The notes under the pieces: generated by a model | What the model saw: only the letters and a program-made list of their open reading frames with translations | What the model was told of the DNA's origin: nothing | Databases searched by the model: none | In this document: piece by piece, positions 1 to 64,000 of the stretch | Numbering within the stretch: the stretch's first letter is position 1 | Layout of the letters: each line of letters begins with the position of its first letter | NCBI GenBank assembly: GCA_051010635.1 | Contig: JBPCVJ010000039.1 | Coordinates: 2,489 to 66,488, forward strand | DNA length: 64,000 nt | Reading direction: 5' to 3' | Source: Alphaproteobacteria bacterium | GTDB lineage: Bacteria; Pseudomonadota; Alphaproteobacteria; JASGCL01 | Program-made: the position numbers and the translations under genes

Positions 1-2
1 TT

Positions 3-554
3 ATGCCAGATAAAATAAATATAGATAATAAATACCACCCCAGCAAAAATTATATATTGCGGGGTAAAAATGCCCTTATTCGTTCGGTAAGAATAGATGA
101 TGCAGAATTTATTTTATCATTAAGAACAGATAAAACATTAACCCAATATCTTCACCAAGTGGATGATGATATTGATAAACAAATTCTATTTATAAAAAAT
201 GACACAAAGAAAAATTATTATTTTATCAGCGAAGACCTATCTGGCAATCGCTATGGCACCATACGCGTTACCAATATCAGAGAAAATAGTTTTACCATTA
301 GCTCATGGCTTACAGGAAAAAATGCACCGATGGGTTTATCCGTCACCGCAATGTTGTTAAGTTATGATTTTGGTTTTTTTAATTTAAATAAAGGTTATAA
401 TTTTTTTAATGTTAGAAAAAACAATATATCGGTTGCTAATTTTCACAAAATTTTTGGCGACACTATTATTGATGAAGATGAACAAAATTATTATTATATT
501 CTGCATAAAAGTGAATATATAAAAATAAGGGATAAATATAAACAATTTTTATAA
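3..554 (+). CDS. GNAT-family N-acetyltransferase (putative). It starts 2 bp from the window edge and may be 5'-partial.
   Basis: 183 aa, the size of a GNAT domain, with a loose acetyltransferase-like motif pattern (RSVRIDDAEFILSLR ... YGTIRV ... GKNAPMG). It is divergent from the neighbouring ligase/SDR/ACP operon. I cannot verify a start upstream of the window. Confidence 0.45.
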   Translation: MPDKINIDNKYHPSKNYILRGKNALIRSVRIDDAEFILSLRTDKTLTQYLHQVDDDIDKQILFIKNDTKKNYYFISEDLSGNRYGTIRVTNIRENSFTISSWLTGKNAPMGLSVTAMLLSYDFGFFNLNKGYNFFNVRKNNISVANFHKIFGDTIIDEDEQNYYYILHKSEYIKIRDKYKQFL

Positions 555-588
555 ATCAAAAATCTGCCCTTTTTTGCTAATAATAGGA

Positions 589-1896
589 TTATAATTTTTT
601 AAAACGATGACTAATATTGATATCATTAAAATAAAACCGATGCGGCACCATTTGCGGCGGCATATTTATTTTACAATATTCTAGCAGATGTTTTTTATCA
701 GGCGTTTCATTATTTTTATAATTAACAGTAACCGCAATATGTTGGCCAACAATAGGATTCGTTTCGGCAAAAACTTTAACCATAGAAATTTTAGGATGTA
801 ACATCAATATATCTTCAACCTGACTAGCCAAAAATTTTATACCACCAACATTTATAACCTCATTATCACGACCAAGAATTTTAATATAACCATTTTTTTC
901 TTCCACTATATCATGCGTGTTATAAAAACCATCTTTATCAAATGGCGATGGTGCATTGATATACCCCATCATGCAATTGGGATTTTTTATATATAAAATT
1001 TTGTTAATAATTTTTGTTTCAACAGCTTCACCGCCAATTTTCATATAAAGACTATCATCGCTTTCGCTTTTGGTAGATAAAATACCAATTTCTGATGCAC
1101 CATAAGTTTGTTTTAATTTTACCTGAGGCAAATTTTTATGAAATTTATTCAATGTCGCCTGATCCATTTTTTCTGTTCCATAAGTAATTATTTTTATAGA
1201 TGGTGGAAAATTTTTAGGAAAATCACTTGACAATAATAGCATTCTCATAAAAGTAGGTGAAACAGGCATATTTTCCACATTATATTTTTTACATAAATTG
1301 ATGATATGGTCGATTGATCTTTGACTAGGTGCGACAATCAAATTTTGATTAAAAAGCGAATGAAGCAATGTATTAATACCGCCAATATGATCAAACAATA
1401 AAAAGCTTAATGTAATCAAGATAGGTCGGGGTTTATTATATTTTTTCAAAAATAATGAAACATCATGCAAAATCGCTTTTGGTTTTCCGGTTATGCCAGA
1501 CGAAAAAAGAATTAACCCGGGTTTGTTTGCGGTGCGTAATTTTTCAATCAATTCATGTTTTTGTTGATGCTTTCTGCGAATAATTTTATTATTTTCAATG
1601 ATAACATCTACCAAACCATTCATAAAAAAATCATCATGTTGCACACGAGTAGAAATAGTTAGTGGCATAATAATGGCATTTTTTTCCACCAACAATATCA
1701 ATGTCATAATTGATTGTGGATTAAAATCACCAATCAAAGCAACCACATCACCAGATTTAATAGATGATAAATCTATTGTTTTTTTGGCATCTAATATATC
1801 TTGAAAAAAATATTCTTTGTTATCATACACAAGAAAAGCTTTTGCCTCATCCCGCCATATATTGACCAAATGTTCAAGCATCTTAAATTCCCCCAA
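589..1896 (-). CDS. Adenylate-forming enzyme (AMP-binding acyl-CoA/acyl-carrier-protein synthetase family)
   Basis: Motifs seen in translation: SSGITGKPKAIL (AMP-binding P-loop-like motif I), QTYGASE (motif II), YNTHDIV and ILGRDNEVINVGGIK (GRxD..K hinge). At 435 aa it is shorter than classical FadD enzymes. Its start overlaps the upstream SDR stop by 14 nt, which suggests an operon. Confidence 0.8.
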   Translation of the reverse strand: MGEFKMLEHLVNIWRDEAKAFLVYDNKEYFFQDILDAKKTIDLSSIKSGDVVALIGDFNPQSIMTLILLVEKNAIIMPLTISTRVQHDDFFMNGLVDVIIENNKIIRRKHQQKHELIEKLRTANKPGLILFSSGITGKPKAILHDVSLFLKKYNKPRPILITLSFLLFDHIGGINTLLHSLFNQNLIVAPSQRSIDHIINLCKKYNVENMPVSPTFMRMLLLSSDFPKNFPPSIKIITYGTEKMDQATLNKFHKNLPQVKLKQTYGASEIGILSTKSESDDSLYMKIGGEAVETKIINKILYIKNPNCMMGYINAPSPFDKDGFYNTHDIVEEKNGYIKILGRDNEVINVGGIKFLASQVEDILMLHPKISMVKVFAETNPIVGQHIAVTVNYKNNETPDKKHLLEYCKINMPPQMVPHRFYFNDINISHRFKKL

Positions 1897-2560
1897 CTGA
1901 CAAAACCTCTCCTGTTATAGATGATAATTTCTTATCCAATAATGCCTCAACCAAACTAGCAATATCATCTGGCTTAAATTGTTTTTGTATAATTTGATGA
2001 GAAAGAATTGATTGTATATTTTTATCAGGAACACCCTTTAACAAATCAGTATCAATAGGACCTGGTGCAATGCAATTAACTTGTATATTAAAATCTGCCA
2101 TTTCTTTTGCAAATGCACGGCTAAACCCTTCAATCCCAGATTTAGCTGCCACATAAATAGATTCCCCCTTAAGAGCAATCATCACCGCAATAGTTGAAAA
2201 ATTAATAATATGACCAGCCGCTTGACGCATCATTAATGGTGCAAAGACTTGGCAAGCAAAAATTGTTCCTAACAAATTTGTTTCAATAATTTGCCTTGTT
2301 TTCTTTTCAGTCGTAGTAATAGCTAAATTCATTGCCGCAATACCAGCCGCATTAATAAGACCTGTAATAGATTTTTTTTGTTTTTTTAATTCATGTGCTA
2401 TTTTTTTTAAATCTTCAAAGCACGCCACATCGACAGCATAAGTTTTAAAATCCGCTGAAAAAGACTCGCGCGAAATACCTATCACTTCATGCCCATTGCT
2501 ATAAAGCCGATTGGCTATAGCTAACCCCAACCCCTTTCGTGCGCCAGTTATAATTATCAT
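1883..2560 (-). CDS. Short-chain dehydrogenase/reductase (FabG-like 3-oxoacyl reductase)
   Basis: N-terminal Rossmann motif IIITGARKGLGLAIANRL. The catalytic region contains YVAAKSG (YxxxK). The 225 aa size is typical for an SDR. Confidence 0.8.
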   Translation of the reverse strand: MIIITGARKGLGLAIANRLYSNGHEVIGISRESFSADFKTYAVDVACFEDLKKIAHELKKQKKSITGLINAAGIAAMNLAITTTEKKTRQIIETNLLGTIFACQVFAPLMMRQAAGHIINFSTIAVMIALKGESIYVAAKSGIEGFSRAFAKEMADFNIQVNCIAPGPIDTDLLKGVPDKNIQSILSHQIIQKQFKPDDIASLVEALLDKKLSSITGEVLSVGGI

Positions 2561-2567
2561 GTTATTT

Positions 2568-2846
2568 TTATGTTGTTTGTTTTATAAATTCGTCAATCAA
2601 ACTACCAACATCCTTAAACATACTACGCGTTTCTGATAATGTACTATCAGAGGTATAAACAAATTCTTTTCCATTCTCATTGGCATAATCTTCTAAAGCC
2701 AAACAAATCCTAACCAAATTTAATGAATCAACACCCGACTGCGAACCAATGAGTTTTGTTTGTTCAGATATAACTCCCCCCCCCTCAGATGGCAAAAGGG
2801 CATCCTGAATAACCTGTAATATTTTATCTCTCATACTTAAACTCAA
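2568..2846 (-). CDS. Acyl carrier protein (phosphopantetheine-binding)
   Basis: 92 aa and acidic. It contains GVDSLNLVRICLALE, which resembles the DSL phosphopantetheine attachment motif. It is the first gene of the ACP-SDR-ligase operon. It contains a G9 homopolymer on the coding strand (the C9 run at plus-strand 2776-2784). Confidence 0.7.
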   Translation of the reverse strand: MSLSMRDKILQVIQDALLPSEGGGVISEQTKLIGSQSGVDSLNLVRICLALEDYANENGKEFVYTSDSTLSETRSMFKDVGSLIDEFIKQTT

Positions 2847-2868
2847 TTAAGATAAATTTATTTTTGTG

Positions 2869-2940
2869 TCAAGAAAATTTATAATGCTATAGAAATGTCT
2901 ACCGCTGTGCCATTATTGATAATCAGGCTGTTGATTTTTT
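2869..2940. repeat. 72-bp direct repeat, copy 1: an orphan copy of the glpX 3' end
   Basis: It is identical over 72 bp to 4291-4362, apart from one fewer T in the terminal T-run. On the minus strand it encodes ...INSLIINNGTAVDISIAL*, the same tail as glpX, but it is not attached to a gene. Confidence 0.9.
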
Positions 2941-3092
2941 CATGGCGGCGGACAAGGTTTATTTTGGGCAGGGGGCGAGTGGTGGTTAAGATGTTTGGGG
3001 CAGACCCCGCCATTTTTTTGCTTGTTTGGGGTTAAGAAACTGCTATAGAGTAAAATATTATTAATTGAATGAAATAAATTAAAGATGGATAT

Positions 3093-4265
3093 ATGGCAGA
3101 ATCAAAAAAAATGATGGTAGATAATGATATGAATTTTTCTTGGGAAAAAAATAAAGTTGTAAAATCACAATTTTTTTTAGAATTATTACACAAGGTTTTT
3201 TTATCATTAAAAACTCCACCAGTTAAAAATAATTGGGACGAATTATTGTGGGGTAAAATTGGTGTAGCTGGCGGTTTTATATTGGATTATCATAGGCGTA
3301 ATTTGCCAAAAGGGGGAGAGCCTTTCATCGGTGGGGAAAAAAACTTTTTGTATATTTTGGAGCATATTGATGATTTTCAAAAGGCACATGATTTATTGGC
3401 AGATAAAGAATCAAAAAACCTTTATAAAGAATTATTGGTTTATCGGCTGTTGGGACCTCGTTATGCCAAACTTTCTATTAACAATGAAACCTATTGGCAT
3501 AAAAGACAACAGGCATTACAATATAAATTACAAGATTATGACAAAAACACAACGCCCGCTTCCTTAAACAATCCCCTTGAAACATTCTATTATTTTACTT
3601 TACCACTAGGTGATAAAAAAACAAAAATTATCAATCCGCTTTTTACTTTTTTTACTTCCTTTTTTATCAAACAATATTTTTTTCAGCGGCAAACAATTTC
3701 TATAACGGTTGAGCCCAATGATGTTATTTTAGATTTTGGATCTTTTTTGGGCGAATCGGCGATTGCTTTTTCCCATGCCACCCATCATCAATGCCAAATC
3801 TATTGCTTTGAATGCGAACCTTATAATCTTGAAGTATTCTACAAAAATCTTGCTAATAATCCTGATAGCAAGAAAAATATTCATATTATTGAGGAGGTGG
3901 TGATGGACCACCCCAACCATGAACTTTATATCATGTCCTTAAAAGCCGAAAGCCGATTAACCAGCGATGCCAAACAAGGTAAGAAAGTTCCTGTTACCAC
4001 CATTGATAATTTTATGGAGGATAAAAAACTTAATAGAATTAATTTTATCAAAATGGATATTCAAGGGTCAGAAGCAAAAGCACTTAAAGGAGGCATTGCC
4101 ACAATAAAAAAACACAAACCAAAATTAGCGATTAGTATTTATCATACTATGGACGACTTGTGGCAAATTATTCATTACCTTGATGGGTTGCAGCTTGGCT
4201 ATCAATTTTACATTGATCATCATTCTTTGACTGAAAATGAAACTATTTTATATGCTAAAGTATAA
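3093..4265 (+). CDS. FkbM-family SAM-dependent methyltransferase with a roughly 200-aa N-terminal extension
   Basis: The C-terminal half contains ILDFGSFLGESAIAF (SAM-binding Gly-rich region) and INFIKMDIQGSEAKALKGG, which matches the FkbM-family hallmark (xDxEGxE-type). It sits between the two copies of the 72-bp repeat. Confidence 0.75.
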   Translation: MAESKKMMVDNDMNFSWEKNKVVKSQFFLELLHKVFLSLKTPPVKNNWDELLWGKIGVAGGFILDYHRRNLPKGGEPFIGGEKNFLYILEHIDDFQKAHDLLADKESKNLYKELLVYRLLGPRYAKLSINNETYWHKRQQALQYKLQDYDKNTTPASLNNPLETFYYFTLPLGDKKTKIINPLFTFFTSFFIKQYFFQRQTISITVEPNDVILDFGSFLGESAIAFSHATHHQCQIYCFECEPYNLEVFYKNLANNPDSKKNIHIIEEVVMDHPNHELYIMSLKAESRLTSDAKQGKKVPVTTIDNFMEDKKLNRINFIKMDIQGSEAKALKGGIATIKKHKPKLAISIYHTMDDLWQIIHYLDGLQLGYQFYIDHHSLTENETILYAKV

Positions 4266-4290
4266 CAGGTAAAAAAGGATTTTTTATTCA

Positions 4291-4362
4291 TCAAGAAAAT
4301 TTATAATGCTATAGAAATGTCTACCGCTGTGCCATTATTGATAATCAGGCTGTTGATTTTTT
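4291..4362. repeat. 72-bp direct repeat, copy 2: the genuine 3' end of glpX
   Basis: Identical to 2869-2940. It overlaps the last roughly 20 codons of glpX. Confidence 0.9.
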
Positions 4363-5257
4363 TGGGCGATACGCCTTGTAATAACATACCATCGGTGATG
4401 CCAGTTAATATCACTGCCATATTTTTTTCATCATCGGTTTTTATAAAATCATCGGTTTGATACCATTTGGTAAAATCATAATTTTCTTTTTCTAAAATTT
4501 TTTTTTCATCATTTGATTGTGGGGCAAAGCGTGCCAAAAATTCGCCCTTAAGAATTTTTGCTATCATAGCGTTTACCACCCCTTCGGGCGAACCACCCAC
4601 CCCCAGCAAGGCATCAACCTTTGGCTGATGCATGAATTTATTTTCGCTGATGGCTAAAACTGCCCCCGCAATATCGCCAGCGGGTATAGCTATCATACGC
4701 GCACCATGTTTTATGATGGCTTGTTTGATGTTGCTATGGCGATGTTTATCCAGCAGATAGATAACCAAGTCTTTTGTTTTTTTTTCTAAAATATCCGCCA
4801 GATGCGGTAGAAATGTTTCATAATTCAATTCGCCATTTAGAAATTTTTTATCAATTTTACCTTTGGCATAAGGTGGTAGGGCAATTTTATCCATATAATA
4901 ACTTTTGCCACAATCCATCATAGTATTTTTGGGCGATAGTGCCAAAACCACCAAACTATTGCCCAAACCATGGGCAAAAAAGCTAGTGCATTCCAGCGGG
5001 TCAATTGCCAAATCATACAACCATTCTGTATTTTTATCGCCAACCATTTCGCCACGATAAAGTGCAGGGGCATTATCTTTTTCGCCTTCGCCAATTATCA
5101 CCTTTGCTTGAAAGGGCGCTTTATCAAAACCTTGCCGTAAATGATGCACACAAACCCCATCAGCCATATCTTTATCGCCTGCCCCCCACAGCGGTAAAAC
5201 GGCACGGGCGGTTGATGCGGCTAATTGATGCAAAAATTCCAGATGCAATTTTTGCAT
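4301..5257 (-). CDS. glpX: Fructose-1,6-bisphosphatase class II (GlpX)
   Basis: Strong similarity to the GlpX family: GEGEKDNAPALYRGE, AIDPLE, LDKHRH and GVGGSPEGVV align with the E. coli GlpX blocks GEGEIDEAPMLYIGE, AVDPIE, LAKPRH and GIGGAPEGVV. Confidence 0.9.
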   Translation of the reverse strand: MQKLHLEFLHQLAASTARAVLPLWGAGDKDMADGVCVHHLRQGFDKAPFQAKVIIGEGEKDNAPALYRGEMVGDKNTEWLYDLAIDPLECTSFFAHGLGNSLVVLALSPKNTMMDCGKSYYMDKIALPPYAKGKIDKKFLNGELNYETFLPHLADILEKKTKDLVIYLLDKHRHSNIKQAIIKHGARMIAIPAGDIAGAVLAISENKFMHQPKVDALLGVGGSPEGVVNAMIAKILKGEFLARFAPQSNDEKKILEKENYDFTKWYQTDDFIKTDDEKNMAVILTGITDGMLLQGVSPKKINSLIINNGTAVDISIAL

Positions 5258-5266
5258 AAGGGGAGT

Positions 5267-5626
5267 TTATTTTTTGGTTTGCGGGGCGGTGCCAGCGGGC
5301 ACGCCACGACTATCTAATTTATATTCATTGGCAACGGGGTTTGTGGTTTGCACAGGGGAAGCACCAGCGGGTGTTTGATTGGGGTTGGCACGCCCCAACA
5401 CGCCATTTTGTTCTAATTTTTGCACCATACCATTCAAATCACCAAACATTTTTAGAAAACCATTTAGCGGTATAATCAAGCGATGGCATGGCACCAATTC
5501 GGGGTTGGCTTGGGGATTGGCAGGATCGCCCTGAACTGAACCAAAATCAATACGCACCATACCGCCGCTTAAGGAAAGATTCACCGTGGCATCGGCAAAA
5601 TATTCGGGGATAGTTTTATTAACCAT
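5267..5626 (-). CDS. Hypothetical Pro/Gln/Asn/Gly-rich protein
   Basis: A 119-aa ORF with locally higher GC. No recognisable motif. It is co-directional with, and downstream of, the giant repeat protein. Confidence 0.3.
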   Translation of the reverse strand: MVNKTIPEYFADATVNLSLSGGMVRIDFGSVQGDPANPQANPELVPCHRLIIPLNGFLKMFGDLNGMVQKLEQNGVLGRANPNQTPAGASPVQTTNPVANEYKLDSRGVPAGTAPQTKK

Positions 5627-5754
5627 AATATTTATTTATAGCAAATGGGCGATGGCTGTCAAGGTTATTTTTTATTTTTGTTATATCATCAATTCGCTAT
5701 TTTTATAGATAATAAAGCATGACCGAAATAGCAAGTATAAAGCACCAGCGGGGT

Positions 5755-8700
5755 TTAGATAAAATTAATATTATCTTGCCCGCCCACTAGGTCAAGGAAT
5801 TGTTGGTAAGTTAGGGCGGCAGTGCCATTTTGGTCAAGGCTAAGACCATTAGGGGTTGCGAATTCGCCATTCAAGTTCGGGCTTTGCCAATCAAATGCAT
5901 TAAAATTATCTTTATCGCCATAGATATAAATTCGGTCATTTCCTGTGCCATCGCCATCAATATCAAACATAATATGACCCGTGCCATCATTGGCATTATC
6001 TTGAATAAAATACCAATGGTACTGGTTTTGATTGCCATCAGGGTCGGTGAAGACAATAAAACTATCATCTAAATTATCAGCGGTTAAGTTATGATAATTT
6101 TTGCCATCATCATTGGTATAATGTGCGTTGGAAAAATAAATATCTGCCGATAGAATAACATTGCCATTGTATATGGCATCATCAACATAAATAGGGGTGT
6201 TGGGTGGTGGGTGGTTTGGGGATTCATTAATATCAACCAAAGACAAAATGAAAGTTTGGGTTATGGATAGGGCGCCATCGCCCACCCCCGCACCACCATC
6301 TGTGCCGATAGCATTGATGGTGATGGTAAAATAATTGCCAGCATGGCCATTATATGTGCCCTCATAATCAAGGCTTGATATAAGGGTCAAAACACCTTCG
6401 GTATCTATCATGAATAGATTGCTATCAGTGCCGCCTATGCTGTAGCTAATATCTGCACCATCGGTATCGACTGCGGTGAAGGTGGTGATGGTTAAATCAG
6501 ATGCATTATTTTCATTGACCGTCGTCCCAGCACTTTGTGTGCCAGACCATTCGGTCATTTCATCGTTAACATTGTTGATGCTTAAAACAAATATTTGGGT
6601 TATCGCCGATGTGCCATCGCCCACCATAATGCCATCGGCTGTGCCGATGGCATTAATTGTTATGGTAAAATAATTGCCATCATAACCGCCATAGATGCCT
6701 TCATAATCGATCGTAGATTTTAAGCTCAACCCCCCCATATTATCAATCGAAAATAAATTGCTATTGATACCGCTGAGAGAATAGGCAATGCCAGCTCCAT
6801 CGGCATCGGTTGCTATAAAGGTGGCAAAGGCTACATTGACAACATCGTTTTCATCTATCACCGCCCCCGCATTTTGTGTGCCAGACCATTCGGTTGGTTG
6901 GTCATTAAGGTTTGTTTCATTGGTGCCATCATTGTTGATGGTTAAAATAAAAGTTTGGCTAAGAATCAAAGCACCATCACCCACCCCATCTCCACCGCTG
7001 GTGCCAATCGCATGGATGGTGATGGTAAAATAATTACCATAATGACCATTATAAGTTTTTTCATAATCAATGCTGGATTTTAGGGTTAAAACCCCCGCTG
7101 TATCTATAGCAAATAAATTTCTATCATCGCCTGCTATACTATAGCTAATATCCGCCCCATCGGCATCGGTTGCCATAAAGGTGGCAAGGCTTACATCAAC
7201 CGCATTATTTTCATTGATGGCGGCACCTGTGCTTGGTGTGCTAAGCCATGCGGTTGGTTGGTCATTCACATCAACTTCGTCTTCGTCGCCAACACTTAAA
7301 ATAAAAATTTGGGTTATTGCCAATGCACCACCGCCTATGCCTTGCCCACCGCCTGTGCCAAGTGCGTGGATAGTGATGGTAAAATAATCCCCCCGATGCT
7401 CATGATAGGTTTCTTCATAATCAATGCTGGATTTCAAAATTAAAACACCATTGTCATCAATAGTAAATAAATCACTATCATCGCCTGTGATACTATAGCT
7501 AATTCCTACCCCATCGGCATCGGTTGCCGTAAAGGTGGTTAATACCAATTCAGAAACATTATTTTCATCGATCATGACTCCTGAACTCGGCGTGCCAGAC
7601 CAAATTGCCATTTGATCATTAACATTGGGATCATCCACCCCATCATCAATCACAGTTAAAATAAAAGTTTGGGTTATCGCCAAAGCACCATCGCCTCTTC
7701 CAAAGCCATCGCTTGTGCCAAATGCACGAATGGTTATCGTAAAATAATTCGCAACATGGTTATTATAGGTTGTCTCATAATCAATGCTGGATTTTAAAAT
7801 TAAAACACCATTTTCATCAATGCTAAATAAATTACTATCAGTCCCAATGATACTATAATCAATGTCGGTCCCATCGGCATCTATAGCGGTAAAGGTGGCT
7901 AACATCAATTCAGAGGCATTATCTTCATTAATCATGCCGCCCGTGCTTGGTGTGCCAGACCAAATTGCCATTTGATCATTGCTGTTAGGTTCGTCTTGAT
8001 TATTAAGCGTTAAAATAAATATTTGGCTGATAGATAATGCACCATCGCCCACCCCCGCACCACCATCTGTGCCTATCGCATTGATGGTGATGGTAAAATA
8101 ATTGCCATTATGACGATTATATATGCCCTCATAATCAAGGCTGGATAGGAGAGTCAAAGCACCTTGCGAATCTATGGTGAATAGGTTGGTATCGGTGCCT
8201 GTGATGCTATAATTGATATTGTTGCCATCAAAGTCAATAGCACTAAAAATAGTCAATATCAGACCAGAAGCATTATTTTCATCAATCATTTCACCCGCAC
8301 TTGGTGTATCCGCCCATCTGGTAGGTTGGTCGTTAAGATTCAGTTCGTTAATCCCATCATTGCCAATGCTTACAACAAAATTTTGGGTTAAAACAATTCC
8401 ACCCGCACCCACACCATCACCGCCTGCCGTGCCGATCGCATTGATAGTAATGGTATATTGATGACTAACCGTTTCATAATCAAGCAATGATATAAATGTT
8501 AGAATACCAGTATCGCTATCAATAGAAAAATAAACACTATCTGTTCCAGTAATTGAATAACTGATACCTGCACCATCATCATCAATAGCGGTAAAAGTGG
8601 TTATCACCACATCGGTTGTATCTTCTTCAATAATAAAAATATCCGAAGTTTGATTATCCGACCAAATGGTTGGTTGGTCATTAACATCGGGGTCATTCAC

Positions 8701-10086
8701 ACCATCATTATCAATACTCAAAACAAAATTTTGGGTTATCACGCCGCCGCCATCATTTTCACGAGCCGATATGATAATACTATAGATAGGGTTAGTGCGT
8801 TCTTCAAAATCAAGCGACGATATGAATGTTAAAATCCCATCATGATTAATATAAAAATAATCGGCATCAGCACCGCTTAAACTATATTGAATAAACCTTG
8901 AACTGCCACCACCATCTACATCAACTGCCAAAAATGTGCCAATCAATATGTTGGCGGTATCGGTTTCGCTAATAGACAAATCGCTTGAGGTTGTCATCCA
9001 AGCCGTATCATCATCAATGTTATAGGCTTGCAAAACAAAAATGGTTGAAATAGATTCATTGCTATCGCTGGAATGGGCATACACCACAACCGAAAAAATA
9101 CCATCGCCATTGGTAGAAGCCTCATAATCAAAACTACCTATTAATCGCAATTCACCAGTATCCTCATCGATTGAAATGGTCGCAAGGGCCGCCTCATCAC
9201 CAGTCAAACTATAACTTATTTCACTATTATCGCCATCACGCGCTGAAAAAAATGCCAAATGATAATCATGCAAACCATCCATTTCATTGGCTGATAAAAA
9301 ATTCCTTTGCGTGCCGTGCCACAGCAGTGGATATTCATCAACATTGGATATTGATAAAACAAATAATGTACTTATCACCAGAGTGCCATCGCCTGATGCC
9401 GCCCCGCCATCTCTACCACGGGCATTGACCAAAACGGTGTAATTGCCCCAACGCTCCCTATCGGTAATTCCTAAACTTAACCAATAATTACTAAGATATT
9501 CATAATCAGGCTGATGTTTTAACCTTATCACGCCATCGCCACCTATCATCATAAGGGCAGTGCCAATACTATCTGGTGTATTGCTTAACCAATAATCTAT
9601 GCCTGGTCCATCAGGGTCTGTGGCAGAAAAAGTCGCAACCCCGCTACCGATATTTGCCGTTTCATCTATGGTTGCCGATGATGGATTACCGACAAACCAT
9701 CTAGCTACCCTATCATTCAAGCCATCTTCATGCAGATTGACAACCGACAAAACAAACAAACTGGTTAGGGCGGGCTCATCAATTACCCTATCGCTTGGTG
9801 CAGCATTAACCACAACGGTATAATTATTCCAGCGTTCTTGATTATAATTGCCAACATCACGCCAATATTGGATTAGATATTCATAATCAACAAAATGCCT
9901 TAATCTAATAACACCATCTAGCCCGATGGTCATAAGCACCAAACCAGCATTATCATCACTGGTGAGCCAATAGCTTATATCGTTGGATTCAGTATCGCTG
10001 GCAACAAAACTTGCTACAGGTTCGCCAACGCCTTTGTTTTCTTCCACATAGCCATCTTCTGGATTGACATCCCAAGTCGTTGTCAT
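5755..10086 (-). CDS. Giant secreted adhesin-like protein with at least 8 tandem cadherin-like repeats
   Basis: 1443 aa. A roughly 110-aa unit repeats: NDQPT.WSGT.S.G..I.ENN.S.L.L.TFTA.DADG..ISYSI.G.DSNLF.ID..GVLTLKSSIDYE..YN.H.GNYFTITI.AIGT.GG.GVGDGAL. Each unit shows cadherin hallmarks (DxDxNDQP linkers, ATDADG calcium sites, LDYE). There is no N-terminal signal peptide. The C-terminus carries Gly/Asp-rich DIDGDGTGNDRIYIYGD, which resembles RTX/T1SS-type calcium-binding and secretion regions. Confidence 0.85.
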   Translation of the reverse strand: MTTTWDVNPEDGYVEENKGVGEPVASFVASDTESNDISYWLTSDDNAGLVLMTIGLDGVIRLRHFVDYEYLIQYWRDVGNYNQERWNNYTVVVNAAPSDRVIDEPALTSLFVLSVVNLHEDGLNDRVARWFVGNPSSATIDETANIGSGVATFSATDPDGPGIDYWLSNTPDSIGTALMMIGGDGVIRLKHQPDYEYLSNYWLSLGITDRERWGNYTVLVNARGRDGGAASGDGTLVISTLFVLSISNVDEYPLLWHGTQRNFLSANEMDGLHDYHLAFFSARDGDNSEISYSLTGDEAALATISIDEDTGELRLIGSFDYEASTNGDGIFSVVVYAHSSDSNESISTIFVLQAYNIDDDTAWMTTSSDLSISETDTANILIGTFLAVDVDGGGSSRFIQYSLSGADADYFYINHDGILTFISSLDFEERTNPIYSIIISARENDGGGVITQNFVLSIDNDGVNDPDVNDQPTIWSDNQTSDIFIIEEDTTDVVITTFTAIDDDGAGISYSITGTDSVYFSIDSDTGILTFISLLDYETVSHQYTITINAIGTAGGDGVGAGGIVLTQNFVVSIGNDGINELNLNDQPTRWADTPSAGEMIDENNASGLILTIFSAIDFDGNNINYSITGTDTNLFTIDSQGALTLLSSLDYEGIYNRHNGNYFTITINAIGTDGGAGVGDGALSISQIFILTLNNQDEPNSNDQMAIWSGTPSTGGMINEDNASELMLATFTAIDADGTDIDYSIIGTDSNLFSIDENGVLILKSSIDYETTYNNHVANYFTITIRAFGTSDGFGRGDGALAITQTFILTVIDDGVDDPNVNDQMAIWSGTPSSGVMIDENNVSELVLTTFTATDADGVGISYSITGDDSDLFTIDDNGVLILKSSIDYEETYHEHRGDYFTITIHALGTGGGQGIGGGALAITQIFILSVGDEDEVDVNDQPTAWLSTPSTGAAINENNAVDVSLATFMATDADGADISYSIAGDDRNLFAIDTAGVLTLKSSIDYEKTYNGHYGNYFTITIHAIGTSGGDGVGDGALILSQTFILTINNDGTNETNLNDQPTEWSGTQNAGAVIDENDVVNVAFATFIATDADGAGIAYSLSGINSNLFSIDNMGGLSLKSTIDYEGIYGGYDGNYFTITINAIGTADGIMVGDGTSAITQIFVLSINNVNDEMTEWSGTQSAGTTVNENNASDLTITTFTAVDTDGADISYSIGGTDSNLFMIDTEGVLTLISSLDYEGTYNGHAGNYFTITINAIGTDGGAGVGDGALSITQTFILSLVDINESPNHPPPNTPIYVDDAIYNGNVILSADIYFSNAHYTNDDGKNYHNLTADNLDDSFIVFTDPDGNQNQYHWYFIQDNANDGTGHIMFDIDGDGTGNDRIYIYGDKDNFNAFDWQSPNLNGEFATPNGLSLDQNGTAALTYQQFLDLVGGQDNINFI
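6330..8680. repeat. Intragenic tandem DNA repeats of about 330 bp. These are the cadherin-like repeat units of the giant gene.
   Basis: Periodic near-identical segments are visible in the ORF translation and in recurring DNA strings such as ccatcggcatcggttgc and gataatagaaat-like blocks. The boundaries are approximate. Confidence 0.6.
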
Positions 10087-10142
10087 ATATTTTATATCAT
10101 CAGGCTAGCCAATATAAGTTTATTTTGCAAGCGAATTTTTAA

Positions 10143-11009
10143 TCAAAACCCCAACTTAAAATCAGCTATCACCGAGCCGATATTACCTGAGGCAAAATCC
10201 TTTGCCAGCAAAAGCTCTGAACCAGCCCCACGGTTGGTATTACGCCTATCACCAAACACAAAATAATAATCAAAACGCAGTTCAACATCCATCGTGCTAA
10301 ATATAGATAAATCACGAACGATATTAAATTTAACACCGGTGCCAATTTTTAACAAAATATTATTGCCAGCTTTATCCAAATCATCTGGGTTAGGTATGGT
10401 TTCATCAAATAGACCTTTTGTAACAATATCCTCTGTTTGCCAAAATAATACCCCCACCCCCAATCGCAAGGGGAAAGAAAATTGCCAAACCGAAATGCCA
10501 TGGTAGGATTGATCAATCGTAAAAATATAATTATTAAAAGTCACATCGCTAATAACTGCAGGGTCGGTAAGATAAATCTTACCGCTATTACCATAATACA
10601 TAAAATTGGCTTCAGCCGAATAGTTTTGATTAAAATCATAACCAAGCGAAATGCTAGGGGCATAGCCAACTGTAAAACTATTGGTTATATGGTTGCTAGG
10701 GGTGGTTGAGTCATCATCATCATTATTCCCACGATAAAAACCTTCCTCATCAAATGGAATAATAACCGCAAAACCGCCCTTAAAAAACAAACCAAGTGTA
10801 TCTGACTCAGGTGGCAAGGAATAATCATTGGCTATAATTTTAATAGGTTTAGCCGTAGGTTGATTATTGGCTTTGGTATCAGGCTTATTAGTATCCTGTG
10901 CCCACGCCATCAATGGCATAAAACATAAAATAAATTTTATAAATAACCCCATCAACCATAATGAAGTAAAAGAAAAACCAATAGAAGAAAATTTCATGGC
11001 AGGCAACAA
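10143..11009 (-). CDS. Outer membrane beta-barrel protein (small, OmpA/Omp25-like barrel family)
   Basis: It has an N-terminal signal-like hydrophobic segment (..FMPLMAWAQDT). Alternating amphipathic beta-strand pattern. The terminal residues are ...DFKLGF, with the terminal Phe typical of OMP barrels. It lies directly upstream of, and co-directional with, the cadherin-repeat gene. Confidence 0.55.
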   Translation of the reverse strand: MLPAMKFSSIGFSFTSLWLMGLFIKFILCFMPLMAWAQDTNKPDTKANNQPTAKPIKIIANDYSLPPESDTLGLFFKGGFAVIIPFDEEGFYRGNNDDDDSTTPSNHITNSFTVGYAPSISLGYDFNQNYSAEANFMYYGNSGKIYLTDPAVISDVTFNNYIFTIDQSYHGISVWQFSFPLRLGVGVLFWQTEDIVTKGLFDETIPNPDDLDKAGNNILLKIGTGVKFNIVRDLSIFSTMDVELRFDYYFVFGDRRNTNRGAGSELLLAKDFASGNIGSVIADFKLGF

Positions 11010-11091
11010 TAAAGTCTTTTGTGATTGAATGCAACAAATTATTTAAAAACTCTTCATAATAAATTTATCAAAAAATTATTTTATGTTTGTA

Positions 11092-12723
11092 TCAATTAAT
11101 TATGTTGTCATCGCTTGAGGGCAATAAACCCATATATTGTTGCATAGCCTTATCAGGTTGCCGCCATAAATTAAAATAAAATGGTGAAACATAAAGAGCT
11201 TGTGTCATTATTTTTTGCCTTGTAGCAATTGATGGCATATCAGTAAATTCTTGAAACATAGAATAACCAAAACCCAATCGCCCGCCTGCCACCTTAAAAT
11301 CCAACAGTTCAAGCATAGTGGGGAAAAGGTCATAATGGGTTACCTGCCTTTCATTTGCCAGCCTTAATTTTTGTTTATAGATAAAACCATAAATATCACG
11401 ATGGGGATAAAGTGCATCCCATGTTTTAATATCAACATAAGCAATGGCAGTCATACGATGGTCGCCCATCAATAATATCTCGCTATCTTTAAGTAAATTC
11501 ATAGATTCAGCTTTGGCAAAAAAATCATGTAGTGCTTGGGCGGTGCATTCCACCACCTTATCCAAATTATCCACATTGGTTGGTGCATTATAATGGCAAG
11601 AACTGCTAGCTGGCAAATGCATATCAATGGTTGCGATGATTAAAAAAAATGGTGTGCCATCTATTTTTCTTCTATCTTGCAATTCTTTTAATTTGTTATA
11701 ACCTTCTTCCAAAATAGGGGCATCGTGCAATCCCCATTGTCCTTGTTTTTCGGAAATGGCGGTGCCATAACCATTTTGTTGAAAATATTCCATGTGATAA
11801 GCTTCATCAAAATGATGGGTTTGATTATAAAAATCCGCAAGCCCAGCCGAATTGCGAAAGGCGGCTTGAATAAAAACATTGTCATAACCATATTTTTTTA
11901 AAATATCGCTTAAACAAATTGCATTTTGTAAAACGGTGGAATCGCCATGGGTATTTTTTAAATCAATAAAAAATACCGACCTTATCGGCAAACCACATTG
12001 GCTAGCAACATGACCTGATTGGGTATGCACTGCCGTGCCGATGGTTTTAAAATTGAGCACCAATGATTTATCCTCAATAGGCTGTAAAGCCGCTAATAAA
12101 TTTCGCCCATAATAGGCTGGGTGCTTAAAACTATCTTCTAAACTTTCAACATAAATCACTATCAAATTTTTTTTCTTTTTGGGGGCAACGATCGCAACTT
12201 GTTTTGGGTCAATATAATTTTGTTGAAAATAATCTGGCTGATGTGGCCACGGCACACGGCTATAAACAAAATCGGTTATATTGGCCCCACGCCAAAAAAT
12301 CGAACAACTAACCATAACAATCATTAACACCAAAAAAAATTTTATCCTTAATCGCCACCAACCAATTTTTTTTATTTGCAATGGATCTTTGGTATTTTTT
12401 TTTAACCGCAAAGCTATCCATTGGTCAAAAAATGATAACAATAATGCCACCAACCATGGCATCAAAATCAGATATAAAATGCCAGTTTGGGTATAATAAA
12501 ATGGTGCTTCCAAACCTTTGGTGCCAAACATCAATAACATAGAAATGGTTTCCATGCTTGGGCCACTAAAATTACGCCATAACCAAAGATGAAACCCATA
12601 AAACATCAAGGGCACATAATAAGGCAATGCCCCCAACAATAGTGAAAAAACGCCCAATTGTTTAGCAGTTAGCATTTTAAAAAAACGGCTTTGACCACCG
12701 CCAGCTAAATCATCATTCGCCAT
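11092..12723 (-). CDS. Sulfatase-like membrane phosphotransferase (LTA-synthase / phosphoglycerol-transferase MdoB-like family)
   Basis: N-terminal multi-TM region followed by an alkaline-phosphatase-superfamily domain: LIVIYVESLEDSF (the VxxES motif of LtaS/EptA-type enzymes), IIATIDMHLP and LLMGDHRMT (the MGDH metal-binding motif). Confidence 0.7.
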   Translation of the reverse strand: MANDDLAGGGQSRFFKMLTAKQLGVFSLLLGALPYYVPLMFYGFHLWLWRNFSGPSMETISMLLMFGTKGLEAPFYYTQTGILYLILMPWLVALLLSFFDQWIALRLKKNTKDPLQIKKIGWWRLRIKFFLVLMIVMVSCSIFWRGANITDFVYSRVPWPHQPDYFQQNYIDPKQVAIVAPKKKKNLIVIYVESLEDSFKHPAYYGRNLLAALQPIEDKSLVLNFKTIGTAVHTQSGHVASQCGLPIRSVFFIDLKNTHGDSTVLQNAICLSDILKKYGYDNVFIQAAFRNSAGLADFYNQTHHFDEAYHMEYFQQNGYGTAISEKQGQWGLHDAPILEEGYNKLKELQDRRKIDGTPFFLIIATIDMHLPASSSCHYNAPTNVDNLDKVVECTAQALHDFFAKAESMNLLKDSEILLMGDHRMTAIAYVDIKTWDALYPHRDIYGFIYKQKLRLANERQVTHYDLFPTMLELLDFKVAGGRLGFGYSMFQEFTDMPSIATRQKIMTQALYVSPFYFNLWRQPDKAMQQYMGLLPSSDDNIIN

Positions 12724-12823
12724 ATTTTTATTTTATTGTGCGGTTAGCATCCGATATTAATTTTTGCATTTTTAAGCGATGATAAAAAAATTGTCAAGAG
12801 ATAAGGCAAATATCATCATCTAC

Positions 12824-14482
12824 CTATCTGGCAACAGGCCTTGTCCAAAGATTAAGGTAGGTTTTAGAATATTGCAATGATTCGCCAATAATTTTATGCC
12901 ATTCATCAAGATTGGGATAAGAAGGATGTTTTTGAAAAACCGAATAACCAAGCCCCAAACGCCCGCCTTGAATCTTAAAACCCAAATGTTCTAATAAACT
13001 AGGAAACAGGTCATAATGGGTTATATCATATCTCATAGGTTCTAAATTTTTTTGCAAAAATAAATTATAAATATGCCGCACGGGATAAACCGCATTCCAT
13101 TCAACCATCTTAATGCCTTTCATACCAAATAACAAATGGTCTCCTATAATAACAACATTGCTATTGGCAAATAAATTATGATGATCGGCTTTGGTAAGAA
13201 AATTTGCCAAGCTAGCACTGGTGCATTCCACCACCTTATCCAATGTTTTATCTTTGGCATCAACGGTGCAAGTCGAATCAGCCAAAGGGTGAAGGTCAAG
13301 CGTAGCCACCATCAATAAAAAAGGTTGCTGTGTATTTTTTTTATGCTTTTGTAGCCATAGCAATTTTTTATAAGTTTCTTCAAAAATATATTCATCATAT
13401 AATCCCCACTGACCTTTTTTATGGGGCGTCAAAGCATAACCACGCAAATTCCAATCTTCTAAATAATAGGTTTCATCAAATTGATGGCTATTATAAAAAT
13501 TACCCATACCACCCGTTTTGAAAGTTGCCCCTTTCATAAAAACATTATAATAGCCGTGGGTTTTTAAAATATCACTCAGGCAGGTGGCATTGTGTAAAAT
13601 ATGTTTTATTTGTTTTTGTTGTTTATTAACATTGGAATTATTTTTGCCAAATAAAATACTCTTTAAGGGCAAACCACATTCTAAACTTACATGGGCGGAT
13701 ATGGTATAACTATTGGGCGGAACTTGATGAAAAGTTAATTGCATGCCTTTATTTTCAAAAGGCAATAGATGGGGTATAAGATTGCGACCAAAAAAATCTG
13801 GCTGGCGAAAATTATCTTCAAAACTTTCTAGAATAATAATTACCAAATTTTTTTTATTGTCTGGGGGTGTGATGATAACATTTTTTGGGTCAATATAATG
13901 GCGAGCAAAATAATCAGGGTTGTTCGCAGTTTGAAAAACTTGTTCGCCCTGTAAAAAATCCTTCAATTTCATATCCACTGACAAATTCATAGTATTAGAA
14001 ACAATAAAAAAAATAATTGCCAACCATTTCAAATAGAAAAAAACCTTGCCAAATATGTTTAAAATGTTTGGTAAATTTTTTTTTGCCTTAGTGTTCAATA
14101 CTAATTGCAAAACAATGGGCAAGATAAAACCACTGCCAACTATTCGCACTACCTTTACCAACAAAGCCAATAATAAAGCTATCACCAATGGTATTAAAAC
14201 CACAAAATAAATAAAAGTTAGATAAACATAATTGGCAGCTTCTATACCATCAACCCCAAAGGCAAGATGATTCATCACCTGTGCCAAACTTGGCATATCA
14301 AAATATCGTTTTAACCAATAATGAAAATAATAAATCATCAATGGCAAACAATACGGCAAACCAGCCACCAGCCATTGCCAGCTAATTTTTTTTAAACTCA
14401 GATGCGATAATTTTCTTTTTTGCAAAAATAACCAACTAGTCCATCGCCGCCTATTCAACCGTTGAAAACCAAACTTAAACAA
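12824..14482 (-). CDS. Sulfatase-like membrane phosphotransferase, tandem paralog of 11092-12723
   Basis: Same architecture and collinear motifs: LVIIILESFEDNF, MVATLDLHP and VVIIGDHLLF. It is clearly paralogous to its neighbour. Confidence 0.7.
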   Translation of the reverse strand: MFKFGFQRLNRRRWTSWLFLQKRKLSHLSLKKISWQWLVAGLPYCLPLMIYYFHYWLKRYFDMPSLAQVMNHLAFGVDGIEAANYVYLTFIYFVVLIPLVIALLLALLVKVVRIVGSGFILPIVLQLVLNTKAKKNLPNILNIFGKVFFYLKWLAIIFFIVSNTMNLSVDMKLKDFLQGEQVFQTANNPDYFARHYIDPKNVIITPPDNKKNLVIIILESFEDNFRQPDFFGRNLIPHLLPFENKGMQLTFHQVPPNSYTISAHVSLECGLPLKSILFGKNNSNVNKQQKQIKHILHNATCLSDILKTHGYYNVFMKGATFKTGGMGNFYNSHQFDETYYLEDWNLRGYALTPHKKGQWGLYDEYIFEETYKKLLWLQKHKKNTQQPFLLMVATLDLHPLADSTCTVDAKDKTLDKVVECTSASLANFLTKADHHNLFANSNVVIIGDHLLFGMKGIKMVEWNAVYPVRHIYNLFLQKNLEPMRYDITHYDLFPSLLEHLGFKIQGGRLGLGYSVFQKHPSYPNLDEWHKIIGESLQYSKTYLNLWTRPVAR

Positions 14483-14498
14483 ATTATGTTGTCCCTCA

Positions 14499-15500
14499 TT
14501 ATCTATTTGCTATTTTAACCCATGCCCCTTCGGTTTGTTTTAATCTTGCCAATTTTAATTTCTTAAAATCATCACCTGCATGATAGGAAGACCGCGTCAA
14601 TGGGCTAGCCGATACTATCAAAAAACCTTTTGCCAAAGCCACTTCAGCCAATTCGTCAAATTCTTTTTGATACCAGAATTTTTTTACCGCGGCATGTTTT
14701 TTGGTTGGTTGTAAATATTGACCAAGCGTTAAAAAATCCACCCCTGCCGAACGGGCATCATCCATCACTTGCAATATCTCATTGCGTTCTTCGCCAAAAC
14801 CCAACATCAAACCAGTTTTGGTAAAAATATTAGGCGAAAGTTTTTTCATATTTTCTAACAGCGATAAGGATGTATAATAACGCGCGCCAGGGCGAAGTTT
14901 GAGATAAAATCGCGGCACAGTTTCTAAATTATGATTAAAAACATCAGGCGGGTTTTGTGCTATCACATCAATCGCATTAGATTTATGCTTAAAATCAGGG
15001 GTAAGAATTTCTATGGTCGTATCGGGATTCATTTTTCGCACCGCCATAATAACTTTTTGAAAATGTGTCGCTCCACCATCGGGTAAATCATCACGATCCA
15101 CCGAGGTAATAACAACATGCGATAGCCCCATTAATTTGACTGCCATGGCTATATTATATGGCTCTTTGGGATTGAGTAGCCGAGGGCGACCTGTTTTAAC
15201 ATAACAAAACCCACAGGCACGGGTGCAAATATCCCCCATTATCATAAAGGTGGCATGTTTTTTTTGCCAACATTCATGGATATTGGGACAAGCGGCTTCG
15301 GCACAAACAGTGTGAAGGTTATAATCCCTAACAATTTTTTCAGTCGCTTGCCAAGATAAAGATGGAGTGGTTGCCACCCGCACCTTTAACCAATCAGGTT
15401 TGGCAAGGCTCAACTGGTCAGGGCGGTGGCGTTTTTCTGGATGGCGGGGCGGAGCAACATTGTTGCTATTAGCAAAACGGCGAAAAGATGGCGAAGTCAT
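14499..15500 (-). CDS. lipA: Lipoyl synthase
   Basis: Both cysteine clusters are present: [12 protein letters not shown] and the radical-SAM motif CTRACGFC. Confidence 0.92.
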
Positions 15501-15584
15501 TGATGTGTTTATAACAGAGGCACGCCAAAAAATCTATCAATTAGCTTATCATTTACCCCCATCATCACCTATAAAAAAATGCCC

Positions 15585-16814
15585 CTATTTTTCATCATAA
15601 CCACGCTTAAAACCCGCCGCCAAATCTGCCCAAATATCTTCTTTATCTTCAAGACCAATTTGCAAACGCATCAAGGTGGGGGTGGTGGCATCCTCCACTT
15701 CACCTGATTTTTGCCATGGGGTTATCGCCCGATTGGGAAAATGCGGCACAATAAGGCTTTCAAATCCCCCCCATGAATATCCCATTTTAAAAATATCCAT
15801 CTTATCAACAAAATCTGCCAATTTATTTTTTGCTAAGGCTTCAATAATAATAGAAAAAACCCCTGTGGCACCATTAAAATCACGCTGCCAAAACTCATGC
15901 CCCACACTACCCTTGATGGCGGGGTATAAAATTTCTTTCACTTTTTTTTCACCCTGCAATTTTTTTATTAACCATGCGGTGGATTCTTGATGCTGACGCA
16001 AACGAGTCAATAATGTGCGTAATCCCCGCAACATCATATAACAATCATCTGCCGATACCGAAATACCAAGCGCCCGCCTGCCACGGTCAAGCAGGGCAAA
16101 ATGCTCGGCATTATCTGCCACCACTGCCCCCATCAAACCATCGGCATGACCGCAAATATATTTGGTAAGGGAATGCATAACAAAATTAACCCCCAATGTG
16201 AGTGGTTTAATACAAACCCCCGCACCCCATGTGCTATCACAACCGACCAAGATATTTTTTGCCCGTGCCATAGCCACAATGGCTTGGGTATCGCATATTT
16301 CAAAAGTTTGTGAACCGGGGTTTTCTATCCACACCAACACTAAATTTTTTTCATATTCAATTATTTTTTGCGATAAGGTTTTTGTATCCATCGGGTCAAA
16401 ATACACCACCAAAACCCCAAGCGGTGTTATCATTTTTTGCAAGAAATTCTTCACTGGGTCATAAACATTGTCAGCCACCAACATCACCGCATTTTTTTTG
16501 ACTGAGGCAACCGACAAAAATAATGTGGTAATGGCATTCATTCCTGATGATGCCAGCATCGTATCATAACCTTCTTCCAATTCGGTTAAGGCGGCACGCA
16601 AATAATCAGCGGTTGCTGTGCCATGCCGCCCATAGGTTATTTTTTGCTTTTTTATTCCCAACAGATGGTCAAGGCTTTCATGTAATATCGTGCTGGCACG
16701 ATAAGGCGGTGGATTAATAATGCCATCGTGTTTTTTACTATCACGACCCATCAATGTTAATTTGGTGCCGAGGCGAAAATTATCTTTACTATATTTCACC
16801 ATAACAATATCCAA
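15585..16814 (-). CDS. metC: Cystathionine beta-lyase (PLP-dependent, Cys/Met metabolism family)
   Basis: The PLP-lysine region is SLTKYICGHADG. The blocks GHEFWQRDF, YSWGGFESL and RLQIGLEDKEDIWADLAAGF are collinear with E. coli MetC. Confidence 0.88.
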   Translation of the reverse strand: MDIVMVKYSKDNFRLGTKLTLMGRDSKKHDGIINPPPYRASTILHESLDHLLGIKKQKITYGRHGTATADYLRAALTELEEGYDTMLASSGMNAITTLFLSVASVKKNAVMLVADNVYDPVKNFLQKMITPLGVLVVYFDPMDTKTLSQKIIEYEKNLVLVWIENPGSQTFEICDTQAIVAMARAKNILVGCDSTWGAGVCIKPLTLGVNFVMHSLTKYICGHADGLMGAVVADNAEHFALLDRGRRALGISVSADDCYMMLRGLRTLLTRLRQHQESTAWLIKKLQGEKKVKEILYPAIKGSVGHEFWQRDFNGATGVFSIIIEALAKNKLADFVDKMDIFKMGYSWGGFESLIVPHFPNRAITPWQKSGEVEDATTPTLMRLQIGLEDKEDIWADLAAGFKRGYDEK

Positions 16815-16903
16815 ATGATTTTTTTACATAAAAAATACCAAGCAAAAATTAATGTCTGTTATAAAAATTATGTTATTATTTTTTAATGATAGATAACCAA
16901 ATG

Positions 16904-18397
16904 TTAATAACTAATCCAAATGGTTTTTAAGGCAGTGTATTTATCAAAACTATGCAATGACAAATCACGCCCAAAACCTGATTGCTTAAAACCACCAAAT
17001 GGCATAGTAAAACCACCCGCATCAACATTATTAATTGACAATGTGCCAACATGCACTGTATCAGCCATACGATGTGCCCGTGATAAATTATTTGTCCAAA
17101 CACTACCTGCCAAACCATAGATTGAATCATTTGCCAAACTCACCGCTTCATCATCGCTATCAAACCCGATCACCGATAACACCGGACCAAAAATTTCTTC
17201 TTGGGCTATTTTCATATCATTTTTAACATTATCAAAAATCGTAGGTTCAACAAAAAAACCTTTGCCGTCTATTTTCACTGGATTACCGCCCATCACCAAT
17301 TTAGCCGATTGTTTGCCACTATCAATATAATTTAAAATTTGTTTATGTTGTTTGCCATCAAGCACCGCACCCATCATCGATGTTGGGTCAAGCGGATCTT
17401 TTGGCATATAGTTTTTTTGTCCCCGTTCCATCAGCATAGCGATAAATTTTTCTTTAATTTTATTTTCAACCAACAAACGAGAATTAGCCGAACAAACTTC
17501 CCCTTGGTTATACCAAATACCACGCGCCGCATTATCGGCCGCCATTTCCAAATCGGCATCGGCAAATACTAAATTGGGGCTTTTACCACCGCATTCTAGC
17601 CAAACCGCTTTCATATTTGATTGCCCAGAATATTCAAGAAAATATTTTCCCACTTCGGTTGAACCAGTAAAGGCAATAACATTAATATCCACATGAAGGC
17701 CCATAGCCTTACCACAGGTTTCACCAAAACCGGTAATCACATTCAAAACCCCATCGGGCAAACCAGCCTCCGATGCCAATTTGGCCGCCAATAAAGCTGA
17801 CAATGGCGATTGCTCGGCAGGCTTCAACACCACCGAATTACCAGCCGCCAAGGCAGGTGCTAATTTCCATACCGCCATCTGTAAGGGAAAATTCCACGGC
17901 ACCACCGCACCCACCACACCCACTGCTTCACGCCTTATCATGGCTATGGCATTGTTATCAGGGGTTGGGGTTATTTCATCATAAATTTTATCAACCGCTT
18001 CGGCATACCAACGAATGGTGCCAAATGAAAAAGGAATATCATCATTGTAGGCATAAGAAATTGCCTTGCCCATATCCAAAGTTTCTATCAAGGCAAATAA
18101 TTCTTGGTGTTTTTCAATCAGGTCAGCCCATTTTAATAAAATGGTTTTACGGTCGCTTGGCAACATTTTAGACCAAGCCCCCCCTGTAAAGGCTTGCCGT
18201 GCCGCACGCACCGCAACATCAACATCCTGTTTATCGCATTCGGCTACCTCAACGATCACCTCCTCAGTAGCGGGGTTGATAGTCTTAAATGTCTTACCAC
18301 TTAAAGCATCAACAAATTTTCCATTGATAAAGGCTTTGGTATCTAATTTTAATGATTTGGCTTTTTTTTGCCAATCAGATTTACTAAGCATAGACAT
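16904..18397 (-). CDS. NAD-dependent aldehyde dehydrogenase (PuuC/AldH-like)
   Basis: Contains FTGSTEVGK, ECGGKSP (catalytic Cys) and EEIFGPV. The N-terminus DWQKKAKSLKLDTKAFINGKFVD resembles the PuuC N-terminus. The tracked ORF extends to 18463, but an internal ATG at 18397 is preceded by AGGGGA about 6 nt upstream, so I chose the shorter start. Confidence 0.82.
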   Translation of the reverse strand: MSMLSKSDWQKKAKSLKLDTKAFINGKFVDALSGKTFKTINPATEEVIVEVAECDKQDVDVAVRAARQAFTGGAWSKMLPSDRKTILLKWADLIEKHQELFALIETLDMGKAISYAYNDDIPFSFGTIRWYAEAVDKIYDEITPTPDNNAIAMIRREAVGVVGAVVPWNFPLQMAVWKLAPALAAGNSVVLKPAEQSPLSALLAAKLASEAGLPDGVLNVITGFGETCGKAMGLHVDINVIAFTGSTEVGKYFLEYSGQSNMKAVWLECGGKSPNLVFADADLEMAADNAARGIWYNQGEVCSANSRLLVENKIKEKFIAMLMERGQKNYMPKDPLDPTSMMGAVLDGKQHKQILNYIDSGKQSAKLVMGGNPVKIDGKGFFVEPTIFDNVKNDMKIAQEEIFGPVLSVIGFDSDDEAVSLANDSIYGLAGSVWTNNLSRAHRMADTVHVGTLSINNVDAGGFTMPFGGFKQSGFGRDLSLHSFDKYTALKTIWISY

Positions 18398-18602
18398 AAT
18401 ATGTTTCCCCTTTTTATTTGATATTGTGCCTTTCATTGTATGATAAAAAAATAAAAATAGCAAGCCATAAATTTTTAAAAAATATATCTGCTGTTGGCTT
18501 CAAAATTCTTCACAAATTAATTCTGGCAATCAAATTGCAATGGGTTATAGAAGTTTATAGAATATCAAACAAAAAAATTCCTGAAACCTAAGAATCAATG
18601 AT

Positions 18603-19979
18603 ATGGCAAAAAAATCAATTTTTGTAGTTATTATGGCGGGTGGTCATGGCACCCGTATGAAATCCCGCTTGCCCAAAATTTTACACCCATTGGGCGGCTT
18701 ACCCATCGGTGCCCATGTGATGCATTTGGCAGAAAAACTATTACCCGCCAATATTTTATGCCTGATACCGCCTTCAGATAATACAGAAAAAGATAATGGA
18801 TTAAAAAATCTTTTTTATCCCCATCGTTTATTGACACAAGATAAACCGCTGGGCACGGGTCATGCGGCCAAAATTGCCGCTCAAGAATTTGATAAAGAAT
18901 TTATTGGCGATGATGATGACCGTGCGGTGGTGGTTTTTTTATATGGCGACAGCCCATTATTTCGCTTAAGCACGATCGAAAAATTGATTAGTCAATTAGA
19001 CGACCATGATTTAGCACTTTTAACATTTCAATCTTCTACCCAATATCCATATGGTCGTTTGCAAATAAAAAACCATCAGGTGGTTGATATTATTGAAGCC
19101 AAAGATTATGCCCACACCGCAAACAACCAAGAACAAAATAGCATTTTTAATTCTGGTATCATGGCAGTCAAATGGCAATTGGGCGATAAAAATCTATATG
19201 AGCTATTAACCACCATCAATGCTGATAACCAAGCAGGCGAATATTATTTAACCGACTTGGTAAAAATAGTATCATCAATGGGTTTAAAAACAACCTACCA
19301 AATCACCAATGAAGAGGAATGTTTGGGTATAAATAATCAAAATGATTTGGCGAACGCCACCAAAATTTTACAAGATCGCTGGCGGCAAAATTTTATGGCA
19401 CATGGCGTGCACCTCCCCGACCCATCATCAGTTTTTTTTAGCCACGACACCACCATAGAACCCGATGTTACCATTGAGCCTTTTGTGATGATCCACCCAG
19501 AGGTGCATATAGCATCGGGGGCTGTGATTAAATCTTTTAGCCATTTATCTCAAACTCAGATTGGCAAAAATGCCATTATTGGACCTTATGCCCGCATCCG
19601 CTATGGCACGAAAATTATGAATAATGCCAAGGTGGGAAATTTTGTTGAAATAAAAAACACCATATTTGGCACAAGTGCCAAAGCCAATCATCTCACTTAT
19701 CTTGGTGATAGTGACATTGGTGAAAATGCCAATATTGGTGCTGGTGCCATCACCTGTAATTATGATGGAGAAAAAAAATCGCAAACCACCATCGGCAAAA
19801 ATGCCTTTATCGGTAGCAATAGTGCCTTGGTGGCACCCATAAAAATTGGCGAAGGTGCGGTGGTGGGTGCGGGTAGCACCATTACCAAAGATGTTGATAA
19901 AGACGCCCTTGCCATAGAACGCAGCCAACAAGCAAGCATTCTGGGATATCGACAAAAAAAATGGAAAAATAAAAAATAA
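18603..19979 (+). CDS. glmU: Bifunctional UDP-N-acetylglucosamine pyrophosphorylase / glucosamine-1-phosphate N-acetyltransferase
   Basis: N-terminal VIMAGGHGTRMKS nucleotidyltransferase motif. C-terminal left-handed beta-helix hexapeptide repeats. Confidence 0.92.
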   Translation: MAKKSIFVVIMAGGHGTRMKSRLPKILHPLGGLPIGAHVMHLAEKLLPANILCLIPPSDNTEKDNGLKNLFYPHRLLTQDKPLGTGHAAKIAAQEFDKEFIGDDDDRAVVVFLYGDSPLFRLSTIEKLISQLDDHDLALLTFQSSTQYPYGRLQIKNHQVVDIIEAKDYAHTANNQEQNSIFNSGIMAVKWQLGDKNLYELLTTINADNQAGEYYLTDLVKIVSSMGLKTTYQITNEEECLGINNQNDLANATKILQDRWRQNFMAHGVHLPDPSSVFFSHDTTIEPDVTIEPFVMIHPEVHIASGAVIKSFSHLSQTQIGKNAIIGPYARIRYGTKIMNNAKVGNFVEIKNTIFGTSAKANHLTYLGDSDIGENANIGAGAITCNYDGEKKSQTTIGKNAFIGSNSALVAPIKIGEGAVVGAGSTITKDVDKDALAIERSQQASILGYRQKKWKNKK

Positions 19980-19992
19980 AAAGGCAAAATCT

Positions 19993-21846
19993 ATGTGTGG
20001 CATCATTGGTATTACAGGAACGGACAAAACATCGGTTGCCAGTGATATTTTACAAGGTTTAAGAAGATTAGAATATCGCGGCTATGATTCAGCGGGAATG
20101 GCAATGCTGAATAACAATCAATTTCATCGCTTGCGTAGCAAAGGTCAATTAGACAATTTGATAAAACAATTTAGCCAAAACCCCATAGATGGATTATTGG
20201 GTATCGGGCATACCCGTTGGGCAACCCATGGTATGGCGACCCCCGAAAATGCCCACCCCCATGTTAGCCAACGGGTGGCATTGGTGCATAATGGTATTAT
20301 TGAAAATTACCAAGAATTAAAACATGCGCTTGATAAAAAATATCAAAAGCAATTTACCTCAGAAACCGATACTGAGGTTTTGGTGTATATTTTAACTAGT
20401 TTTTTAGAATCTGGTCTTAGCCCAGAAGATGCGGTTAAAAAAATGTTGCCGATGCTAAAAGGGGCATTTGCCTTTGTTGTTATATTCAAACATTACCCCG
20501 ATACTCTGATAGGGGTAAGACGGGGAAGTCCACTGGCGATTGGTTATGGCAAAAATGGCGATGAAATGTTTTTAGGCTCAGATGCTTTAAGTTTATCGCA
20601 TTTAACCGATCGTGTTAGTTTTTTGGAAGAAGGCGATTGGGTTATATTATCGCCAACCCATGTGATAATCTATGACAAAAATAATCAACAAATTGAACGT
20701 ATCATACATCAATCATTGGCCGAGGCTACATTGGTCAATAAAGGCAATTATGACCATTTTATGTTAAAAGAGATACAGGAACAGCCAACCGTGATGGCAA
20801 TGTTATTACAAGAAATGGTGAATCGTGAAAGTAGCAGTATCATTTTACCAAAACTTAATTTGCCATTGAAAAAAATAGCACAGATTCAAATGGCGGCTTG
20901 TGGCACCGCTTTTTATGCTGGCTTAACTGCACGCCATTGGGCAGAGCGGCTAGCCGAGATTCCTTTTCAATGCGATTTGGCATCTGAAATTCGCTATCGC
21001 CAACCACCATTTCTAAACAATACTTTGGGTCTTATTATTAGCCAATCAGGCGAAACAATGGATAGCCTAGAGGCAATAAGATTTTTTCATAAAAGACATA
21101 TTCCCACCCTTGCCATCATCAATGTTTTACAAAGCACTATCGCACGAGAAGCCCAAGCAACATTATTCACCCATGCTGGTCCAGAAATTGGGGTTGCCAG
21201 CACCAAAGCCTTTACCAGCCAATTATTAACCTTATTATTTTTTATTTTACAATTAGCCAAAGAAAAAAATAACAAAAATTTTGATAAAAAAATTGAACAA
21301 GCATTGGTTAATCATCTTTTGCATTTGCCGCTTATCATGACCAAAACATTGCAACATGACCATGCCGCTAAAATGATTGCTGATAAATTAACCAAGGCAC
21401 GCTCGGTGCTTTATTTGGGGCGGGGGCGGTGTTATCCATTGGCATTAGAGGGCGCGTTAAAATTAAAAGAAATTTCCTATATCCATGCCGAAGGCTATGC
21501 CGCAGGCGAAATGAAACATGGACCAATGGCATTGATAGAAGAGGGGATGCCAATTATTGCTATCATTCCTTATGATGAATTATTTGAAAAAAATATTAGT
21601 AATATACAAGAGGTGATAGCCCGCGGTGGGGTTATATTTGCCTTAACCGATGAAAAAGGCAAAGATGAATTACAAAAAAGAAAATTGGCTATCAAAGGAT
21701 TTTTTACCGTTCCCAACCATGATGTTTTTTTATCACCACTTGTTTTTTCTATCCCCATACAGCTCATTGCCTATTATACCGCGGTGCTAAAAGGGCAAGA
21801 TGTTGATAAACCCCGCAACCTTGCCAAATCAGTTACGGTAGAGTAA
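19993..21846 (+). CDS. glmS: Glutamine--fructose-6-phosphate aminotransferase
   Basis: Begins MCGIIG (Ntn amidotransferase catalytic Cys2). Two SIS domains. 617 aa. Confidence 0.95.
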   Translation: MCGIIGITGTDKTSVASDILQGLRRLEYRGYDSAGMAMLNNNQFHRLRSKGQLDNLIKQFSQNPIDGLLGIGHTRWATHGMATPENAHPHVSQRVALVHNGIIENYQELKHALDKKYQKQFTSETDTEVLVYILTSFLESGLSPEDAVKKMLPMLKGAFAFVVIFKHYPDTLIGVRRGSPLAIGYGKNGDEMFLGSDALSLSHLTDRVSFLEEGDWVILSPTHVIIYDKNNQQIERIIHQSLAEATLVNKGNYDHFMLKEIQEQPTVMAMLLQEMVNRESSSIILPKLNLPLKKIAQIQMAACGTAFYAGLTARHWAERLAEIPFQCDLASEIRYRQPPFLNNTLGLIISQSGETMDSLEAIRFFHKRHIPTLAIINVLQSTIAREAQATLFTHAGPEIGVASTKAFTSQLLTLLFFILQLAKEKNNKNFDKKIEQALVNHLLHLPLIMTKTLQHDHAAKMIADKLTKARSVLYLGRGRCYPLALEGALKLKEISYIHAEGYAAGEMKHGPMALIEEGMPIIAIIPYDELFEKNISNIQEVIARGGVIFALTDEKGKDELQKRKLAIKGFFTVPNHDVFLSPLVFSIPIQLIAYYTAVLKGQDVDKPRNLAKSVTVE

Positions 21847-21883
21847 AAAAAATATCATTATTTTTTTATTATAGTTTTTTGCC

Positions 21884-22549
21884 ATGGGATATTTTTTTAA
21901 ACAATCATTTTTTTATACCAAACTTCTTAGAAGTTATCGTATCACCTATATATTCATAAGTTTAGTCATTGGCAACACCACCAGCCATTTAGCAAAAGCC
22001 GAATGGTTGTTCCAAGCCAATGCAGAATTTTATATCCCTACAGCAACAACTATCAATCAAGATGGCAAAACCGCTAAAATTTCAAATGATCAAGGTGGTG
22101 GTTTTTCAGCCATATGGGGTTATCGCTTTTTACAACATATTGATACGACTTTAGAATATGTTTTTTTACACCATCATTCGCATATAAAATCGGGTGGTCT
22201 TTTCAACCACTTACCTGTCAAAAATTTTTATGTTAGTCACCATCTTGCCTTAGCCAATATCGGTTATCATTTTGGGCGTTATGCGGGTTTAAAAAATTTT
22301 GGTATTGATATCGGCACTGGGTTTGGGGCAGAAATCACCAATGGCGGTGTTGGTTTATATCATGCCAGCCAATTTGTTATGCCATTCAAATTGGCAGTGA
22401 ATTATCAAATCAATGAAATTTTCACAATGGGTATTTATAGTCGCTATTATTTTCCTATTGGTGATAATGGTACAGCCAATGCAAAACCAGCCAGCATTGC
22501 ATCAGTCGGTGCTTTTTCGGCAGGGCTATCTTTGGGATTAAATTTTTGA
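21884..22549 (+). CDS. Outer membrane beta-barrel protein (small)
   Basis: Hydrophobic N-terminal region, alternating beta-strand pattern, and a C-terminal ...SLGLNF with terminal Phe. Confidence 0.5.
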   Translation: MGYFFKQSFFYTKLLRSYRITYIFISLVIGNTTSHLAKAEWLFQANAEFYIPTATTINQDGKTAKISNDQGGGFSAIWGYRFLQHIDTTLEYVFLHHHSHIKSGGLFNHLPVKNFYVSHHLALANIGYHFGRYAGLKNFGIDIGTGFGAEITNGGVGLYHASQFVMPFKLAVNYQINEIFTMGIYSRYYFPIGDNGTANAKPASIASVGAFSAGLSLGLNF

Positions 22550-22564
22550 TAAAACAGGCAAAAT

Positions 22565-22638
22565 AATTTCTATGGCGGGTATGGTTCAGTGGTAGAATGT
22601 CAGCTTCCCATGCTGAAGATGAGGGTTCGATTCCCTCT
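22565..22638 (+). tRNA. tRNA-Gly (anticodon CCC)
   Basis: Hand-folded cloverleaf: acceptor GCGGGTA pairs with TACCCGC, anticodon stem TCAGC/GCTGA, loop TTCCCAT, T-arm GGTTCGATTCC, 3' CCA encoded. Confidence 0.9.
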
Positions 22639-22714
22639 ACCCGCTCCAAAAAATATCTTTTGCTAAAAAATAAGTATTTTACCTTGTGATAAAAAAGCTT
22701 TAAATAAATCAAAT

Positions 22715-23986
22715 ATGCATGATATAAAATTTATTCGTGATGACCCAGCGGGTTTTGATGCGGGCTTAAAACGCCGTGGCTTGCCACAACAAAGCCAAAT
22801 GATTTTAGAACTTGATAATGCTTGGCGGCAAGCACAACAAAAATTAGAAGAAACTCTGGCAAAACGCAATGCGGGTTCTGTGGAAATAGCTAATTTAAAA
22901 AAATCAAACCAGCCGACCAGCGAGGCGATGGCGATGTTGCAAGAATTAAAAAATACCATTTCACAACTTGAAGAGGCATCAACCAAGAAAAAAACCAAAC
23001 TGGATGAATGGCTTGCCACCTTGCCCAACCTACCCGATTCTTCGGTGCCAGATGGCAAGGATGCCAAAGACAATGTTGAAATTCGTAAATATGGTGAGCC
23101 AATAGAATTATCTTTTCCGATTAAATCGCATGATGAATTGGGCATAGATTTAAATATGATGGATCTTGAAACCGCTGCACAGGTGGCAGGGGCAAGATTT
23201 GTATTTTTACGAAAAGACCTAGCCCGATTAGAACGGGCATTGGCACAATTCATGCTTGATACCCATATTGGTGATTTTGGTTATGAAGAAACATCGCCGC
23301 CTCTTTTGGTGCGTTCCAAAACGGTGTATGGCACTGGGCAATTACCAAAATTTGCAAGCGATCTATTTCAAACCACCGACCAAAGATGGCTCATACCCAC
23401 CGCTGAAGTATGCTTAACTTCACAAATGATGGGGCAGGTTTATCACATAAAAGATTTACCCAAACGCTATGTTGCCTTAACGCCATGTTTTCGCTCAGAG
23501 GCAGGGGCGGCAGGCAAAGATACAAAAGGCATTCTCCGCCAACATCAATTTTGGAAGGTTGAATTGGTTAGTATCACCACTGCCGAATCATCTGAAGAAG
23601 AATTGGAACGCATGACCCATTGTGCCGAAACTATATTACAAAAATTGCAATTACCCTATCGCACCATTATTTTATCAAGTGGCGATATGGGTTTTGCCGC
23701 CAAAAAAACCTATGATATTGAGGTTTTTATGTCCGCTCAAGCCAATTATCGTGAAATTTCTTCATGTTCCAATGTTGGCGATTTTCAGGCAAGGCGTTTG
23801 CAAGGGCGTTATAAAGATAATGATGGTGTGGTCAAATTTTTGCATAGTCTTAATGGTTCGGGGCTTGCGGTGGGGCGCACCCTAGCCGCGGTGATGGAAA
23901 ATTATCAAGATAAACAAGGCAACATAAACATACCAACCATATTACAACCTTATATGAATGGGCTTAAAAAAATAGTAAAGGCATAA
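22715..23986 (+). CDS. serS: Seryl-tRNA synthetase
   Basis: N-terminal coiled-coil arm. Class II aaRS core with a typical SerS start (MHDIKFIRDDP...). 423 aa. Confidence 0.95.
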   Translation: MHDIKFIRDDPAGFDAGLKRRGLPQQSQMILELDNAWRQAQQKLEETLAKRNAGSVEIANLKKSNQPTSEAMAMLQELKNTISQLEEASTKKKTKLDEWLATLPNLPDSSVPDGKDAKDNVEIRKYGEPIELSFPIKSHDELGIDLNMMDLETAAQVAGARFVFLRKDLARLERALAQFMLDTHIGDFGYEETSPPLLVRSKTVYGTGQLPKFASDLFQTTDQRWLIPTAEVCLTSQMMGQVYHIKDLPKRYVALTPCFRSEAGAAGKDTKGILRQHQFWKVELVSITTAESSEEELERMTHCAETILQKLQLPYRTIILSSGDMGFAAKKTYDIEVFMSAQANYREISSCSNVGDFQARRLQGRYKDNDGVVKFLHSLNGSGLAVGRTLAAVMENYQDKQGNINIPTILQPYMNGLKKIVKA

Positions 23987-23988
23987 AT

Positions 23989-24804
23989 ATGACAAAAAAA
24001 CTTTTAATTTTATTGATGGTGCCATTTTTTTTATGGGGATGCGAGACCTTGCCATTTCGCTGGGGTGCTGACCTAGATGTGCAAGATATTGTTAGTAAAG
24101 ATAATAAAATTACCAAATTGCAAAAAGCCAAACCAGACAAACAAGTGGCTGAAGGAAGGTTATATAAAACAAAGCTGGTTAGAAAAAAAATTATTTACAA
24201 AGTGCGCAAGGGTGATTCGCTTTATGCACTGGCACGAAAACATAAAATAAAAATATCCACCCTTGCCAGAGACAATAAATTAAAATCAAACGCAAAATTA
24301 AAAATTGGTCAGCGGCTGGTTATCAATAAAAAAGTTCTTAAAAAAGTGCCTATCAAAACTACTAAAAACAATGATGGTATCACCCCGCCAAAAAATCAAA
24401 CCAAAGTTACCAAAACCGCCATCAGCAATTCACGCCAATTTTTATGGCCATTGAATCCTGCCAATTTGACACAAAAATTTGGCAGAGGTATTAGCCAAGA
24501 TGGCATTATTTTATCAGGAACGCTGGGGCAAAATGTATTAGCGACCAATAATGGCTCGGTGATTTATGTTGGCACTGATATTAAACCACTGGGGCTATTG
24601 GTGCTTATCAAACACAATAATGGTTTTGTATCAACCTATGGGCATTTACAAGGTGCTTTGGTTAAAAAAGGCGATACGGTAAAAACTGGGAAAGCCATTG
24701 CCACTTTAGGGCAATCGGGCAAGGCACAACAACCACAATTATATTTTGAAATTAGAAAAAATAATAAACCAACCAATCCCTTAAAATTTTTGGGTGATAG
24801 ATAA
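23989..24804 (+). CDS. LysM-domain M23 metallopeptidase lipoprotein (NlpD/LppB-like murein hydrolase activator)
   Basis: Lipobox LWGC after the signal peptide. LysM region: YKVRKGDSLYALARKHKIKISTLARDN. M23 region: GHLQGALVKKGDTVKTGKAIATLGQSG ... LYFEIRKNNKPTNP. Confidence 0.8.
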   Translation: MTKKLLILLMVPFFLWGCETLPFRWGADLDVQDIVSKDNKITKLQKAKPDKQVAEGRLYKTKLVRKKIIYKVRKGDSLYALARKHKIKISTLARDNKLKSNAKLKIGQRLVINKKVLKKVPIKTTKNNDGITPPKNQTKVTKTAISNSRQFLWPLNPANLTQKFGRGISQDGIILSGTLGQNVLATNNGSVIYVGTDIKPLGLLVLIKHNNGFVSTYGHLQGALVKKGDTVKTGKAIATLGQSGKAQQPQLYFEIRKNNKPTNPLKFLGDR

Positions 24805-24813
24805 AATAATATA

Positions 24814-25392
24814 ATGGATCATCAACCATCCTATAAAACATATTTATCACTTGTCGAATCGCTACAACCTTTTTATGTGTTTGGCTTTGGCTCACTTATA
24901 TGGCATCCAGATTTTGATTATGAAAAAAAATTTTATAGTCGCATTTTGGGGTTTCATCGCCGTTTTGGTTTGTGGTCGATACATTATCGTGGCACCATAG
25001 AAAAACCCGGTTTGGTATTAGGGCTGGATAGGGGCGGCAGCACCACTGGCATTTGTTTTCAAATACCCAATGAAAAAAAAATACCAGTGGCAAAAAAATT
25101 ATGGGAACGGGAAATGATATCGCTGGCTTATCAGCCTTTAATTGCCACGGTGCTTATAGCAAAAGATATGATCCCCATCTATGCCTTGGCTTTTGCGCTT
25201 GACCCTAACCACAAACAATATGTTAAGCCAACATTATCTTTAAAGGATAAAGCGAAAATAATTGCATCAGCATCGGGCAATGGCGGTAGCAACAAAGATT
25301 ATTTTTTTAATATGGCACAAAGTTTAAAAAAAATGAATATCACCGACCATTATATTAATTCATTAGCCAGCGAATTAAAAAATATAGGATAA
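24814..25392 (+). CDS. ChaC-family gamma-glutamylcyclotransferase
   Basis: YVFGFGSLIW (the ChaC YGSLMW motif), WEREMIS, and SGNGGSNKDYFF (compare the ChaC SGPLGTNAQYLF block). Confidence 0.8.
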   Translation: MDHQPSYKTYLSLVESLQPFYVFGFGSLIWHPDFDYEKKFYSRILGFHRRFGLWSIHYRGTIEKPGLVLGLDRGGSTTGICFQIPNEKKIPVAKKLWEREMISLAYQPLIATVLIAKDMIPIYALAFALDPNHKQYVKPTLSLKDKAKIIASASGNGGSNKDYFFNMAQSLKKMNITDHYINSLASELKNIG

Positions 25393-25418
25393 ATAATTTT
25401 TGACGATGTTTATTTTTA

Positions 25419-25495
25419 TGGTCGGAGTGGCAGGATTTGAACCTACGGCCCCTGCCTCCCGAAGGCAGTGCTCTACCAGTCTGAGCTACACTCCG
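25419..25495 (-). tRNA. tRNA-Pro (anticodon CGG)
   Basis: Reverse complement CGGAGTG...CTGCC-TTCGGGA-GGCAG...GGTTCAAATCC...CACTCCG-A-CCA. The acceptor stem and discriminator A match the bacterial tRNA-Pro pattern. Confidence 0.9.
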
Positions 25496-25588
25496 ATGTT
25501 CAGATTGCTTGCCTAGCATGAAATGATGTTTTTTTCATTAAAAAAATCCCACCTATGTTTTTTTTAAAAATTATGTTAATTTAATCGC

Positions 25589-26032
25589 ATGACCATATTA
25601 CATCTTTTGGGTTTATTTGCAGTTTTTTTACTGCTGGCGATGATAGTGCGAAAATTTCTGCCCATTATAATTTTATTATTAACCACCATCTTAATTGGTA
25701 TGGGGCTTTCTTTCTTTTTTGGTTTTATGCCCGATTACAGCAATGGGTTTCGTGCGGGGCTGGTGCAAAAATATTCTGTCAAAGGCATTTTTTTTAAATC
25801 AAATGAATTTATTTTGGTATTACCGATCGAGGGTTTGGTTATGACCGAAGGCAAAATTACCGTGATTGAAATTTCTTGTTTGCCAAAAAAAACCCCTATC
25901 GCTTGTAGGGAGTTAAAAAAAGCCGTGGCAACTCGGGAAAAAATATTGGTTGAATATAATCAATGGTTGAGAAAACCCATCACCCAAGATAGCATTTATA
26001 CGGTAAAATCAGCTACCCCTGTGGATTTATAA
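25589..26032 (+). CDS. Hypothetical small membrane protein
   Basis: Two or three N-terminal hydrophobic helices followed by a soluble C-terminal region. No recognisable motif. Confidence 0.35.
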   Translation: MTILHLLGLFAVFLLLAMIVRKFLPIIILLLTTILIGMGLSFFFGFMPDYSNGFRAGLVQKYSVKGIFFKSNEFILVLPIEGLVMTEGKITVIEISCLPKKTPIACRELKKAVATREKILVEYNQWLRKPITQDSIYTVKSATPVDL

Positions 26033-26084
26033 AAATTTTTTTCTTTAGAAAAAATAAAAATGTTTTTTCTATGACACAAATGAT

Positions 26085-27473
26085 ATGACACAAAAAATTA
26101 TTACCCGTTTTGCCCCATCTCCGACTGGTGATTTACATATTGGCGGCGCCCGCACAGCCCTGTTTAATTATCTTTTTGCTCGCCACCATAATGGCGAATA
26201 TAAATTGCGTATTGAAAACACAGATAAAGAACGCTCAAGCGAAGCCGCTATTGCAACGATATTGGCAGGCCTTAACTGGTTGGGCATCAACCATGATGGC
26301 GAAGCTATTTTGCAATCAGACAATTTTGACCAACATGTAGAAGCCGCAAAACATTTGGTTAAAAAAGATTTAGCTTATGAATGCTATACCACCATTGAAG
26401 AATTACATAATCTACGCACCATGCAAATTGAAAAAAAATTACCACTTAAATATGATGGGCGCTGGCGTCAGCGTGATGAAAATGAACGAAAAAAAATGCG
26501 TCTCAATGGCATAAAACCCACCATTAGAATCAAAATGCCACAGCAGGGTGAAATAAAAATACAAGATATGGTGCAAGGCGACATCAGCGTTCAAAATAGC
26601 GAATTGGATGATTTTATTTTATTACGCGCCGATGGCAGCCCCACCTATATGCTTTCAGCTGTGGTTGATGATATCAATATGCATATTAGCCATATCATCC
26701 GCGGCAGTGATCATTTGACCAATAGTTTTCGCCAATATTATCTATTTCGTGCCCTATTGGCAGACGATAAAAATATTCCACATTTTGCCCATATACCATT
26801 GATATTAAATGAAGCAGGCGAAAAATTATCAAAACGCCAAGGCGGCGCCGCCATCAGCGATTACCAAAAAATGGGGTTATTACCCGAAGCTATGGTGAAT
26901 TATTTATTGCGACTTGGCTGGTCGCATGGCGATGATGAAATTATTTCAATCGCGCAAGGCATCGAATGGTTTGATATAAAGGCGATCGGTAAATCACCCG
27001 CCCGCACCGATACAAAAAAATTAGATTATTTAAACCGCCACTATCTTAGTATAACCCCTGATGACCGATTGGCAAAATTGGCAGATATTGATGATATAAA
27101 AATGAAAAAATTTATTCCCTTGATAAAAACCCGTGTCAATAATTTACACCAATTAAAATCAACCATCGCAATATTAGCAAAAATACCATCCCACCCTATG
27201 GCTAATCAAACCCTTGCCAGCCAATTGCAAAATAAAAAAGATTTACTAAAGGCAATATATGAATTTTTAGCCAGCCAAGATAATTTTACCAAACAGCATC
27301 TTCAAGATTCTATCAAGGCTTGGGGGATAAAACAAAATTTAAAAATAAAAGATGTTGCACCAACCATTCGTCTTGCCTTAAGTGGGTTAGAAAATTCGCC
27401 AAGCTGTTTTGATATGCTAGCTACATTGGGAAAGGATGAATCATTAACACGCTTACAGGCGGCAATGGAATAA
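26085..27473 (+). CDS. gltX: Glutamyl-tRNA synthetase
   Basis: RFAPSPTGDLHIGGARTA (HIGH region) and KLSKRQG (KMSKS-type motif). Confidence 0.95.
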   Translation: MTQKIITRFAPSPTGDLHIGGARTALFNYLFARHHNGEYKLRIENTDKERSSEAAIATILAGLNWLGINHDGEAILQSDNFDQHVEAAKHLVKKDLAYECYTTIEELHNLRTMQIEKKLPLKYDGRWRQRDENERKKMRLNGIKPTIRIKMPQQGEIKIQDMVQGDISVQNSELDDFILLRADGSPTYMLSAVVDDINMHISHIIRGSDHLTNSFRQYYLFRALLADDKNIPHFAHIPLILNEAGEKLSKRQGGAAISDYQKMGLLPEAMVNYLLRLGWSHGDDEIISIAQGIEWFDIKAIGKSPARTDTKKLDYLNRHYLSITPDDRLAKLADIDDIKMKKFIPLIKTRVNNLHQLKSTIAILAKIPSHPMANQTLASQLQNKKDLLKAIYEFLASQDNFTKQHLQDSIKAWGIKQNLKIKDVAPTIRLALSGLENSPSCFDMLATLGKDESLTRLQAAME

Positions 27474-27505
27474 TAGAAAAATATAGTTCATCGTGGTGAA
27501 AAACA

Positions 27506-28504
27506 TTAAAAGGCATAACCAATTTTTGCCCCAACCTCTATCGTTGTATTGGCAGGTTCTGTAAAAGAAAGCGTAACATTGCCATCACTGCTAACATTAG
27601 TGCCAGAACATACACTATCTTTTATAATATCATCTTTTGAACTATTTAATTCCCCTACACATGGCAAAGTATAATTAACCGATTGACTATCAGCTATATC
27701 CCAATAATTAAAAAATGGTTCAAAAACAATGTTTTTATAACCCAATGCTAGCGATATTTTAATACCATAACCGACCGATTGCTGATTTTTAAAAGGACCA
27801 CCGGGTAAATTAAATTTAATAAGTCGAAAATTATTCTCATCAACTTGCCCAACTTCTAGCGGTTCAAAATGTGTATGTTGCGCACCAATTAATAATAGAT
27901 CATATTCGCCACCAAGCGAAATATGCCAAACATCATCATTATAGTTATATTTGATACCAAAAGGCATATAACCAATATGATTTTCTCGGTCATAAGCCAA
28001 ACTCCCCGTATCAGTTCTTTTACCACCATCATAATTACCTGTATAACGATAACCAAAACCAGAAAAAACATGAAAAGAATGATTTGGCTTAATTATTTTT
28101 TCATAGCCTGTCAAAAGCCTTATTTCGGTCAAAAAATAGCTAGCATTATCATGCGATCCTGTACCCGCTGAGGTATATTGCAATGACCCGCCATAAATTG
28201 TTATATCAGGTGCTATGGTGCCACCAAATTCAAATCGCAATTTACCAAAATAATTCGCACCAAATAGAGGACCTTCATTTTTAATAAAAAATGCACCATT
28301 ATTGGTTTCGGTATAATTGTAATAGGCACTTAAGGCAGATATTTTATGTTCATAAGTGGCGGCACGAACAGAATGTGTGGTTATCATATATGCTGATGAT
28401 ATCATCACAGCATAGATGATAGCTAAACATAATTTTGTAAAATACCCCTGCCTTAAGAACATCACAATAGGCACAATAATTCTATTCATCATCATGTTTA
28501 ACAT
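27506..28504 (-). CDS. Outer membrane beta-barrel protein
   Basis: C-terminal ...AKIGYAF with terminal Phe, aromatic-rich alternating strands, N-terminal hydrophobic segment. The tracked ORF start at 28570 would overlap lpdA by 44 nt. An internal Met at about 28504 or 28495 is more likely. Confidence 0.5.
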   Translation of the reverse strand: MLNMMMNRIIVPIVMFLRQGYFTKLCLAIIYAVMISSAYMITTHSVRAATYEHKISALSAYYNYTETNNGAFFIKNEGPLFGANYFGKLRFEFGGTIAPDITIYGGSLQYTSAGTGSHDNASYFLTEIRLLTGYEKIIKPNHSFHVFSGFGYRYTGNYDGGKRTDTGSLAYDRENHIGYMPFGIKYNYNDDVWHISLGGEYDLLLIGAQHTHFEPLEVGQVDENNFRLIKFNLPGGPFKNQQSVGYGIKISLALGYKNIVFEPFFNYWDIADSQSVNYTLPCVGELNSSKDDIIKDSVCSGTNVSSDGNVTLSFTEPANTTIEVGAKIGYAF

Positions 28505-28526
28505 ATCATAAAATAAATAAAATTGT

Positions 28527-29933
28527 TTAAATATGAATCGCCCGACCAAAAGCTGCCATAGCCGATTCATGTATCATTTCTGATAAGGTGGGGTGGGGGA
28601 AAACACTATGTATCAATTCGGCTTCGGTGGTTTCTAGGTTGCGTGATAAGGTAAAACTATGAATCAATTCGGTTACCTCGGCACCTATCAAATGCGCACC
28701 CAATAACTCACCAGTTTTGGCATCAAATATAATTTTCACCATACCCATGTCTTCTCCAAGCGCGATAGCCTTACCATTACCCTGAAAAGGAAAACGACCA
28801 ATTTTTGTCTTGATATTTTTTTCCTTCGCCTTGTCCTCAGTCAAACCAACCGATGCAATTTGTGGATGACAATAGGTGCAACTTGGAATATTATCTTTAT
28901 TAAGGGGGTGGAGTGGCTTCACCCCAGCAATATGCTCAACCGCTATCACCCCTTCATGTTCAGCCTTATGAGCCAGCCATGGCGGCGCACCCATATCGCC
29001 TATGGCATAGATACCAGCCTCAGCGGTTTCAGCCCATTGATTGGTAGCCACAAAACCCTTTTCAAGTTTGATGGCAGTTTTTTCTAAACCAAGGTTTTCG
29101 CTATTAGCCGTTATACCCACTGCCGATAACAAAACATCAGCGGTCAAACTTTCAATCCCCTTGTTGGTTTTAATATCCAATTTCACCCCATCGGCAGTTT
29201 TGCTTAATTTTTCAGCCTTGCTATTGGTTTTAAAATCAATCCCTTGGGTTGCCAATATTTTTTCAGCCATGGTTGATATTTCTGTATCCTCTTGCGGTAA
29301 GATACGCGGCAATAATTCCACCACCGTTACCTTAACACCAATTTCATTATAAAAACTGGCAAATTCTATACCAATAGCACCGCTACCTAATATTATCATC
29401 GTTTTGGGTTGCTTTTTTGGCTTTAAGGCATGTTTATAATGCCACACCAGCACGCCATCGGTTTCAAACCCCGCTATTTCCTTTGGGCGGGCACCAGTGG
29501 CAAGAATGATATTTTTGGCGGTTATGGTTTTTTCACTTTTATCAGCCATCGCCACCACCACCGACCGCTTGCCTACCGCCCCGCCTGAAAGCCGTGCCAT
29601 GCCGTTAAAAACTTGAATATTATTTTTTTTCATTAAATATTCAACCCCTTGCGACAATTTATCGGCAATCCCACGAGACCTTGCCACCATACCATTCAGG
29701 TCAGATGCTACATCCCCCGCCACAACACCAAATGTTTTGGCGTGTTTGGCAAGACGCAAAACCTCTGCCGATCTTAACAATGCTTTGGTAGGGATACAGC
29801 CCCAATTAAGGCATATTCCACCCAAATGATGTGCCTCGACCAATGCAACCTTTAATTTTAATTGTGCGGCACGAATGGCCGCCACATAGCCACCAGGACC
29901 ACCACCAATAATTATTAAATCAAAATCTGTCAT
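28527..29933 (-). CDS. lpdA: Dihydrolipoyl dehydrogenase (E3)
   Basis: IIIGGGPGGYVAAIRAAQL (FAD-binding), the redox disulfide GICLNWGCIPTK, and the C-terminal HPTLSE interface motif. Confidence 0.95.
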   Translation of the reverse strand: MTDFDLIIIGGGPGGYVAAIRAAQLKLKVALVEAHHLGGICLNWGCIPTKALLRSAEVLRLAKHAKTFGVVAGDVASDLNGMVARSRGIADKLSQGVEYLMKKNNIQVFNGMARLSGGAVGKRSVVVAMADKSEKTITAKNIILATGARPKEIAGFETDGVLVWHYKHALKPKKQPKTMIILGSGAIGIEFASFYNEIGVKVTVVELLPRILPQEDTEISTMAEKILATQGIDFKTNSKAEKLSKTADGVKLDIKTNKGIESLTADVLLSAVGITANSENLGLEKTAIKLEKGFVATNQWAETAEAGIYAIGDMGAPPWLAHKAEHEGVIAVEHIAGVKPLHPLNKDNIPSCTYCHPQIASVGLTEDKAKEKNIKTKIGRFPFQGNGKAIALGEDMGMVKIIFDAKTGELLGAHLIGAEVTELIHSFTLSRNLETTEAELIHSVFPHPTLSEMIHESAMAAFGRAIHI

Positions 29934-29950
29934 ATTTTTATAGAGTTTGG

Positions 29951-30859
29951 TTATGAAAAAAACATCAATGCAGGGTCTTCGACATAATGTTTAAAATATT
30001 TTAATAATTCTGCACCGATAGCACCATCAACCGCCCGATGGTCGCAAGATAATGTTGCCGACATAATGGGTGCGACCTCAACCCTGCCATCTTTGACGAT
30101 AGGTGTATCAATGCCCGCACCCACCGCCAAAATTGCCCCCTGCGGCGGATTAATCACCGCATCAAATTGTTTAATGCCAAACATACCCAAATTAGATAAA
30201 GATATCGTGCCGCCTTGATATTCCTCGGGTTTTAATTGCCCCTGTTTGGCTTTGCTAGCCAAAGATTTCATTTCAGTTGAAATGACCTGTAATGATTTTT
30301 TTTCGGCTTGCCTTACGATCGGGGTAATCAAACCACCATCAATTGCCACTGCCACCGCTATATCAACCGATTGAAATAGTTTGACACCATCTTTTGTAAA
30401 ACTGGCATTGGCATTCGGCACCTTGCGACAAGCCATCGCCAAAGCCTTAATAATAATATCATTGATACTAATTTTGCTACCCTTGCCCGCCGCATCGGTA
30501 GGATTTAATTTTTGCCATTTTTCCCGTAAAGTCGTGATATGGCTAAGATCGCAATCAACCGTCAAATAAAAATGTGGTATTGTGGTTTTAGACAGCGTCA
30601 AGCGTTCGGCAATCACACGGCGCATAGCGGTGATAGGCGTTATAGTAAAAGGTGGTTCGAAATTATTATCTAATTTCATCGCGGTTATAGGGGCAGAATC
30701 TTGCGCCACATCGCCCGTGGTCGCCATTTTATCAATATCGGCTTTAACAATTCGCCCATGCGGTCCTGAACCCATTATTCCAGCAATGTTGATACCCCGT
30801 TCCATCGCCAATCGCTTAGCAAGGGGGCTAATAAAAATGCGTTCTTGATGATTCATCAT
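29951..30859 (-). CDS. pdhC: Dihydrolipoamide acetyltransferase E2 core lacking any lipoyl domain (PSBD plus catalytic domain only)
   Basis: It starts directly with the peripheral-subunit-binding domain (SPLAKRLAMERGINIAGIMGSGPHGRIVKADI). The catalytic domain has SCDHRAVDGA. No lipoyl (biotinyl/lipoyl attachment) domain is found upstream in any frame. Only about 150 bp lie between it and the next gene. Confidence 0.85.
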   Translation of the reverse strand: MMNHQERIFISPLAKRLAMERGINIAGIMGSGPHGRIVKADIDKMATTGDVAQDSAPITAMKLDNNFEPPFTITPITAMRRVIAERLTLSKTTIPHFYLTVDCDLSHITTLREKWQKLNPTDAAGKGSKISINDIIIKALAMACRKVPNANASFTKDGVKLFQSVDIAVAVAIDGGLITPIVRQAEKKSLQVISTEMKSLASKAKQGQLKPEEYQGGTISLSNLGMFGIKQFDAVINPPQGAILAVGAGIDTPIVKDGRVEVAPIMSATLSCDHRAVDGAIGAELLKYFKHYVEDPALMFFS

Positions 30860-31012
30860 TTATTTTTGCTTGTTAATTATAAAATAACTTTTATAATAGG
30901 AAAGATAAAAAAGCAACCAAAAAACCTCTCTATCATCATATCATTTTTAAGCTTGAAAATTGATAGCAAAAATAATAGGTTAGATAAAGATACAAAAATA
31001 AAACAGGAATAG

Positions 31013-31348
31013 ATGATGGCTAAATTTTTTAAACTCCTTATCGCCTTGATTATGGAATTGGTTAATTTTGTTTTTATAGGTGCATGGTTAAGTTTTAAGC
31101 TTTTGCTTATAACAATTTTTTTCTTTGCAAAAAAAAAGGGCAATGCACCTGTATTGAATACCCAAGGTCAAAAAGCTTTGGACGAGGATTTCAAAAACCT
31201 GACCAAGAGTTTGCGTAAATCTTTTGTTGCATTATTTAACATCTCGGCATTTACGGGTGAAAAAGCCAAACAAAAATATCAAGAAATCAAACAACGGCAA
31301 CCAAGCAAAAAAAAGCCGAAAAAGAAAAAATCAAAAAAGAAAAAATAA
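31013..31348 (+). CDS. Small membrane protein with a poly-lysine C-terminal tail (paralog 1)
   Basis: 111 aa. N-terminal hydrophobic hairpin (FFKLLIALIMELVNFVFIGAWLSFKLLLITIFFF). C-terminus SKKKPKKKKSKKKK. It is paralogous to the next ORF and is transcribed antisense to the pdh operon. Confidence 0.5.
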   Translation: MMAKFFKLLIALIMELVNFVFIGAWLSFKLLLITIFFFAKKKGNAPVLNTQGQKALDEDFKNLTKSLRKSFVALFNISAFTGEKAKQKYQEIKQRQPSKKKPKKKKSKKKK

Positions 31349-31361
31349 ATAAGGAATCGCC

Positions 31362-31691
31362 ATGAATAATTCTTTTAAACTGATATTTGACCTATTATTG
31401 AGTCTGGTTGTTTTTATGTTGCGTGCCGCATGGTTGGGGTTTAAATATCTATTGATAACAATTTTTTTCTTTGCCAAAAAAGATGGCAATGACCCCGCTT
31501 TGGGCGTTGCCGGACAGCAGGCCTTAAAAAAAGATTTTAAGAATATCGGCAAGGGGTTAAAAGTATCTTTCAAAAAAATGGGGGGTATTTTTAAGGACCT
31601 GGTTAATGACCCCAATTCTACCAGCACCAAAGTTAAATCAAAATTAAAAAAAATAAAAAGCAAAACCAAAATTAAAACACCTGAAAAATAA
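31362..31691 (+). CDS. Small membrane protein with a lysine-rich C-terminal tail (paralog 2)
   Basis: 109 aa. It shares with the upstream paralog the conserved core AWLxFKxLLITIFFFAKKxGNxPxL...GQxALxxDFKN. AAGGA ribosome-binding site 8 nt upstream. Confidence 0.5.
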   Translation: MNNSFKLIFDLLLSLVVFMLRAAWLGFKYLLITIFFFAKKDGNDPALGVAGQQALKKDFKNIGKGLKVSFKKMGGIFKDLVNDPNSTSTKVKSKLKKIKSKTKIKTPEK

Positions 31692-31696
31692 TTTTA

Positions 31697-33127
31697 TTAT
31701 TTGCCTACCAGCGAACGCACCGCATTAATAATATCGGGTATTTGTGGCAAGGCTAGTTTTTCTAAATTCTGGGCATAGGGTAGGGGGACATCTTTACCGC
31801 ATACTCTAAAGGGGGCGGCATCAAGCCAATCAAAACATTGTTCATTAATAACCGCCATAATTTCAGCACCAACCCCTGATTGTGCCCAACCCTCCTCAAC
31901 TGTAATAACACGATTGGTTTTTTTTACCGATGAAACTATCGCTGGTATATCAAGTGGTCGTAAAGTTCTTAAATCTAAAACCTCAACCTCAATCCCCGAT
32001 TTTGCCAATTCTTCGGCCGCTTGTAAAGATTTTCCTACCATAATTGAAAAAGTAATAATGGTCGCATCGCTCCCAATACGCTGTAATTTGGCTTTGCCTA
32101 TCGGCACTTGCCAATCTTCGCTATCAGGCACTTGAAAAGATTGCCCATAAAGTATTTCATTTTCTAAAAATATCACTGGATTATTATCCAAAATGGCTGA
32201 TTTTAATAAACCCTTGGCATCGGCCGCAGTGTAAGGGGCAACTACTTTTAACCCTGGCACATGGCTATACCAACTGGCAAAACATTGTGAATGTTGTGCC
32301 GCCACCCGTGCCGCGGCGCCATTGGGACCACGAAATACTATCGGACAATTTATTTGCCCCCCCGACATATAAAGGGTTTTGGCGGCACTATTAATAATTT
32401 GATCCATCGCTTGCATTGAAAAATTCATTGTCATAAATTCTACTATTGGACGCAATCCATGAAAGGCGGCCCCGATACCAATACCAGCAAAACCCATTTC
32501 GGTTATGGGGGTATCAATAATGCGTTTGTTGCCGAATTGGTCAAGCAAGCCTTGCGTTACTTTATAAGCCCCTTGGTATTCACCAACCTCTTCACCCAAT
32601 AAAAATACCTTATCATCGCGCTGCATTTCTTCTTTCATAGCATCACGCAAAGCCTCCCGCACTGTTTGCATTGTCGTTTTGCCTGTCCATTCGTTTTCAG
32701 CAACAGGCATTGCTTCAGTATTTATATGTGGTGCAACGGGTGGATGTTGTTGCAAAGGTTCTTCTACTAGTGGTGGTGCCATATCCGCACCATTGCTTGC
32801 CATATCATTTGCCGTATTTTTCGCCATATCGGTTGGTGCATGATGTGATGTATTTTGGCTTTTTGCCATCACATCTTCCAATGTTTCATCATCTTCTAAA
32901 ATAACCGCTATAGGGCTACCTACCTGTATTTTTTGGCTACCACCCGCAATGATAATTTTTGCCAATGTGCCACTATCAACCGATTCAACCTCCATGGTTG
33001 CTTTATCAGTTTCTATTTCGGCAATAATTTGTCCGGGTGTAACTTTATCACCCTCCTTGACCAACCAACGGGCAAGATTACCCTCGGTCATGGTGGGGGA
33101 AAGGGCGGGCATTAAAATTTGTGGCAT
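31697..33127 (-). CDS. pdhB: Pyruvate dehydrogenase E1 beta subunit with an N-terminal lipoyl domain
   Basis: The N-terminus [29 protein letters not shown]...[12 protein letters not shown] is a lipoyl domain with its lipoyl-lysine. An Ala/Pro-rich linker follows, then the transketolase-like E1-beta region ([26 protein letters not shown]). This fusion is known from alphaproteobacterial pdhB. Confidence 0.92.
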
Positions 33128-33136
33128 ATTAATTTT

Positions 33137-34147
33137 TTATTGCAAAATATCGGTCCATAGGTCGGTTTCATTGGGTTCAGGGGAGTCTTCAGCAATTTTA
33201 ACCGCTTCAAGTATAATGGTTTTAATTTTTTGTTCGGTATCTTTTTCTGTTTTTTCATCAAGCTGTTCATTATCCTTTAATATTTTTTTTATATGTTCTA
33301 TCGGATCATGTTTTGCGCGTATTTCATCAACCTCCTCACGGGAACGATATTTCGCTGGGTCAGACATTGAATGACCACGATAGCGATAGGTCTGTGCCTC
33401 AATAATAAATGGTCCATTGCCAGATTCTACATATTGAATTGCCTCCTTACCCAAATTGCGCATCGCCTCAACATCCATACCATCAACTTGGCTACCCTTA
33501 ATACCATAGGCAATGCCCCTATCACATAATCTGCTGTCATTGGCTGATGACCGCTTTGCCGATGTTCCCATCGCATAACGATTATTTTCAATCACAAATA
33601 TCGCTGGCAATTTCCATAAAGCTGCCATGTTAAAGGTTTCATAAACCTGCCCCTGATTCAACGCGCCCTCGCCCATATAGATAAAAGACAAACCCAATTT
33701 TTCTTTTTTGTCGCCAATGCCATTTTCATAACGATATTGTAATGCCAAAGCAAGCCCAGCACCAAGTGGCACTTGTGCCCCAACAATACCATGCCCGCCA
33801 TAAAAATTCTTTTTACGGGAAAACATATGCATCGAACCACCCTTGCCCCGACTATATCCCGCACTGCGACCTGTCAATTCCGCCATAACCCCCGAAGGTT
33901 TCATACCTGATGCCAACATATGCCCATGGTCACGATAACTGGTTATCACACAATCATTTTTTTTCATCACCGTCTGTAAGCCCACCACCACCGCTTCTTG
34001 CCCTATGTAAAGATGACAAAACCCCCCTATCAAACCCAACCCATAAAGTTGCCCCGCCCGTTCTTCAAAACGGCGAATAAGCAACATTTGATAAAAATCT
34101 TGCTTGAGTTGTTCAAAGCGTTGGTCATTAGCTATATTTTTTGTCAT
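33137..34147 (-). CDS. pdhA: Pyruvate dehydrogenase E1 alpha subunit
   Basis: Thiamine-diphosphate-dependent E1-alpha pattern: YRDHGHMLASG and GxGAQVPLGAG. 336 aa. Confidence 0.92.
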   Translation of the reverse strand: MTKNIANDQRFEQLKQDFYQMLLIRRFEERAGQLYGLGLIGGFCHLYIGQEAVVVGLQTVMKKNDCVITSYRDHGHMLASGMKPSGVMAELTGRSAGYSRGKGGSMHMFSRKKNFYGGHGIVGAQVPLGAGLALALQYRYENGIGDKKEKLGLSFIYMGEGALNQGQVYETFNMAALWKLPAIFVIENNRYAMGTSAKRSSANDSRLCDRGIAYGIKGSQVDGMDVEAMRNLGKEAIQYVESGNGPFIIEAQTYRYRGHSMSDPAKYRSREEVDEIRAKHDPIEHIKKILKDNEQLDEKTEKDTEQKIKTIILEAVKIAEDSPEPNETDLWTDILQ

Positions 34148-34383
34148 AAACTATATCCATTTCAATATTTTTAGAATGATGATTGGTCTGGCTAATTTTG
34201 TGTTTTTATAGAATTTTGTATCCCGATTTGCAAGATAAAAATATTATCAATCATCTCATCATTTTTATTCTATTTATCAACAGATTATTCACAAAACCGC
34301 CTAATAAAATGCAAAAAGAAATATGGGGATAATGTTGTAATATTCTTTTATCAAGCGAATCATTCTATATTAACTATATTGCT

Positions 34384-35973
34384 ATGATTGATTATCCTGA
34401 CCCAACCGTTTTAGAAAAACCTCTAGAAACCACCGAGGGTTTATCTTATCATAATGATAATTTGCCTGATACTATACCATCACAGCTTAAAGCAACATCG
34501 GCAGACCATCATACCGCTAAGCGGCTTGAAGTGCCCTATAATATCGAATTGGAAGCCGCGCTACTCGGTGCCTTATTACGCAATAATGACCTTTATGGTT
34601 TGGTGGCAGATATGGTCCATAAGTCTGATTATTTTTATCATCCCCTGCACCGCAAAATTTTTGATTATTTTATAGAATTACAAGATAAGGGGCAACTTGC
34701 CACCCCTGCCACTATGCGCCATTTATTTCAAAGCGATAGTAAAGATGGCGATATCAACAAACATGATACCAGCCGTTATTTAGCAGAGATTGTAAGCTAT
34801 GTGCCAAGTTTGGTTAATGTGAAAGATTATGCCAAGGTTATTAGAGACCTTTATCGCAAACGACAATTAATAAACATCGGTGAAGATATGATCATCCGAG
34901 CACGCGATTTAACCGACCATAAAGCCACTTCTGACAAACAGATAGAATGTGCCGAAGAAGAATTATTTCAATTAGCAGAACATGGTGTTGCCGAAAAATC
35001 TTTTGACCGCCTATCAGTATTTAGCAATCGCTTAATCAGTAGTATTGAAAAACGCCGACAAGATAAATCAAAATACGCTGGGGTTGCCACAGGATTTCCG
35101 CAGATGGATGATTTTTTTGGCGGGCTTAATCCATCTGATCTTTTTATTTTGGCGGCCCGGCCCGGTATGGGCAAAACCGCTTTTGCCGTTTCATTGGCGG
35201 CACAGGTGGCAGGCATTCCTTTGGTGATGGATGCCATACCCGAAGATGAGATAACCGCAAGGCAAACCGAAAAAAAACATGTATTATTTTTTTCATTAGA
35301 AATGTCGGCAGAACAATTAACCAATCGTATTTTATGTCAAATGACGGGCGTATCATCTATCAATGTGCGTCGCCAGATGAGCGATGATGATTTCCAAAAA
35401 TTCTGTCGGGCGATCAATGATTTAAAAGACTCCCATTTGTATATTGATGACAGCCCATCGATTTCCATTACCACTTTACGCCAAAAGGCAAGACGCGCCA
35501 AACGCTTGATGAAAAATCTTGATTTAATTTTGGTGGATTATTTACAATTATTGCAACCATCAGGTTTAACCCGGCATGATAATCGTGTAGCCGAGGTTAC
35601 CGAAATTTCACGCGGTCTTAAAATTATTGCCAAAGAACTCGAAGTGCCATTGGTAGCACTTTCACAATTATCACGGGATGTTGAAAAACGCTCTATCAAA
35701 CCAACTGGCAAGGTGCCACAGCTTTCCGATTTGCGTGATTCGGGATCGATTGAACAAGATGCCGATATTGTCGCTTTTTTATATCGTGAAGCCTATTATT
35801 TAAAAAATGAAAAATCAGACAATGAAGCACAGGAGCAAACCAGACAAAATAGATTAAAAGAAATTGAGCATCTTGCGGAACTTATCATTGCCAAACACCG
35901 CCATGGTCCTATTGATAAAATTCCATTTCATTTTAATTCAATTACCAGCCAATTTTCAGCCATGCAAAAATAA
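34384..35973 (+). CDS. dnaB: Replicative DNA helicase
   Basis: GFPQMDDFFGGLNPSDLFILAARPGMGKTAFA (Walker A with DnaB-specific context), LSQLSRDVEKR and HRHGPI. Confidence 0.92.
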   Translation: MIDYPDPTVLEKPLETTEGLSYHNDNLPDTIPSQLKATSADHHTAKRLEVPYNIELEAALLGALLRNNDLYGLVADMVHKSDYFYHPLHRKIFDYFIELQDKGQLATPATMRHLFQSDSKDGDINKHDTSRYLAEIVSYVPSLVNVKDYAKVIRDLYRKRQLINIGEDMIIRARDLTDHKATSDKQIECAEEELFQLAEHGVAEKSFDRLSVFSNRLISSIEKRRQDKSKYAGVATGFPQMDDFFGGLNPSDLFILAARPGMGKTAFAVSLAAQVAGIPLVMDAIPEDEITARQTEKKHVLFFSLEMSAEQLTNRILCQMTGVSSINVRRQMSDDDFQKFCRAINDLKDSHLYIDDSPSISITTLRQKARRAKRLMKNLDLILVDYLQLLQPSGLTRHDNRVAEVTEISRGLKIIAKELEVPLVALSQLSRDVEKRSIKPTGKVPQLSDLRDSGSIEQDADIVAFLYREAYYLKNEKSDNEAQEQTRQNRLKEIEHLAELIIAKHRHGPIDKIPFHFNSITSQFSAMQK

Positions 35974-36000
35974 CCAACCATTATCTAGCATCATCATTGA

Positions 36001-36648
36001 TTAGCGGCGTAAATGTGATGTTATTAATATAATACCCCAAGCCGCCAAATAACCAAACACCAATCCACCCAAATGACCAGCATTGGAAATGGCTGTATCG
36101 GCTAGCCTATTCGCTGTTAGTGCTGTCAAAAAATTCAATGCCAAAAAGAATATAATAAAAAACATAGCACGACTTTTGGTTTCAAATGGCGGGGGCATAG
36201 CAATATCATTCACTGCCAAAAATAAACTCGCCCCGATCCATGCCGCCACCCCCGCTGACGAACCAATAATGCCAATATCGGATGCTGTGGTCAGCAGATG
36301 AAAAATCGCCCCACCGCAAAGCCCAGTAAAAAAAACAAATCCCCAACCCCACCCAGAAAGCGCGTCATAAATCACTTTAGAAAAAACCACTCCCACCACC
36401 ACATTAAACAATAGATGACTAATGTTACCATGCAAAAACCCATAGGTTATAATTTGATAGGGCCAAATACCAGAAAAAACTTGCCACTGCCAATCACGCC
36501 ATGGCAAAAACATATATTGTTGTATGATGGTTGTTTTGTCAAATAAAGAAAAAATATTAACCAGCAAAAAAATTATTGCCATCACCAATGCCCATAATAC
36601 CACTGCATTTGGCAAATTAAAAAATGTTATAGATTTTTGATAACGCAT
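36001..36648 (-). CDS. Rhomboid-family intramembrane serine protease
   Basis: Six or seven TM helices. GSSAG (catalytic Ser in the GxSG motif) and a downstream AGHLGGLVFG (catalytic His). Confidence 0.75.
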   Translation of the reverse strand: MRYQKSITFFNLPNAVVLWALVMAIIFLLVNIFSLFDKTTIIQQYMFLPWRDWQWQVFSGIWPYQIITYGFLHGNISHLLFNVVVGVVFSKVIYDALSGWGWGFVFFTGLCGGAIFHLLTTASDIGIIGSSAGVAAWIGASLFLAVNDIAMPPPFETKSRAMFFIIFFLALNFLTALTANRLADTAISNAGHLGGLVFGYLAAWGIILITSHLRR

Positions 36649-36689
36649 TGATAATCCTGCCCTAATTTTATCTAAAAAAATTTTAATTT

Positions 36690-37928
36690 TTAAAAACCCA
36701 TGGCATAACGCACGGTTTTTTTCTTCAAAAATGATAATTGGTCAAACCCCAACAAACCCAAACGACGCATCGCCGCCGCCATATCATGGCTGGTAGCAAA
36801 TAATCTGTGCAAACTATCGGTCGCCAACAACATTTTTTGATTATCATAAAACCGCTTTCGTTCATAATTTTTAATCACCATATCATCACCCAAATCTTGT
36901 TTATGATGTTTAGCTGTTAGTAAAATATCGCTCAGTGCCATAATATCTTTAAGCCCTAAATTAAATCCTTGACCAGCTATCGGGTGAATCGTGTGGGCAG
37001 AATCGGCAATGATAATTTGTCTATCCTTGCCATAATGATAGGCATGGCGTGCCACCAATGGATAGGAAAAAACTTGCCCGATCATTTCAATCTTTCCTAA
37101 CCAATCAGTAAAACGCTGGCATAATTGATAATGAAAATCTTTTGGTGATAATTTTAACAATTTTTCTGCCATTGCTGACTTTTCGGTCCAAACAACATTC
37201 ATTTTATTACCCACCAAAGGTAACATAGCAAAAGGTCCTGCTGGCATAAAAAATTCAACTGCCACGCCATTGTGGTGGCGTTCTGCCTTTATAGATAAAA
37301 CCAAAGCTGTGTCTTTATAATTATTTTCATAAAAATTGGTTATGGATTTTGCTAAATTTGACATTTTGCCTTCGGCTATCACCAAAAGCGGTGCTGTCAA
37401 TATATGATCGGTTTGTAATGTCGCTTGAATTTTTTTATCATCAATGTTTTTTTGTAAAATACTATCCTCTTCATATAGAGTTATATTTTTTTGCTTTTTA
37501 ATCGCATTTATCAAAGCATAACGCAGGTGGCGATTTTCAACTATCACGCCAAAAGGTTGGTTGTCACGCTCGCTATAAAGTTTTTTTTCCTTATGAATTT
37601 CTTTATCAAATTTAATCCCAATATCACGATAATCAAAATGGGTTATCATAGGCGATGCACCACGCAACCCATCGCCATCAACAATACGAATATCATTGAT
37701 TGGCATTGCATAGGGTGATAACACCTGCCACAAACCCAATGATGCCAAAAATTGTAAAGGCGCTAAAGATAAAGCCACCGCCCGACCGTCAAATTCTGGT
37801 TTTAAGGTTTTTTCGATCTTACCATATTCAACTATCGCAACCGATAAACCATATTGTGCAACAGCCAATCCCAAAGTTTGCCCCGCCAAGCCGCCACCCG
37901 AAATAATCACATCATAATTTTTTGTCAT
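36690..37928 (-). CDS. FAD-dependent ubiquinone-biosynthesis hydroxylase (UbiH/UbiF/Coq6 family)
   Basis: YDVIISGGGLAGQTLGLAV (FAD Rossmann motif) and IADSAHTIHPIAGQGFNLGLKD (the conserved DAAH..P..GQG motif of this family). Confidence 0.8.
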   Translation of the reverse strand: MTKNYDVIISGGGLAGQTLGLAVAQYGLSVAIVEYGKIEKTLKPEFDGRAVALSLAPLQFLASLGLWQVLSPYAMPINDIRIVDGDGLRGASPMITHFDYRDIGIKFDKEIHKEKKLYSERDNQPFGVIVENRHLRYALINAIKKQKNITLYEEDSILQKNIDDKKIQATLQTDHILTAPLLVIAEGKMSNLAKSITNFYENNYKDTALVLSIKAERHHNGVAVEFFMPAGPFAMLPLVGNKMNVVWTEKSAMAEKLLKLSPKDFHYQLCQRFTDWLGKIEMIGQVFSYPLVARHAYHYGKDRQIIIADSAHTIHPIAGQGFNLGLKDIMALSDILLTAKHHKQDLGDDMVIKNYERKRFYDNQKMLLATDSLHRLFATSHDMAAAMRRLGLLGFDQLSFLKKKTVRYAMGF

Positions 37929-37990
37929 ATTTTTTTTACTATCAATATCATCACAGGCAAATTTTTTTATCCCACCACCATCATATCAAT

Positions 37991-39217
37991 TTATGTCAAA
38001 CGGGGTAATTGAAAATCTTGCCATTCTTTGTTCAAAGCAAAAACCATTCGTTCTATCAATTCATCATCATGCAGGGGGCTTGCTGTCAAACGCAATCTTT
38101 CTGAACCCCGTGGCACCGTGGGGTAATTGATAGGTTGAATATAAATATCATGGCATGTCAATAACCTGTCGGTTATAATTTTGCATTGATCGGCCGCACC
38201 GATCACCACTGGCACAATATGGCAATCTGATGGCATGGTGGGAATTTTTGCCGCACCCAAAGCTTTTTGCAAATGTTTTGCTTGTTTAGATAAAGTAATA
38301 CGCAAACTAGGGGTTTTGCGAATAATATCCAGCGCCGCCATTGCCCCTGCCGCCACATGGGGTGGCAAAGATGTGGTAAAAATAAAACCATGTCCTATTG
38401 AACGAATATAATCTATGACTTCTTTTTTACCAGCAACATAACCGCCTATTTGCCCAAATGCTTTTCCCAGCGTGCCTTGTATAATATCAACCTCATCCAT
38501 CACCCCTGTTTGTTCTGCTACCCCTGCACCTGTTTCACCATAAAGCCCTACCGCATGCACCTCATCAAGATAGGTAATAGCCGAATATTTTTTGGCAAGG
38601 GCAACGATAGGTTTTATTTTGCCAAAGGTTGCCTCCATCGAATACACCGACTCAAAAGCAATAATTTTTGGTCTGTCGGGGTTTGCTTTATGGTCGGCTG
38701 CCAAAAATTTTTCTAAAGCATCAACATCATTATGTGGAAATATTCTTTTGCTTGCCTTACCATAACGCATACCCGCTATCATTGAATTGTGATTCAAAGC
38801 ATCAGAATAAATAATCGGGTTGATAGCCGATAATGCCGATAAGGCAGTTAGATTAGCCACATACCCCGAGGTAAAAAGCAATGCTTGTTCTTTTCTGTGA
38901 TGCTCCGCCAATTTATTTTCTAATAATTGATGCAAATAATGCGACCCCGCTATATTACGGGTGCCGCCCGCACCCGTGCCATATTTTTCTAAAGCATTCT
39001 GCATTGCATGAATCACCCGCTTATCTTGTCCCAACCCCAAATAATCATTTGAACACCACATAGTTATTTCTTTCTGCCCGCCATTTTTATCATGATAAAT
39101 GGCTTTTGGAAATTTATCAGGTATGCGTTCTAGCCCAGCGAATATGCGATAACGCCCCTCATTTTTTATTTTCCCTAAGGTGTCTTTGATAGATTGTTCA
39201 AAAAAATCAATGCTCAT
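37991..39217 (-). CDS. hemA: 5-aminolevulinate synthase
   Basis: ITMWCSNDYLGLGQD (the ALAS-signature VWCSNDYLGMG) and the PLP-lysine block TLGKAFG. 408 aa. Alpha-oxoamine synthase family. Confidence 0.9.
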   Translation of the reverse strand: MSIDFFEQSIKDTLGKIKNEGRYRIFAGLERIPDKFPKAIYHDKNGGQKEITMWCSNDYLGLGQDKRVIHAMQNALEKYGTGAGGTRNIAGSHYLHQLLENKLAEHHRKEQALLFTSGYVANLTALSALSAINPIIYSDALNHNSMIAGMRYGKASKRIFPHNDVDALEKFLAADHKANPDRPKIIAFESVYSMEATFGKIKPIVALAKKYSAITYLDEVHAVGLYGETGAGVAEQTGVMDEVDIIQGTLGKAFGQIGGYVAGKKEVIDYIRSIGHGFIFTTSLPPHVAAGAMAALDIIRKTPSLRITLSKQAKHLQKALGAAKIPTMPSDCHIVPVVIGAADQCKIITDRLLTCHDIYIQPINYPTVPRGSERLRLTASPLHDDELIERMVFALNKEWQDFQLPRLT

Positions 39218-39226
39218 ATTGTTTGC

Positions 39227-40606
39227 CTATGATGCCAATATTGAAATAGCCTCATCCAATGCGAGAGTCAGCCGCTTAAATAATTCATCCAAATCTTTTT
39301 CATTGATAATCAAGGGCGGACAAAAGGCGATTGAATCAAATATCAACGGGCGTAAAATCACGCCATGTTTTTCACATAAAGCGGCTACTTTCGCTGCCAC
39401 AGCCGTTTCGGGTGCAAAAAATTTTCTTGCCTTTTTATCTTGCCATAATTCAACCGCACCAATTAACCCCACCCCACGCGCATTGCCAACCAATTCATGT
39501 TGGCGTAATTTTTCTAAATGTGCCTCGACCTTAGGTGCCATAGTTTTTACCCGAGAGAGTATTTTATCTTCCTCATAAATTTTCAAAGTTTCCAATGCCA
39601 CCGCACAAGATACTGGATGACCACCATAGGTGAATCCTGTGCCAAAGTTTTTCAATTCACCTGCAAATTTTATAATTTCATCTGCCAATTTTTCATTTAT
39701 CATCACTGCCGATATTGGCAAATAGGCTGATGACATTGCTTTGGCCATGGTTATCATATCGGGGTTCATGCCATAGGTTTCTGCCCCCCAAAAATTTCCA
39801 GTGCGGCAAAAACCGGTAATAACTTCATCGGCAATAAGCAAAATATCATTTTCTTTTAAGAGTGCTTCCAATTTTTGAAAATAATTTTTTGGTGGAATAA
39901 TCACCCCGCCAGCGCCTTGCAATGGTTCGGCTATCATTGCACCAATATTATCAGCCCCCACCTGTTGGATAGTTGCCTTGACTTCCATCATCATTCTATC
40001 GGTAAAAGCCGCCTCGCTTTCACCATCTTGGCTAAGGCGGGGAAAATGCGGCGCCGATAAATGCTTAACAGGTATGATGGGCAAATCAAACCCTTTATGC
40101 AAAACATCTAACCCGGTGAGCGATGCCCCTGCCAGCGTGACCCCATGATAGCCATGGTGGCGAGATAGGATCATTTTTTTCTTCGGCTTGCCAATCGCAT
40201 TGTGATAATACCATACAATTTTGATGGCACTATCAACCGCCTCTGACCCTGAACAAGCAAAAAAAACTTTTGCCATTTTCGGGGTGGTGGCAGGTGCAAG
40301 GGCAATGAGTTTTTCTGCCAAATCAATGGCTGGGTCATGGCTTTTATGAGCAAACAAATGCCCATAGGGCAAACGATGCATTTGCCTTTCGGCAGCTTCT
40401 ATCAATCGTGTTTCACCATAACCCAAAGAGGCACACCATAACCCCGACAAACCTTCGATATATTCTTTACCATCACTATCTTTGACATAAACCCCCTTGC
40501 CCTGTTCTATAATGGTTGGACCGCGAGTTTCATGCACCGCCAAATTTGTATAAGGGTGCAAGATATTGGCAATATCACGGGCTTGGGCAGAATTACTTTT
40601 GACCAT
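39227..40606 (-). CDS. Class-III (omega) aminotransferase, SpuC / beta-alanine-pyruvate transaminase-like
   Basis: ADEVITGFCRTGNFWG (the class-III DEVxTGFGRTG motif), GHLFAHKSHDPAIDLAEKL and TYGGHPVSCAVAL. Confidence 0.8.
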   Translation of the reverse strand: MVKSNSAQARDIANILHPYTNLAVHETRGPTIIEQGKGVYVKDSDGKEYIEGLSGLWCASLGYGETRLIEAAERQMHRLPYGHLFAHKSHDPAIDLAEKLIALAPATTPKMAKVFFACSGSEAVDSAIKIVWYYHNAIGKPKKKMILSRHHGYHGVTLAGASLTGLDVLHKGFDLPIIPVKHLSAPHFPRLSQDGESEAAFTDRMMMEVKATIQQVGADNIGAMIAEPLQGAGGVIIPPKNYFQKLEALLKENDILLIADEVITGFCRTGNFWGAETYGMNPDMITMAKAMSSAYLPISAVMINEKLADEIIKFAGELKNFGTGFTYGGHPVSCAVALETLKIYEEDKILSRVKTMAPKVEAHLEKLRQHELVGNARGVGLIGAVELWQDKKARKFFAPETAVAAKVAALCEKHGVILRPLIFDSIAFCPPLIINEKDLDELFKRLTLALDEAISILAS

Positions 40607-40677
40607 TTGATTTTATCATTCATTGTCCTATCGCAAAATATAATAAAAAGCAATCAAAGCTTAAAACCCCCACCCTT

Positions 40678-42219
40678 TTAATTACCCGAAAATTCATAGG
40701 TGCGGTCAAAAGCCTTAAACAAAGCCTGAGCCTTATGCAAACATTCTTGTTGTTCATTTTTGGGTATCGAATCATACACCACCCCCGCACCTGTTTGAAT
40801 CACCACCTTGTCATCTTTTAACAAAGCACATCTTAAGGCAATGCAATGGTCACTATCGGCTTGATTAACAAAATCTTTATCATCAATATCACTCATCTGC
40901 CCCACCATTTTACTAGAAAAATACCCAACCGCACCAGCATAAAGACCCCTTTGTGTTTTTTCCAATTCGGCAATAATTTCCATCGCACGAATTTTTGGTG
41001 CCCCCGAAACCGTGCCTGCTGGCATACCAGCAAGCAATGCCGCCAAACTGCTTTTGTCTTTTGCCAATTGCCCCACCACCTCAGATACCAAATGCATAAC
41101 AAAAGAATACCGTTCCACCTGAAATTCTTGCACCACCTTTACCGAACCTAATTCTGCTACCTTGCCAACATCATTTCTACCCAAATCAAGTAACATAAGA
41201 TGCTCGGCTCGTTCTTTTGGGTCATGCTTTAATTCCTCTTCCAATTTTTTATCTTCGGCATCGGTTTTACCCCGTGCTCTGGTGCCCGCTATGGGATATA
41301 CCGAAACTTTTTTATTATCAACCTTCACCAATGTTTCGGGGCTAGCACCGACAAAGGCAAAATCATCCCAACGAAAAAAAAACATATAAGGTGCAGGGTT
41401 CGTGGCACGCAACGCACGATAAAATGCAAGTGGCGATGCATGGAAATTATCATATTGAAAAACTTGGCTGATAACTGCCTGAAAAATATCACCCGCTTTA
41501 ATATAATCAATGGTTTTATTAACCGCCGCAATAAATTCTGTTTCGCTGGTTAAAAATTGTGGTTGCTGTGGCATGTTTTCAGTGGCGGGTGATGAAGCGG
41601 GAAGCGGTTGTTGCAACATCATAAAAGTTTTATCCATCATAGTGCTGGTCTGTTCCAATGCCGAAGAAGCGCTAAGATTTTTTTCATATTGGCATCGCAC
41701 CACCAACCACGCCTTATCCATCACATTGTCAAATATCAATATTTGTTTTGGCAAAAAATAACGACCATCAGGCAAACCATGTGCATCATGGCGGTGGCTA
41801 GGAATTTTTTCTATCAACCGCACCGCTTCATAACTTAAAAAACCAAAAAACCCCGAGGCGGCGGCTGGCAAGCCATCTGGAAATTTTATTATATGTTGAT
41901 TAAGAATTTGATTAAGGTCAGACAAAGGGTCATGCGATTTTTCTTGCCATACCCCATCATCGCCATAGCGATGAAATGCCTTGCCATTTTGCATCTGCCA
42001 CAATAAAATAGCTTGCCAACCCAAAAAACTATAACGGGAACGGCTTTTGCCTTGTTCAACCGATTCCAACAAAAACATATGGCGTGACCAAGATTGCAAT
42101 TTTATCATCGCTGCCACGGGGGTTAAGGTATCGATGGATAATTGGCGATAAAGCAATGCATCATGCTTGATGCTATAATTTGATAAAAACTCTTCTTGGT
42201 TGGTGATGGCATTTAACAT
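40678..42219 (-). CDS. Chorismate-utilising enzyme, anthranilate synthase component I (TrpE) or aminodeoxychorismate synthase (PabB)
   Basis: VYPIAGTRARG, EHLMLLDLGRND, RYSFVMHLVS, GTVSGAPK and AGAVGYF are collinear with E. coli TrpE. I cannot discriminate TrpE from PabB by eye. No trpG/pabA is adjacent. Confidence 0.8.
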   Translation of the reverse strand: MLNAITNQEEFLSNYSIKHDALLYRQLSIDTLTPVAAMIKLQSWSRHMFLLESVEQGKSRSRYSFLGWQAILLWQMQNGKAFHRYGDDGVWQEKSHDPLSDLNQILNQHIIKFPDGLPAAASGFFGFLSYEAVRLIEKIPSHRHDAHGLPDGRYFLPKQILIFDNVMDKAWLVVRCQYEKNLSASSALEQTSTMMDKTFMMLQQPLPASSPATENMPQQPQFLTSETEFIAAVNKTIDYIKAGDIFQAVISQVFQYDNFHASPLAFYRALRATNPAPYMFFFRWDDFAFVGASPETLVKVDNKKVSVYPIAGTRARGKTDAEDKKLEEELKHDPKERAEHLMLLDLGRNDVGKVAELGSVKVVQEFQVERYSFVMHLVSEVVGQLAKDKSSLAALLAGMPAGTVSGAPKIRAMEIIAELEKTQRGLYAGAVGYFSSKMVGQMSDIDDKDFVNQADSDHCIALRCALLKDDKVVIQTGAGVVYDSIPKNEQQECLHKAQALFKAFDRTYEFSGN

Positions 42220-42234
42220 GTGATAGTAAAAAAT

Positions 42235-44118
42235 TTAATTAAATAAATTATCTAAGCGTTGCCAAAAAACTTCAACACCATAAATTTGATAAAGTTGAAG
42301 TAGCCAACTTTCAGTGCTGGCGGCTTGAAATTGTTGTTTGAAATCATCGCTATTTTTTTGTGACAGATTTGGCAAACTGGGTATATGCCGCATGATCAAT
42401 AATCTTGCCTTATCCGATACCACCACATTAAAAGCGGCAAACAACACCTCCACCACCTGTTGGTTATTTATATTTTGTAATATCGATTCATTGCCCAATA
42501 TCTGTTGTTGCGAAAAATAAAATCGTTTTGCCGATAATTTTTTGTCAGAACTATATTGGTCAAAATCAAATGTGCCTTTATTTATCTGTTCATCGATATT
42601 TTGTTTTTCAACCAACAATGTTTTTTTTGCCTCTGCCAATTGCCAATCTTGCAATAATTGATTTTTTATTTCGGCAAAAGGCGGTAAGAAGGTCGGCTGA
42701 TTATCCAACAAACCTATCGCTACAAGATTATTTTCATCATTGGTATTTTGATTATCATCGGTTTGATTCAAAACCAAAGGGGCAGTTTTAATATTGTCAG
42801 AAAACCCGCCCTCTAAAATATCATCAAGATAGGGTTGATTTGCAACATATCGCCCATTTTGGTAGCGACCTTGTTTATCAATAAAATCAGTGGCGGTAAT
42901 ACGCCCAACCAAACCTGTATCTTTTAATACCTCAGAAAATTTTTTCCCGCTTGCCAATTGGTCATTGACCAAACGGTAAAGATTGTTAAAAGCCTGATCG
43001 GTTTTTTTCGTCATAATATCGGCACGCAATGCATCTGCCACATCTGCCAATGGTTTTGGTGCGCCACCGATTTTTGTTAAAAAATGCAAAACGGCAAAAC
43101 CAAAAGGTGTCTCAATCACCGATGGTATGGTATCACCAACCTCAGCAGTGGTTAAGCCATAATTTGCCAAATCATGTCTCTGCAAAGTGATGGTATTATA
43201 TTTGGCATTTTGTGGTCGCTGGTTTAGCGATTGGGCGGGATTTTTTTGATAGATACGATAAAAATCATCTGCCGATGTTTTATCAGAAAACAACCATTGG
43301 GCAAATTGATAACCCGCTGGCACTATAAATTCTTGACGCCTTGCTTGGTAAGCGGCTTTGATGTCGGCATCACTTACCACCAATTTTTTAACCACCAATT
43401 TTTTTAAATCACCGCTGGATAAGGTAAGAATTTGAAAACGGCGATAATTGGGTTTTTGATATAAGGAAGCATTCGCCTGATAAAAATTTTCTAAATCATC
43501 ATTGGTGGGGTTTTTGATGGTAAGCCCAAGTTGTTTTGTATCCAATGAAATATAATCCACCGCAATGTTTGCATCACGCCCTGGCCAAACCGCCAACAAA
43601 TTGGGCGTATCAAATGTCAAGGCGGCAAAATAATTTTTTAGCCATGTTTGAGACAGATTTTTTTTTATTTGTTCAATGATGACGCCTTCGCTAATACCAT
43701 TTTGCTGAATAATCGCCAGATAGCGATCTTTTGAAAATTGCTGTGTGGCGGGGTCACGAAAAGCAGGATTTTTTTGAATCGCCTGTGCCACCACCTTATC
43801 AGAAATTTGCAATTTCATATCCACTGCCAATTTTGCCAATAATTCTTCAAGCAATAAATCTTGTAAAAACCTTTGCGGTAATTGTAAATTTTTTTGTTCA
43901 TCAATCGATAAATTTGCCAAATTATATTCTTGCAATTTATTTTGGTAATAGCGTTCAAATTGGCGAGGTTTAATATCACTGCCTTTCATTTTTACCAATG
44001 CTCGGCCCGATGGTGCCACACCGCTTGCACCAAAAGAAATAAAACCTATCGCCAATAATACCCCAAGCACAATTTGAAAAGGGCGATTGCGAACCAAAAA
44101 ACGAATGGGGGATAACAT
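42235..44118 (-). CDS. ppiD: Periplasmic chaperone / peptidyl-prolyl isomerase PpiD-like (membrane-anchored SurA-type)
   Basis: N-terminal single TM anchor. The blocks LQISDKVVAQAIQKNPAFRD and RYLAIIQQNGISEG are collinear with E. coli PpiD (GISDEQVKQAIFATPAF and RYNGILNQMGMTAD). Confidence 0.75.
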   Translation of the reverse strand: MLSPIRFLVRNRPFQIVLGVLLAIGFISFGASGVAPSGRALVKMKGSDIKPRQFERYYQNKLQEYNLANLSIDEQKNLQLPQRFLQDLLLEELLAKLAVDMKLQISDKVVAQAIQKNPAFRDPATQQFSKDRYLAIIQQNGISEGVIIEQIKKNLSQTWLKNYFAALTFDTPNLLAVWPGRDANIAVDYISLDTKQLGLTIKNPTNDDLENFYQANASLYQKPNYRRFQILTLSSGDLKKLVVKKLVVSDADIKAAYQARRQEFIVPAGYQFAQWLFSDKTSADDFYRIYQKNPAQSLNQRPQNAKYNTITLQRHDLANYGLTTAEVGDTIPSVIETPFGFAVLHFLTKIGGAPKPLADVADALRADIMTKKTDQAFNNLYRLVNDQLASGKKFSEVLKDTGLVGRITATDFIDKQGRYQNGRYVANQPYLDDILEGGFSDNIKTAPLVLNQTDDNQNTNDENNLVAIGLLDNQPTFLPPFAEIKNQLLQDWQLAEAKKTLLVEKQNIDEQINKGTFDFDQYSSDKKLSAKRFYFSQQQILGNESILQNINNQQVVEVLFAAFNVVVSDKARLLIMRHIPSLPNLSQKNSDDFKQQFQAASTESWLLQLYQIYGVEVFWQRLDNLFN

Positions 44119-44121
44119 AGG

Positions 44122-44751
44122 TTAATCTTTTTTTTGTAAAGGTTTTCGTTTCGGCATAACATCATCTATCAAGCCAAATTGTTTGGCTTCGCTTGCCGAC
44201 ATAAAATTATCTCGGTCAACCGATTTTTCTATGATTGCCAAATCATTGCCAGTATGTTTTACCAATAATTGATTCAAAATTTCACGAATACGCAAAATTT
44301 CTTGTGCCTGAATAGCCAAATCGGACGCCACCCCCTGTGCCCCACCCGATGGTTGATGCACCATAATCCGTGCATTGGGCAAAGCCATTCTTTTGCTTAC
44401 CCCACCCGCTGTTAATAGCAATGCCGCCATGGATGCCGCTTGACCAACACAGATGGTTGATACCGCAGGTTCAATAAATTGCATGGTATCATAAATTGAT
44501 AACCCCGCTGTCACCGAACCACCGGGCGAATTGATATAAAGAAAAATATCTTTTTTGGGATTTTCTGCCTCCAAAAATAATAATTGTGCCACCACCAATG
44601 ATGCCACATTATCATCAATACCGCCGGTTATAAAAATTACCCTTTCTTTTAATAGGCGTGAATAAATATCATAGGCGCGTTCGCCGCGCCCTGATTGTTC
44701 TATCACCATTGGCACCAAAGTATTATGAATGGTAGATATGGTATCGTTCAT
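44122..44751 (-). CDS. clpP: ATP-dependent Clp protease proteolytic subunit
   Basis: [11 protein letters not shown] (catalytic Ser), MVHQPSGG (His) and the conserved N-terminus [17 protein letters not shown]. Confidence 0.95.
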
Positions 44752-44789
44752 GTTTTTTTATAATAAATGAATCAAAAACTAATCGCAAA

Positions 44790-46166
44790 TCAATCGCTGG
44801 GGGCACGATGGATGCTTTCAGCTTTTTTAATAAAATCATCGGGCGATAGATCTTTATCAGCAATGGTAATTTTAGCCAAAAGATGTTCCACCACCTTTTG
44901 TTCAAAAATCGGTAATGACAATTCCACTTGCAGATTCTTATCTTTTTCAATGGTTTTTAAGAATTTTTCACGCTGGTCGGTTGGGTATTGCATGGCACGA
45001 TTCATAATCACCTGACGCATTTCATTTTCAGATACTTTGATATCGGCTTTTTCGCCCACATCATTCAATATCAAACCCAATTTTACCCGCCTTGCTGAAA
45101 TGGCACGATATTCTTTTTCCAAAGTTGTTAGGTCCTTACCCTTATCCTCCTCCTCCAGATGGTTATGTTCAAAAGCATGTTTAACATCCTTAAACACCGA
45201 TTGAAAATCATTTTCTACCATGCGTTCGGGCAATTCAAAATCCATCAAACGATGCAATTGGTCAAGCAATTGCCGTCTTAGTAAATCATTGCTCTGTTGG
45301 TCGGTTTGGCGGGTGATTTCTTTTTTTATCATTGCCACCAATTCCTGTTTATCCTTAAGCCCCATTTTTTTTGCCAAATCATCATCTTGTAAATTTGGCA
45401 AATATGCCTTGAGCGCCTTGATAGTGGTTTTAAAAACCGCTGGCTTTTCTGATAATGATTCATCATGATAATGTTTGGGAAAAACAACCTTAATCTCTAG
45501 GCTTTCATCCAATTTTTTACCCACCAATTGTGCCTCAAACCCTTCAATAAATTGTCCCGACCCCAATTCCAATTCAAAATCATTGGCTTTGCCACCCGCA
45601 AAAGGTTTGTCATCAATAAAACCTTCAAAATCCATCACCACAATATCGCCCTGTTTGGTTTCATTGCGGTCGGTGATGGGTTTTGTTTCACGATATCTTT
45701 TTGCCATAGCCACAAGGTTAGATTCAACTTTTTCTGCCATTTCCTTTTCGCTCAATGTGGCACGATAACGATGTAGCGAAATTTTATTAAGTGGCAATTC
45801 GGGTATCAAAGGCAATAGATTAACCGCAATTTCGGCAGTCAAATCCTTTTCTAATTTTAATGCCTCCTGATGATTGATGCTAATAATTTCTGGGCGGTCA
45901 GCAATTTTAACCGCAAATTCTTTTTGAATTTTTTCCAAACCTTGTTTCAAAAATTTTTGAATGGCATCCGCCATCAATTTATCGCTATAGTTTTTTTTCA
46001 AAATATCTATCGGCACCTTACCGACACGAAACCCCGCCATCTGTGCTTTGGGTTGCAAACTTGCCAATTCGGCATCAAGGTTTTTTGCCAAATCAGATTT
46101 TTTTACATTAATTTCATACTGCCGTGCCAATTTTTTTTTACTGGTCTGTTTGATATTTATCATCAT
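44790..46166 (-). CDS. tig: Trigger factor
   Basis: Three-domain layout with a central FKBP-like PPIase region (FEGFIDDKPFAGGKANDFELELGSGQFIEGFE). It is adjacent to clpP, as is typical. Confidence 0.9.
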   Translation of the reverse strand: MMINIKQTSKKKLARQYEINVKKSDLAKNLDAELASLQPKAQMAGFRVGKVPIDILKKNYSDKLMADAIQKFLKQGLEKIQKEFAVKIADRPEIISINHQEALKLEKDLTAEIAVNLLPLIPELPLNKISLHRYRATLSEKEMAEKVESNLVAMAKRYRETKPITDRNETKQGDIVVMDFEGFIDDKPFAGGKANDFELELGSGQFIEGFEAQLVGKKLDESLEIKVVFPKHYHDESLSEKPAVFKTTIKALKAYLPNLQDDDLAKKMGLKDKQELVAMIKKEITRQTDQQSNDLLRRQLLDQLHRLMDFELPERMVENDFQSVFKDVKHAFEHNHLEEEDKGKDLTTLEKEYRAISARRVKLGLILNDVGEKADIKVSENEMRQVIMNRAMQYPTDQREKFLKTIEKDKNLQVELSLPIFEQKVVEHLLAKITIADKDLSPDDFIKKAESIHRAPSD

Positions 46167-46239
46167 CTTAACTTTCTATGTATCACATTGTTTTCACATA
46201 TCGCAAATCAATAAAATTTTTTGGCTAGATTTTTATATC

Positions 46240-46323
46240 TGGTGCGGGCGGAGGGATTTGAACCCCCACGAGTTACCTCACCAGAACCTAAATCTGGCGC
46301 GTCTGCCATTTCGCCACGCCCGC
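46240..46323 (-). tRNA. tRNA-Leu (anticodon TAG)
   Basis: Reverse complement GCGGGCG-TG-GCGAAATGGCAGACGC-GCCAGATTTAGGTTCTGG-(long variable arm TGAGGTAACTCGT)-GGGGGTTCAAATCCCTC-CGCCCGC-A-CCA. A type-II tRNA with anticodon loop TTTAGGT. Confidence 0.9.
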
Positions 46324-46457
46324 CATTTTTTTTCTTTGCTATTGCCTTGTTATTAATAGATCCCCTTGTTTCACTTTTTATAAAAAAAAGCAAGATATTT
46401 TTCCAGCTTATAAAAATCCGCTTGCTAGTTTATCACAAACATCATAAAAACAAATCT

Positions 46458-49100
46458 ATGCCTAATACCATACCGCCCAATGATGATACTTCTGACCTTT
46501 TATCACCTTTAAAAGATAGTGCCAATCATTCCCCGCCGCTTGATAATCACGCCCAGAATGATAGCGAAAATAATTTACCAAAGGATGCTACCCTAACCCC
46601 ACTGATGGCACAATATCAATCATTAAAATCACAACACCCAGATAATCTGTTGTTTTTTCGCTTGGGCGATTTTTATGAATTATTTTTTGATGATGCTATT
46701 GAAACCGCCAGCCTGTTAAACCTTACCCTTACCAGACGCGGCAAACAAAATGATAAACCTATTCCGATGTGCGGGGTGCCATACCATGCGGTGGATAATT
46801 ATATTGCCAAATTAATTGCTATGGGAAAAAAAATTGCCCTTGCCGAACAAATAACCGACCAATCCAGCCATAAAAATTTGATGATGCGTAAAGTGGTGCG
46901 CATCATCACCCCAGGCACGGTGTTTGAGGATAGTTTGCTTGCTGATAAAACAAATAATTTTCTTATCGCCATCTACCCCCATAGTGCGATAGGTGGCAAA
47001 CATAATCCCCCAAGCGAAAAATCTATTGTGGTTGCCACCAGCGATGTATCGACTGGTTTTTTGGCGGTGGAAACGATACCCCTATCGCTGTTATCTGGTT
47101 TTATTAGTAAAATATCGCCTGCTGAGATTCTTATCCCCGATAATATGTTAAAGGATGAAAACATCGCCCTGACGATAAGGGATTTTTATGAAAAAATTAC
47201 CCCCGAGGCACATTCTATTTTTCATCATAAGCGTGGTAAAGAAATGCTTGAACAACAATTTCAAGTCAAAAGTTTGGCGGGGTTTGGCGATTTCAACCAT
47301 GATGAATTGGCGGTATTGGCGGGGTTATTATCTTATCTAAAACGCACCCAGATCGATACTATGCCGCGCCTATTGCCACCGAAAAAAAATAATCCATCGG
47401 ATGTGGTGGCGATTGATCGTGCTAGTTTTCAATCTTTGGAGATATTAACCAGCCAATCATCACCCCATAGCAAAAGCGGTAGTTTGCTTGATATGTTGGA
47501 TAAAACCCAAACCGCAGCGGGGGCAAGATTATTGCGTTCACGCTTGCAACAGCCATTGAAAAACCACCAACAGATTAATGCCCGCCTTGACCTCTTGGCA
47601 TTTTTTGTTGATAACCAGCCTTTAAGCGATTCTATCAAACAACATTTAACCGCCCTGCCTGATATATCCCGCGCCCTATCACGCCTATCGGTTAAAAAAG
47701 GCGGACCAAGAGATTTGGCGGCCATAGCCCAAGTGTTAGAAAAAATCCCTGCCATCAAGCAAACTTTGCGTCAATTTTTGCCAACCAACGATGAACATAA
47801 ATTATCGCAGGATGAAAAAAAAACCTATCAACCAATTATCCATTTGCTCACCGCTTGCCCCGATATTTTACCCATCAGGCAAACTTTACAAGATGCCCTG
47901 TTGATGGATAATTTGCCATTATTGGCACGCGATGGCGGGTTTATTCGTGCTGGGTTTCGCCATGACCTTGATAACATCAACACCCAGAAACAAGAAAAAC
48001 AACGGCAATTAAAATTGTTGGAGCAAACCTACCGCACCACCACCCAGATTGATAGTTTGAAAATAAAACACAATCATATCTGGGGATTTTATGTTGAAAT
48101 ACCCGCCAAACACGCTGGCAAGATGGCACAGCATCATATATTTCAACATCGCCAAACCCTATCATCATTGGTGCGATATAATAGTGCCGAATTGATAGAT
48201 TTGGGTAGCGATATTGAAAAAAGCATCAACCGAGCCTTGGCTTTGGAATTGGGAATTTTTGATGAATTGGTGGATGATATTTTAGACCAGCATATGCCAT
48301 TGATGAAAACCGCCGATTTGATAGCGGTGTTGGACCTTAATCAAACCATCGCCACCATCGCCCGTAACCAACATTTCACCCGCCCCGATATCATTGCCAA
48401 TGATGATGGCAACAACCGATTGGAATTGCATCGTGCCCGCCATCCGGTGGTCGAGCAGGCACTGGAAAAACAAGCCAACCATTTTACTGCCAATGATATC
48501 TTGCTTGATGATAAGCTATTCTTCATGTTGCTCACCGCCCCCAACATGGCGGGCAAAAGCACTTTCTTGCGTATGGTGGCAATTATTGTGGTGATGGCAC
48601 AAAGCGGATGTTATGTGCCAGCCGATAGGGCAGTGATAGCGGTGGTGGATAAAATTTTCTCACGGGTCGGGGCATCTGATGATTTGGCTAGGGGGCAATC
48701 AACCTTTATGGTTGAAATGTTAGAAACCGCCCATATCTTGCAAAATGCCACCCGCCATTCGCTTATCATTATGGATGAAATTGGTCGTGGCACCGCAACC
48801 TTTGATGGTCTATCGCTTGCGATCGCCATTACCGAGCATCTACATAACCACATCCATGCTAGATTATTATTTGCCACCCATTACCATGAATTGACCAAAT
48901 TGGCACAAAACCTAAAATCCATGACCTGCTTTACGATGAAGGTTGAAGAATGGGATAACAAATTGGTATTTTTCCATGAATTAATCTCTGGCAGTGCCAA
49001 TCATTCTTATGGCATTCAGGTGGCATCTATGGCGGGGGTGCCAAAATCGGTGATAGGTCGTGCCACACATATATTAAAGGAATTGGAAACCCATCAATGA
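46458..49100 (+). CDS. mutS: DNA mismatch repair protein MutS
   Basis: The mismatch-binding N-domain is LTPLMAQYQSLKSQHPDNLLFFRLGDFYELFFDDA. Walker A is TAPNMAGKST, and the C-terminal region carries the HTH. The tracked ORF start at 46221 lies inside tRNA-Leu, so I chose the ATG at 46458. Confidence 0.93.
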   Translation: MPNTIPPNDDTSDLLSPLKDSANHSPPLDNHAQNDSENNLPKDATLTPLMAQYQSLKSQHPDNLLFFRLGDFYELFFDDAIETASLLNLTLTRRGKQNDKPIPMCGVPYHAVDNYIAKLIAMGKKIALAEQITDQSSHKNLMMRKVVRIITPGTVFEDSLLADKTNNFLIAIYPHSAIGGKHNPPSEKSIVVATSDVSTGFLAVETIPLSLLSGFISKISPAEILIPDNMLKDENIALTIRDFYEKITPEAHSIFHHKRGKEMLEQQFQVKSLAGFGDFNHDELAVLAGLLSYLKRTQIDTMPRLLPPKKNNPSDVVAIDRASFQSLEILTSQSSPHSKSGSLLDMLDKTQTAAGARLLRSRLQQPLKNHQQINARLDLLAFFVDNQPLSDSIKQHLTALPDISRALSRLSVKKGGPRDLAAIAQVLEKIPAIKQTLRQFLPTNDEHKLSQDEKKTYQPIIHLLTACPDILPIRQTLQDALLMDNLPLLARDGGFIRAGFRHDLDNINTQKQEKQRQLKLLEQTYRTTTQIDSLKIKHNHIWGFYVEIPAKHAGKMAQHHIFQHRQTLSSLVRYNSAELIDLGSDIEKSINRALALELGIFDELVDDILDQHMPLMKTADLIAVLDLNQTIATIARNQHFTRPDIIANDDGNNRLELHRARHPVVEQALEKQANHFTANDILLDDKLFFMLLTAPNMAGKSTFLRMVAIIVVMAQSGCYVPADRAVIAVVDKIFSRVGASDDLARGQSTFMVEMLETAHILQNATRHSLIIMDEIGRGTATFDGLSLAIAITEHLHNHIHARLLFATHYHELTKLAQNLKSMTCFTMKVEEWDNKLVFFHELISGSANHSYGIQVASMAGVPKSVIGRATHILKELETHQ

Positions 49101-49780
49101 TAAAACCCCAAATCAACCCCGCCGATATTCAACATTGGGTATTCGATTTGGATAACACCCTTTACCATCATTCATTCAACCTATTTCAACAGGTGGAAAA
49201 ATTAATGACCAAATTCATTATGGAAAAATGGAATATGGATATCAATTCTGCCAAGCATTTACAAAAAAAATATTTCATCAAATATGGCACCACCTTAAGG
49301 GGGTTGATGGAAAATGATAACATTGACCCGATAGAATTCTTAAATAAAATACATGAAATTGATTACAGCCTATTACCCCGCAATGATAAATTGGCTAGCG
49401 ATTTACAAAATATCAGCGGGCAAAAATATATCTTCACCAATGCCAATCAAAACCACACCATCGCCATATTGAATCAGTTGGGTATCAAACAAACCATCTT
49501 TGCCAAAATGATATTTATTGAAGATATTGATTATATTCCCAAACCAAATATACCCGCTTATGAAAAATTCTTTAGCCACTGCCAGCAGATTCAAAAACAA
49601 AATTCAGTCTTGATAGATGATATTGCCGATAATTTAAAAACCGCCAAACATTTCGGTATGAAAACCGTGTGGTTAAAAAATACTTCCTACCCCCATAACC
49701 CCGCACCCCATCCATTGCCCGATTATATCGATATGGCAATTGATAACATTGATGATTTCGTTGCCGATATGATAAGGTAA
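49097..49780 (+). CDS. HAD-superfamily hydrolase (pyrimidine 5'-nucleotidase-like)
   Basis: HAD motif I VFDLDNTLY near the N-terminus. 227 aa. Its start overlaps the mutS stop by 4 nt. Confidence 0.6.
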   Translation: MIKPQINPADIQHWVFDLDNTLYHHSFNLFQQVEKLMTKFIMEKWNMDINSAKHLQKKYFIKYGTTLRGLMENDNIDPIEFLNKIHEIDYSLLPRNDKLASDLQNISGQKYIFTNANQNHTIAILNQLGIKQTIFAKMIFIEDIDYIPKPNIPAYEKFFSHCQQIQKQNSVLIDDIADNLKTAKHFGMKTVWLKNTSYPHNPAPHPLPDYIDMAIDNIDDFVADMIR

Positions 49781-49786
49781 AAAAAA

Positions 49787-50242
49787 ATGCCAAGCGATGA
49801 TATTGCCCTAATGAAACAATTGCTATCAATGGCAAAACAGGCTGGCAAAAAGGGCGAGGTGCCGATAGCCGCCATGCTGGTCGATAAACATGGCACCATA
49901 TTGGCAAGGGCACATAATCAGGTCGAGGCAAACCAAAACCCATTCCACCATGCCGAAATTGTGGTGATGCAAAGGGCGATGAAAAAAATTGGCAAAAAAT
50001 ATCTGCTTGATTGTCGGCTTATCACCACGCTTGAACCTTGCCATTTATGTGCGGCGGCGATCGGTTTGGCACGCATCAAAACATTGGTGTTCGGGGGTTA
50101 TGATGAAAAAATGGGCGGGGTGTTATCTGGGGCAAGGTTATTTGCCCAAAAAAATTGCCACCATATTCCAGACATCATTGATGGTATTTTGGCAAACGAA
50201 TCAGAAAAATTGATGCAAGAATTTTTTCAAAACCGCCGCTAA
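49787..50242 (+). CDS. tadA: tRNA-specific adenosine deaminase
   Basis: Zinc-binding HAEIVVMQRA and PCHLCAAAI (CDA-fold HAE...PCxxC). 151 aa. Confidence 0.85.
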   Translation: MPSDDIALMKQLLSMAKQAGKKGEVPIAAMLVDKHGTILARAHNQVEANQNPFHHAEIVVMQRAMKKIGKKYLLDCRLITTLEPCHLCAAAIGLARIKTLVFGGYDEKMGGVLSGARLFAQKNCHHIPDIIDGILANESEKLMQEFFQNRR

Positions 50243-50440
50243 AATTAGGGCAGGGTGATATAATATCGGGCGGCACAAAATAGCCATTGCCACAGGCTAG
50301 CGAGTCGCCACGCAACGCCACCACAGCTGGCATTATTTTTTTTCGTTGGCATCACCAAAAATACTTGAAAGTGAATAAAAAAATATTTTTTTTTATTGTT
50401 TGATGGTGGTATAATGGCTACTAATAATGAAAGGTAAAAT

Positions 50441-51142
50441 ATGATAGTTCAAATGAAACCTGAAGAAATTAATGTTTTTTGGCAATCTAACAACCAAACA
50501 ACATGGGAATATGTTTTGGGAAAATATATGTCCCGTGTTAAGTGGCGAAATAGAGAATTAGAGAATGAGTTAGAAAATGAATTCAATAAAGTGAAATGTT
50601 TAGATGATATAAAAAAATTCAAGGATGTAAAGAACTGGTATGAATTTATGTTAGAAAAATATTTTAGATGGAAATTTACTGACGGTAGGATATATGCAGG
50701 AAGAAAAACAGAATTTGAAATAAAATATGCATCTAATCAAGTATGTTTAGAAAATATGATTGAAGCTATTTTGCAAGAATCTAATCAGGCAGATGCCCAG
50801 ACAATGATAGCACTTACAAGAGAAATAGATGGGCTTGCTGTTCCAGCAGGTTCGGGTTTTTTGGCTTTATTATTACCAAAATTATATGGCACGGTAGATA
50901 GATATATTGTTGAGAATATTAAAGTCATAGAACCATTTAAAAATCACCCATTAATAAAATATATTAAACTTACAGCAATAGATAATACAGATTTTGAATC
51001 CTTAACAAAAATATTTAGAAATAAGGCAGATGAATTAAATAAAAAATTTTCTACTAATGATTGGACGCCTAGAAAAATTGATAAAGTGCTGTGGGCTATT
51101 CGGCAACCCCGCAAACCCCGCATTTCAAAATACCACCCTTGA
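50441..51142 (+). CDS. Hypothetical protein, first gene of an AT-rich cassette
   Basis: 233 aa. It has its own AGGTAAA ribosome-binding site before the ATG. No recognisable motif. By eye it is distinctly more AT-rich than the flanking housekeeping genes. Its last roughly 25 codons overlap the 29-bp direct repeat, copy 1. Confidence 0.45.
   Translation: MIVQMKPEEINVFWQSNNQTTWEYVLGKYMSRVKWRNRELENELENEFNKVKCLDDIKKFKDVKNWYEFMLEKYFRWKFTDGRIYAGRKTEFEIKYASNQVCLENMIEAILQESNQADAQTMIALTREIDGLAVPAGSGFLALLLPKLYGTVDRYIVENIKVIEPFKNHPLIKYIKLTAIDNTDFESLTKIFRNKADELNKKFSTNDWTPRKIDKVLWAIRQPRKPRISKYHP
51061..51089. repeat. 29-bp direct repeat, copy 1 (ttggacgcctagaaaaattgataaagtgc)
   Basis: It matches 51614-51642 with a single mismatch (G versus A at position 4). 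Confidence 0.85.
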
Positions 51143-51220
51143 TATTGGCTTATCAACACCCCATATTGTGAGATATCAACCAATTAAATCAATCAATTAT
51201 TTTTTGAAAGGATTAAAAAA

Positions 51221-51607
51221 ATGGAAAAAGAGTTAAAAATCGCTATATGGAACTTTATATATTATCTAGAAGATAATATGTATAGTGACCAAAAAAAGAG
51301 TTATTATAAATTGTATATGATGCGTTTTTGTGATGAACCTATGGATGAATATTGTTCTTTAGATCATATGCGAGATAAAATCAAAAAATTTATTCTTGAA
51401 GCAGAACAGGGTCAAATTTTAAAATTATTGCAATTTTTATTTAAAAATATTGCTTTAATATATGCTGATTCTAGAAGCAAACTTGCTTCAGTAGACGAAT
51501 TCACAAAATATACAGAACAACAATTAAATGATATTTTAGAAGGACATAAATTTCCTAGTAGATTTGATTCAAAAGAAAACATATTTTTTGAATTAAAATT
51601 ACCCTGA
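51221..51607 (+). CDS. Hypothetical protein, second gene of the cassette, bracketed by the 29-bp repeats
   Basis: 128 aa. AAAAAATGG start region with GGATTAAAAAAATGG upstream. No recognisable motif. Confidence 0.4.
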   Translation: MEKELKIAIWNFIYYLEDNMYSDQKKSYYKLYMMRFCDEPMDEYCSLDHMRDKIKKFILEAEQGQILKLLQFLFKNIALIYADSRSKLASVDEFTKYTEQQLNDILEGHKFPSRFDSKENIFFELKLP

Positions 51608-51613
51608 TAATTG

Positions 51614-51642
51614 TTGAACGCCTAGAAAAATTGATAAAGTGC
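51614..51642. repeat. 29-bp direct repeat, copy 2
   Basis: See copy 1. In the shifted frame the downstream sequence would give ...TPRKIDKVRFAITALFYHFYACYWWRIGVGIF*, an alternative hydrophobic C-terminus for the 233-aa protein. Confidence 0.85.
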
Positions 51643-51844
51643 GGTTTGCCATAACTGCCCTTTTTTATCATTTTTATGCTTGCTATTGGTGGCGAATTGG
51701 TGTAGGTATTTTTTGATGATTCGGCATAGCCGATATATCATTGATATATCGTATTTATATTGCTATGATGATCGTTTGGTGGGCAATGTCGCTTGCCATT
51801 AACTAAACTATAAATCAATTAACTTATATCATAAAGGAGACTAT

Positions 51845-52762
51845 ATGATGAAAAAAACATTCAAACAAACTCTATTGGCGTCAGCTTTGATAGGTTTGGC
51901 AGGTATTGCCAATGCTAAAGATGGGTTCTATGTAACCCCTGATTTCAATTTGCTATTTGTCGATAGTGGCTACACCAAAGATAATGGCACAGGCGTTGGT
52001 TTTGGTGGCGGTTTGCTAACTGGCTATCAAATCAATAATTTTCAACTCGAATTGGCGGCTGCCTACCAATATTATGGTGGCACAGGCTCGGTAACCCAAA
52101 ATCTTACACCAACGGGGCAACAGGCTGCCCTTGGCGGTGCTCAAGTTACAGGGGATGCTGAGGTTGGTGATGGTTCTGGATCAATGACCAGCTCGGTTGA
52201 TAGCAATGAAGCTTTCATTCCCTTAACATTGGGGGTGAATTATATCATTCCGCTTAATGACAGCGGGTCATTTTCCATTTCGCCCGGTATTGCAACTGGC
52301 GTGTGGTTTCACACCATAGATAGAAGCTTCTCTCTTAGCCCTGATGCTAATGTGATTAATGCTACTATTGGTGGTGCAAATGCAACCCAAGAGGGTCAAG
52401 TAGCGTTTGGTGCAGCTGTGGCAAATGCTATTACTGCTAGTGGTGGAACTCTAAACCAAGCTCAAGCCTCACAAGCGGTGGCAGCGGGTATTTTAGACGG
52501 AAATGCTCCCGATGATTCTGCTAGCGAAACCAAATGGGTTATCGTGCCAGCCTTGAACATGGATTATGCGATATCGCAAAATTTCACCATGCGTCTTGCG
52601 GGTAAATTTTATCTTGTGCCATCTGGCTACAGCGATAATTATGATGCCACTAACCAAGCCAATGCCGAGGCAGGGTCAGCTTTGTTTGCCCCAGCCTATA
52701 ATGGCGTAGAAGATTTCTTCTGGTATGGTGCGGTTAATCTTTCAGCACAATATACTTTCTAA
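51845..52762 (+). CDS. Outer membrane beta-barrel protein (Omp25/Omp31-like surface antigen family)
   Basis: Clear signal peptide (MMKKTFKQTLLASALIGLAGIANA-KDG). Gly/Ala-rich loops. C-terminal ...LSAQYTF with terminal Phe. Paralog of 54295-55029. Confidence 0.7.
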   Translation: MMKKTFKQTLLASALIGLAGIANAKDGFYVTPDFNLLFVDSGYTKDNGTGVGFGGGLLTGYQINNFQLELAAAYQYYGGTGSVTQNLTPTGQQAALGGAQVTGDAEVGDGSGSMTSSVDSNEAFIPLTLGVNYIIPLNDSGSFSISPGIATGVWFHTIDRSFSLSPDANVINATIGGANATQEGQVAFGAAVANAITASGGTLNQAQASQAVAAGILDGNAPDDSASETKWVIVPALNMDYAISQNFTMRLAGKFYLVPSGYSDNYDATNQANAEAGSALFAPAYNGVEDFFWYGAVNLSAQYTF

Positions 52763-52786
52763 TTATAGATTGATGAAATCAAAAAA

Positions 52787-52823
52787 ACCCCGTCTTGGAA
52801 TCTATCCAAGGCGGGGTTTTTTA
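52787..52823 (+). terminator. Rho-independent terminator after the OMP gene
   Basis: Hairpin ACCCCGTCTTGG...CCAAGGCGGGGT (one mismatch) followed by TTTTTTATTTTTT. Confidence 0.75.
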
Positions 52824-52896
52824 TTTTTTCAACTTGCAAATGGTGAATGGATTGGATAAAAATTTTTAATGGGCGAATAATGATGAGCGAACAATA

Positions 52897-54090
52897 ATGA
52901 GCAAACATAAAAATGATATTGTTATTTTGGCGGCAAAACGCAGTGCCATAGGGTCATTTTTGGGCAGTTTATCTAGCATCAATGCCCCAGATATCACCGC
53001 ACCATTGATAACATCGGTTTGTGCAGGGTTAGATAAATTGACCGATATTGGCGAGGTGATTTTGGGGCAGATATTAAATGCAGGTGGCGGGCAAGGCCCG
53101 GCACGCCAAGCCGCTATGCGGGCTGGAATCCCCCAAACCGTGCCAGCGATGGGGATTAATTTTCTGTGCGGTTCGGGGCTGAAAGCGGTGGCACTAGCCA
53201 ATGATTATATTCTATCTGGCAGTTGCCAATTGCTGGTGGCTGGCGGTATGGAATCGATGAGCCGCGCACCACACGCTGTATTATTAAGGGCAGGGCTACC
53301 CGATGCGATAAAAATGGGCGATGGCAAATTGGTTGATACCATGTTGTCAGATGCTTTATATTGTGCGTTTCATAATTATCACATGGGGCAGACCGCTGAA
53401 AACATTGCCAAAAAATTCAACATTGATAGGCACGCCCAAGATGAATTTGCCATAGCCAGCCAAGAAAAGGCGGCACGGGCTATCAAACAAGGCAATTTTA
53501 AGGATGAAATTTTACCCCTAACCATAAAGCAAAAAAAGGGCGACATGATATTTGACAATGATGAATACCCTAGGGGTGGCGATATAGATAGCCTAGCCAA
53601 ATTACAACCAGTTTTTATGAAGGGCGGTTCGGTAACAGCGGGCAATGCATCGGGCTTGAATGATGGCGCCGCGGCGTTATTGGTGGCAAGCCGTGACTAT
53701 GCCGATAAACACCATCTAAAGCCGATGTGCAAAATTATTTCCCATGCTTCGGTGGGGGTAGACCCCGCCATCATGGGGGTGGGGCCCATCGATGCAACCA
53801 AATTGGCGTTGGCAAAGGCGGGTTTGACGGTGGGCGATTTGGATTTGATAGAATCAAATGAAGCCTTCGCCGCACAAAGTTTGGCAGTGATAAAAGAATT
53901 GGGGTTTGATGCAAAACGGGTGAATATCAATGGCGGTGCGATAGCCCTGGGCCACCCCGTGGGGGCATCGGGGGCAAGAATATTGGTGACATTGATCCAT
54001 GCCTTACAAAAAAATGGCGGGCGTTATGGATTGGCAACTTTATGCGTGGGCGGTGGTATGGGGGTATCGATGGTGGTGGAGCGAGAATAA
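52897..54090 (+). CDS. Acetyl-CoA C-acetyltransferase (thiolase II)
   Basis: Active-site Cys region NFLCGSGLKAV, and the C-terminal NGGAIALGHPVGASGARI and CVGGGMG thiolase signatures. Confidence 0.92.
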   Translation: MSKHKNDIVILAAKRSAIGSFLGSLSSINAPDITAPLITSVCAGLDKLTDIGEVILGQILNAGGGQGPARQAAMRAGIPQTVPAMGINFLCGSGLKAVALANDYILSGSCQLLVAGGMESMSRAPHAVLLRAGLPDAIKMGDGKLVDTMLSDALYCAFHNYHMGQTAENIAKKFNIDRHAQDEFAIASQEKAARAIKQGNFKDEILPLTIKQKKGDMIFDNDEYPRGGDIDSLAKLQPVFMKGGSVTAGNASGLNDGAAALLVASRDYADKHHLKPMCKIISHASVGVDPAIMGVGPIDATKLALAKAGLTVGDLDLIESNEAFAAQSLAVIKELGFDAKRVNINGGAIALGHPVGASGARILVTLIHALQKNGGRYGLATLCVGGGMGVSMVVERE

Positions 54091-54207
54091 AATCTGGTGG
54101 AGCGGGAATAAAAGTTGGTGGAGCGAGAATAAATTTTAAGGTGGGCGGTTAATGGGGGTATCAATGGTGGTGGAGCGAGAATAAAAGTTGGTGGAGCGGG
54201 AATAAAA
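54064..54207. repeat. Minisatellite: about 5 tandem copies of a 21-bp unit (tggtggagcgRgaataaaaDt) plus a duplicated copy of the last roughly 35 bp of the thiolase gene
   Basis: Units are visible at 54071-54090, 54091-54111, 54112-54132, 54166-54186 and 54187-54207. The segment 54150-54186 (taatgggggtatcaatggtggtggagcgagaataaa) repeats the 3' end of the thiolase gene. Confidence 0.85.
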
Positions 54208-54238
54208 AACCGCCCAGCTAGCATAACTAGACTGGGCG
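54203..54238 (-). terminator. Hairpin terminator for the convergent minus-strand OMP gene. It may act in both directions.
   Basis: The stem CCGCCCAGCTAG pairs with CTAG(A)CTGGGCG. On the minus strand the hairpin is followed by TTTTTTATTCCC. Confidence 0.6.
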
Positions 54239-54294
54239 ATTAGGAGGAGGAAAGGCTTTTTTACTTCAGCCCAAAGAAGACCTATCAAAATCTA

Positions 54295-55029
54295 TCAAAA
54301 CCTATATGATGAACCGATGGTAACACCGCTATACCATAAAAGCCCGTCTTCTGGTCTGGGGCTTTCGGTGGTATAATATCCTTCGGTGTTGGCGATATCA
54401 ATAGCCGAATCGCTATAAACTTCATTATAACCACCAAACACCATATAAAATTTTCCTGCCAAAATAAGCGTCCATTGGTCATCAAGCGCATAGATCAATT
54501 CTATTTTTGGCACCAATAACCCCCTGATGATGGATGTGGTATCATCAAATGATGCGGTGCCATCAAATGGCGTAGTATTATCGGTGGTGGTAAAGGTTTT
54601 ATTCACACTATAAATCATCATGCCGCCACCGACGCTAAAGGTGGTATCGATGCTTTGTAAAAAGGGAAAGGTGTAATTGACACTACTATAGATGGGGAAA
54701 AAATTTTCGCTAATATCGCCTTCAAGATTTGTGGCGTCGCCAATTTTTTGCGTTTTGCCCGAACCGAAAGCATAATGCCAGCCAGCGGTGGCTTCCCATT
54801 GCCAAGCATCAAATTGATAGCCAAAGCTAAAGCTTAAACCAGCACCAAGCCCAGTTTCGCCCGAACCACGGGTTAAATCAGACGGGATAAGAATAAATTC
54901 CCCCTCAGGTTTGATAAACCAGCCGTCTTCGGCTTTGGCAGTACCCACCGCCATCATCGAGGTTAATAATAAACTGGCTAAACCAATTTGGATGTTTTTT
55001 TTCATTTTATTGCGGCGATGTTTTTTCAT
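54295..55029 (-). CDS. Outer membrane beta-barrel protein (Omp25/Omp31-like)
   Basis: Signal peptide (..MKKNIQIGLASLLLTSMMAVGTAKA-EDG). C-terminal ...IGSSYRF. The true start is probably the second Met, at about 55005. Confidence 0.7.
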   Translation of the reverse strand: MKKHRRNKMKKNIQIGLASLLLTSMMAVGTAKAEDGWFIKPEGEFILIPSDLTRGSGETGLGAGLSFSFGYQFDAWQWEATAGWHYAFGSGKTQKIGDATNLEGDISENFFPIYSSVNYTFPFLQSIDTTFSVGGGMMIYSVNKTFTTTDNTTPFDGTASFDDTTSIIRGLLVPKIELIYALDDQWTLILAGKFYMVFGGYNEVYSDSAIDIANTEGYYTTESPRPEDGLLWYSGVTIGSSYRF

Positions 55030-55312
55030 AATAGTATTTTTTGATTGATGGAATAGTTTCGCCCGCTATTATATCATCATTTTTTAAAAAATCAATAGGG
55101 GTGGGCATCATTATTGTCTTTTGTTGTTATTTTATTGAATTTTTTGCTATTGCAACAATGAAGACAGGTTATTTTATCCGTTTTCGCTTATAATAATAAA
55201 AATTGACCCAAATATTTTTTTTATAAATATGTTGACAAATTGATGAAAATATCTTATAAAAGGTGTAATTCTTTATAATATAAAGAAGGTGGGGTATTTC
55301 TTTAGAGTGCCG

Positions 55313-55350
55313 TAAAAAAGCCAGCATCTTTAAAAATGCTGGCTTTTTTA
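55313..55350 (-). terminator. Rho-independent terminator immediately after the DUF3800-like gene
   Basis: Perfect inverted repeat AAAAAAGCCAGCAT-cttTAAAA-ATGCTGGCTTTTTTA, with U-runs on both strands. Confidence 0.8.
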
Positions 55351-55351
55351 T

Positions 55352-56137
55352 TTATCGTATCAATTTGATACCATAACCTTTTTGATGACCATTCGTATCC
55401 TTTAGAATTTTATTATTGATAGTTTCCAAAACTTTTAGACCAAAATTATTACTTAATTTATCAATTATTCCATATTGATAAAGCACATAAAATTTAAGAA
55501 TAGTTGTTATCATATCACATATTTCTAATCCACAGATTCTATGTTTTTTATTCCTTTCTTTTATTTTATTTGTTGTGATTACTTTTTGAATTTCGTTACT
55601 ATCGCTATAATCGGTGCCCTTATTATAAAAATTTTCAAATGTTTTTCTTAATTGTTGGTTTTCATGTTTTCCCCTCTGTTCTATCATAACATCACCTTGT
55701 TTATTATTTTCTATTAAAAAACGAACATATCTTTCTAATAAAACATTTAAAGTATAGTGGTAAGGATGGTAAGGGTGGAGATAACGATTTTTATGATTTG
55801 TTTTATCTAATACGACAGATATGATATTCATATTATTTTTAGATAAAAAGTCCAAATATATTTTATCAAATTTATTTTTTAGATTAATATCATTTTTTAA
55901 TTTAGAAAAAATGCCTTTTCCATTAATCACATCAATAAGATGAAAATTAGGTAAATGACCATTTGTATCAATAAATAAATTTCTTATTTCTTCCCATTCA
56001 GTGCTAATTTTTTCATAGATATCATTATGAATAATAACGCCTGATAGGCAAAGATAGCGAAATGGTATATCATCTAATGTTGAGTAACGATGATCCCCGC
56101 TTTCATCAATATATATTCGATATTTATCTTTCATCAT
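55352..56137 (-). CDS. DUF3800-like protein in a singleton AT-rich island
   Basis: 261 aa. It begins MMKDKYRIYIDESGDH, and from memory the N-terminal YIDESG motif is the hallmark of the Pfam DUF3800 family. It is visibly more AT-rich than its neighbours. It has its own terminator. Confidence 0.55.
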   Translation of the reverse strand: MMKDKYRIYIDESGDHRYSTLDDIPFRYLCLSGVIIHNDIYEKISTEWEEIRNLFIDTNGHLPNFHLIDVINGKGIFSKLKNDINLKNKFDKIYLDFLSKNNMNIISVVLDKTNHKNRYLHPYHPYHYTLNVLLERYVRFLIENNKQGDVMIEQRGKHENQQLRKTFENFYNKGTDYSDSNEIQKVITTNKIKERNKKHRICGLEICDMITTILKFYVLYQYGIIDKLSNNFGLKVLETINNKILKDTNGHQKGYGIKLIR

Positions 56138-56277
56138 GTCAAATAGGAAAACCTATGTTTAATTTTATTAAATATAGGTTTGGTAGTTATAACAATTTTT
56201 AACGAATGGTAAATAATTTTTTATAGTTTGTAAAGTGTTTATTATTTAATCAAATTTATAATTTCAAAAATAACACC

Positions 56278-57348
56278 TCACCATTGCCGTGATAGGGATG
56301 CGATGGTAAATTCCTCTAGCAGTTGTTTGGCGGGGCTATCGGCAAAATAGGTCAGCGATGTTAGGGCGTGGGATACAAATTTTTCTATATGGGCGTGGCT
56401 GGCAGCGGCAATGTTATAATTGGTTAATTGTGCCTTTAGCCAAGCAAAATCATCGCTGGTTTTTTTAACCGCTGGTTGTGTGGTGTGATAAAATAATTCA
56501 TCTAATTTTTTTATGATGGCTTTATCATGCTTGGCATGGGTTTTTAGCAACAATATCGGCAGGGTCATTTTGCCCTCATAAAAATCACCACCGATGGGTT
56601 TTTGGGTTTTGGTTTCATCGCCAAAATAATCCAGCCCATCATCCACCAGTTGAAATACCATACCCAAATCGCCACCCAATTTATCAAGCGCACGGGTGGT
56701 TTTGTGGGCTGTATCATATTGTTGTAATAAACCTGCCACCGCAAAACTGGCAGAAAATAAAGCACCGGTTTTGGCAAAAATAATTTTTTCATAATTGGGC
56801 ATGGTCAATGGTTGGGGTTGATGATGTTGTTGATAGCTTAATTGCCATATTTCCCCGATGGATAGGGTGGCGGCGGTGGTTGCCAATTTGCTTAAAACCG
56901 CTTGGTTATTTGTTTTGACCATCAATTGAAAGGCACGGGCGAATAAAAAATCCCCCACCAATACCGATAGATGGTTGCCCCAAATATGATTGGCAGTATT
57001 TTTCCCCCGCCGATGGGTGGCATGGTCTATCACATCATCATGAAATAAGGTTGCGGTGTGAATAAATTCCACCGCCGCCGCCAAATAAACGATCGGTTTG
57101 GTTGTATCGCCCTTTAAGGGTGGGGTGGAGGTTGGCAATAATTGTTCGCTTAATAAACATAATAGGGGGCGAATATGTTTTCCCCCCGCTGATAAAAGAT
57201 GGTTGGCAATTTCGGGCAACAGGGGTAGATGCGAAATATCAGCCATCTGTAATTCGCTTTTGATGATATTTTGCACCGCCAAAAAATCATCCGCCACCGC
57301 CGCCGCCATCGCCTTCATAACATTGTTTAAATTTTTTTGTGTGCGCAT
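56278..57348 (-). CDS. ispB: Polyprenyl (octaprenyl) diphosphate synthase
   Basis: First Asp-rich motif LFHDDVIDHATHRRG and second motif FQLVDDGLDY, the trans-IPPS FARM and SARM. 356 aa. Confidence 0.85.
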   Translation of the reverse strand: MRTQKNLNNVMKAMAAAVADDFLAVQNIIKSELQMADISHLPLLPEIANHLLSAGGKHIRPLLCLLSEQLLPTSTPPLKGDTTKPIVYLAAAVEFIHTATLFHDDVIDHATHRRGKNTANHIWGNHLSVLVGDFLFARAFQLMVKTNNQAVLSKLATTAATLSIGEIWQLSYQQHHQPQPLTMPNYEKIIFAKTGALFSASFAVAGLLQQYDTAHKTTRALDKLGGDLGMVFQLVDDGLDYFGDETKTQKPIGGDFYEGKMTLPILLLKTHAKHDKAIIKKLDELFYHTTQPAVKKTSDDFAWLKAQLTNYNIAAASHAHIEKFVSHALTSLTYFADSPAKQLLEEFTIASLSRQW

Positions 57349-57447
57349 AGATATAGTTTTTTTTGATGCAAAAAAAACTTTATCATATTATAGTGTGAAA
57401 AACAATTTTATGACAAAGATGGATGATAGGGGTTTGATGATATAGCA

Positions 57448-58218
57448 ATGACTGGTGATATAACTTGCGATGGTATTTTGAATCAAAAATTGGTTTTGTA
57501 TCAATATAAAATGGGTTATCGGGTGGCGGTTGATTCGATTCTGGTGGGGGCGATGGTGGATCTATCGGCAAAAAATATTCTTGACCTTGGGGCAGGGGTG
57601 GGGGCGGTTTCATTGGTGGCACAATATTGGAACAGGTTGGCACAATACCATGCTGTGGAAAATAATATTGATTATTTTCACTTGCTTAAAAAAAATTTAT
57701 TAAAGGCAAACCTATCTTTACGGCGCGGCAAAAAAATGACCACCCATCATTGTGATATAAAAACCTTTGCCGATAATCCCCACCACAGGGAAAAATTTTG
57801 TCAGGTATTGTGTAATCCGCCCTTTGATAATATTGATGATACAACACCCCCGCCCGATGGGTTAAAACGATCGGCATTTGTTTTTCAATCGGGCGATAAT
57901 ATGCTTGATTGGTGGCAGGCGGGTTTGGCGGTATTGCGATTGGGCGGGCGGCTGAGTTTTATCACCCGTTTTGATATGAAAAAAACCATCATTGATTTTT
58001 TTTCACAATATAAAGGTTTATTAACCATGCAATCGGTGGTGGCGAATGATCGCACGATAAGATGGCTGGTGGATTTTAAAAAACTACCGAATAACATGGG
58101 CGATGTGATAACCCCCCCCGATTTTATTTTACAAACCACAAAAAAAAATGGCACCCATTATACCCCAAAAGCCGATGCTATTTTGGCGGGGGAAGCCTAT
58201 CATCATTTTCCTTTTTGA
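57448..58218 (+). CDS. N6-adenine SAM-dependent methyltransferase, tRNA (m6A37) TrmN6/YfiC-like
   Basis: NPPF catalytic motif (VLCNPPFDNI), the SAM motif ILDLGAGVGAVSL, and an N-terminal GYRVAVDSILVGA resembling YfiC GxxxxxDxxLL. A C8 homopolymer lies at 58112-58119. Confidence 0.6.
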   Translation: MTGDITCDGILNQKLVLYQYKMGYRVAVDSILVGAMVDLSAKNILDLGAGVGAVSLVAQYWNRLAQYHAVENNIDYFHLLKKNLLKANLSLRRGKKMTTHHCDIKTFADNPHHREKFCQVLCNPPFDNIDDTTPPPDGLKRSAFVFQSGDNMLDWWQAGLAVLRLGGRLSFITRFDMKKTIIDFFSQYKGLLTMQSVVANDRTIRWLVDFKKLPNNMGDVITPPDFILQTTKKNGTHYTPKADAILAGEAYHHFPF

Positions 58219-58232
58219 TGGGGGGCAACATC

Positions 58233-58445
58233 ATGAAAATAATATTATTTTTTATTATTTTAACACCATTGATGGCTGGTTGCCATATCAAGCAAAAACC
58301 GCTGGATGAATGTATCAAACAGGGCGGCACAAGGGTGATCCTTTCTACTGGTAGCGGTTTTGCTGTGGGGGGTGTTTCGCTTGGCGTGACCAGCAATATA
58401 GTTGATTGCAAAAAACCATCTGCAAAGAAATATAAAGAACAATGA
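58233..58445 (+). CDS. Small putative lipoprotein
   Basis: MKIILFFIILTPLMAGC is a lipobox with Cys, followed by a roughly 50-aa mature peptide. I chose the Met at 58233 rather than the tracked 58215. Confidence 0.35.
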   Translation: MKIILFFIILTPLMAGCHIKQKPLDECIKQGGTRVILSTGSGFAVGGVSLGVTSNIVDCKKPSAKKYKEQ

Positions 58446-58494
58446 TTCCATTTTGACAAATTTTTTGATATGATATAGTAAGAATAAAAACAAA

Positions 58495-58773
58495 ATGAAA
58501 AATAAAATGGCAAATGATAAACCGCCGCAAACTGGTTTGGTAACTGGCGTGACTCTAGTTGTGTTTGGCAGGGTTATAAAATGGTCTGGTATTTTGTTCC
58601 TTGTTTTATTGTTGGGGATTTTATGGGCTATAATGATAGGTAATAATGAGGCAATTTATGGAGATTTGAATATGATGCGTATGTTGATTTTTATAATGAT
58701 TTCCTTGTTTATGATTATCATAGGTCAGGTGATGATAATGCGGGGAAAGGGCGATAAAAGAAAATTATGGTAA
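58495..58773 (+). CDS. Small hypothetical membrane protein
   Basis: 92 aa with two hydrophobic helices. No motif recognised. Confidence 0.3.
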   Translation: MKNKMANDKPPQTGLVTGVTLVVFGRVIKWSGILFLVLLLGILWAIMIGNNEAIYGDLNMMRMLIFIMISLFMIIIGQVMIMRGKGDKRKLW

Positions 58774-58883
58774 GGGCTTGACAAGCCTATCGATAGGTTT
58801 TATATTGATGGCTGATAGGAAAGATGGTATAACCATTTACACCTATTTTTAAATCGTTAACCATTTTTTTTAAGGAGAAAAAT

Positions 58884-59624
58884 ATGAACGATAATTTTTC
58901 ATTCTCATCGGTTGCTAGTAAGGCACAAGTTACCTATGACGCGGGTTTGCGCCGTTTTATGCTATCAACCTATAATTATATGGCACTGGGTATAGCCTTT
59001 ACTGGGCTGGTAACCTTGTGGCTTGCGGTCAATACCGAAATTATGCGTAGCATCGCCTCGGGCATTATGCTGTGGGTGGTGTTTGGTGCAACCTTGTTGG
59101 TGGGTGTCATGGCACCCAATATCATTTTGCGTAGCCGTAACATCGCCACCGCCCATCTGGCTTATTGGGGCTATGCGGCATTGGTGTCGGCACTTATATC
59201 CCCCATGATCTATTCTTTTTTAAGTATTGAAAATGGCGTTTATGATTTGGCACGGGCATTTTTTATCACCTCGGGTATGTTTGCGGGGGCAAGCCTTTAT
59301 GGTTATGTTACCCGCCGTAATTTGCAAGGTATGGCTGGCTTTTTGGCAATGGCAGGTATCGGGCTTTTCATTGCCTTGCTGGTGAGTTTCTTCCTCAAAA
59401 GCACATTCTTTAGTCTGGTGGTTTCTTTCGGCATTGTGATATTCTCCGCCGTGGTCACCGCTTTCAAGACGCAATTATTAAAACAACAATATGATAGTTT
59501 CTATCGTGCAGGACCTGCCATGTTATCCCGCTTGGGGATTTTGGGGGCATTGATACTTTATGGTGCTTTTATCAATATGTTTATCAATATATTGCGGATA
59601 ATGATGCTCACACGCAACAATTAA
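58884..59624 (+). CDS. Bax-inhibitor-1 / YccA-family membrane protein
   Basis: Seven TM helices. The N-terminus ...DAGLRRFMLSTYNYMALGIAFTG is typical of the BI-1/YccA family. 246 aa. Confidence 0.75.
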   Translation: MNDNFSFSSVASKAQVTYDAGLRRFMLSTYNYMALGIAFTGLVTLWLAVNTEIMRSIASGIMLWVVFGATLLVGVMAPNIILRSRNIATAHLAYWGYAALVSALISPMIYSFLSIENGVYDLARAFFITSGMFAGASLYGYVTRRNLQGMAGFLAMAGIGLFIALLVSFFLKSTFFSLVVSFGIVIFSAVVTAFKTQLLKQQYDSFYRAGPAMLSRLGILGALILYGAFINMFINILRIMMLTRNN

Positions 59625-59721
59625 TCCAAAAATTTTGGGCGAGTCATTATGAAAATAGTGACTCGCCTATTTTTTTAAGCCGAATTTTTTTTGAAAAAAA
59701 ACCCAAGATCATTTTTACACC

Positions 59722-60747
59722 ATGGTGCTTAATATCTTAAAACGCAGTGGCAAGCCAGCCATACCCGCACCATATGGGTTTCAAGCCTCGTTGCTTGATT
59801 TTGAACAAAAATTAACTGCCGATTTACAAAAAGAATTGCAAGAATTAGAAGAATTACGTAATAAAAAAGGCAAACATACCGATGTATTGGAATCGGATAT
59901 TGCCTTGGTGAAAGAAAAAATTTCACAGAATCTTAAAATACTCTATCAAAATTTGACGCCATGGCAAAAGGTGCAGGTTGCCCGCCATGCCGAAAGACCA
60001 AGATTTTTAGATTTCGCCCATCATATTTTTCAAGATTTTATGCCGCTATCTGGCGATCGCTATTATGGCGAAGATTGTGCCATCGTGGGCGGGCTAGCAT
60101 TTTTTAATCAACGCCCGCTGGTTTTGTTGGGGCAGGAGCGCGGCAAAGATACCCAAAGCCGTATCAAACATAATTTTGGTATGCCAAAACCCGAAGCCTA
60201 TCGTAAAGCCATCAGGCTGATGCATTTGGCAGACCAATATTCTTTGCCAGTGGTATCATTGGTTGATACCCCAGGGGCTTTTCCCGGTAGCGAAGCCGAG
60301 GAACGCGGTCAAGCCGAGGCGATCGCCCACAATATTGATGTTAGTTTGGCGCTTTCCGTGCCATTTGTTTCGGTGATTATTGGCGAAGGCGGGTCGGGTG
60401 GTGCTATGGCAATAGCCGCGGCAAACCATGTTTTGATGTTGGAATATGCGGTTTATTCGGTTATATCCCCCGAAGGTTGTGCCTCGATTTTATGGCGCGA
60501 TGCCAAAAAAGCCGAAATGGCGGCTACCGCACAAAAAATTACCGCCGATGATATGCTGGCATATAAGGTGATAGATAAAATTATCAAAGAACCAGTCGGT
60601 GGGGCACATCGCAACCCCGACCTTACCTTTACCAACACCGCAAAAGCGATAGCAGAATCGCTAGAACTATTGATAAAAATGGATAAAAAACAATTGATAG
60701 AAAAACGCCGTGAAAAATATCTTGCAATCGGGCAATGGGTTGGGTAG
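59722..60747 (+). CDS. accA: Acetyl-CoA carboxylase carboxyltransferase alpha subunit
   Basis: LDFEQKL..L...L near the N-terminus and FGMPKPEAYRKAIRLMHLADQYSLPVVSLVDTPGAFPG (the AccA signature). Confidence 0.9.
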   Translation: MVLNILKRSGKPAIPAPYGFQASLLDFEQKLTADLQKELQELEELRNKKGKHTDVLESDIALVKEKISQNLKILYQNLTPWQKVQVARHAERPRFLDFAHHIFQDFMPLSGDRYYGEDCAIVGGLAFFNQRPLVLLGQERGKDTQSRIKHNFGMPKPEAYRKAIRLMHLADQYSLPVVSLVDTPGAFPGSEAEERGQAEAIAHNIDVSLALSVPFVSVIIGEGGSGGAMAIAAANHVLMLEYAVYSVISPEGCASILWRDAKKAEMAATAQKITADDMLAYKVIDKIIKEPVGGAHRNPDLTFTNTAKAIAESLELLIKMDKKQLIEKRREKYLAIGQWVG

Positions 60748-61784
60748 ATTCGTTAATTGATATGACCTTGCCTAAGATATTTTTTCAGCAAAAGCCCGAA
60801 TGGCAATTACCCGAGAAAGATGCTACTCCTGAGGCCTTGTGGTTGGATTATCAACAAAACCGCAGGAAATTTTTGCGTCTATCGGCAGGTTCGATAGGCG
60901 GGGCATTGGCAAGCGGGGTGTGGGGTATCAATAATCTTGCCCGTGCCGATGCGGCTTTATGGCAACAAAAGGCAAAAATATTTTATCCCAGTAGAAAAAA
61001 CCTTACATATGATAAGGCAAAGCGATTTCCCATCACCAGCGAATTTGATGCGACCCGTTATAATAATTTTTATGAAATTGGTAGCGATAAGGCGGTGTGG
61101 CGGGGTAGCGATTCCTTGCAACCTTATCCTTGGACGGTGCGTATCGATGGTATGGTGGATAACCCCAAAACCTTTGATGTGTTGGATTTGATAAAAAAAA
61201 TGGGCATCGAAACACGGGTTTATCGTTTGCGTTGTGTTGAGGCTTGGAGCATGACCGTGCCTTGGGTGGGGTTTCCTTTAAAAAAAATGTTGCAATCGGT
61301 GGGGGTGAAGTCAGGGGCAAAATATGTGGCTTTTTATACCAAAGCCGATAAAGAAACCATGCCGGGTTTAAGGCAAGTGTGGTATCCCTGGCCCTATAGG
61401 GAGGGGCTCACCATCGCCGAGGCGATGCATGATTTAAGTTTTATGGTGGTGGGTGCTTATGATAAACCATTGCCCAACCAAAATGGTGCCCCCTTAAGGC
61501 TTGCCCTGCCATGGAAATATGGTTTCAAATCTATCAAATCGATCGAACGCATTACCCTAACCAGTAGAAAACCAAAAACCTTTTGGTCGGATATCGCCAG
61601 CAATGAATATGGTTTTTATGCCAATGTTAATCCCAAATATTCGCACCCCCGCTGGTCGCAAGCCACCGAGCGGGTGTTGGGTAAGGGCAAAGAAAGGGTG
61701 CCGACCTTGAAATATAATGGCTATGGGCGGTGGATAGCGGGTATCTATAAAAACCTACCACAAACTAGGGAATTATTTTTTTAA
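60735..61784 (+). CDS. msrP: Protein-methionine-sulfoxide reductase catalytic subunit MsrP (YedY, molybdopterin)
   Basis: Twin-arginine signal (RRKFLRLSAGSIGGALA). Long collinear identity with E. coli MsrP: YNNFYE.G.DK, YR.RCVEAWSM.VPW.GFPL, AKYVAF, NGAP.RL..PWKYGFK.IKSI, EYGFYANVNP and HPRWSQATER. The true start may be the Met at about 60762. Confidence 0.9.
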   Translation: MGWVDSLIDMTLPKIFFQQKPEWQLPEKDATPEALWLDYQQNRRKFLRLSAGSIGGALASGVWGINNLARADAALWQQKAKIFYPSRKNLTYDKAKRFPITSEFDATRYNNFYEIGSDKAVWRGSDSLQPYPWTVRIDGMVDNPKTFDVLDLIKKMGIETRVYRLRCVEAWSMTVPWVGFPLKKMLQSVGVKSGAKYVAFYTKADKETMPGLRQVWYPWPYREGLTIAEAMHDLSFMVVGAYDKPLPNQNGAPLRLALPWKYGFKSIKSIERITLTSRKPKTFWSDIASNEYGFYANVNPKYSHPRWSQATERVLGKGKERVPTLKYNGYGRWIAGIYKNLPQTRELFF

Positions 61785-61796
61785 TAAAAAAAACCA

Positions 61797-63359
61797 TCAG
61801 CCGAATTTTTTTTCAACCCAATCATTCAACAATCGCACCCCATAGCCCGACGCACCCGCTTGATAAACCTCGCCAGCGGTTTTTTGCCACACCATACCAG
61901 CAATATCAATATGCGCCCAATGCGGTTTGTAATCATCTTTTGCCATAATAAAGCGTTGTAAAAATTGTGCGGCGGTTATGGATCCCGCTTGCCCGCCTGT
62001 GCCGATATTTTTCACATCGGCACGATCTTCAAAACAATCTATCAATTTATCATAATAACCACCGATGGGCGATAGTGGCATCTGCCATAATTTTTCATCA
62101 ACCGCTTCGCCCGATGTGCATAATTCTTTTGCCAATCCATCATGGTTGCTAAATACGCCGGCGCGGTCATGCCCCAAAGCTACTACCATCGCCCCAGTTA
62201 AGGTTGCCAAATCAATGATGGTGCTTGGTTGAAAATTTTTTTGTGCATACCATAGGGCATCTGCCAATATCAATCGCCCTTCGGCATCGGTGTTTAAAAT
62301 TTCGATCGTCTGCCCCGACATAGATGTTACAATATCGCCAGGGCGGGTTGCCGCGCCATCGGGCATATTTTCTACGATCGCCAATATACCGATGGCATTG
62401 ATAGGTGCTTGGCGTGATGCCAATAATTTCATCAACCCCGAAACCGCACCAGCCCCGCCCATATCCCAAATCATATCCTCCATACCATTTGATGGTTTCA
62501 GTGAAATACCACCCGTATCAAAACACACCCCCTTGCCGACAAAACAAATTGGTTTTTGATCTTTTTTACCGCCCGACCATTTCATCACCACCAATTGCGA
62601 TTGTTGTGCCGAGCCTTTTCCTACCGCCAACAGGGCGTGCATATTTAATTTTGCCATTTCCTTTTCTTGCAAGATGGTTAATTTCAAACCATTTTTATGT
62701 AGCAAATGGGCGCGGCGTGCAAATTCGGGCGGGGTAAGAATATTGGCGGGTTCAGAAACCAGCGACCTAGTTAAACACACCCCATCATAAATGGCAGTTT
62801 GTTTTTTGCCTAATAATGTGATGGCTGTTTTATCTTTTAATCCCCCTTCATAAATAACATATTCTTTATCAAAATTTTTTTTGGGCGATTTTTTTTCATC
62901 GGTAAGGTAAGGGTGAAATTGCCATTGTTTCAAACGATACCCCAACAACATATCAGCCATATCAACCAAAGGGTGAATTTTTTTATCGATCGCCCAATGT
63001 AGTGCGATGGGGTGTTTTTTTTTGCTATCTTGTATTTTTTTGGCAAGGTTGATGGTGTGGGTAAACATCTGCCCGCCCAATTCGATGGCGAGTTGCGATG
63101 GTGATTTTTTGGTTGGTTGTTCATCGTCATCACCCGTGCCATACAGCAAAATTGCCGACCATTTTGTGCCAGCGGGTGCGATGACCTCCAAAAAATTGCC
63201 CCTTTTATTTTTGAAATTTGCCACCAAGACGGCTCGGCTTAATTGCCCTGATGAAAAACCATCAAGGTTGCTGGTGAGGGCGCCCCCCAAAGGCAATAGC
63301 AAAATGCCAGTTTGATTATCTGGTGATGATAAAATGGGTTTGAGTTGGAAATCAAGCAT
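61797..63359 (-). CDS. pepA: Leucyl aminopeptidase (M17)
   Basis: NTDAEGRLILADAL (the M17 signature NTDAEGRL). 520 aa. Confidence 0.92.
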   Translation of the reverse strand: MLDFQLKPILSSPDNQTGILLLPLGGALTSNLDGFSSGQLSRAVLVANFKNKRGNFLEVIAPAGTKWSAILLYGTGDDDEQPTKKSPSQLAIELGGQMFTHTINLAKKIQDSKKKHPIALHWAIDKKIHPLVDMADMLLGYRLKQWQFHPYLTDEKKSPKKNFDKEYVIYEGGLKDKTAITLLGKKQTAIYDGVCLTRSLVSEPANILTPPEFARRAHLLHKNGLKLTILQEKEMAKLNMHALLAVGKGSAQQSQLVVMKWSGGKKDQKPICFVGKGVCFDTGGISLKPSNGMEDMIWDMGGAGAVSGLMKLLASRQAPINAIGILAIVENMPDGAATRPGDIVTSMSGQTIEILNTDAEGRLILADALWYAQKNFQPSTIIDLATLTGAMVVALGHDRAGVFSNHDGLAKELCTSGEAVDEKLWQMPLSPIGGYYDKLIDCFEDRADVKNIGTGGQAGSITAAQFLQRFIMAKDDYKPHWAHIDIAGMVWQKTAGEVYQAGASGYGVRLLNDWVEKKFG

Positions 63360-63417
63360 GGTATTTTTTTATCATTAAATAGTTTATTTGGCAATCAGGT
63401 TTTTGTTTAAAAATTTT

Positions 63418-64000
63418 TTAATGATGAAAATGACGGCTATGGCAAAAAAATAATTTGATATTTTTTTCTTTACAGTTGGCAATGATGTCATCATCATTGA
63501 TAGACCCACCGGGTTGTATAATTGCCTTGATACCGCCTTTGGCAAAAATAGATATATTATCGCTAAAGGGTAAAAAACCATCTGAGGCTACCACTGGCGA
63601 TAGGTTTTTATCGATCAGATGTTTTTTTTGTAAAAAATCATTGACGGCTTTTTGTGCCGCCATCACCCTGCTGGTGGCACCGCCGCCAAGCCCCAAACTA
63701 CTACCGCCAGCCACAATGGCAATGGCGTTAGAACGCATTTCCTTCACCACCATCATTGCCAATGATAAATCTTGCCATTCCTGCACCGATGGTTCATCGC
63801 CCGCCACCAAATTGCAATCATCACGATTGATAATTTTTTTATCTTGGTCCTGTTGTAATATGCCCCCCATGATGGAGCGGTATTTTTTTTCATCGGGCGT
63901 TTGATAAGAATCCTGATGTAAAAACATATCATCATCATCGGGGTTGAGCGATATAAGGCGTAATTTTTTTCTTACCATCAATAGTTTTTTTGCGATGGGC
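63418..64000 (-). CDS. purH: Bifunctional purine biosynthesis protein PurH, C-terminal part. The gene continues past the window edge.
   Basis: The C-terminus ...GIKAIIQPGGSINDDDIIANCKEKNIKLFFCHSRHFHH matches the PurH end block (IIQPGGSIRD...MVFTGxRHFRH). The reading frame stays open to position 64000. Confidence 0.75.
   Translation of the reverse strand, partial: PIAKKLLMVRKKLRLISLNPDDDDMFLHQDSYQTPDEKKYRSIMGGILQQDQDKKIINRDDCNLVAGDEPSVQEWQDLSLAMMVVKEMRSNAIAIVAGGSSLGLGGGATSRVMAAQKAVNDFLQKKHLIDKNLSPVVASDGFLPFSDNISIFAKGGIKAIIQPGGSINDDDIIANCKEKNIKLFFCHSRHFHH

Follow-up and report, generated by a model that had tools for sequence, protein, structure and literature searches.

In a 64-kb stretch of DNA from an uncultured alphaproteobacterium (the whole of which we call the window), two exact 72-bp direct copies of the 3′ end of the core gene glpX enclose a 1,350-bp unit whose single gene encodes an FkbM-family methyltransferase. 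We interpret these repeats, with a probability of roughly 55%, as attL/attR-like junctions left by a recent single-crossover (Campbell-type) integration of a small circle. The repeat marks one discrete, probably recent step in the building of a surface-glycan island beside a core metabolic gene, in a lineage that is known only from metagenomes.

An exact repeat around a single-gene unit

The features at and between the repeats are as follows.

2869–2940, minus strand: repeat copy 1 (R1), the displaced, orphan glpX 3′ end, with 59 coding nt, TAA and 10 nt beyond
2879–3013, minus strand: 44-codon ORF, an unrelated 25-codon leader fused in frame to the orphan glpX tail
2941–4290, no strand assigned: unit between the repeats, 1,350 bp with the single gene FkbM (1,422 bp with one repeat copy)
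2941–3092, no strand assigned: 152-bp spacer from copy 1 to FkbM
2941–3020, plus strand: GC-rich stub (55% GC) at the R1-proximal end of the unit
3093–4265, plus strand: FkbM-family methyltransferase gene (390 aa; PF05050, TIGR01444), convergent with glpX
4266–4290, no strand assigned: 25-bp spacer from FkbM to copy 2
4291–4362, minus strand: repeat copy 2 (R2), the working glpX 3′ end plus 10 nt of intergenic DNA
4301–5257, minus strand: glpX (class II fructose-1,6-bisphosphatase; PF03320, 244.5 bits, 1.5e-72), core gene and insertion target

By direct reading of the sequence, by a repeat finder and by a pattern search, the segments 2869–2940 and 4291–4362 formed a direct repeat identical at 72 of 72 positions, with 0 mismatches. 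When up to 3 mismatches were allowed, the 72-nt sequence had two matches only in the 64-kb window, and 0 of 100 shuffled controls gave any match to it. When the first 6 kb was compared by BLAST with the entire window, the repeat was the sole significant self-match, a short-word search of the 64 kb found no third or partial copy, and an exact 40-mer taken from the repeat was absent from the genome, metagenome and viral contig collections. Alignment showed that the flanks outside both repeat ends are unrelated and that similarity stops abruptly, the base past the repeat being C at 2941 and T at 4363, with T-runs of 6 and 7, respectively. The exact repeat and its sharp boundaries are real. An earlier note on this DNA had described the copies as identical apart from a 1-nt difference in the T-run; the identity stands, but the supposed difference is the boundary of the repeat itself (C at 2941 vs T at 4363).

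Copy 2 comprises the final 59 coding nt of glpX, its TAA stop codon and 10 nt of downstream DNA, and copy 1 encodes the same ...KINSLIINNGTAVDISIAL* tail. The earlier note was thus right to take copy 2 as the real glpX C-terminus and copy 1 as the same tail, orphaned, 22 bp from the start of an acyl-carrier-protein (ACP)-like gene: the distance to that ORF is 22 nt from a TTG start or 34 nt from an ATG start, and alignment of the flanks gave no trace of further glpX sequence beside copy 1. A diverged glpX pseudogene in the copy 1 flank was considered and rejected, as the alignment score of 23 compares with a shuffle mean of 18.4 and a maximum of 30. The 44-codon ORF at 2879–3013, whose product had no family match even at an E-value of 10, is probably not a gene. 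The repeat and its flanks had no significant fold on either strand (z −0.4 to +0.3) and no Rfam match, and a structured RNA or attC-like element was rejected on these results.

The FkbM product scored above the cut-off of both families, with 69.6 bits (4.6e-19; cut-off 22.7) against PF05050 and 72.5 bits (4.8e-20; cut-off 37.7) against TIGR01444, and its gene has a GC content at third codon positions (GC3) of 0.279. Its nearest homologues, which are 35–37% identical, sit in sugar- and glycan-related DegT/WbqC/epimerase/glycosyltransferase clusters; none is linked to glpX, and at a best identity of 35–37% they were rejected as donors. The 1,350-bp unit had no DNA match in plasmid or phage collections. 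The GC-rich stub has a plus-strand stop codon at 2986–2988 and a terminator-like hairpin at 2996–3009 followed by a T-run, with no significant RNA fold found, and it also carries paired short motifs (GGTTAAGA and TGTTTGGGG, each twice). It resembles a gene stub followed by a terminator, and no homologue of 2941–3020 was found, six-frame searches included. Neither end of the unit (2941 and 4290) bears a terminal inverted repeat. The arrangement of repeat, 1,350 bp holding FkbM only, and repeat beside the glpX body is the signature of an insertion that restored the glpX 3′ end, and in this respect the proposal of a roughly 1.4-kb insertion carrying FkbM on the opposite strand holds.

Native and foreign DNA at the glpX 3′ end

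Against PF03320 (FBPase_glpX), the glpX product scored 244.5 bits, above the cut-off of 27; against the NCBIfam equivalog TIGR00330 it scored 190.9 bits, for which the cut-off is 259.3. The nearest GlpX proteins among 5.8 billion sequences were 67–69% identical, and no genome closer than 69% GlpX identity was found in any collection searched. We compared five related loci: L001, which lies on a 1.63-Mb circular contig, L002, L003, L013 and L014. Upstream synteny is shared between the window and all five relatives, running through genes for an aldehyde dehydrogenase, a PLP enzyme, a radical SAM protein, a sulfatase, an OMP-like protein and a 117-aa protein to glpX, and by this synteny the glpX product is predicted to be orthologous to the GlpX of the relatives. 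The GlpX tails of the relatives, KAQSLIVANGAATTTDYFF and QANSMIINNGVATLTDYIF, align with the repeat-encoded tail, and at the nucleotide level homology to the relatives extends past the glpX body and enters copy 2, reaching 4325–4344. Because the tails align and the homologous DNA of the relatives continues into copy 2, the 72-mer belongs natively to glpX, and copy 1 is its duplicate, now displaced.

In 5/5 relatives, the next gene after glpX is fba, which encodes a class II aldolase. This gene is absent from the 64-kb window despite the retained upstream synteny, and an island starting right after glpX holds the place that fba has in the relatives. The glpX–fba junction is uninterrupted in 4/5 relatives; the exception, L002, has its own insert of ~600 bp in the equivalent spacer, the 10 nt that separate the glpX stop codon from the promoter of fba, and that insert shows only an ambiguous 17/20 T-rich repeat. 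The island and its genes left of the repeats, with one candidate element, are as follows.

1–4290, no strand assigned: low-GC (~28–36%) glycan-modification island, abutting the glpX 3′ end and running off the left window edge
3–554, plus strand: GNAT acetyltransferase gene of the island
589–1896, minus strand: ANL adenylate-forming ligase gene (GC3 0.225–0.23)
1883–2560, minus strand: SDR/FabG-like reductase gene (GC3 0.225–0.23)
2568–2846, minus strand: ACP-like gene with a GVDSL motif, first gene of an ACP–SDR–ligase module
2845–2874, minus strand: TCTTGAC-N16-TTAATT, a candidate glpX–fba promoter remnant that begins inside R1 and extends into the ACP upstream flank

The DNA left of glpX, including both sides of copy 1, is foreign, low-GC and glycan-related. 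We assign the ACP–SDR–ligase module and FkbM to this class because their GC3 is low compared to core genes (0.22–0.26 for the module and 0.22–0.28 for island genes overall vs 0.32–0.43 for core genes) and because of the clusters in which their homologues sit. The trio is 44–55% identical to a very widespread module of NeuB/PseB/DegT/PglD/Maf (nonulosonic-acid) clusters; within it, the SDR and ligase are 53–55% identical to the module in NeuB/PseB/DegT/PglD clusters, and the ACP-like product, for which the ORF gave no Pfam match, shares 44% identity with its 100-aa counterpart, the opening gene of the conserved module in L010. The GNAT gene is rearranged relative to that module.

Since all five relatives have fba next to glpX and the ACP module is itself foreign, the ancestral partner of glpX is fba and not the ACP operon. 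The earlier suggestion that glpX and the ACP operon were once contiguous therefore fails as a statement about ancestry; as a description of an intermediate state only, it draws weak-to-moderate support from what resembles a remnant of the fba promoter. In the relatives, the glpX–fba spacer contains a conserved promoter after the glpX stop, TCTTGACC-N12-TTAATTATGAA (in fuller form AAAAATCTTGACC-N12-TTAATTATGAA...ATG), and the 10 nt past the stop inside the repeat (ATTTTCTTGA) correspond to the first bases of the −35 box in the relatives (TCTTGACC). The repeat ends inside this −35 box and copy 1 alone continues as TTGAC...TTAATT: the sequence after copy 1 reads C...N16...TTAATT, whereas copy 2 is followed by TG and then the FkbM stop codon. 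A search for TCTTGAC-N10-18-TTAATT, a pattern relaxed after inspection of the data, gave one occurrence in the window (2845–2874, minus strand) where 0.05 were expected. Because only copy 1 continues into the promoter-like pattern, these results suggest, weakly to moderately, that a remnant of the DNA originally downstream of glpX remains attached to copy 1. This evidence is weakened by the post hoc design of the pattern and by nhmmer and Smith-Waterman scans that did not single out 2845–2874, comparable scores arising elsewhere by chance. At the R1 junction upstream of the ACP operon there is a perfect TTGACA hexamer, of which copy 1 supplies TTGA, and no full consensus promoter was found on the minus strand there.

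A separate string, TTAATTgaATGAAATAAA, which resembles the fba −10/UTR region, lies upstream of FkbM on the opposite strand; it is equally unique and equally unsupported by alignment statistics.

A proposed single-crossover integration and its alternatives

We favor a single crossover with a circle because a repeat–unit–repeat topology with sharp ends is what such a crossover yields. A circular DNA of ~1,422 bp would have carried FkbM with the region upstream of it, plus 72 bp copied from the glpX 3′ end, and would have recombined within the 72-bp identity at the border between core glpX and the horizontally acquired glycan-modification island. After this event, glpX would retain an intact end in the form of copy 2, and its previous end, copy 1, would have moved 1.4 kb away while staying attached to the pre-insertion downstream DNA, namely the fba-promoter-like remnant and then the ACP–SDR–ligase operon, which the insertion would have separated from glpX read-through. 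The event was probably recent, as copy 1, although non-coding, still matches copy 2 at 72/72 positions.

Neither the unit nor the window offers an enzyme for this step. Integrase, transposase and recombinase domains were absent from every ORF of at least 120 aa in the 64-kb window, these ORFs being either housekeeping genes or without a family match. The same ORFs included no relaxase, coupling-protein or VirB4 genes, and the unit holds FkbM only. No integrase lies near the three tRNA genes of the window, and there are no ICE/IME genes right of glpX or at 1–2868, the island continuing past the left window edge. The earlier remark that no transposase or integrase is present was accurate for the unit and for ORFs of at least 120 aa across the 64 kb. 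Its idea of a target duplication in the transposon sense was not borne out. Transposon or IS insertion likewise leaves an insert flanked by a direct duplication of its target, but transposase target duplications are typically 2–14 bp; the 72-bp duplication is several-fold longer and far too long for this class, there are no terminal inverted repeats and no transposase, and we rejected such an insertion on these grounds. An integron cassette was rejected for want of an attC-like fold and of intI or any other integrase in the window.

Because the unit and the window encode no recombinase, the crossover would have been catalyzed in trans. The catalyst would be a site-specific integrase whose gene lies elsewhere or RecA, for which 72 bp of homology exceeds the minimum length of roughly 25–30 bp. 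We lean slightly toward an integrase encoded elsewhere, which would make the unit a decayed or satellite element of the CIME (cis-mobilizable element) kind. The extent of the repeat, from the end of the coding sequence to a few bases past the stop codon, follows the logic of an att site that regenerates the 3′ end of its target, and integrase-less, att-flanked cargo units are known as CIMEs (PMC7563491). The integrase view is weakened by the lack of an integrase in the window, by a literature search that found no relevant report of glpX as an att site, and by a background set of 85 diverse glpX loci among the matches listed (GlpX identity at most 39%), of which 0/85 had a distant 3′-end duplicate flanking cargo. 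Recurrent integration with repeats and cargo at the glpX 3′ end was not seen among these 85 listed loci and the five relatives, the insert of L002 being an ambiguous parallel.

Recombination between copy 1 and copy 2 would delete FkbM precisely and restore the glpX–ACP junction. The repeats are long enough for this deletion, which makes FkbM a potential presence-or-absence module for surface-glycan methylation; if the unit still excises via the 72-bp repeats, the presence or absence of FkbM would offer a population a simple means of varying its glycans and antigens.

The strongest competitor, appreciably less probable than integration of a circle, is a scar of illegitimate or linear-fragment recombination formed while a hypervariable glycan locus was being remodeled, with no circle involved. 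It could have arisen by homology-facilitated illegitimate recombination after DNA uptake or by a larger duplication of the glpX end followed by deletion, and 2940/2941 would then be a random breakpoint 62 nt inside glpX. Glycan-island genes of similar low GC3 flank copy 1 on both sides and give the locus the look of an often-rebuilt mosaic, and the GNAT gene is rearranged relative to the conserved module. The apparent truncated gene end and terminator next to R1 (stop codon 2986–2988, hairpin 2996–3009) suit an arbitrary breakpoint, and the absence of a recombinase from the window ORFs of at least 120 aa also fits. However, when a donor repeat pairs with a recipient repeat, the sequence is normally replaced and not duplicated; the duplication–deletion route calls for two additional events whose end points fall exactly at the repeat ends; and the further glpX sequence sought beside copy 1 was not found.

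A bolder form of the single-crossover reading, which we regard as doubtful, holds that the FkbM unit is a live, non-autonomous single-gene cassette that uses its 72-bp mimic of the glpX 3′ end as an attachment site and is moved by a recombinase encoded elsewhere, with the paired TGTTTGGGG and GGTTAAGA motifs beside copy 1 serving as arm-type binding sites. If so, an uncultured alphaproteobacterium with a small genome would be shuffling surface-glycan genes singly at an att site located in a protein-coding gene.

We consider it improbable that the arrangement is an artefact of assembly or of population structure, in which an empty glpX–repeat–ACP chromosome and a separate FkbM molecule or strain variant were threaded together through the shared 72-mer. 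The source is a contig of a metagenome-assembled genome, an exact 72-bp repeat exceeds common de Bruijn k-mers, and an integrated form yields the same graph as a circle plus an empty site. An assembling path would nevertheless require all four repeat–flank junctions in the reads, so that at least the repeat–FkbM–repeat cycle would be real; moreover, a 1.4-kb circle without a replication gene cannot persist, 72 bp is shorter than a typical read and is thus resolvable by reads, and the rest of the contig is colinear with the relatives. Least probable is a functional copy 1 that selection or gene conversion keeps identical, acting in regulation or termination or forming a segment of the 44-aa ORF: its 72/72 identity outside glpX, the in-frame 44-codon ORF and its contribution of TTGA to the perfect −35 hexamer (TTGACA) ahead of the ACP operon speak for it, but there is no significant fold, Rfam match, family match for the ORF or full consensus minus-strand promoter, and nothing comparable occurs in the relatives.

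Comparison with known systems

A close parallel to the integration that we propose is found in CIMEs, which are remnants of ICEs and IMEs in streptococci. They are integrase-less cargo units of 1.2–13 kb flanked by att repeats; the sites are housekeeping-gene 3′ ends, including those of rpmG, rpsI, the aldolase gene fda, rplL and tRNA-Lys (PMC7563491). The FkbM unit is likewise cargo-only, is flanked by direct repeats that copy a housekeeping-gene 3′ end and lacks integrase, relaxase and transfer genes; at ~1.4 kb it falls within the CIME size range, at its very bottom, and its cargo is of the glycan/carbohydrate kind common in CIMEs (PMC7563491). Unlike a CIME, it shows neither a tandem ICE/IME nor a sign of ICE/IME descent within the window, its host is an uncultured alphaproteobacterium rather than a Firmicute, and its target is glpX, for which no report as an att site was found. 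Whereas decayed units in streptococci lie farthest from the target gene, the FkbM unit adjoins glpX. The att repeats of the ICESt1/ICESt3 family are reportedly roughly 27 bp, and the 72-bp repeat is longer.

Genomic islands also grow by accretion at one att site, as in the tycheposon-built islands of Prochlorococcus (bioRxiv 10.1101/2020.12.28.424599) and in tRNA-linked islands. As in those islands, a foreign, variable island is anchored here at the 3′ end of a conserved gene, and an internal partial copy of the gene end marks a separate integration. The differences are that glpX is a protein-coding gene and not a tRNA gene, that only two repeat copies are visible, and that there is no tyrosine recombinase, or fragment of one, in the 64 kb. 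Campbell-type integration of a suicide plasmid gives the same topology, with the homology duplicated as a direct repeat and the event reversible via the repeats, but here the event would have been natural, the homology is short and the stretch of glpX on the circle would have been exactly 72 bp long.

This locus adds a further example to a known scar type, att-like or Campbell-type, here surrounding an islet without an integrase on the margin of a genomic island. This scar type is common and by itself opens no new mechanism; the present case indicates that an integrase-less islet with att-like flanks can occur at the 3′ end of a protein-coding gene outside the Firmicutes, in which CIMEs have been catalogued.

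The GC-rich end of the FkbM unit and the FkbM upstream sequence

At one end of the 1,350-bp unit that carries the FkbM methyltransferase gene, an 80-bp segment (within window 2941-3037) has a GC content of 55%, in surroundings of roughly 30% GC. The segment and its vicinity contain the following features.

2986-2988, + strand: stop codon, in the 55%-GC segment
2996-3009: hairpin followed by a T7 run, downstream of the plus-strand stop codon
2984 and 3030: pair of GGTTAAGA motifs, one on either side of the hairpin
2992 and 3023: pair of TGTTTGGGG motifs, one on either side of the hairpin

Both copies of TGTTTGGGG found in all 64 kb are those beside the hairpin. The GC-rich segment could be what remains of a lost gene together with the terminator of that gene; alternatively, it could comprise protein-binding sites.

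Immediately 5′ of the FkbM start lies TTAATTgaATGAAATAAA (3061-3078, +), which resembles the −10/5′UTR region of the promoter of fba, the class II aldolase gene, in relatives, but on the opposite strand. This sequence occurs once in the window, compared to an expectation of 0.02, but chance matches elsewhere equal its alignment score.

Gene content of the window compared to related loci

In the widespread ACP–SDR–ligase–GNAT module, all four genes have the same orientation (locus L010, GNAT at 4810-5391). The GNAT gene of the window (3-554, +) and the ligase gene are instead convergent, and homology between this GNAT and that of the module was not detectable; thus, either the module was rearranged or its GNAT was replaced in the window.

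A cadherin-like protein of 1,443 aa is encoded at 5755-10086 (−) by a gene consisting of at least eight tandem units of about 354-360 nt. This gene lies between a 119-aa gene and an OMP-like gene, a position at which relatives have no such gene, their own cadherin-like genes being further upstream. Two sulfatase paralogues stand side by side at 11092-14482 (−), where the relatives' loci have one sulfatase gene call.

Two members of a family of 245-305-aa proteins without Pfam matches are encoded at 51845-52762 (+) and 54295-55029 (−), and five paralogous copies occur downstream of fba in the related loci L001 and L002 (12.5-20.4 kb). A DUF3800 gene (55352-56137, −; 24.6% GC, GC3 0.16) is a second strongly low-GC islet amid housekeeping genes.

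GlpX and changes at the glpX 3′ end in other genomes

GlpX (4301-5257, −) has a strong Pfam match and scores 190.9 bits, below the NCBIfam equivalog cut-off of 259.3. The C-terminal tail of its clade is divergent and shortened. In L002, an insert of ~600 bp (10975-11590) lies in the corresponding short spacer, from the glpX stop codon to the fba −35 box. Its two ORFs, of 61 and 104 aa, are small and have no Pfam match, and the insert is bordered by an imperfect (17/20) T-rich 20-nt repeat. In an unrelated actinobacterial genome, the Solirubrobacterales MAG OY969890.1 (locus L033, 10917-11051), the glpX 3′ end carries a perfect 68-nt tandem duplication.

Follow-up and report, generated by a model that had tools for sequence, protein, structure and literature searches.

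A leaderless alphaproteobacterial protein of eleven diverged cadherin modules with a rare conserved C-terminal domain

Introduction

Giant cadherin-repeat proteins of bacteria are widespread in metagenomes, and almost none has been studied. The window, a 64,000-nt stretch of alphaproteobacterial DNA, contains one such gene on the minus strand (positions 5755..10086), an ORF for a protein of 1443 aa and 154.7 kDa with a co-directional ORF on either side. The locus raises the questions of whether the repeats are cadherin modules and correctly assembled, how a protein of this kind would leave the cell, and whether the adjoining genes serve it. The ORF encodes a genuine bacterial protein composed of 11 diverged cadherin modules and a rare conserved tail.

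Cadherin Fold of the Repeat Protein

The protein is identical to P0001, which NCBI names 'MAG: cadherin domain-containing protein [Alphaproteobacteria bacterium]', and its cadherin-domain annotation is already on record there. When clustered at 90%, five proteins of the window form singletons. The full-length protein matches Pfam PF00028 in nine stretches with 252.2 bits against a gathering cut-off of 28.8 (E=3.3e-76). Its sequence matches in the PDB are cadherin-23 and protocadherins, with E-values down to 1.5e-9 and coverage of aa 114-330. An AlphaFold (AF2) model of modules EC10-11 has a pLDDT of 86.7, with a Gly/Asp-rich loop as its sole low-pLDDT part, and is predicted to adopt the tandem seven-strand Greek-key beta-sandwich fold. 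The top 50 PDB matches of this model in Foldseek are all cadherin ectodomains (EC pairs), with E-values down to 7e-14 and a probability of 1.0. The initial annotation had called the repeats cadherin-like, and the Pfam, PDB and structural comparisons agree with that call. Two further profiles that it had named, PF17803 (Cadherin_4) and PF16184 (Cadherin_3), gave no match at E<=0.01 in the full-length Pfam scan, nor did PF17892 (Cadherin_5); of these four profiles, the three for bacterial cadherin-like families are thus unmatched and the classical PF00028 fits.

At E<=1e-5, 167 proteins match the 1443-aa query, and most of the 120 listed are bacterial or metagenomic, with a few animal cadherins among them. 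The earlier description of such modules as uncommon in bacteria was therefore overstated.

Module Number and Divergence

A module HMM resolves 11 cadherin modules of 105-127 aa. The initial annotation had counted at least eight modules of roughly 110 aa; the repeats themselves are present, and their number required revision. Modules EC1-EC3 (9010..10086, minus strand; aa 1-359) form a divergent N-terminal set with 26-45% identity to the other modules, and EC1 and EC2 carry an insertion of roughly 10 aa after the DYE motif. Modules EC4-EC11 (6226..9009, minus strand; aa 360-1287) include a younger, more alike set, EC6-EC11, with identities of 53-69% in protein and 62-77% in DNA. Each of EC5-EC11 contains a Gly/Asp-rich loop, GTxGGxGVGDG, between its last two strands, and these modules have long linkers ending in NDQP or NDEM. 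The last module is followed by a poorly conserved spacer (6079..6225, minus strand; aa 1288-1336) with a Pro-rich start, SPNHPPPNTP, which separates it from the C-terminal domain.

The cadherin motifs reported earlier are found throughout the array: D[YF]E occurs 11 times and NDQ six times, and DxD[GD] sites are present. As for the putative Ca-site residues, all 11 modules retain D[YF]E as well as the E of xEx, 10 of the 11 retain DxD, and NDQ/NDE linkers stand before EC5-EC11. In an alignment of 26 module pairs, columns E19, E69, E132, D180 and E182 are invariant or nearly so.

The same repeats had been described as near-identical and as likely to collapse in assembly. Pairwise module identity is 26-69% in protein and at most 77% in codon-threaded DNA, the gene contains no exact repeated word of at least 40 nt, and TRF finds only two 2-copy arrays (73-80%). 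Because the modules have diverged and no exact repeat of this length exists, assembly collapse is unlikely. Since the sequence comes from a MAG, the gene could conceivably be a pseudogene or the product of a repeat array that was collapsed or chimeric, and related genes in MAG_seacave_3 are indeed spread over five short contigs (1.8-4.2 kb). Such an origin is nonetheless highly improbable for a single uninterrupted 4.3-kb frame in which module similarity runs in a regular N-to-C gradient, GC and GC3 resemble those of neighboring genes, and the conserved C-terminal domain is intact, finishing precisely at the stop codon. For annotation, the number and boundaries of the modules are now defined, and the coordinates of the gene are probably reliable.

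C-Terminal Domain and Proposed Export

The protein has no signal peptide, as noted earlier: its N-terminus is hydrophilic (maximum hydropathy 1.4), and the stop-to-stop frame adds only six in-frame codons upstream of the ATG. A cadherin module opens the protein, as it does in the relatives P0002 and P0121, and no NCBIfam or Pfam match to an N-terminal retention module of the LapA/MpIBP type was found. The protein is strongly acidic (pI about 4, at or below 4.05; 215 D+E against 34 K+R) and contains no Cys. Such properties are typical of substrates of type I secretion: among RTX proteins, 90% have a pI of 3.2-4.9, and several classes of type I secretion system (T1SS) substrate lack Cys (PMC3034196).

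A conserved domain of about 107 aa (5758..6078, minus strand; aa 1337-1443) follows the spacer and reaches the stop codon. Its consensus is FTDxDG...HW[YF]F[IV]xD.A.D.[ST]G[HY]I[VM]FDxDG...ALT[FY]xQFLxL[IVL]GG...[IV][SN]F[VI]. In every tail-bearing protein found, the domain lies at the extreme C-terminus after cadherin repeats. Its relatives were recovered by an exhaustive HMMER search where a word-index homology search had given nothing. It is carried by three of 185,579 species genomes and, at E<=1e-3, by 16 of 1.84 billion (1.84e9) cluster representatives; a tail-profile scan of 241 M metagenome records yielded no relative, and P0002 is the only one of the 119 other cadherin-protein matches listed that carries it. 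An AlphaFold model of the tail reached a pLDDT of 42.6 and was left out of the fold search. A phmmer match of the tail to beta-fructofuranosidase 7bwb (E=0.003) was not reproduced with a profile and was dropped.

The initial annotation had likened the Gly/Asp-rich C-terminal region to T1SS substrates. The composition holds, since the last 156 aa are Asp/Asn/Gly-rich with one DxDGDG loop; the likeness does not extend to any RTX or T1SS-signal model. The RTX nonapeptide PF00353 (HemolysinCabind) is not matched by the whole protein at E<=0.01 or by the tail at E<=1. Four family tails gave no match even at E<=10 to the NCBIfam models for T1SS C-terminal targets (TIGR03661-type), retention modules or sorting domains. 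T9SS, PEP-CTERM and other C-terminal sorting domains likewise find no NCBIfam match at E<=10, and the protein has no signal peptide of the kind they accompany. A Pfam scan of 46 ORFs of the window found no ABC exporter, HlyD-type membrane fusion protein (MFP) or TolC, and no T1SS genes flank the cadherin clusters of relatives.

Sec-independent and probably type I export fits a leaderless, Cys-free protein of pI about 4 with a strictly C-terminal tail. Because there is no RTX repeat, match to a curated T1SS-signal model or T1SS gene in the window, the route can only be inferred. Export as such is quite probable, and a type I route is plausible, about an even call. In the proposed mechanism, the protein would be exported without Sec, and the tail domain would probably carry or form the recognition signal, most probably for a T1SS encoded elsewhere in the genome.

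The tail may instead be a functional Ca2+- or ligand-binding or anchoring module, EF-hand- or dockerin-like, with export depending on something else, be it just the final few residues, a different secretion system, vesicles or lysis; taken jointly, this is rather unlikely. T1SS signals are usually less conserved in sequence than this tail, which favors a functional module. The tail profile also aligns with EF-hand pairs (myosin light chain, calmodulin, S100, CaVP) in a thematically consistent way that places FDxDGDG and ALTFxQFLxL on two EF loops and helices. These alignments are non-significant (E 0.1-1), as is the Pfam EF-hand_1 match of one family member (E=0.26), and by inspection the tail loop lacks the canonical acidic residue at position 12. 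A C-terminal export signal has to sit at the very end of a protein, and in every member the tail strictly does so. The export-signal and Ca2+-binding roles are compatible and not mutually exclusive. The tail is a candidate export and Ca2+-binding module.

Neighboring Genes and Probable Insertion of the Cadherin Gene

The coordinates given earlier for the 1443-aa ORF (5755..10086), the co-directional upstream ORF (10143..11009) and the 119-aa ORF (5267..5626) are confirmed. The upstream gene is predicted to encode a small outer-membrane beta-barrel-type protein (OMP), reported earlier as 288 aa. The most likely start is the ATG at 10997 rather than the TTG of the longer ORF, which gives a protein of 284 aa (10143..10997, minus strand), like the NCBI protein P0136. 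By inspection, the OMP has a signal peptide, ...PLMAWA|QDT, and a C-terminal ...DFKLGF. It has no Pfam match itself; the orthologue P0137, with 62% identity, reaches 29.1 bits for PF13505 (OMP_b-brl), for which the cut-off is 28.7. An NCBIfam CglE match of the OMP (E=0.0025), with 17.7 bits where the cut-off is 70, is not meaningful. The downstream gene (5267..5626, minus strand) encodes a conserved 119-aa protein with an N-terminal 80 aa that is about 80% conserved, a variable Pro/Gln linker and a conserved end, LDxRGxP...KK.

The cadherin gene could form a dedicated operon with its two neighbors, the OMP gene and the small ORF, and the small beta-barrel would then serve to export or anchor the cadherin protein, as in a split autotransporter or two-partner system. 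The genes are co-directional, only 56 nt separate the cadherin gene from the OMP gene and 128 nt from the 119-aa ORF, and a promoter/terminator scan of both spacers found nothing specific and no terminator-like site. The tail also has one weak match to the PF18883 autochaperone (AC_1), at E=0.0017; this match is below the cut-off, occurs in only one of eight family members and was rejected. The operon arrangement is very unlikely and is largely refuted by synteny. Three related genomes (L003, L004/L005 and L006) share the gene order Aldedh, Cys/Met-PLP, rSAM, sulfatase, OMP, small ORF and glpX, with orthologue identities of 47-86%, and in all three a gap of 57-109 nt that holds no cadherin gene separates the OMP from the small ORF. 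No such OMP occurs near any tail-bearing cadherin cluster in relatives, and the OMP, about 250 aa when mature, is too small for an Omp85/TpsB translocator. Type V passengers need a Sec signal peptide, which the cadherin protein lacks, and the protein ends after its tail, where a type V autotransporter would have an autochaperone domain followed by a beta-barrel translocator.

Because the OMP and the small ORF adjoin in three relatives without the cadherin gene, the latter appears to have been inserted, specifically in this lineage, into a housekeeping block made up of sulfatase, OMP, small ORF and glpX. Loss of the gene from the three relatives is the alternative, and insertion is preferred by parsimony only. 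Insertion into a conserved block would make the OMP and 119-aa genes bystanders rather than secretion partners, and the link to the cadherin gene that the initial annotation had implied for both does not survive the comparison. In annotation, neither should be assigned to a secretion operon. An 11-nt direct repeat, TTATATCATCA (plus strand), flanks the gene, with its left copy at 10092..10102, 6-16 nt upstream of the ATG, and an exact right copy at 5681..5691, 64-74 nt downstream of the stop; the chance probability of this post hoc observation is about 0.04, which is marginal.

Function and Relation to Known Cadherin-Type Proteins

Outside the cell, the conserved sites between modules (xEx, DxD, D[YF]E and the NDQ/NDE linkers) would bind Ca2+. 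Binding may stiffen the array into a roughly 50-nm rod, which would serve as an adhesin or lectin at the surface or in the matrix. The whole of this explanation, comprising Sec-independent export, a Ca2+-stiffened rod and an inserted gene, carries moderate confidence. An adhesive function is itself somewhat favored, and a host as its target is doubtful; nothing in the window points to the host-associated lifestyle that the initial annotation had considered.

RTX adhesins with cadherin domains on record include FrhA and RtxL1/2 (PMC3034196). Like Vibrio cholerae FrhA, RtxL1/RtxL2 and the 'cadherin' class of predicted RTX adhesins, the 1443-aa protein is large, acidic and leaderless, and it is predicted from sequence to combine tandem Ca2+-binding cadherin modules with a C-terminal export region (PMC3034196, PMC6890996, PMC10523503). 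Unlike them, it lacks a PF00353 nonapeptide block, an N-terminal retention module, a ligand-binding split or head domain and linked T1SS genes, and its tail belongs to a different, very rare family.

The Rap proteins of Rhizobium leguminosarum (Ra/CHDL lectins) are likewise alphaproteobacterial and cadherin-like, without RTX repeats, and are Ca2+-dependent, a property predicted here (PMC9298526). They are secreted by the PrsDE T1SS, whose genes lie away from those of its substrates (PMC9298526). Rap proteins are small, with one or two Ra domains, whereas the window protein is built from 11 classical PF00028 modules and carries a distinct tail. By analogy, the protein could be a polysaccharide-binding matrix lectin, akin to Rap/CHDL or to cadherin-type carbohydrate-binding modules, rather than a host-cell adhesin. 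Rap offers an alphaproteobacterial precedent for a T1SS-secreted EPS and CPS binder (PMC9298526, PMC5061743), and, beyond the repeats, the Pfam scan found no separate head domain for ligand binding. However, the modules match classical PF00028 and none of the three other cadherin profiles, eleven modules in a row resemble the extender regions of giant adhesins (PMC7493085), and no polysaccharide genes co-vary with the cadherin gene. A matrix lectin of this kind is therefore possible and on the unlikely side.

Animal cadherin-23, protocadherin and Fat-type ectodomains provide the best sequence and structure matches and share the same set of Ca2+-site motifs at the linkers. The window protein is only about 20% identical to them and lacks a signal peptide, transmembrane segment and cytoplasmic tail. 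It differs further in its longer linkers, the Gly/Asp-rich loop insertion of EC5-EC11 and its bacterial genomic context. Entries named 'cadherin domain-containing protein' from marine Gammaproteobacteria, SAR86 and further MAGs (among them P0010, P0016, P0031 and P0056) are also giant PF00028 repeat proteins, with 24-30% identity over 36-88% of the query. Unlike the window protein, many of them carry the extra domains PF17963, PF17803, PF04773 or PF00353.

Implications for the Family

The tail-bearing clade so far comprises alphaproteobacterial MAGs and one MAG labeled Gammaproteobacteria, and one member has a chromosome of 1.63 Mb. In one relative, tandem giant cadherin paralogues span about 84 kb, roughly 5% of the chromosome. 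A broader and speculative reading is that a narrow clade evolved its own leaderless family of classical-type cadherins, defined by the C-terminal domain, about 107 aa long and not described before, which is possibly EF-hand-like. The tail could then be a new Ca2+-dependent export or anchoring module, and the window gene may be a recently transposed single copy. If the tail is an export or anchoring signal, it would provide a small, tractable family for the secretion and display of non-RTX repeat adhesins.

Cadherin modules of the 1443-aa protein

The 1443-aa protein encoded at 5755..10086 (minus strand) clearly belongs to the PF00028 cadherin-domain superfamily and is one among many bacterial 'cadherin domain-containing proteins'. 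Its sequence exactly matches a public entry from a 67-kb contig, 'MAG: cadherin domain-containing protein [Alphaproteobacteria bacterium]', so a basic annotation already exists. ORF calling places the gene between a co-directional upstream ORF (10143..11009, minus strand) and a small ORF of 119 aa (5267..5626, minus strand), and thus all three ORFs of the initial annotation are present where it located them. The GC and GC3 of the cadherin gene resemble those of adjoining genes.

The protein contains 11 modules (EC1-EC11) of 105-127 aa, delimited by D[YF]E anchors at residues 67, 194, 320, 426, 536, 651, 769, 889, 1007, 1127, and 1240. An HMM built from the modules independently recovers this count, which refines an earlier estimate of at least eight tandem cadherin modules. 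PF00028 matches nine stretches (252 bits, E=3.3e-76), whereas the bacterial cadherin-like families, also proposed as a check, give no match in the Pfam scan. In a PDB sequence search the matches are cadherin-23, protocadherins, CDHR2, desmogleins, and Fat4. For EC10-EC11, an AlphaFold model built on 26 aligned two-module segments (seven from the protein itself, the others from homologues) has a mean pLDDT of 86.7 and is weak only in Gly/Asp-rich loop insertions; in Foldseek its top 50 PDB matches are all cadherin ectodomain pairs (lowest E 7e-14, probability 1.0). The Ca2+-site motifs are well preserved: the glutamate of xEx and the D[YF]E anchor occur in 11/11 modules and DxD in 10/11, while NDQ/NDE linkers precede EC5-EC11. 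The repeats could have failed cadherin profiles and matched another fold, but profile and predicted structure agree, and the cadherin identity stands.

The modules had been described as near-identical, with assembly collapse likely, and neither description holds. Pairwise protein identity is 26-69%, with EC6-EC11 mutually 53-69% identical and EC1-EC3 about 30% identical to the remaining modules. Codon-threaded DNA identity between modules is at most 77%, no exact repeated word of at least 40 nt occurs within the gene, and Tandem Repeats Finder detects no more than two arrays, each with 2 copies, at 73-80%. This sequence divergence makes repeat collapse in the assembly unlikely.

Genomic context

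The upstream ORF encodes a putative outer-membrane beta-barrel-type protein (OMP) that has a plausible signal peptide and ends in Phe. Its product corresponds to the 284-aa NCBI protein P0136, with an ATG start at 10997. It has only five homologues, and an orthologue with 62% identity barely passes PF13505. The small ORF product is a conserved protein. Across four genomes, identity is about 80% over its N-terminal 80 aa; beyond these, a Pro/Gln linker varies and an LDxRGxP...KK end is again conserved. Neither Pfam nor NCBIfam gives a match for it, and its gene always lies between the OMP gene and glpX.

Three related genomes (L003, L004/L005 from GCA_030054115.1, and L006), with orthologues 47-86% identical to those of the window, share the order aldehyde dehydrogenase, Cys/Met PLP enzyme, radical SAM, (327-aa gene), sulfatase, OMP, small ORF, glpX, aldolase. 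In all three, only 57-109 nt separate the OMP gene from the small ORF. The window has the same block with a 4.3-kb cadherin gene between these two genes and a second sulfatase paralogue. Because the pair is adjacent in relatives, with no cadherin gene between the two, a lineage-specific insertion is the more parsimonious reading of this synteny; loss of the gene from all three relatives would give the same arrangement but is less parsimonious. Under insertion and loss alike, the cadherin protein has no functional partner in the OMP or the 119-aa ORF, contrary to the link implied earlier. Flanking the gene, at 5681-5691 and 10092-10102, are two identical direct copies of an 11-nt sequence, TTATATCATCA; this repeat could be an insertion scar, with a marginal chance probability of P ~0.04 (Markov-1 resampling, which roughly keeps dinucleotide content).

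A 21-nt stretch over the cadherin stop codon (5740-5760) is 86% identical to 5359-5379 in the Pro/Gln-rich region of the small ORF, which may be chance. Window positions 11092-14482 (minus strand) hold two tandem OpgB/MdoB-like phosphoglycerol-transferase (sulfatase-family) paralogues; in each of the three relatives a single gene of this type is present, preceded by the unannotated 327-aa gene. L004 (JASGCL010000002.1 of GCA_030054115.1) is labelled 'Hydrotalea sp.' (Bacteroidota) and shares the window's block GlmS, GlmU, Aldedh, ..., OMP, small ORF, glpX, FBA, Suf. The orthologues are 47-86% identical, and this label is probably wrong.

Elsewhere in the window, a minus-strand tRNA (46243-46323) overlaps the 5' end of a mechanically called MutS ORF (TTG at 46221). 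MutS domain I begins only at residue 126 of that call, so the true start is probably further downstream. A pyruvate dehydrogenase E1-beta at 31697-33127 (minus strand) carries an N-terminal lipoyl (Biotin_lipoyl) domain, a typical alphaproteobacterial architecture consistent with the NCBI label Alphaproteobacteria. Pfam gives no match for five ORFs of 221-354 aa, two at E<=1e-5 (21884-22549 and 27506-28570) and three at E<=0.01 (50441-51142, 51845-52762, and 54295-55029); the latter three lie in a stretch of uneven GC (0.33-0.47, 50-56 kb) beside a DUF3800 gene.

The C-terminal domain and proposed export

After EC11, a Pro-rich spacer leads into a conserved C-terminal domain (CTD) of about 107 aa (residues 1337-1443) that extends as far as the stop codon. 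At locus L001 each of the three giant cadherin genes also ends in the CTD, as does a 456-aa protein at L002. An exhaustive HMMER search finds it in 16 proteins at E<=1e-3 among 1.84 billion cluster representatives. In ten clear non-query matches (P0121-P0130) it lies at the C-terminal end or is cut off there, and PF00028 repeats accompany it in eight of the nine Pfam-scanned clear matches, a scan that left out P0121 and P0123; the one scanned match without them is P0124, a fragment of 285 aa. Among 185,579 species genomes the CTD occurs in only three, and 241 million metagenome records yield none.

The CTD has no convincing match among Pfam, NCBIfam, or PDB families, and its AlphaFold model is unusable (pLDDT 42.6). 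The family profile gives weak matches (E 0.1-1), all to EF-hand proteins, that pair FDxDGDG and ALTFxQFLxL with two EF-hand units; an EF-hand-like nature is a lead only. An autochaperone reading was rejected, as its lone sub-threshold match is absent in other family members.

Only six in-frame codons precede the cadherin ATG and the N-terminus is hydrophilic, which bears out the initial annotation in finding no Sec signal peptide. The relatives P0002 and P0121 likewise start straight with a cadherin module. The protein is strongly acidic (215 acidic versus 34 basic residues; pI <=4.05) and has no cysteine. Acidic proteins that lack a leader and cysteine and carry C-terminal signals fit the type I secretion (T1SS) pattern (PMC3034196). 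Neither the 46 Pfam-scanned window ORFs (mostly housekeeping, nine without a Pfam match) nor the genes flanking the relatives' clusters include an ABC exporter, HlyD-type membrane fusion protein, or TolC, and the cadherin protein matches no curated T1SS-target model. A type I route nevertheless has about an even chance.

In the proposed mechanism, Sec-independent export would rely on the C-terminal region. A cadherin module is about 4.5 nm long, so Ca2+-driven folding and rigidification of 11 modules would give a rod of roughly 50 nm, which would then adhere to a surface, a polysaccharide, or another cell. RTX adhesins are described as having extender regions stiffened by Ca2+ (PMC7493085). 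The protein may work like the cadherin-type RTX adhesins FrhA and RtxL1/2 and like Rap/CHDL proteins. Searches for an RTX block and a retention module, which define RTX adhesins, found neither, and the protein is therefore not filed as one.

Relatives and distribution of the family

A protein search gives 167 matches at E<=1e-5, and the nearest relatives are 30-39% identical. The novelty is modest: a very rare, uncharacterised CTD that defines a small family, and a gene that synteny places as an insertion.

The CTDs most like the window's, at 52-68% identity, come from a MAG labelled 'Gammaproteobacteria bacterium MAG_seacave_3', where they sit on five short contigs of 1.8-4.2 kb (JBPCWX01..., L007-L011); the family may cross classes, or else the bin or its label is mistaken. 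Such fragmentation suggests that short-read assemblies break at multi-copy cadherin genes.

In L003, a 588-aa protein (763-2529) with a Pro/Trp-rich N-terminus is encoded a few kb upstream of the syntenic block. Its C-terminal cadherin modules share about 33% identity with the window's, and none of the conserved CTD motifs occurs in its final 120 residues. Given this off-site gene, cadherin genes appear to occupy variable sites in the clade.

The closest cadherin relatives sit elsewhere, between obg and a DAO/GCV_T gene. CBDHFT010000006.1 (L002/L018) carries a smaller CTD-bearing cluster at this site. In OZ241918.1, the 1.63-Mb chromosome of a related alphaproteobacterial MAG, six tandem CTD-bearing genes (L012-L017, L001; about 574,269-658,357, between obg-like and DAO/GCV_T genes), five of them sized at ~2,400-4,000 aa each, span ~84 kb or ~5% of the chromosome, which suggests that the family matters to these organisms.

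Follow-up and report, generated by a model that had tools for sequence, protein, structure and literature searches.

A pyruvate dehydrogenase (pdh) operon lies on the minus strand of the stretch of DNA analyzed (64 kb, hereafter the window), in the order pdhA, pdhB, an 837-bp spacer with two small ORFs on the plus strand (s1 and s2), the E2 gene (pdhC) and lpdA (Table 1). An earlier note on this DNA had described this gene order, an E2 without a lipoyl domain, a lipoyl domain at the N-terminus of PdhB and the two small genes on the opposite strand, and all of these features were found again at the same positions. The presence of lipA in the window shows that the lipoyl cofactor is made by the organism. 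Three tRNAs and no rRNA were detected in the window, and the counts of predicted promoters and terminators did not exceed those expected from shuffled sequences. Furthermore, the locus was reproduced by two independent Logan assemblies (SRR33949960 and SRR33949963), which covered window positions 30228-34143 at 99.97% identity and 30479-32583 at 100% identity. Hence, the junctions between pdhB, the spacer and the E2 gene are not an artefact of MAG assembly, which settles the question of assembly support that the earlier note had raised for positions 30850-31700.

Table 1. Features of the pdh locus and the lipoyl synthase gene, with positions counted from the first nucleotide of the window.
Feature	Position	Strand	Evidence or remark
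pdhA, pyruvate dehydrogenase E1 alpha, 336 aa	33137..34147	-	PF00676 E1_dh, E 1.2e-99
pdhB, E1 beta with N-terminal lipoyl domain, 476 aa	31697..33127	-	NF008854, 751.6 bits (cut-off 454)
PdhB lipoyl domain, residues 3-76, lipoyl-lysine K42 in IETDKATME	32900..33121	-	PF00364, E 1e-19
PdhB flexible linker, ~73 residues, from lipoyl domain to E1 beta core	32675..32893	-	
pdhB-E2 spacer, 837 bp	30860..31696		Specific to the window genome
s2, orphan small gene, 109 aa	31362..31691	+	
s1, orphan small gene, 111 aa (110 from the second ATG)	31013..31348	+	
Lipoyl-less E2, dihydrolipoamide acetyltransferase, 302 aa	29951..30859	-	PF02817 and PF00198
lpdA, dihydrolipoamide dehydrogenase E3, 468 aa	28527..29933	-	Pyr_redox_2 and Pyr_redox_dim
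lipA, lipoyl synthase	14499..15500	-	TIGR00510, 361.9 bits (cut-off 310.25)

The E2 protein begins with MMNHQERIFISPLAKRL, that is, at the subunit-binding domain, which is preceded by 5-6 residues and followed by a linker and the catalytic domain. The only Pfam domains observed were E3_binding (PF02817, residues 8-42, 52.3 bits against a cut-off of 23.7, two helices in the model) and 2-oxoacid_dh (PF00198, residues 71-300, 267 bits), and PF00364 was absent. A TAA stop codon is located immediately 5' of the ATG. As the earlier note had claimed, no lipoyl domain is encoded upstream of E2: no remnant was detected when the lipoyl domain of PdhB was used as a tblastn query or when positions 30855-31705 were translated in six frames, and neither a second E2 nor any other lipoyl domain was found within the 64-kb window. 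When compared with TIGR01349, the protein scored 376.4 bits, below the equivalog cut-off of 445, and aligned only with model positions 137-436. A canonical E2p has the subunit-binding and catalytic domains, both of which are present here, and also an N-terminal lipoyl domain and a score above this cut-off, both of which are lacking. The short E2s of the clade described below fall under the curated cut-off and are annotated merely as "family protein", a label that should not be taken as a sign of PDH loss.

The AF2 model of the E2 (pTM 0.70) contained a catalytic domain resembling the 60-mer E2p cores of mammals and fungi (PDB 7uom, 8piu, and 6ct0; 50-52% identity, TM about 0.8), which were also the best sequence matches to the protein (E 2e-80). 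Nevertheless, the mammalian and fungal E2p proteins have one or two lipoyl domains at the N-terminus and the clade E2 has none, and the C-terminal tail of the clade proteins reads MFF[S/A] instead of the usual MLL. The C-terminal region of E2 makes the inter-trimer contacts in known cores, and core assembly may have changed too.

PdhB contains the Pfam domains Biotin_lipoyl, Transket_pyr and Transketolase_C and matched NF008854 from position 4 to 462 of 464, so that it is full-length, lipoyl domain included. The DKA motif of this domain is kept in all of the members of the clade, and the domain showed pN values of 0.08-0.20 against pS values of 0.63-0.69. The linker that follows it is poorly conserved (pN 0.42-0.54), with a length of 60-76 residues in the clade; outgroup linkers range from 46 to 107 residues, with a median of 54. 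In a set of 39 outgroup loci, each from a different genome, the lipoyl domain of PdhB was on average 79% identical (58-93%) to that of the E2 encoded in the same genome, a higher value than the 71% found between the PdhB lipoyl domains of different genomes, and therefore the two domains look equivalent. No clear adaptive change in the PdhB lipoyl domain or linker after the loss of the E2 domain was detected, as the lipoyl domain is constrained, in proportion to the E1-beta core, to the same degree as in the outgroups and the linker length lies inside the outgroup range. A transplant of the E2 lipoyl domain onto PdhB was also considered, and the clade domain was 63.5% identical to outgroup PdhB domains and 62.5% identical to outgroup E2 domains; a simple 5' deletion of E2 is the more economical explanation. 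A database search with the PdhB lipoyl domain alone returned mainly short fragments of 63-75% identity, in a list from which the query's own PdhB was missing.

The seven nearest homologues of the E2 (67-77% identity, 296-307 aa) all lacked PF00364, and the matches after them (at most 61% identity) were full-length proteins in which the lipoyl domain was present. The eight lipoyl-less E2s formed one clade in 200/200 bootstraps of a neighbor-joining tree of the catalytic domain. In the loci of four other lineages, of which up to 17 kb of DNA each was read compared with the 64 kb of the window genome, pdhA keeps the same position and a lipoyl-bearing pdhB is followed 40-75 bp on by a lipoyl-less E2, without any insert. 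Only 1-12 open codons precede the E2 start in these loci, and the start residues M-x-x-Q-x-RIFISPLA are common to them. Since the relatives carry the same truncated E2 without the insert, the loss of the lipoyl domain is older than the insert and independent of it. Further short E2 matches were discarded as additional lipoyl-less lineages: among P0113 and P0115 (295 aa), P0113 starts at base 13 and is truncated by the contig end, and the remaining ones sit on contigs of 1-2 kb or are labeled partial. One member of the clade has a 1.63-Mb contig.

The E2 reading frame was intact in all eight clade proteins, which span five lineages, and the gene showed pN values of 0.12-0.24 against saturated pS values of 0.65-0.76, that is, strong purifying selection. 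This constraint was present in both the subunit-binding domain (pN 0.16-0.35 versus pS 0.68-0.88) and the catalytic domain, and it equaled that of pdhA, pdhB and lpdA. Residues H274 and D278 of the DHRxxDG motif, as well as the SNLG motif, were invariant in the clade. Neither of the marks of a pseudogene, a disrupted frame or a pN close to pS, was observed. Taken together, the shared lipoyl-less clade, the insert-free synteny and the purifying selection indicated that the lipoyl-less E2 is ancestral to the lineage.

The spacer has a GC content of 0.28-0.34; the value for the insert, 0.31-0.33, equals that of the intergenic DNA of the window (0.314), and the GC3 of the two small genes (0.33 and 0.37) is close to the mean of the window genes (0.354). 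The products of s1 and s2 are 49% identical over the full alignment and 57% identical in the top tblastn segment, and their differences fall preferentially at third codon positions (pS 0.76 versus pN 0.31). The genes are paralogues arranged in tandem, and selection acts on their coding sequences. The s2 product has a hydrophobic helix at its N-terminus and ends in a basic tail, and the AF2 model of s1 (mean pLDDT 67) contained helices at residues 2-41 and 50-95 and a disordered Lys-rich tail. Searches of 5.8 billion clustered proteins and of 1.84 billion representatives returned only self-matches for both proteins, and s1 matched no family in Pfam or NCBIfam and none credibly among the PHROGs. 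The spacer gave no match to a family of transposases, integrases or phage proteins, and no terminal inverted or direct repeats or target duplications were found in it, the only repeats being the s1/s2 duplication and weak AT-rich chance matches. The spacer was therefore classified neither as an insertion sequence nor as a mobile cassette.

Several explanations of this locus were weighed. The earlier note had implied a recent disruption, in which the small-gene cassette deleted or displaced the lipoyl-coding 5' part of pdhC in the window genome, and the spacer does occupy the exact place of that part in a canonical pdhC. However, the same truncated E2 with the same start residues occurs in four other lineages that have no insert, and the spacer holds no lipoyl remnant, which makes such an event extremely improbable. 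The coincidence between the insert and the lost part of E2 is not causal, because the loss predates the insert, and the comparison of alignment and synteny that the earlier note had suggested identified the lipoyl-less E2 as a lineage trait. The note had also considered pdhC a decaying gene, that is, a PDH complex under loss. The branch leading to the clade E2s is indeed long (a clade-outgroup distance of 0.53 versus 0.28 among outgroups), 12 substitutions are fixed in the clade at otherwise conserved positions, and the genome is small; but the intact frames, the selection shared with the other pdh genes, the invariant catalytic residues, the normal predicted E2p catalytic fold and the retention of lipA leave decay with next to no likelihood. 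As for the view of the insert as a horizontally acquired mobile cassette, with "foreign" genes in the words of the note, it appears at this site in the window genome only and its GC is below that of the flanking pdh genes. Nevertheless, s1 and s2 turned out to be orphans with native GC and GC3, no homologues in the databases searched and no marks of a mobile element, and such an origin is quite unlikely.

A functional short E2 could also receive its lipoyl groups from a protein encoded elsewhere, such as a second full-length E2p, SucB or a free-standing lipoyl protein, in which case the PdhB domain would do no more than it does in other alphaproteobacteria. As a rule, E1p enzymes accept only their cognate lipoyl domain, which counts against this possibility, as do the small size of the genomes and the lack of a second E2 or lipoyl domain within the window. 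Moreover, the PdhB domain is E2p-like, given its identity with the same-genome E2 domain in the outgroups, and the simplest source is a domain that the same operon already attaches to E1. The search for a second E2 covered the 64-kb window of the genome, and the sharing of lipoyl groups between complexes has a precedent in corynebacterial OdhA, which uses those of AceF (PMC10415282). On balance, a supply from elsewhere seems rather unlikely. The explanation that we consider probable is that the E2 is a functional core acetyltransferase, that its lipoyl domain was lost once in the ancestor of the clade, that PdhB provides the arm and that the s1/s2 spacer was a later addition. The proposal of the earlier note that PdhB supplies the lipoyl domain in trans is thus favored by the evidence, as an inference from sequence.

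Some features of this arrangement are known from other systems. The first alphaproteobacterial E1-beta lipoyl domain to be described was, according to PMC7873978, that of Zymomonas mobilis (Neveling et al. 1999, FEMS Microbiol Lett 177:117). The clade shares with it the type of operon and the PdhB architecture of lipoyl domain, linker and E1 beta, and the PdhB lipoyl domain was also seen in the 39 outgroup loci. In Z. mobilis and in 39/39 outgroup loci, however, the E2 keeps a lipoyl domain of its own, whereas the clade E2 has none and the E1-beta domain is the sole one in the operon. In Mycoplasma hyopneumoniae the lipoyl domain is found only on PdhD (E3), the lipoylated subunit (PMC7873978), and is missing from PdhC (Matic et al. 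2003, Gene 319:99). The likeness lies in a lipoyl-less E2 served by an arm on a peripheral subunit of the same complex, as proposed here, but the donor in that species is E3, whereas the putative donor in the clade is E1 beta and LpdA is devoid of PF00364. The window E2 is not a member of the short-E2 families NF008815 (129.8 bits, cut-off 378) and NF011416 (219.5 bits, cut-off 429). These scores, far under the cut-offs, and its grouping with the mitochondrial-type alphaproteobacterial E2p proteins indicated an origin independent of that in Mycoplasma. Corynebacterial and mycobacterial OdhA/KGD proteins, which are E1o-E2o fusions working with lipoyl domains borrowed from E2p (PMC10415282; Hoffelder et al. 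2010, J Bacteriol 192:5203), resemble the clade E2 in having an E2 catalytic domain without a lipoyl domain of its own and lipoyl groups provided in trans, as is proposed for the clade. They differ in being fusions of the 2-oxoglutarate complex; here a stand-alone E2p with a subunit-binding domain is found, and the putative donor is its own E1. In the literature searched, no report was found of an E2 that lacks the lipoyl domain alongside an E1 beta that has one.

Two near-interchangeable lipoyl domains, on E2 and at the N-terminus of E1 beta, are usual in alphaproteobacterial PDH, and under the favored explanation this redundancy made it possible for the E2 copy to be deleted. The E2 lipoyl domain and the first linker would have disappeared in a single event, in the ancestor shared by this small group of alphaproteobacteria. 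E1 (alpha2 beta2) would dock on the subunit-binding domain retained by the E2 core, and K42 of the E1-beta lipoyl domain, carried on its linker of 60-76 residues, would be reductively acetylated at an E1 active site. The arm would then swing to the catalytic site of E2, where the acetyl group would pass to CoA, and E3 bound to neighboring subunit-binding domains would re-oxidize it. From the domains found in the 64-kb window, the PdhB lipoyl domain is likely to be the sole swinging arm. Somewhat more probable than its opposite is a complex with the swinging arm exclusively on the peripheral E1, in which the E2 core would be a bare scaffold-plus-catalyst. With lipoyl domains on bound E1 only, such a complex would have fewer arms per core than any characterized PDH, and its activity could be poor. 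The s1 and s2 genes, which arose by tandem duplication and may encode small, membrane-anchored basic proteins, are a later and species-specific addition unrelated to the lipoyl loss.

According to the textbook rule, the lipoyl arms of 2-oxoacid dehydrogenase complexes belong to E2, and the known exceptions are those in which the arm has moved to E3 (M. hyopneumoniae) or is borrowed from another complex (OdhA). In this clade, nature seems to have performed a deletion experiment, which suggests that the E1-beta lipoyl domain alone can support the whole catalytic cycle in alphaproteobacteria, among which the ancestor of mitochondria is placed. The alphaproteobacterial E1-beta lipoyl domain has been known from the late 1990s onward and, to our knowledge, no role has been demonstrated for it. 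If the proposal is true, this would be the first functional assignment for the domain; its conservation would be explained, and its function would be testable with four recombinant proteins.

The gene order described in an earlier note, pdhA, pdhB, insert, E2 (dihydrolipoamide acetyltransferase, encoded by pdhC) and lpdA on the minus strand, was confirmed by ORF listing and Pfam scanning, as was a lipoyl domain in PdhB (E1 beta) and none in E2. A TAA stop lies immediately 5′ of the E2 start codon, and neither tblastn with the PdhB lipoyl domain nor six-frame translation revealed a missed lipoyl ORF or a lipoyl remnant in the pdhB-E2 gap. No second E2 or further lipoyl domain was found within the 64-kb window. 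The insert with its two opposite-strand small genes proved to be real: two independent Logan assemblies from other runs recovered window 30228-34143 (99.97% identity) and 30479-32583 (100% identity), so the arrangement is not an assembly artefact. The starts of pdhB, E2 and lpdA (33127, 30859 and 29933) have AT-rich leaders in which a Shine-Dalgarno motif was not recognisable.

Features of the pdh locus and the lipoyl synthase gene in the window
Feature	Position	Strand	Content or basis
pdhA	34147-33137	minus	ORF listing and Pfam scan
pdhB, 476 aa	33127-31697	minus	Biotin_lipoyl at residues 3-76, then two transketolase-like E1-beta domains (Pfam)
pdhB-E2 gap, 837 bp	31696-30860		between minus-strand pdhB and E2
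s1	31013-31348	plus	ORF inside the pdhB-E2 gap
s2	31362-31691	plus	ORF inside the pdhB-E2 gap
E2, 302 aa	30859-29951	minus	E3_binding 8-42 and 2-oxoacid_dh 71-300 alone; lipoyl domain absent (Pfam)
lpdA	29933-28527	minus	lipoyl domain absent (Pfam)
lipA, lipoyl synthase	14499-15500	minus	TIGR00510, 361.9 bits (cut-off 310.25)

When the window E2 was searched against 5.8 billion clustered proteins, seven close homologues emerged (P0002-P0008; 67-77% identity, 296-307 aa), all composed of the E3_binding and catalytic domains alone, whereas matches at 61% identity or less were full-length (414-501 aa) and carried a lipoyl domain. Other short matches, considered as further lipoyl-less lineages, were rejected as contig-end fragments (e.g., P0113, which begins at base 13 of its contig). 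When a neighbor-joining tree was built from the catalytic domain, a single clade (200/200 bootstraps) united the eight E2s that lack a lipoyl domain. This clade sat on a long branch, at a mean distance of 0.53 from the outgroups, versus 0.28 among the outgroups.

Furthermore, synteny was examined in four other lineages: the MAG CBDHFT01 (loci L001/L002) with its close relative, a 1.63-Mb ENA contig (L081); SRR23378604 and GCA_030054115.1 (L082/L083); SRR32617084 (L084); and SRR13639653 (L085). In all of these loci except L085, a lipoyl-bearing pdhB was followed 40-64 bp later by a lipoyl-less E2; in L085, where the 5′ end of pdhB is lost at the contig edge, the distance was 75 bp. Just 1-12 open codons precede the E2 start in the relatives, and the insert was absent from every one of their loci. 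A full-length E2 was present in 39/39 outgroup loci having both pdhB and E2. The earlier note had implied a recent disruption, with the insert occupying the place of the missing 5′ part of E2, and had itself named relatives with a lipoyl-less E2 but no insert as evidence against it. Since the relatives do carry the lipoyl-less E2 40-75 bp after pdhB and without any insert, that reading is refuted, and where the insert lies with respect to the missing part is incidental. As judged from these sequence comparisons, absence of the lipoyl domain from E2 is a trait of the lineage and not a recent accident.

The alternative that pdhC is decaying was not sustained either. Synonymous sites of E2 were saturated in comparisons with the window gene (pS 0.65-0.76), whereas non-synonymous divergence among clade members was low (pN 0.12-0.24); pdhA, pdhB and lpdA likewise combined saturated pS with few non-synonymous differences. 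Within E2, the subunit-binding and catalytic domains were both constrained, fast evolution being confined to the linkers, and His274 and Asp278 of the DHRxxDG motif, together with the SNLG motif, were invariant across clade and outgroups. In an AlphaFold model (pTM 0.70), the binding domain consists of two helices, residues 49-64 form a disordered linker, and the catalytic domain is normal, matching 60-mer E2p cores from human, pig and cattle (TM ~0.8, 50-52% identity); a sequence search also matched such cores. Additionally, lipA is encoded in the window, ~14 kb from the operon. These findings indicated that the E2 gene is functional and excluded decay. The clade E2s also carry 12 fixed substitutions at sites at least 90% conserved in outgroups (e.g., R to T at 252 and G to S at 189), and 8/8 of them (P0001-P0008) end in ...PALMFF[S/A] (window 29951-29965), in contrast to ...MLL, one residue shorter, in 105/112 outgroup E2s. 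The C-terminal tail of known E2 cores makes inter-trimer contacts, so core assembly may differ in the clade.

Regarding the source of the lipoyl arm, the lipoyl-lysine motif of PdhB (K42 in IETDKATME) was kept in all clade members, and the domain was constrained (pN 0.08-0.20). Comparison within each of 39 outgroup genomes gave a mean identity of 79% (58-93%) between the lipoyl domains of PdhB and E2, above the 71% found between PdhB lipoyl domains of different outgroup genomes. This likeness suggests that the two domains co-evolve and look interchangeable, which would explain how one of them could be lost. No clear post-loss adaptation of PdhB was detected in its ratio of lipoyl-domain to E1-beta-core divergence (0.7-1.6 in the clade versus an outgroup median of 1.27) or in its linker length (60-76 residues versus an outgroup median of 54, range 46-107). 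The other outcome offered by the earlier note, lipoyl supply by PdhB, either in trans or, from E1, in cis, is the favoured reading, and an E1-tethered arm would be the most economical mechanism. E1 would dock onto the binding domain of E2, and its own tethered lipoyl domain would be acetylated at E1, pass its acetyl on to the active site of E2 and then be re-oxidised by E3 (LpdA). That the E1-beta lipoyl domain serves as the sole arm appears reasonably probable.

The insert places two genes antisense to the operon between pdhB and E2. No terminator-like sites were found in this spacer, and promoter-like matches were not more frequent than in shuffled sequence. s1 and s2 are tandem paralogues (49% identity over the full alignment, 57% in the best segment; DNA repeat period 346-347 bp), with pS 0.76 and pN 0.31 between the two copies. 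Their differences fall at codon positions 1, 2 and 3 in numbers of 29, 18 and 40, a third-position bias; alternative frames are rich in stops, and AGGA lies 6-10 nt 5′ of both starts. Both are probably real coding genes. Both products begin with a strongly hydrophobic segment and end in a tail rich in lysine; a low-confidence model of the s1 product (pLDDT 67) has a long helix (2-41), a second helix (50-95) and a disordered tail. Only self-matches were obtained in the 5.8 billion clusters and by profile search of 1.84 billion representatives, and no Pfam, NCBIfam or credible PHROG family matched. The GC of s1 and s2 (0.31 and 0.33) equals that of the window's intergenic DNA (0.314), their GC3 (0.33 and 0.37) equals the gene mean (0.354), and a repeat scan found no terminal repeats. 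Hence, the label "foreign" previously given to them was unsupported, and they look like young, lineage-specific genes. A DUF4760 gene (90-174 aa, hydrophobic N-terminus) lies between E2 and lpdA in L081 (9011-9535), L082 (9094-9441) and L083 (5419-5691), and is missing there in L084, in L085 and in the window, where the gap measures 17 bp. Spacers within the pdh operon seem to have gained small genes on repeated occasions.

Several other genes were recorded. A 354-aa ORF (27506-28570, minus) without Pfam or NCBIfam match ends in ...GYAF like an outer-membrane beta-barrel; as listed it overlaps the lpdA 3′ end by 44 bp, and its true start is probably downstream, at a signal-peptide-like stretch. 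Multiple cadherin domains (PF00028, E 3e-76) were found in a protein of 1443 aa (5755-10086, minus), a possible adhesin that might bear on lifestyle, and a protein with a weak cadherin match also lies 3′ of lpdA in L081. The DUF3800 gene at 55352-56137 (minus) has the lowest GC of the window (0.25; GC3 0.16), and a DUF3800 gene adjoins pdhA in L081 (4533-5318). L082 has defence-type genes at 2019-3259, flanked by dnaB and a rhomboid gene, that encode a protein with an E2-CBASS domain and a ThsB-like protein with a TIR domain; these genes are missing at the matching window site (34384-36648). In CBDHFT01, one pdhB-E2 junction occurs twice, at the contig_1 end (525 kb; L001 1-1344) and the contig_4 start (41 kb; L002 4554-6862); either the assembly breaks within the operon or two variants of the strain are represented.

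With 751.6 bits versus a cut-off of 454, PdhB is an ordinary member of NF008854, the family of E1-beta proteins that bear a lipoyl domain. E2 scored below the TIGR01349 equivalog cut-off (376.4 versus 445), lacking also the lipoyl domain that defines it, and fell outside the short-E2 families NF008815 and NF011416; by this family scoring, its lipoyl-less state is of independent origin within the mitochondrial-type alphaproteobacterial E2p. Two functional precedents are known. In M. hyopneumoniae, PdhD (E3) is the PDH subunit that is lipoylated, and PdhC does not carry the lipoyl domain (PMC7873978, citing Matic 2003), so that a peripheral subunit carries it, there E3 and here, as proposed, E1. 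The E2o domain of corynebacterial OdhA relies on E2p for its lipoyl groups, which are supplied in trans (PMC10415282). The literature yielded no description of a PDH operon that combines a lipoyl-less E2 with a lipoyl-bearing E1 beta, subscription journals being incompletely covered. Relocation of the lipoyl domain to a peripheral subunit is known in principle; in this clade the subunit would be E1. To our knowledge, the role of the E1-beta lipoyl domain has long been unexplained. Although precedents in principle exist, this clade would offer a clean natural experiment on that domain.

Follow-up and report, generated by a model that had tools for sequence, protein, structure and literature searches.

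A lineage-restricted tandem pair of small genes with lysine-rich products, antisense in the pdhB-pdhC interval of an uncultured alphaproteobacterium

The pdhB-pdhC interval and its features

The window, namely the whole 64,000-nucleotide stretch of alphaproteobacterial DNA that was analysed, carries a pdh cluster on its minus strand. This is formed by pdhA (33137-34147), by pdhB (31697-33127), coding for an E1 beta subunit with an N-terminal lipoyl domain and transketolase-like domains, by pdhC (29951-30859), coding for an E2 with E3-binding and catalytic domains only, and by lpdA (28527-29933). Between the start codon of pdhC and the stop codon of pdhB lies a lineage-specific block of 837 bp (30860-31696, assigned to neither strand) that holds two tandem ORFs on the plus strand, antisense to the pdh operon. 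Specifically, ORF A spans 31016-31348 (110 aa), or 31013-31348 (111 aa) if the first of its two adjacent ATG codons is counted, and corresponds to the NCBI hypothetical protein ACR2NY_06605, while its paralog ORF B spans 31362-31691 (109 aa; hypothetical protein ACR2NY_06610) and has its stop codon 5 nt from the convergent stop codon of pdhB. An initial annotation of this DNA, made from the letters alone, had placed two plus-strand ORFs of 111 and 109 aa at 31013-31348 and 31362-31691, antisense between pdhB and pdhC, and both their positions and the orientation of the surrounding genes agree with what is found. Both ORFs are called by PGAP at NCBI and by Prodigal-type callers on Logan contigs, and the three assemblies compared (the NCBI assembly and Logan SRR33949960 and SRR33949963) share at least 99.97% identity. 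The neighbours of the pair are pdhA, pdhB, pdhC, lpdA, dnaB, and gltX; the nearest peptidoglycan hydrolase gene, which codes for a LysM-M23 peptidase (23989-24804), lies some 6 kb off with unrelated genes in between, in line with the earlier remark that no endolysin is encoded nearby.

Each ORF is preceded by a Shine-Dalgarno-like AGGAA on the plus strand, 6-7 nt before the ATG (31005-31009 for ORF A, with respect to the second ATG at 31016; 31352-31356 for ORF B, where the motif is part of the duplicated unit), in a window in which only 13 of 49 genes show a Shine-Dalgarno-like motif of any kind. Because 7 nt separate the second ATG of ORF A from an AGGA, and this ATG lines up with the first codon of ORF B, it is the likely start codon, giving a product of 110 aa. 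A sigma-70-like match, TTGTTA-16-TATAAT, lies on the plus strand at 30870-30897, only 11 nt from the opposite-strand start codon of pdhC, and is a candidate promoter for an A-B transcript. It agrees with the consensus at 10 of 12 positions, and to this extent the promoter suggested by the initial annotation is present, but such sites are not enriched, since the region has four of them against 5.1 +/- 2.1 in shuffled sequence. A search of the block for terminator-like sites found none.

The two ORFs share a conserved stretch of DNA. In ORF A, ATAACAATTTTTTTCTTTGC and the A run that follows it (31109-31137, plus strand, including an A9 run at 31129-31137) encode ITIFFFAKK. The second copy (31455-31474) repeats the 20-nt core letter for letter, and its A run carries the motif on to 31481. 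Elsewhere, a T7-CTTTGC-A(n) core is found at one similar site (26029-26054), and at none in the relatives; with a single further site, its reading as a dispersed repeat is rejected. ORF A also contains an A8 run at 31307-31314, and a change of +/-1 A in the A9 run would truncate its product to 46 or 67 residues. The poly-A runs that had been described as prone to slippage are real, but nothing indicates that slippage singles out ORF A: the window has 82 A/T runs of at least 8 bases, many of them within genes. As such runs are ubiquitous and the poly-A run lengths agree across the three assemblies, phase variation as a special feature of the locus is discarded.

History of the block and of the lipoyl-less pdhC

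Among 73 alphaproteobacterial loci fetched via PdhB, 71 carry an E2 lipoyl domain between pdhB and the E3-binding domain of pdhC, in most cases directly after pdhB, and two (L022 and L053) have a lipoyl-less pdhC directly after pdhB. In many alphaproteobacterial lineages, the pdhB-pdhC gap carries unrelated small genes on the same strand, which marks it as an insertion hot spot. The closest relatives of PdhC (67-77% identical by BLASTP) are all 296-307 aa long and consist of the E3_binding and 2-oxoacid_dh domains only, and in five related loci pdhB and pdhC are separated by a spacer of 40-75 nt with no A/B block. Where the contigs, including one of 1.63 Mb, extend far enough upstream, the gene order of the relatives reads dnaB, pdhA, lipoyl-bearing pdhB, spacer, lipoyl-less pdhC, an optional DUF4760 gene, and lpdA. 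Moreover, all close relatives share the start residue of PdhC (MMNHQERIFISPLAK in the window, MTSHQPRIFISPLAK in the related locus L084), with the common N-terminal pattern M..HQxRIFISPLAK, and in global alignments to its orthologs it is 79-82% identical, a divergence equal to that of PdhA, PdhB, and Lpd. The short pdhC predates the insertion, because all close relatives have it and lack the inserted block; the comparison indicates that the block has left pdhB and PdhC intact and that, in this clade, the short form of pdhC is both ancestral and functional. The initial annotation had called pdhC truncated, a description that does not survive this comparison with equally short relatives sharing the same N-terminus. 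In agreement, tblastn with a lipoyl domain matches only pdhB, so that, with the pdhC of the clade ancestrally lipoyl-less, a remnant of the domain inside the 837-bp block is ruled out.

Conversely, the proposed insertion itself is supported, since 837 bp are found where the five related loci have only their short spacer. The block has no counterpart in these loci, which answers the question of its distribution in relatives in favour of a lineage-specific element, and it sits exactly between the stop codon of pdhB and the old spacer. Its GC content is 0.30 versus 0.39 for the window. The insertion had also been presumed recent, an age that the data do not bear out: the synonymous sites of A and B are saturated (pS about 0.77), and third-position GC (0.33 and 0.38 in the two ORFs against 0.36 in host genes) and codon usage are host-like, so that the block, as far as these measures tell, is lineage-specific and not demonstrably recent. 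Its ends show no IS-like inverted repeats and no target-site duplication, the flanking repeats being A-rich low-complexity DNA only, and an IS, MITE, or prophage remnant was rejected for want of such terminal repeats and duplication. The remaining ORFs of the block match no family, and its DNA has no match elsewhere. An RNA element was likewise rejected, as Rfam gives no match above noise on the block and the 5' leader is unstructured, with a fold z-score of 0.02. The segment upstream of ORF A (30880-31012) could be a decayed partial repeat copy of the tail, although the alignment is A-rich and unconvincing.

Coding status and predicted architecture of the two products

The first 70 residues of the two products show 57% identity (E = 9e-25), a value that the fully conserved 20-nt DNA core could inflate, and contain the shared motif AWLxFKxLLITIFFFAKK, including the string LLITIFFFAKK, which confirms the paralogy and the common motif read from the sequence at the outset; their C-terminal halves align poorly. 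When the 82 observed nucleotide differences were redistributed at random in 20,000 simulations, the copies agreed at 23.8 +/- 2.7 residues and never at more than 34, whereas the observed count is 40 of 70, about 6 SD higher, and only 7.5% of the simulated copies were free of stop codons. The differences fall on codon positions 1, 2, and 3 in the numbers 27, 16, and 39 (chi-square p = 0.008), and the annotated plus frame has a pN/pS of 0.38, the lowest of the six frames, and is the sole frame that is free of stops in both copies, values that refer to a single paralog comparison, because there are only two sequences, both from one population. A codon-usage log-odds score trained on the long ORFs of the window gives 0.19 bits per codon for A and 0.22 for B, compared with 0.23-0.52 for long genes and at most 0.04 for overlapping, presumably spurious ORFs of 90-160 aa; within the block, the scores are positive only in the annotated plus frame. 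Minus-strand coding (ORFs at 30877-31143 and 31331-31669) was rejected, as these frames have stops in at least one copy of the aligned block, pN/pS values of 0.55-0.66, and negative codon scores. With purifying selection acting in frame, gene-like codon usage, and translation signals, A and B are very probably protein-coding and have been kept by selection since their duplication. The initial annotation had considered that both ORFs might be a chance effect of a duplicated AT-rich segment free of purifying selection; the codon-position bias and the pN/pS value speak for selection between the paralogs.

The pair matches no family that could be recognised, as first suspected and as the HMM and structure searches proposed at that stage now document. 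A profile search without word filter, using an HMM built on A and B against 1.84 billion representative proteins, returns only A and B, and a word-indexed search of 5.8 billion clusters with ORF B as the query returns only ORF B. Pfam yields no match at E <= 1, NCBIfam and PADLOC no meaningful match, and PHROGs no holin, its best matches being unrelated families at E = 0.005-0.15. Pattern matches were obtained in 2.9 million viral contigs and in JGI metagenome contigs, none of which encodes a relative, and searches of a phage DNA collection, of plasmids by tblastn, and of PDB sequences are empty or give noise. Foldseek of the model, which consists of two long helices with a pLDDT of 67, against the PDB returns only helical noise at E > 4. 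Copies elsewhere in the genome, a further point raised by the initial annotation, are absent from both the window and the annotated proteome of the source genome. Across the collections searched, A and B thus represent an orphan gene family, known from one uncultured alphaproteobacterium only.

The AlphaFold2 model, computed with a two-sequence alignment, has moderate confidence (pLDDT 67). ORF A is predicted to form a helix at residues 2-40, a loop at 41-48, a second helix at 49-94, and a disordered tail, and ORF B a helix at 2-41, a loop, and helices at 49-82 and 89-105. The loop reads GNAP in ORF A and belongs to an AKKxGNxP loop conserved in both paralogs. The tail of ORF B is rich in lysine and that of ORF A is a polylysine stretch in which SKKKPKKKKSKKKK is present; ORF A as a whole has 22.5% Lys and a net charge of +21, compared with 7-8% Lys in typical proteins of the window. 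The basic C-terminus, the SKKKPKKKKSKKKK tail, and the general layout of a hydrophobic N-terminus followed by a basic tail are as initially described. The hydrophobic "hairpin", instead, has to be abandoned, because the model has no turn in the hydrophobic part, which is predicted as one continuous helix in both proteins.

The distribution of polar residues points the same way. Within the first 40 residues, these are K3, K6, E14, N17, K28, and K39 in A and N3, K6, D10, R21, K28, and K39 in B, and all of them fall within 140-220 degrees on a helical wheel drawn at 100 degrees per residue; the chance of six residues falling within such an arc is about 0.003. Half of the polar positions differ between A and B, with the helical phase kept, and this phase coherence over 40 residues argues for one continuous N-terminal helix with a narrow polar stripe preserved by selection. 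A mixed-charge stripe in a very hydrophobic helix is normally buried in a helix-helix interface or lines a polar channel, which suggests that A and B oligomerise. On the Hessa scale, apparent insertion free energies come to -0.9 kcal/mol for the most favourable 21-residue segment of A and to +1.5 to +2.1 kcal/mol for the best segments of B, the latter marginal for a stand-alone transmembrane helix. The 40 residues of the predicted helix exceed what is required to cross a bilayer, and it is conceivable that the helix lies in the plane of the membrane, is tilted, or forms a hydrophobic coiled coil outside the membrane. The second helix is strongly amphipathic (hydrophobic moment 0.5-0.64) and, by the positive-inside rule, the loop, the amphipathic helix, and the tail are predicted to be cytoplasmic.

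Several known classes of small proteins resemble the pair in part. Phage holins are small membrane proteins that have one to three transmembrane segments and end in a charged tail; A and B resemble them in size, in their hydrophobic N-terminal part, and in a hydrophilic C-terminus that is strongly basic. The two adjacent Met codons of ORF A also recall holins, but they do not form a lambda-type dual-start motif, because no charged residue separates them. Unlike holins, A and B have a hydrophobic part predicted as a single 40-residue helix and lack a holin match in PHROGs or Pfam, a neighbouring endolysin or spanin, a prophage context, and viral relatives. Membership of a holin family was rejected on the profile results, and a lysis cassette or prophage context on the neighbourhood, where pdh genes, dnaB, and gltX surround the pair and the LysM-M23 gene, the nearest for a peptidoglycan hydrolase, is several kilobases off. 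Type I toxins such as TisB, with its charge-zipper helix, and Hok are typically shorter than 60 aa. They have in common with A and B a hydrophobic helix with a narrow charged line on one face and a potential cis-antisense transcript; in contrast, A and B have 109-111 aa, an extra amphipathic helix, a polylysine tail, and no homology to them. Neither a dedicated antisense RNA gene nor a structured leader is seen at the pair, and a type I toxin was rejected by size.

TatA and TatE (PF02416) present the same order of elements, i.e., an N-terminal transmembrane helix, a hinge, an amphipathic helix, and a charged tail, and a loosely similar motif (FFFAKKxG...DFKN in A and B, LLFGTKKLG...GFKK in Tat). 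However, the hydrophobic helix of A and B is about twice as long, their tail is purely basic, and tatB and tatC are absent from the context; a TatA/E assignment was rejected with no Pfam match at E <= 1 and an hhalign probability of 0.5% against an alignment of TatA, TatE, TatAd, and TatAy sequences. DUF4760 (PF15956) proteins of the relatives are small, have an N-terminal transmembrane helix, are encoded between pdhC and lpdA, and share the short strings AWLxF[KR] and F[KR]DLVND with A or B. Their gene, in contrast to A and B, occupies another place in the cluster, runs on the opposite strand, and is not present in the window, and derivation of the pair from it was rejected, with hhalign giving 2% against the DUF4760 proteins of the clade, no Pfam match, and no significant tblastn match. 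Lastly, A and B resemble the orphan small-protein genes of bacteria in being confined to one lineage, in their short and biased products, and in their location at an intergenic hot spot, and differ from such genes in general by running opposite to an operon, by being duplicated, and by showing measurable purifying selection.

Interpretation and alternative readings

We favour, with a probability of roughly 0.55, a reading of A and B as small proteins that oligomerise in the inner membrane and expose to the cytoplasm an amphipathic helix and a polybasic tail, the tail being bound to anionic lipids or another polyanion. On this account, they would be real, co-transcribed, tandemly duplicated genes of a lineage-restricted family, and the 837-bp block would have entered, or grown within, the pdhB-pdhC spacer after the split from the nearest sequenced relatives. 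The N-terminal helix would insert in the inner membrane and self-associate, or pair A with B, via the polar stripe, and the amphipathic helix and the Lys tail, at the cytoplasmic face, would bind the head groups of anionic lipids, or some other polyanion. Transcription would probably start from the promoter-like site upstream of ORF A and run head-on against read-through from pdhB to pdhC, resulting in mutual interference between the pair and the downstream pdh genes. With no terminator found, the A-B and read-through transcripts would be fully antisense to each other, which suggests a negative coupling of their expression. A more elaborate version has the family born young and in place, by spacer expansion and tandem duplication, and its products forming a hetero-oligomeric membrane-permeabilising bundle that is gated inversely by pdh transcription, through head-on interference and antisense RNA, and works as a switch coupled to the metabolic state or as an addiction module; this we regard as a long shot.

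Of the other readings, a holin- or toxin-like pore former that depolarises or permeabilises the cell through its charged stripe, as a remnant of a lysis, abortive-infection, or addiction system silenced by antisense read-through from pdh, is unlikely, though the layout fits. Small pore formers such as TisB and holins use a narrow mixed-charge stripe inside a hydrophobic helix, as seen here; the length of about 110 aa, the hydrophobic N-terminus, and the very basic C-terminal end would fit, and, with the genes arranged convergently, an antisense RNA would cover the pair in full. Against this stand the profile searches (PHROGs holins, Pfam, PADLOC), the viral, phage, and plasmid collections, all without a relative, and the lack of an adjacent endolysin, spanin, or other phage gene; moreover, the proteins are about twice the size of a type I toxin, and two diverged copies with host-like codons under purifying selection do not look like a decaying cassette. 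A rather doubtful alternative keeps the helix as an anchor and has the amphipathic helix and the Lys tail bind DNA, RNA, ribosomes, or polyphosphate, tethering a polyanion with the membrane undamaged. The extremely basic tails, predicted to be disordered at the C-terminus, and the conservation of their composition and not of their sequence are typical of electrostatic binders, but neither homology to nucleic-acid-binding families nor the context points to such a ligand, and the tail could equally bind anionic lipids.

It is improbable that the ORFs are non-functional frames left open when A-rich, low-complexity DNA was duplicated in tandem within an AT-rich spacer. The lack of homologs in the profile search, the low GC of the block, the scarcity of stop codons in A-rich strands, the poor alignment of the C-terminal halves, and the resemblance of the region upstream of A to a decayed partial tail repeat would all be in keeping with such an origin. 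It is opposed by the excess identity over random substitution and the rarity of simulated copies that stay open, by differences that are most frequent at third and least at second codon positions, by the polar residues that have moved along the helix and kept its phase, and by the Shine-Dalgarno motif in both copies and the gene-like codon usage. The scenario of the initial annotation, in which a recent foreign insertion cut off the 5' end of pdhC with its lipoyl domain, draws on the absence of that domain and on the GC of the block, lower than that of the window, and is already contradicted by the comparative data: close relatives lack both the lipoyl domain and the insertion and start PdhC at the same residue, the block holds no lipoyl remnant, the evolutionary rate of PdhC equals that of PdhA, PdhB, and Lpd, and the pair has saturated synonymous sites and a host-like GC3.

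Returning to the reading of A and B as oligomerising inner-membrane proteins, their architecture is tidy but generic for a small membrane protein. If expressed, the pair adds a small-protein family that is absent from the representative proteins searched, with an unusually clean design, in which a 40-residue hydrophobic helix bearing one charged stripe is followed by an amphipathic helix and a polylysine tail, and would offer a compact model for membrane helix-helix assembly and for the function of polybasic tails in bacteria. The head-on placement in an essential operon provides a natural test case for transcriptional interference, and the pair itself one for the origin and retention of orphan genes.

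The reassessment of pdhC has a bearing of its own, as it exposes a clade with a lipoyl-less E2 and a lipoyl-bearing E1 beta. A search of the available literature for a natural lipoyl-less PdhC combined with a lipoyl-bearing PdhB retrieved no report of this combination; throughout the clade, the PDH complex carries its only lipoyl domain on E1 beta and none on E2.

Lipoyl domains of the pyruvate dehydrogenase subunits

Throughout the clade of the window, PdhC (E2) is a protein of 296-307 aa that lacks a lipoyl domain. In the window it is encoded at 29951-30859 on the minus strand, and the trait recurs in the related loci L084 (3569-5891), L085 (3554-5903), L087 (856-3271), L088 (1177-2100), and L089 (457-1347), and also in two unrelated alphaproteobacteria, L022 (6001-8225) and L053 (5974-8353). 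PdhB (E1 beta; window 31697-33127, minus strand) carries an N-terminal lipoyl domain, which is retained wherever the locus has a complete pdhB; specifically, its ETDKATME motif was verified in the window, L084, L085, L087, L022, and L053. Nor does PdhC differ from the other subunits of the complex in its rate of evolution. The combination of a lipoyl-less PdhC, a lipoyl-bearing PdhB, and this equal rate of evolution suggests that the swinging arm is the E1 beta lipoyl domain. A literature search found no paper on a lipoyl-less PdhC paired with a lipoyl-bearing PdhB. The nearest known precedent for such an arrangement is OdhA of corynebacteria, an enzyme that relies on lipoyl domains supplied by AceF.

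Small genes within the pdh clusters

The region following pdhB was surveyed in 73 alphaproteobacterial loci (L003-L082), and in about 20 lineages the pdhB-pdhC gap harbours 180-1100 bp of unrelated small genes on the same strand. Among them, Bradyrhizobium loci share with several unclassified alphaproteobacterial MAGs a gene for a ~100-aa "MAGPKEQPLPPDV..." protein, another gene has a product that its sequence marks as deaminase-like, and in Rhodobacteraceae the genes encode proteins of ~85 aa. This gap is an insertion hot spot.

Small membrane-protein genes also recur in the pdh cluster of the window's clade. In the closest relatives, a DUF4760 small membrane-protein gene lies between pdhC and lpdA (L084, 6011-6535; L085, 6094-6441; L086, 5419-5691; L089, 1467-1913); it is missing from the window, L087, and L088. 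Between pdhC and the DUF4760 gene, a mini-ORF of 15-17 codons is conserved in three related genomes (L084, ~5955-6008; L085, ~5970-6017; L089, ~1411-1464), and its product, which reads M(T/I)MNKYFISGDKESPN(S/G) or MKKYLISGDKESPNG, each up to the stop codon, looks like a leader peptide.

The MAG that contains L086 (GCA_030054115.1) is labelled "Hydrotalea sp." (Bacteroidota) and has an alphaproteobacterial dnaB-pdhABC-lpdA locus, whose PdhC is 76% identical to that of the window; the discrepancy probably stems from faulty binning or a wrong label.

Sequence composition and other loci in the window

An AT hairpin of the form T7-CTTTAG-A6 is located at 26029-26054, directly 3' of the stop codon of the ORF at 25589-26032. 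It matches 17 of the 20 positions of the DNA core shared by the Lys-rich paralogs A (31016-31348, plus strand) and B (31362-31691, plus strand), with 0.03 matches expected by chance; the site does not belong to a dispersed repeat. The 64-kb window contains 82 A or T homopolymers 8-9 bases long, many of them within genes, and an SD-like motif precedes only about one quarter of its genes, both features being typical of a reduced, AT-rich genome; the contig of one relative measures 1.63 Mb. At the opposite extreme of composition from A and B stands a cadherin-repeat protein of 1443 aa (5755-10086, minus strand), with 0.6% Lys and a net charge of -181.

Lastly, a 128-aa ORF (51221-51607, plus strand) gives a sub-threshold match to the AbiJ N-terminal domain 4 (E = 1e-5). 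The GC content around it is 0.25-0.35, with low-GC patches at 50-52 kb and 55-56 kb, and the low-GC region that holds this ORF could represent a small island, either defence-related or mobile.
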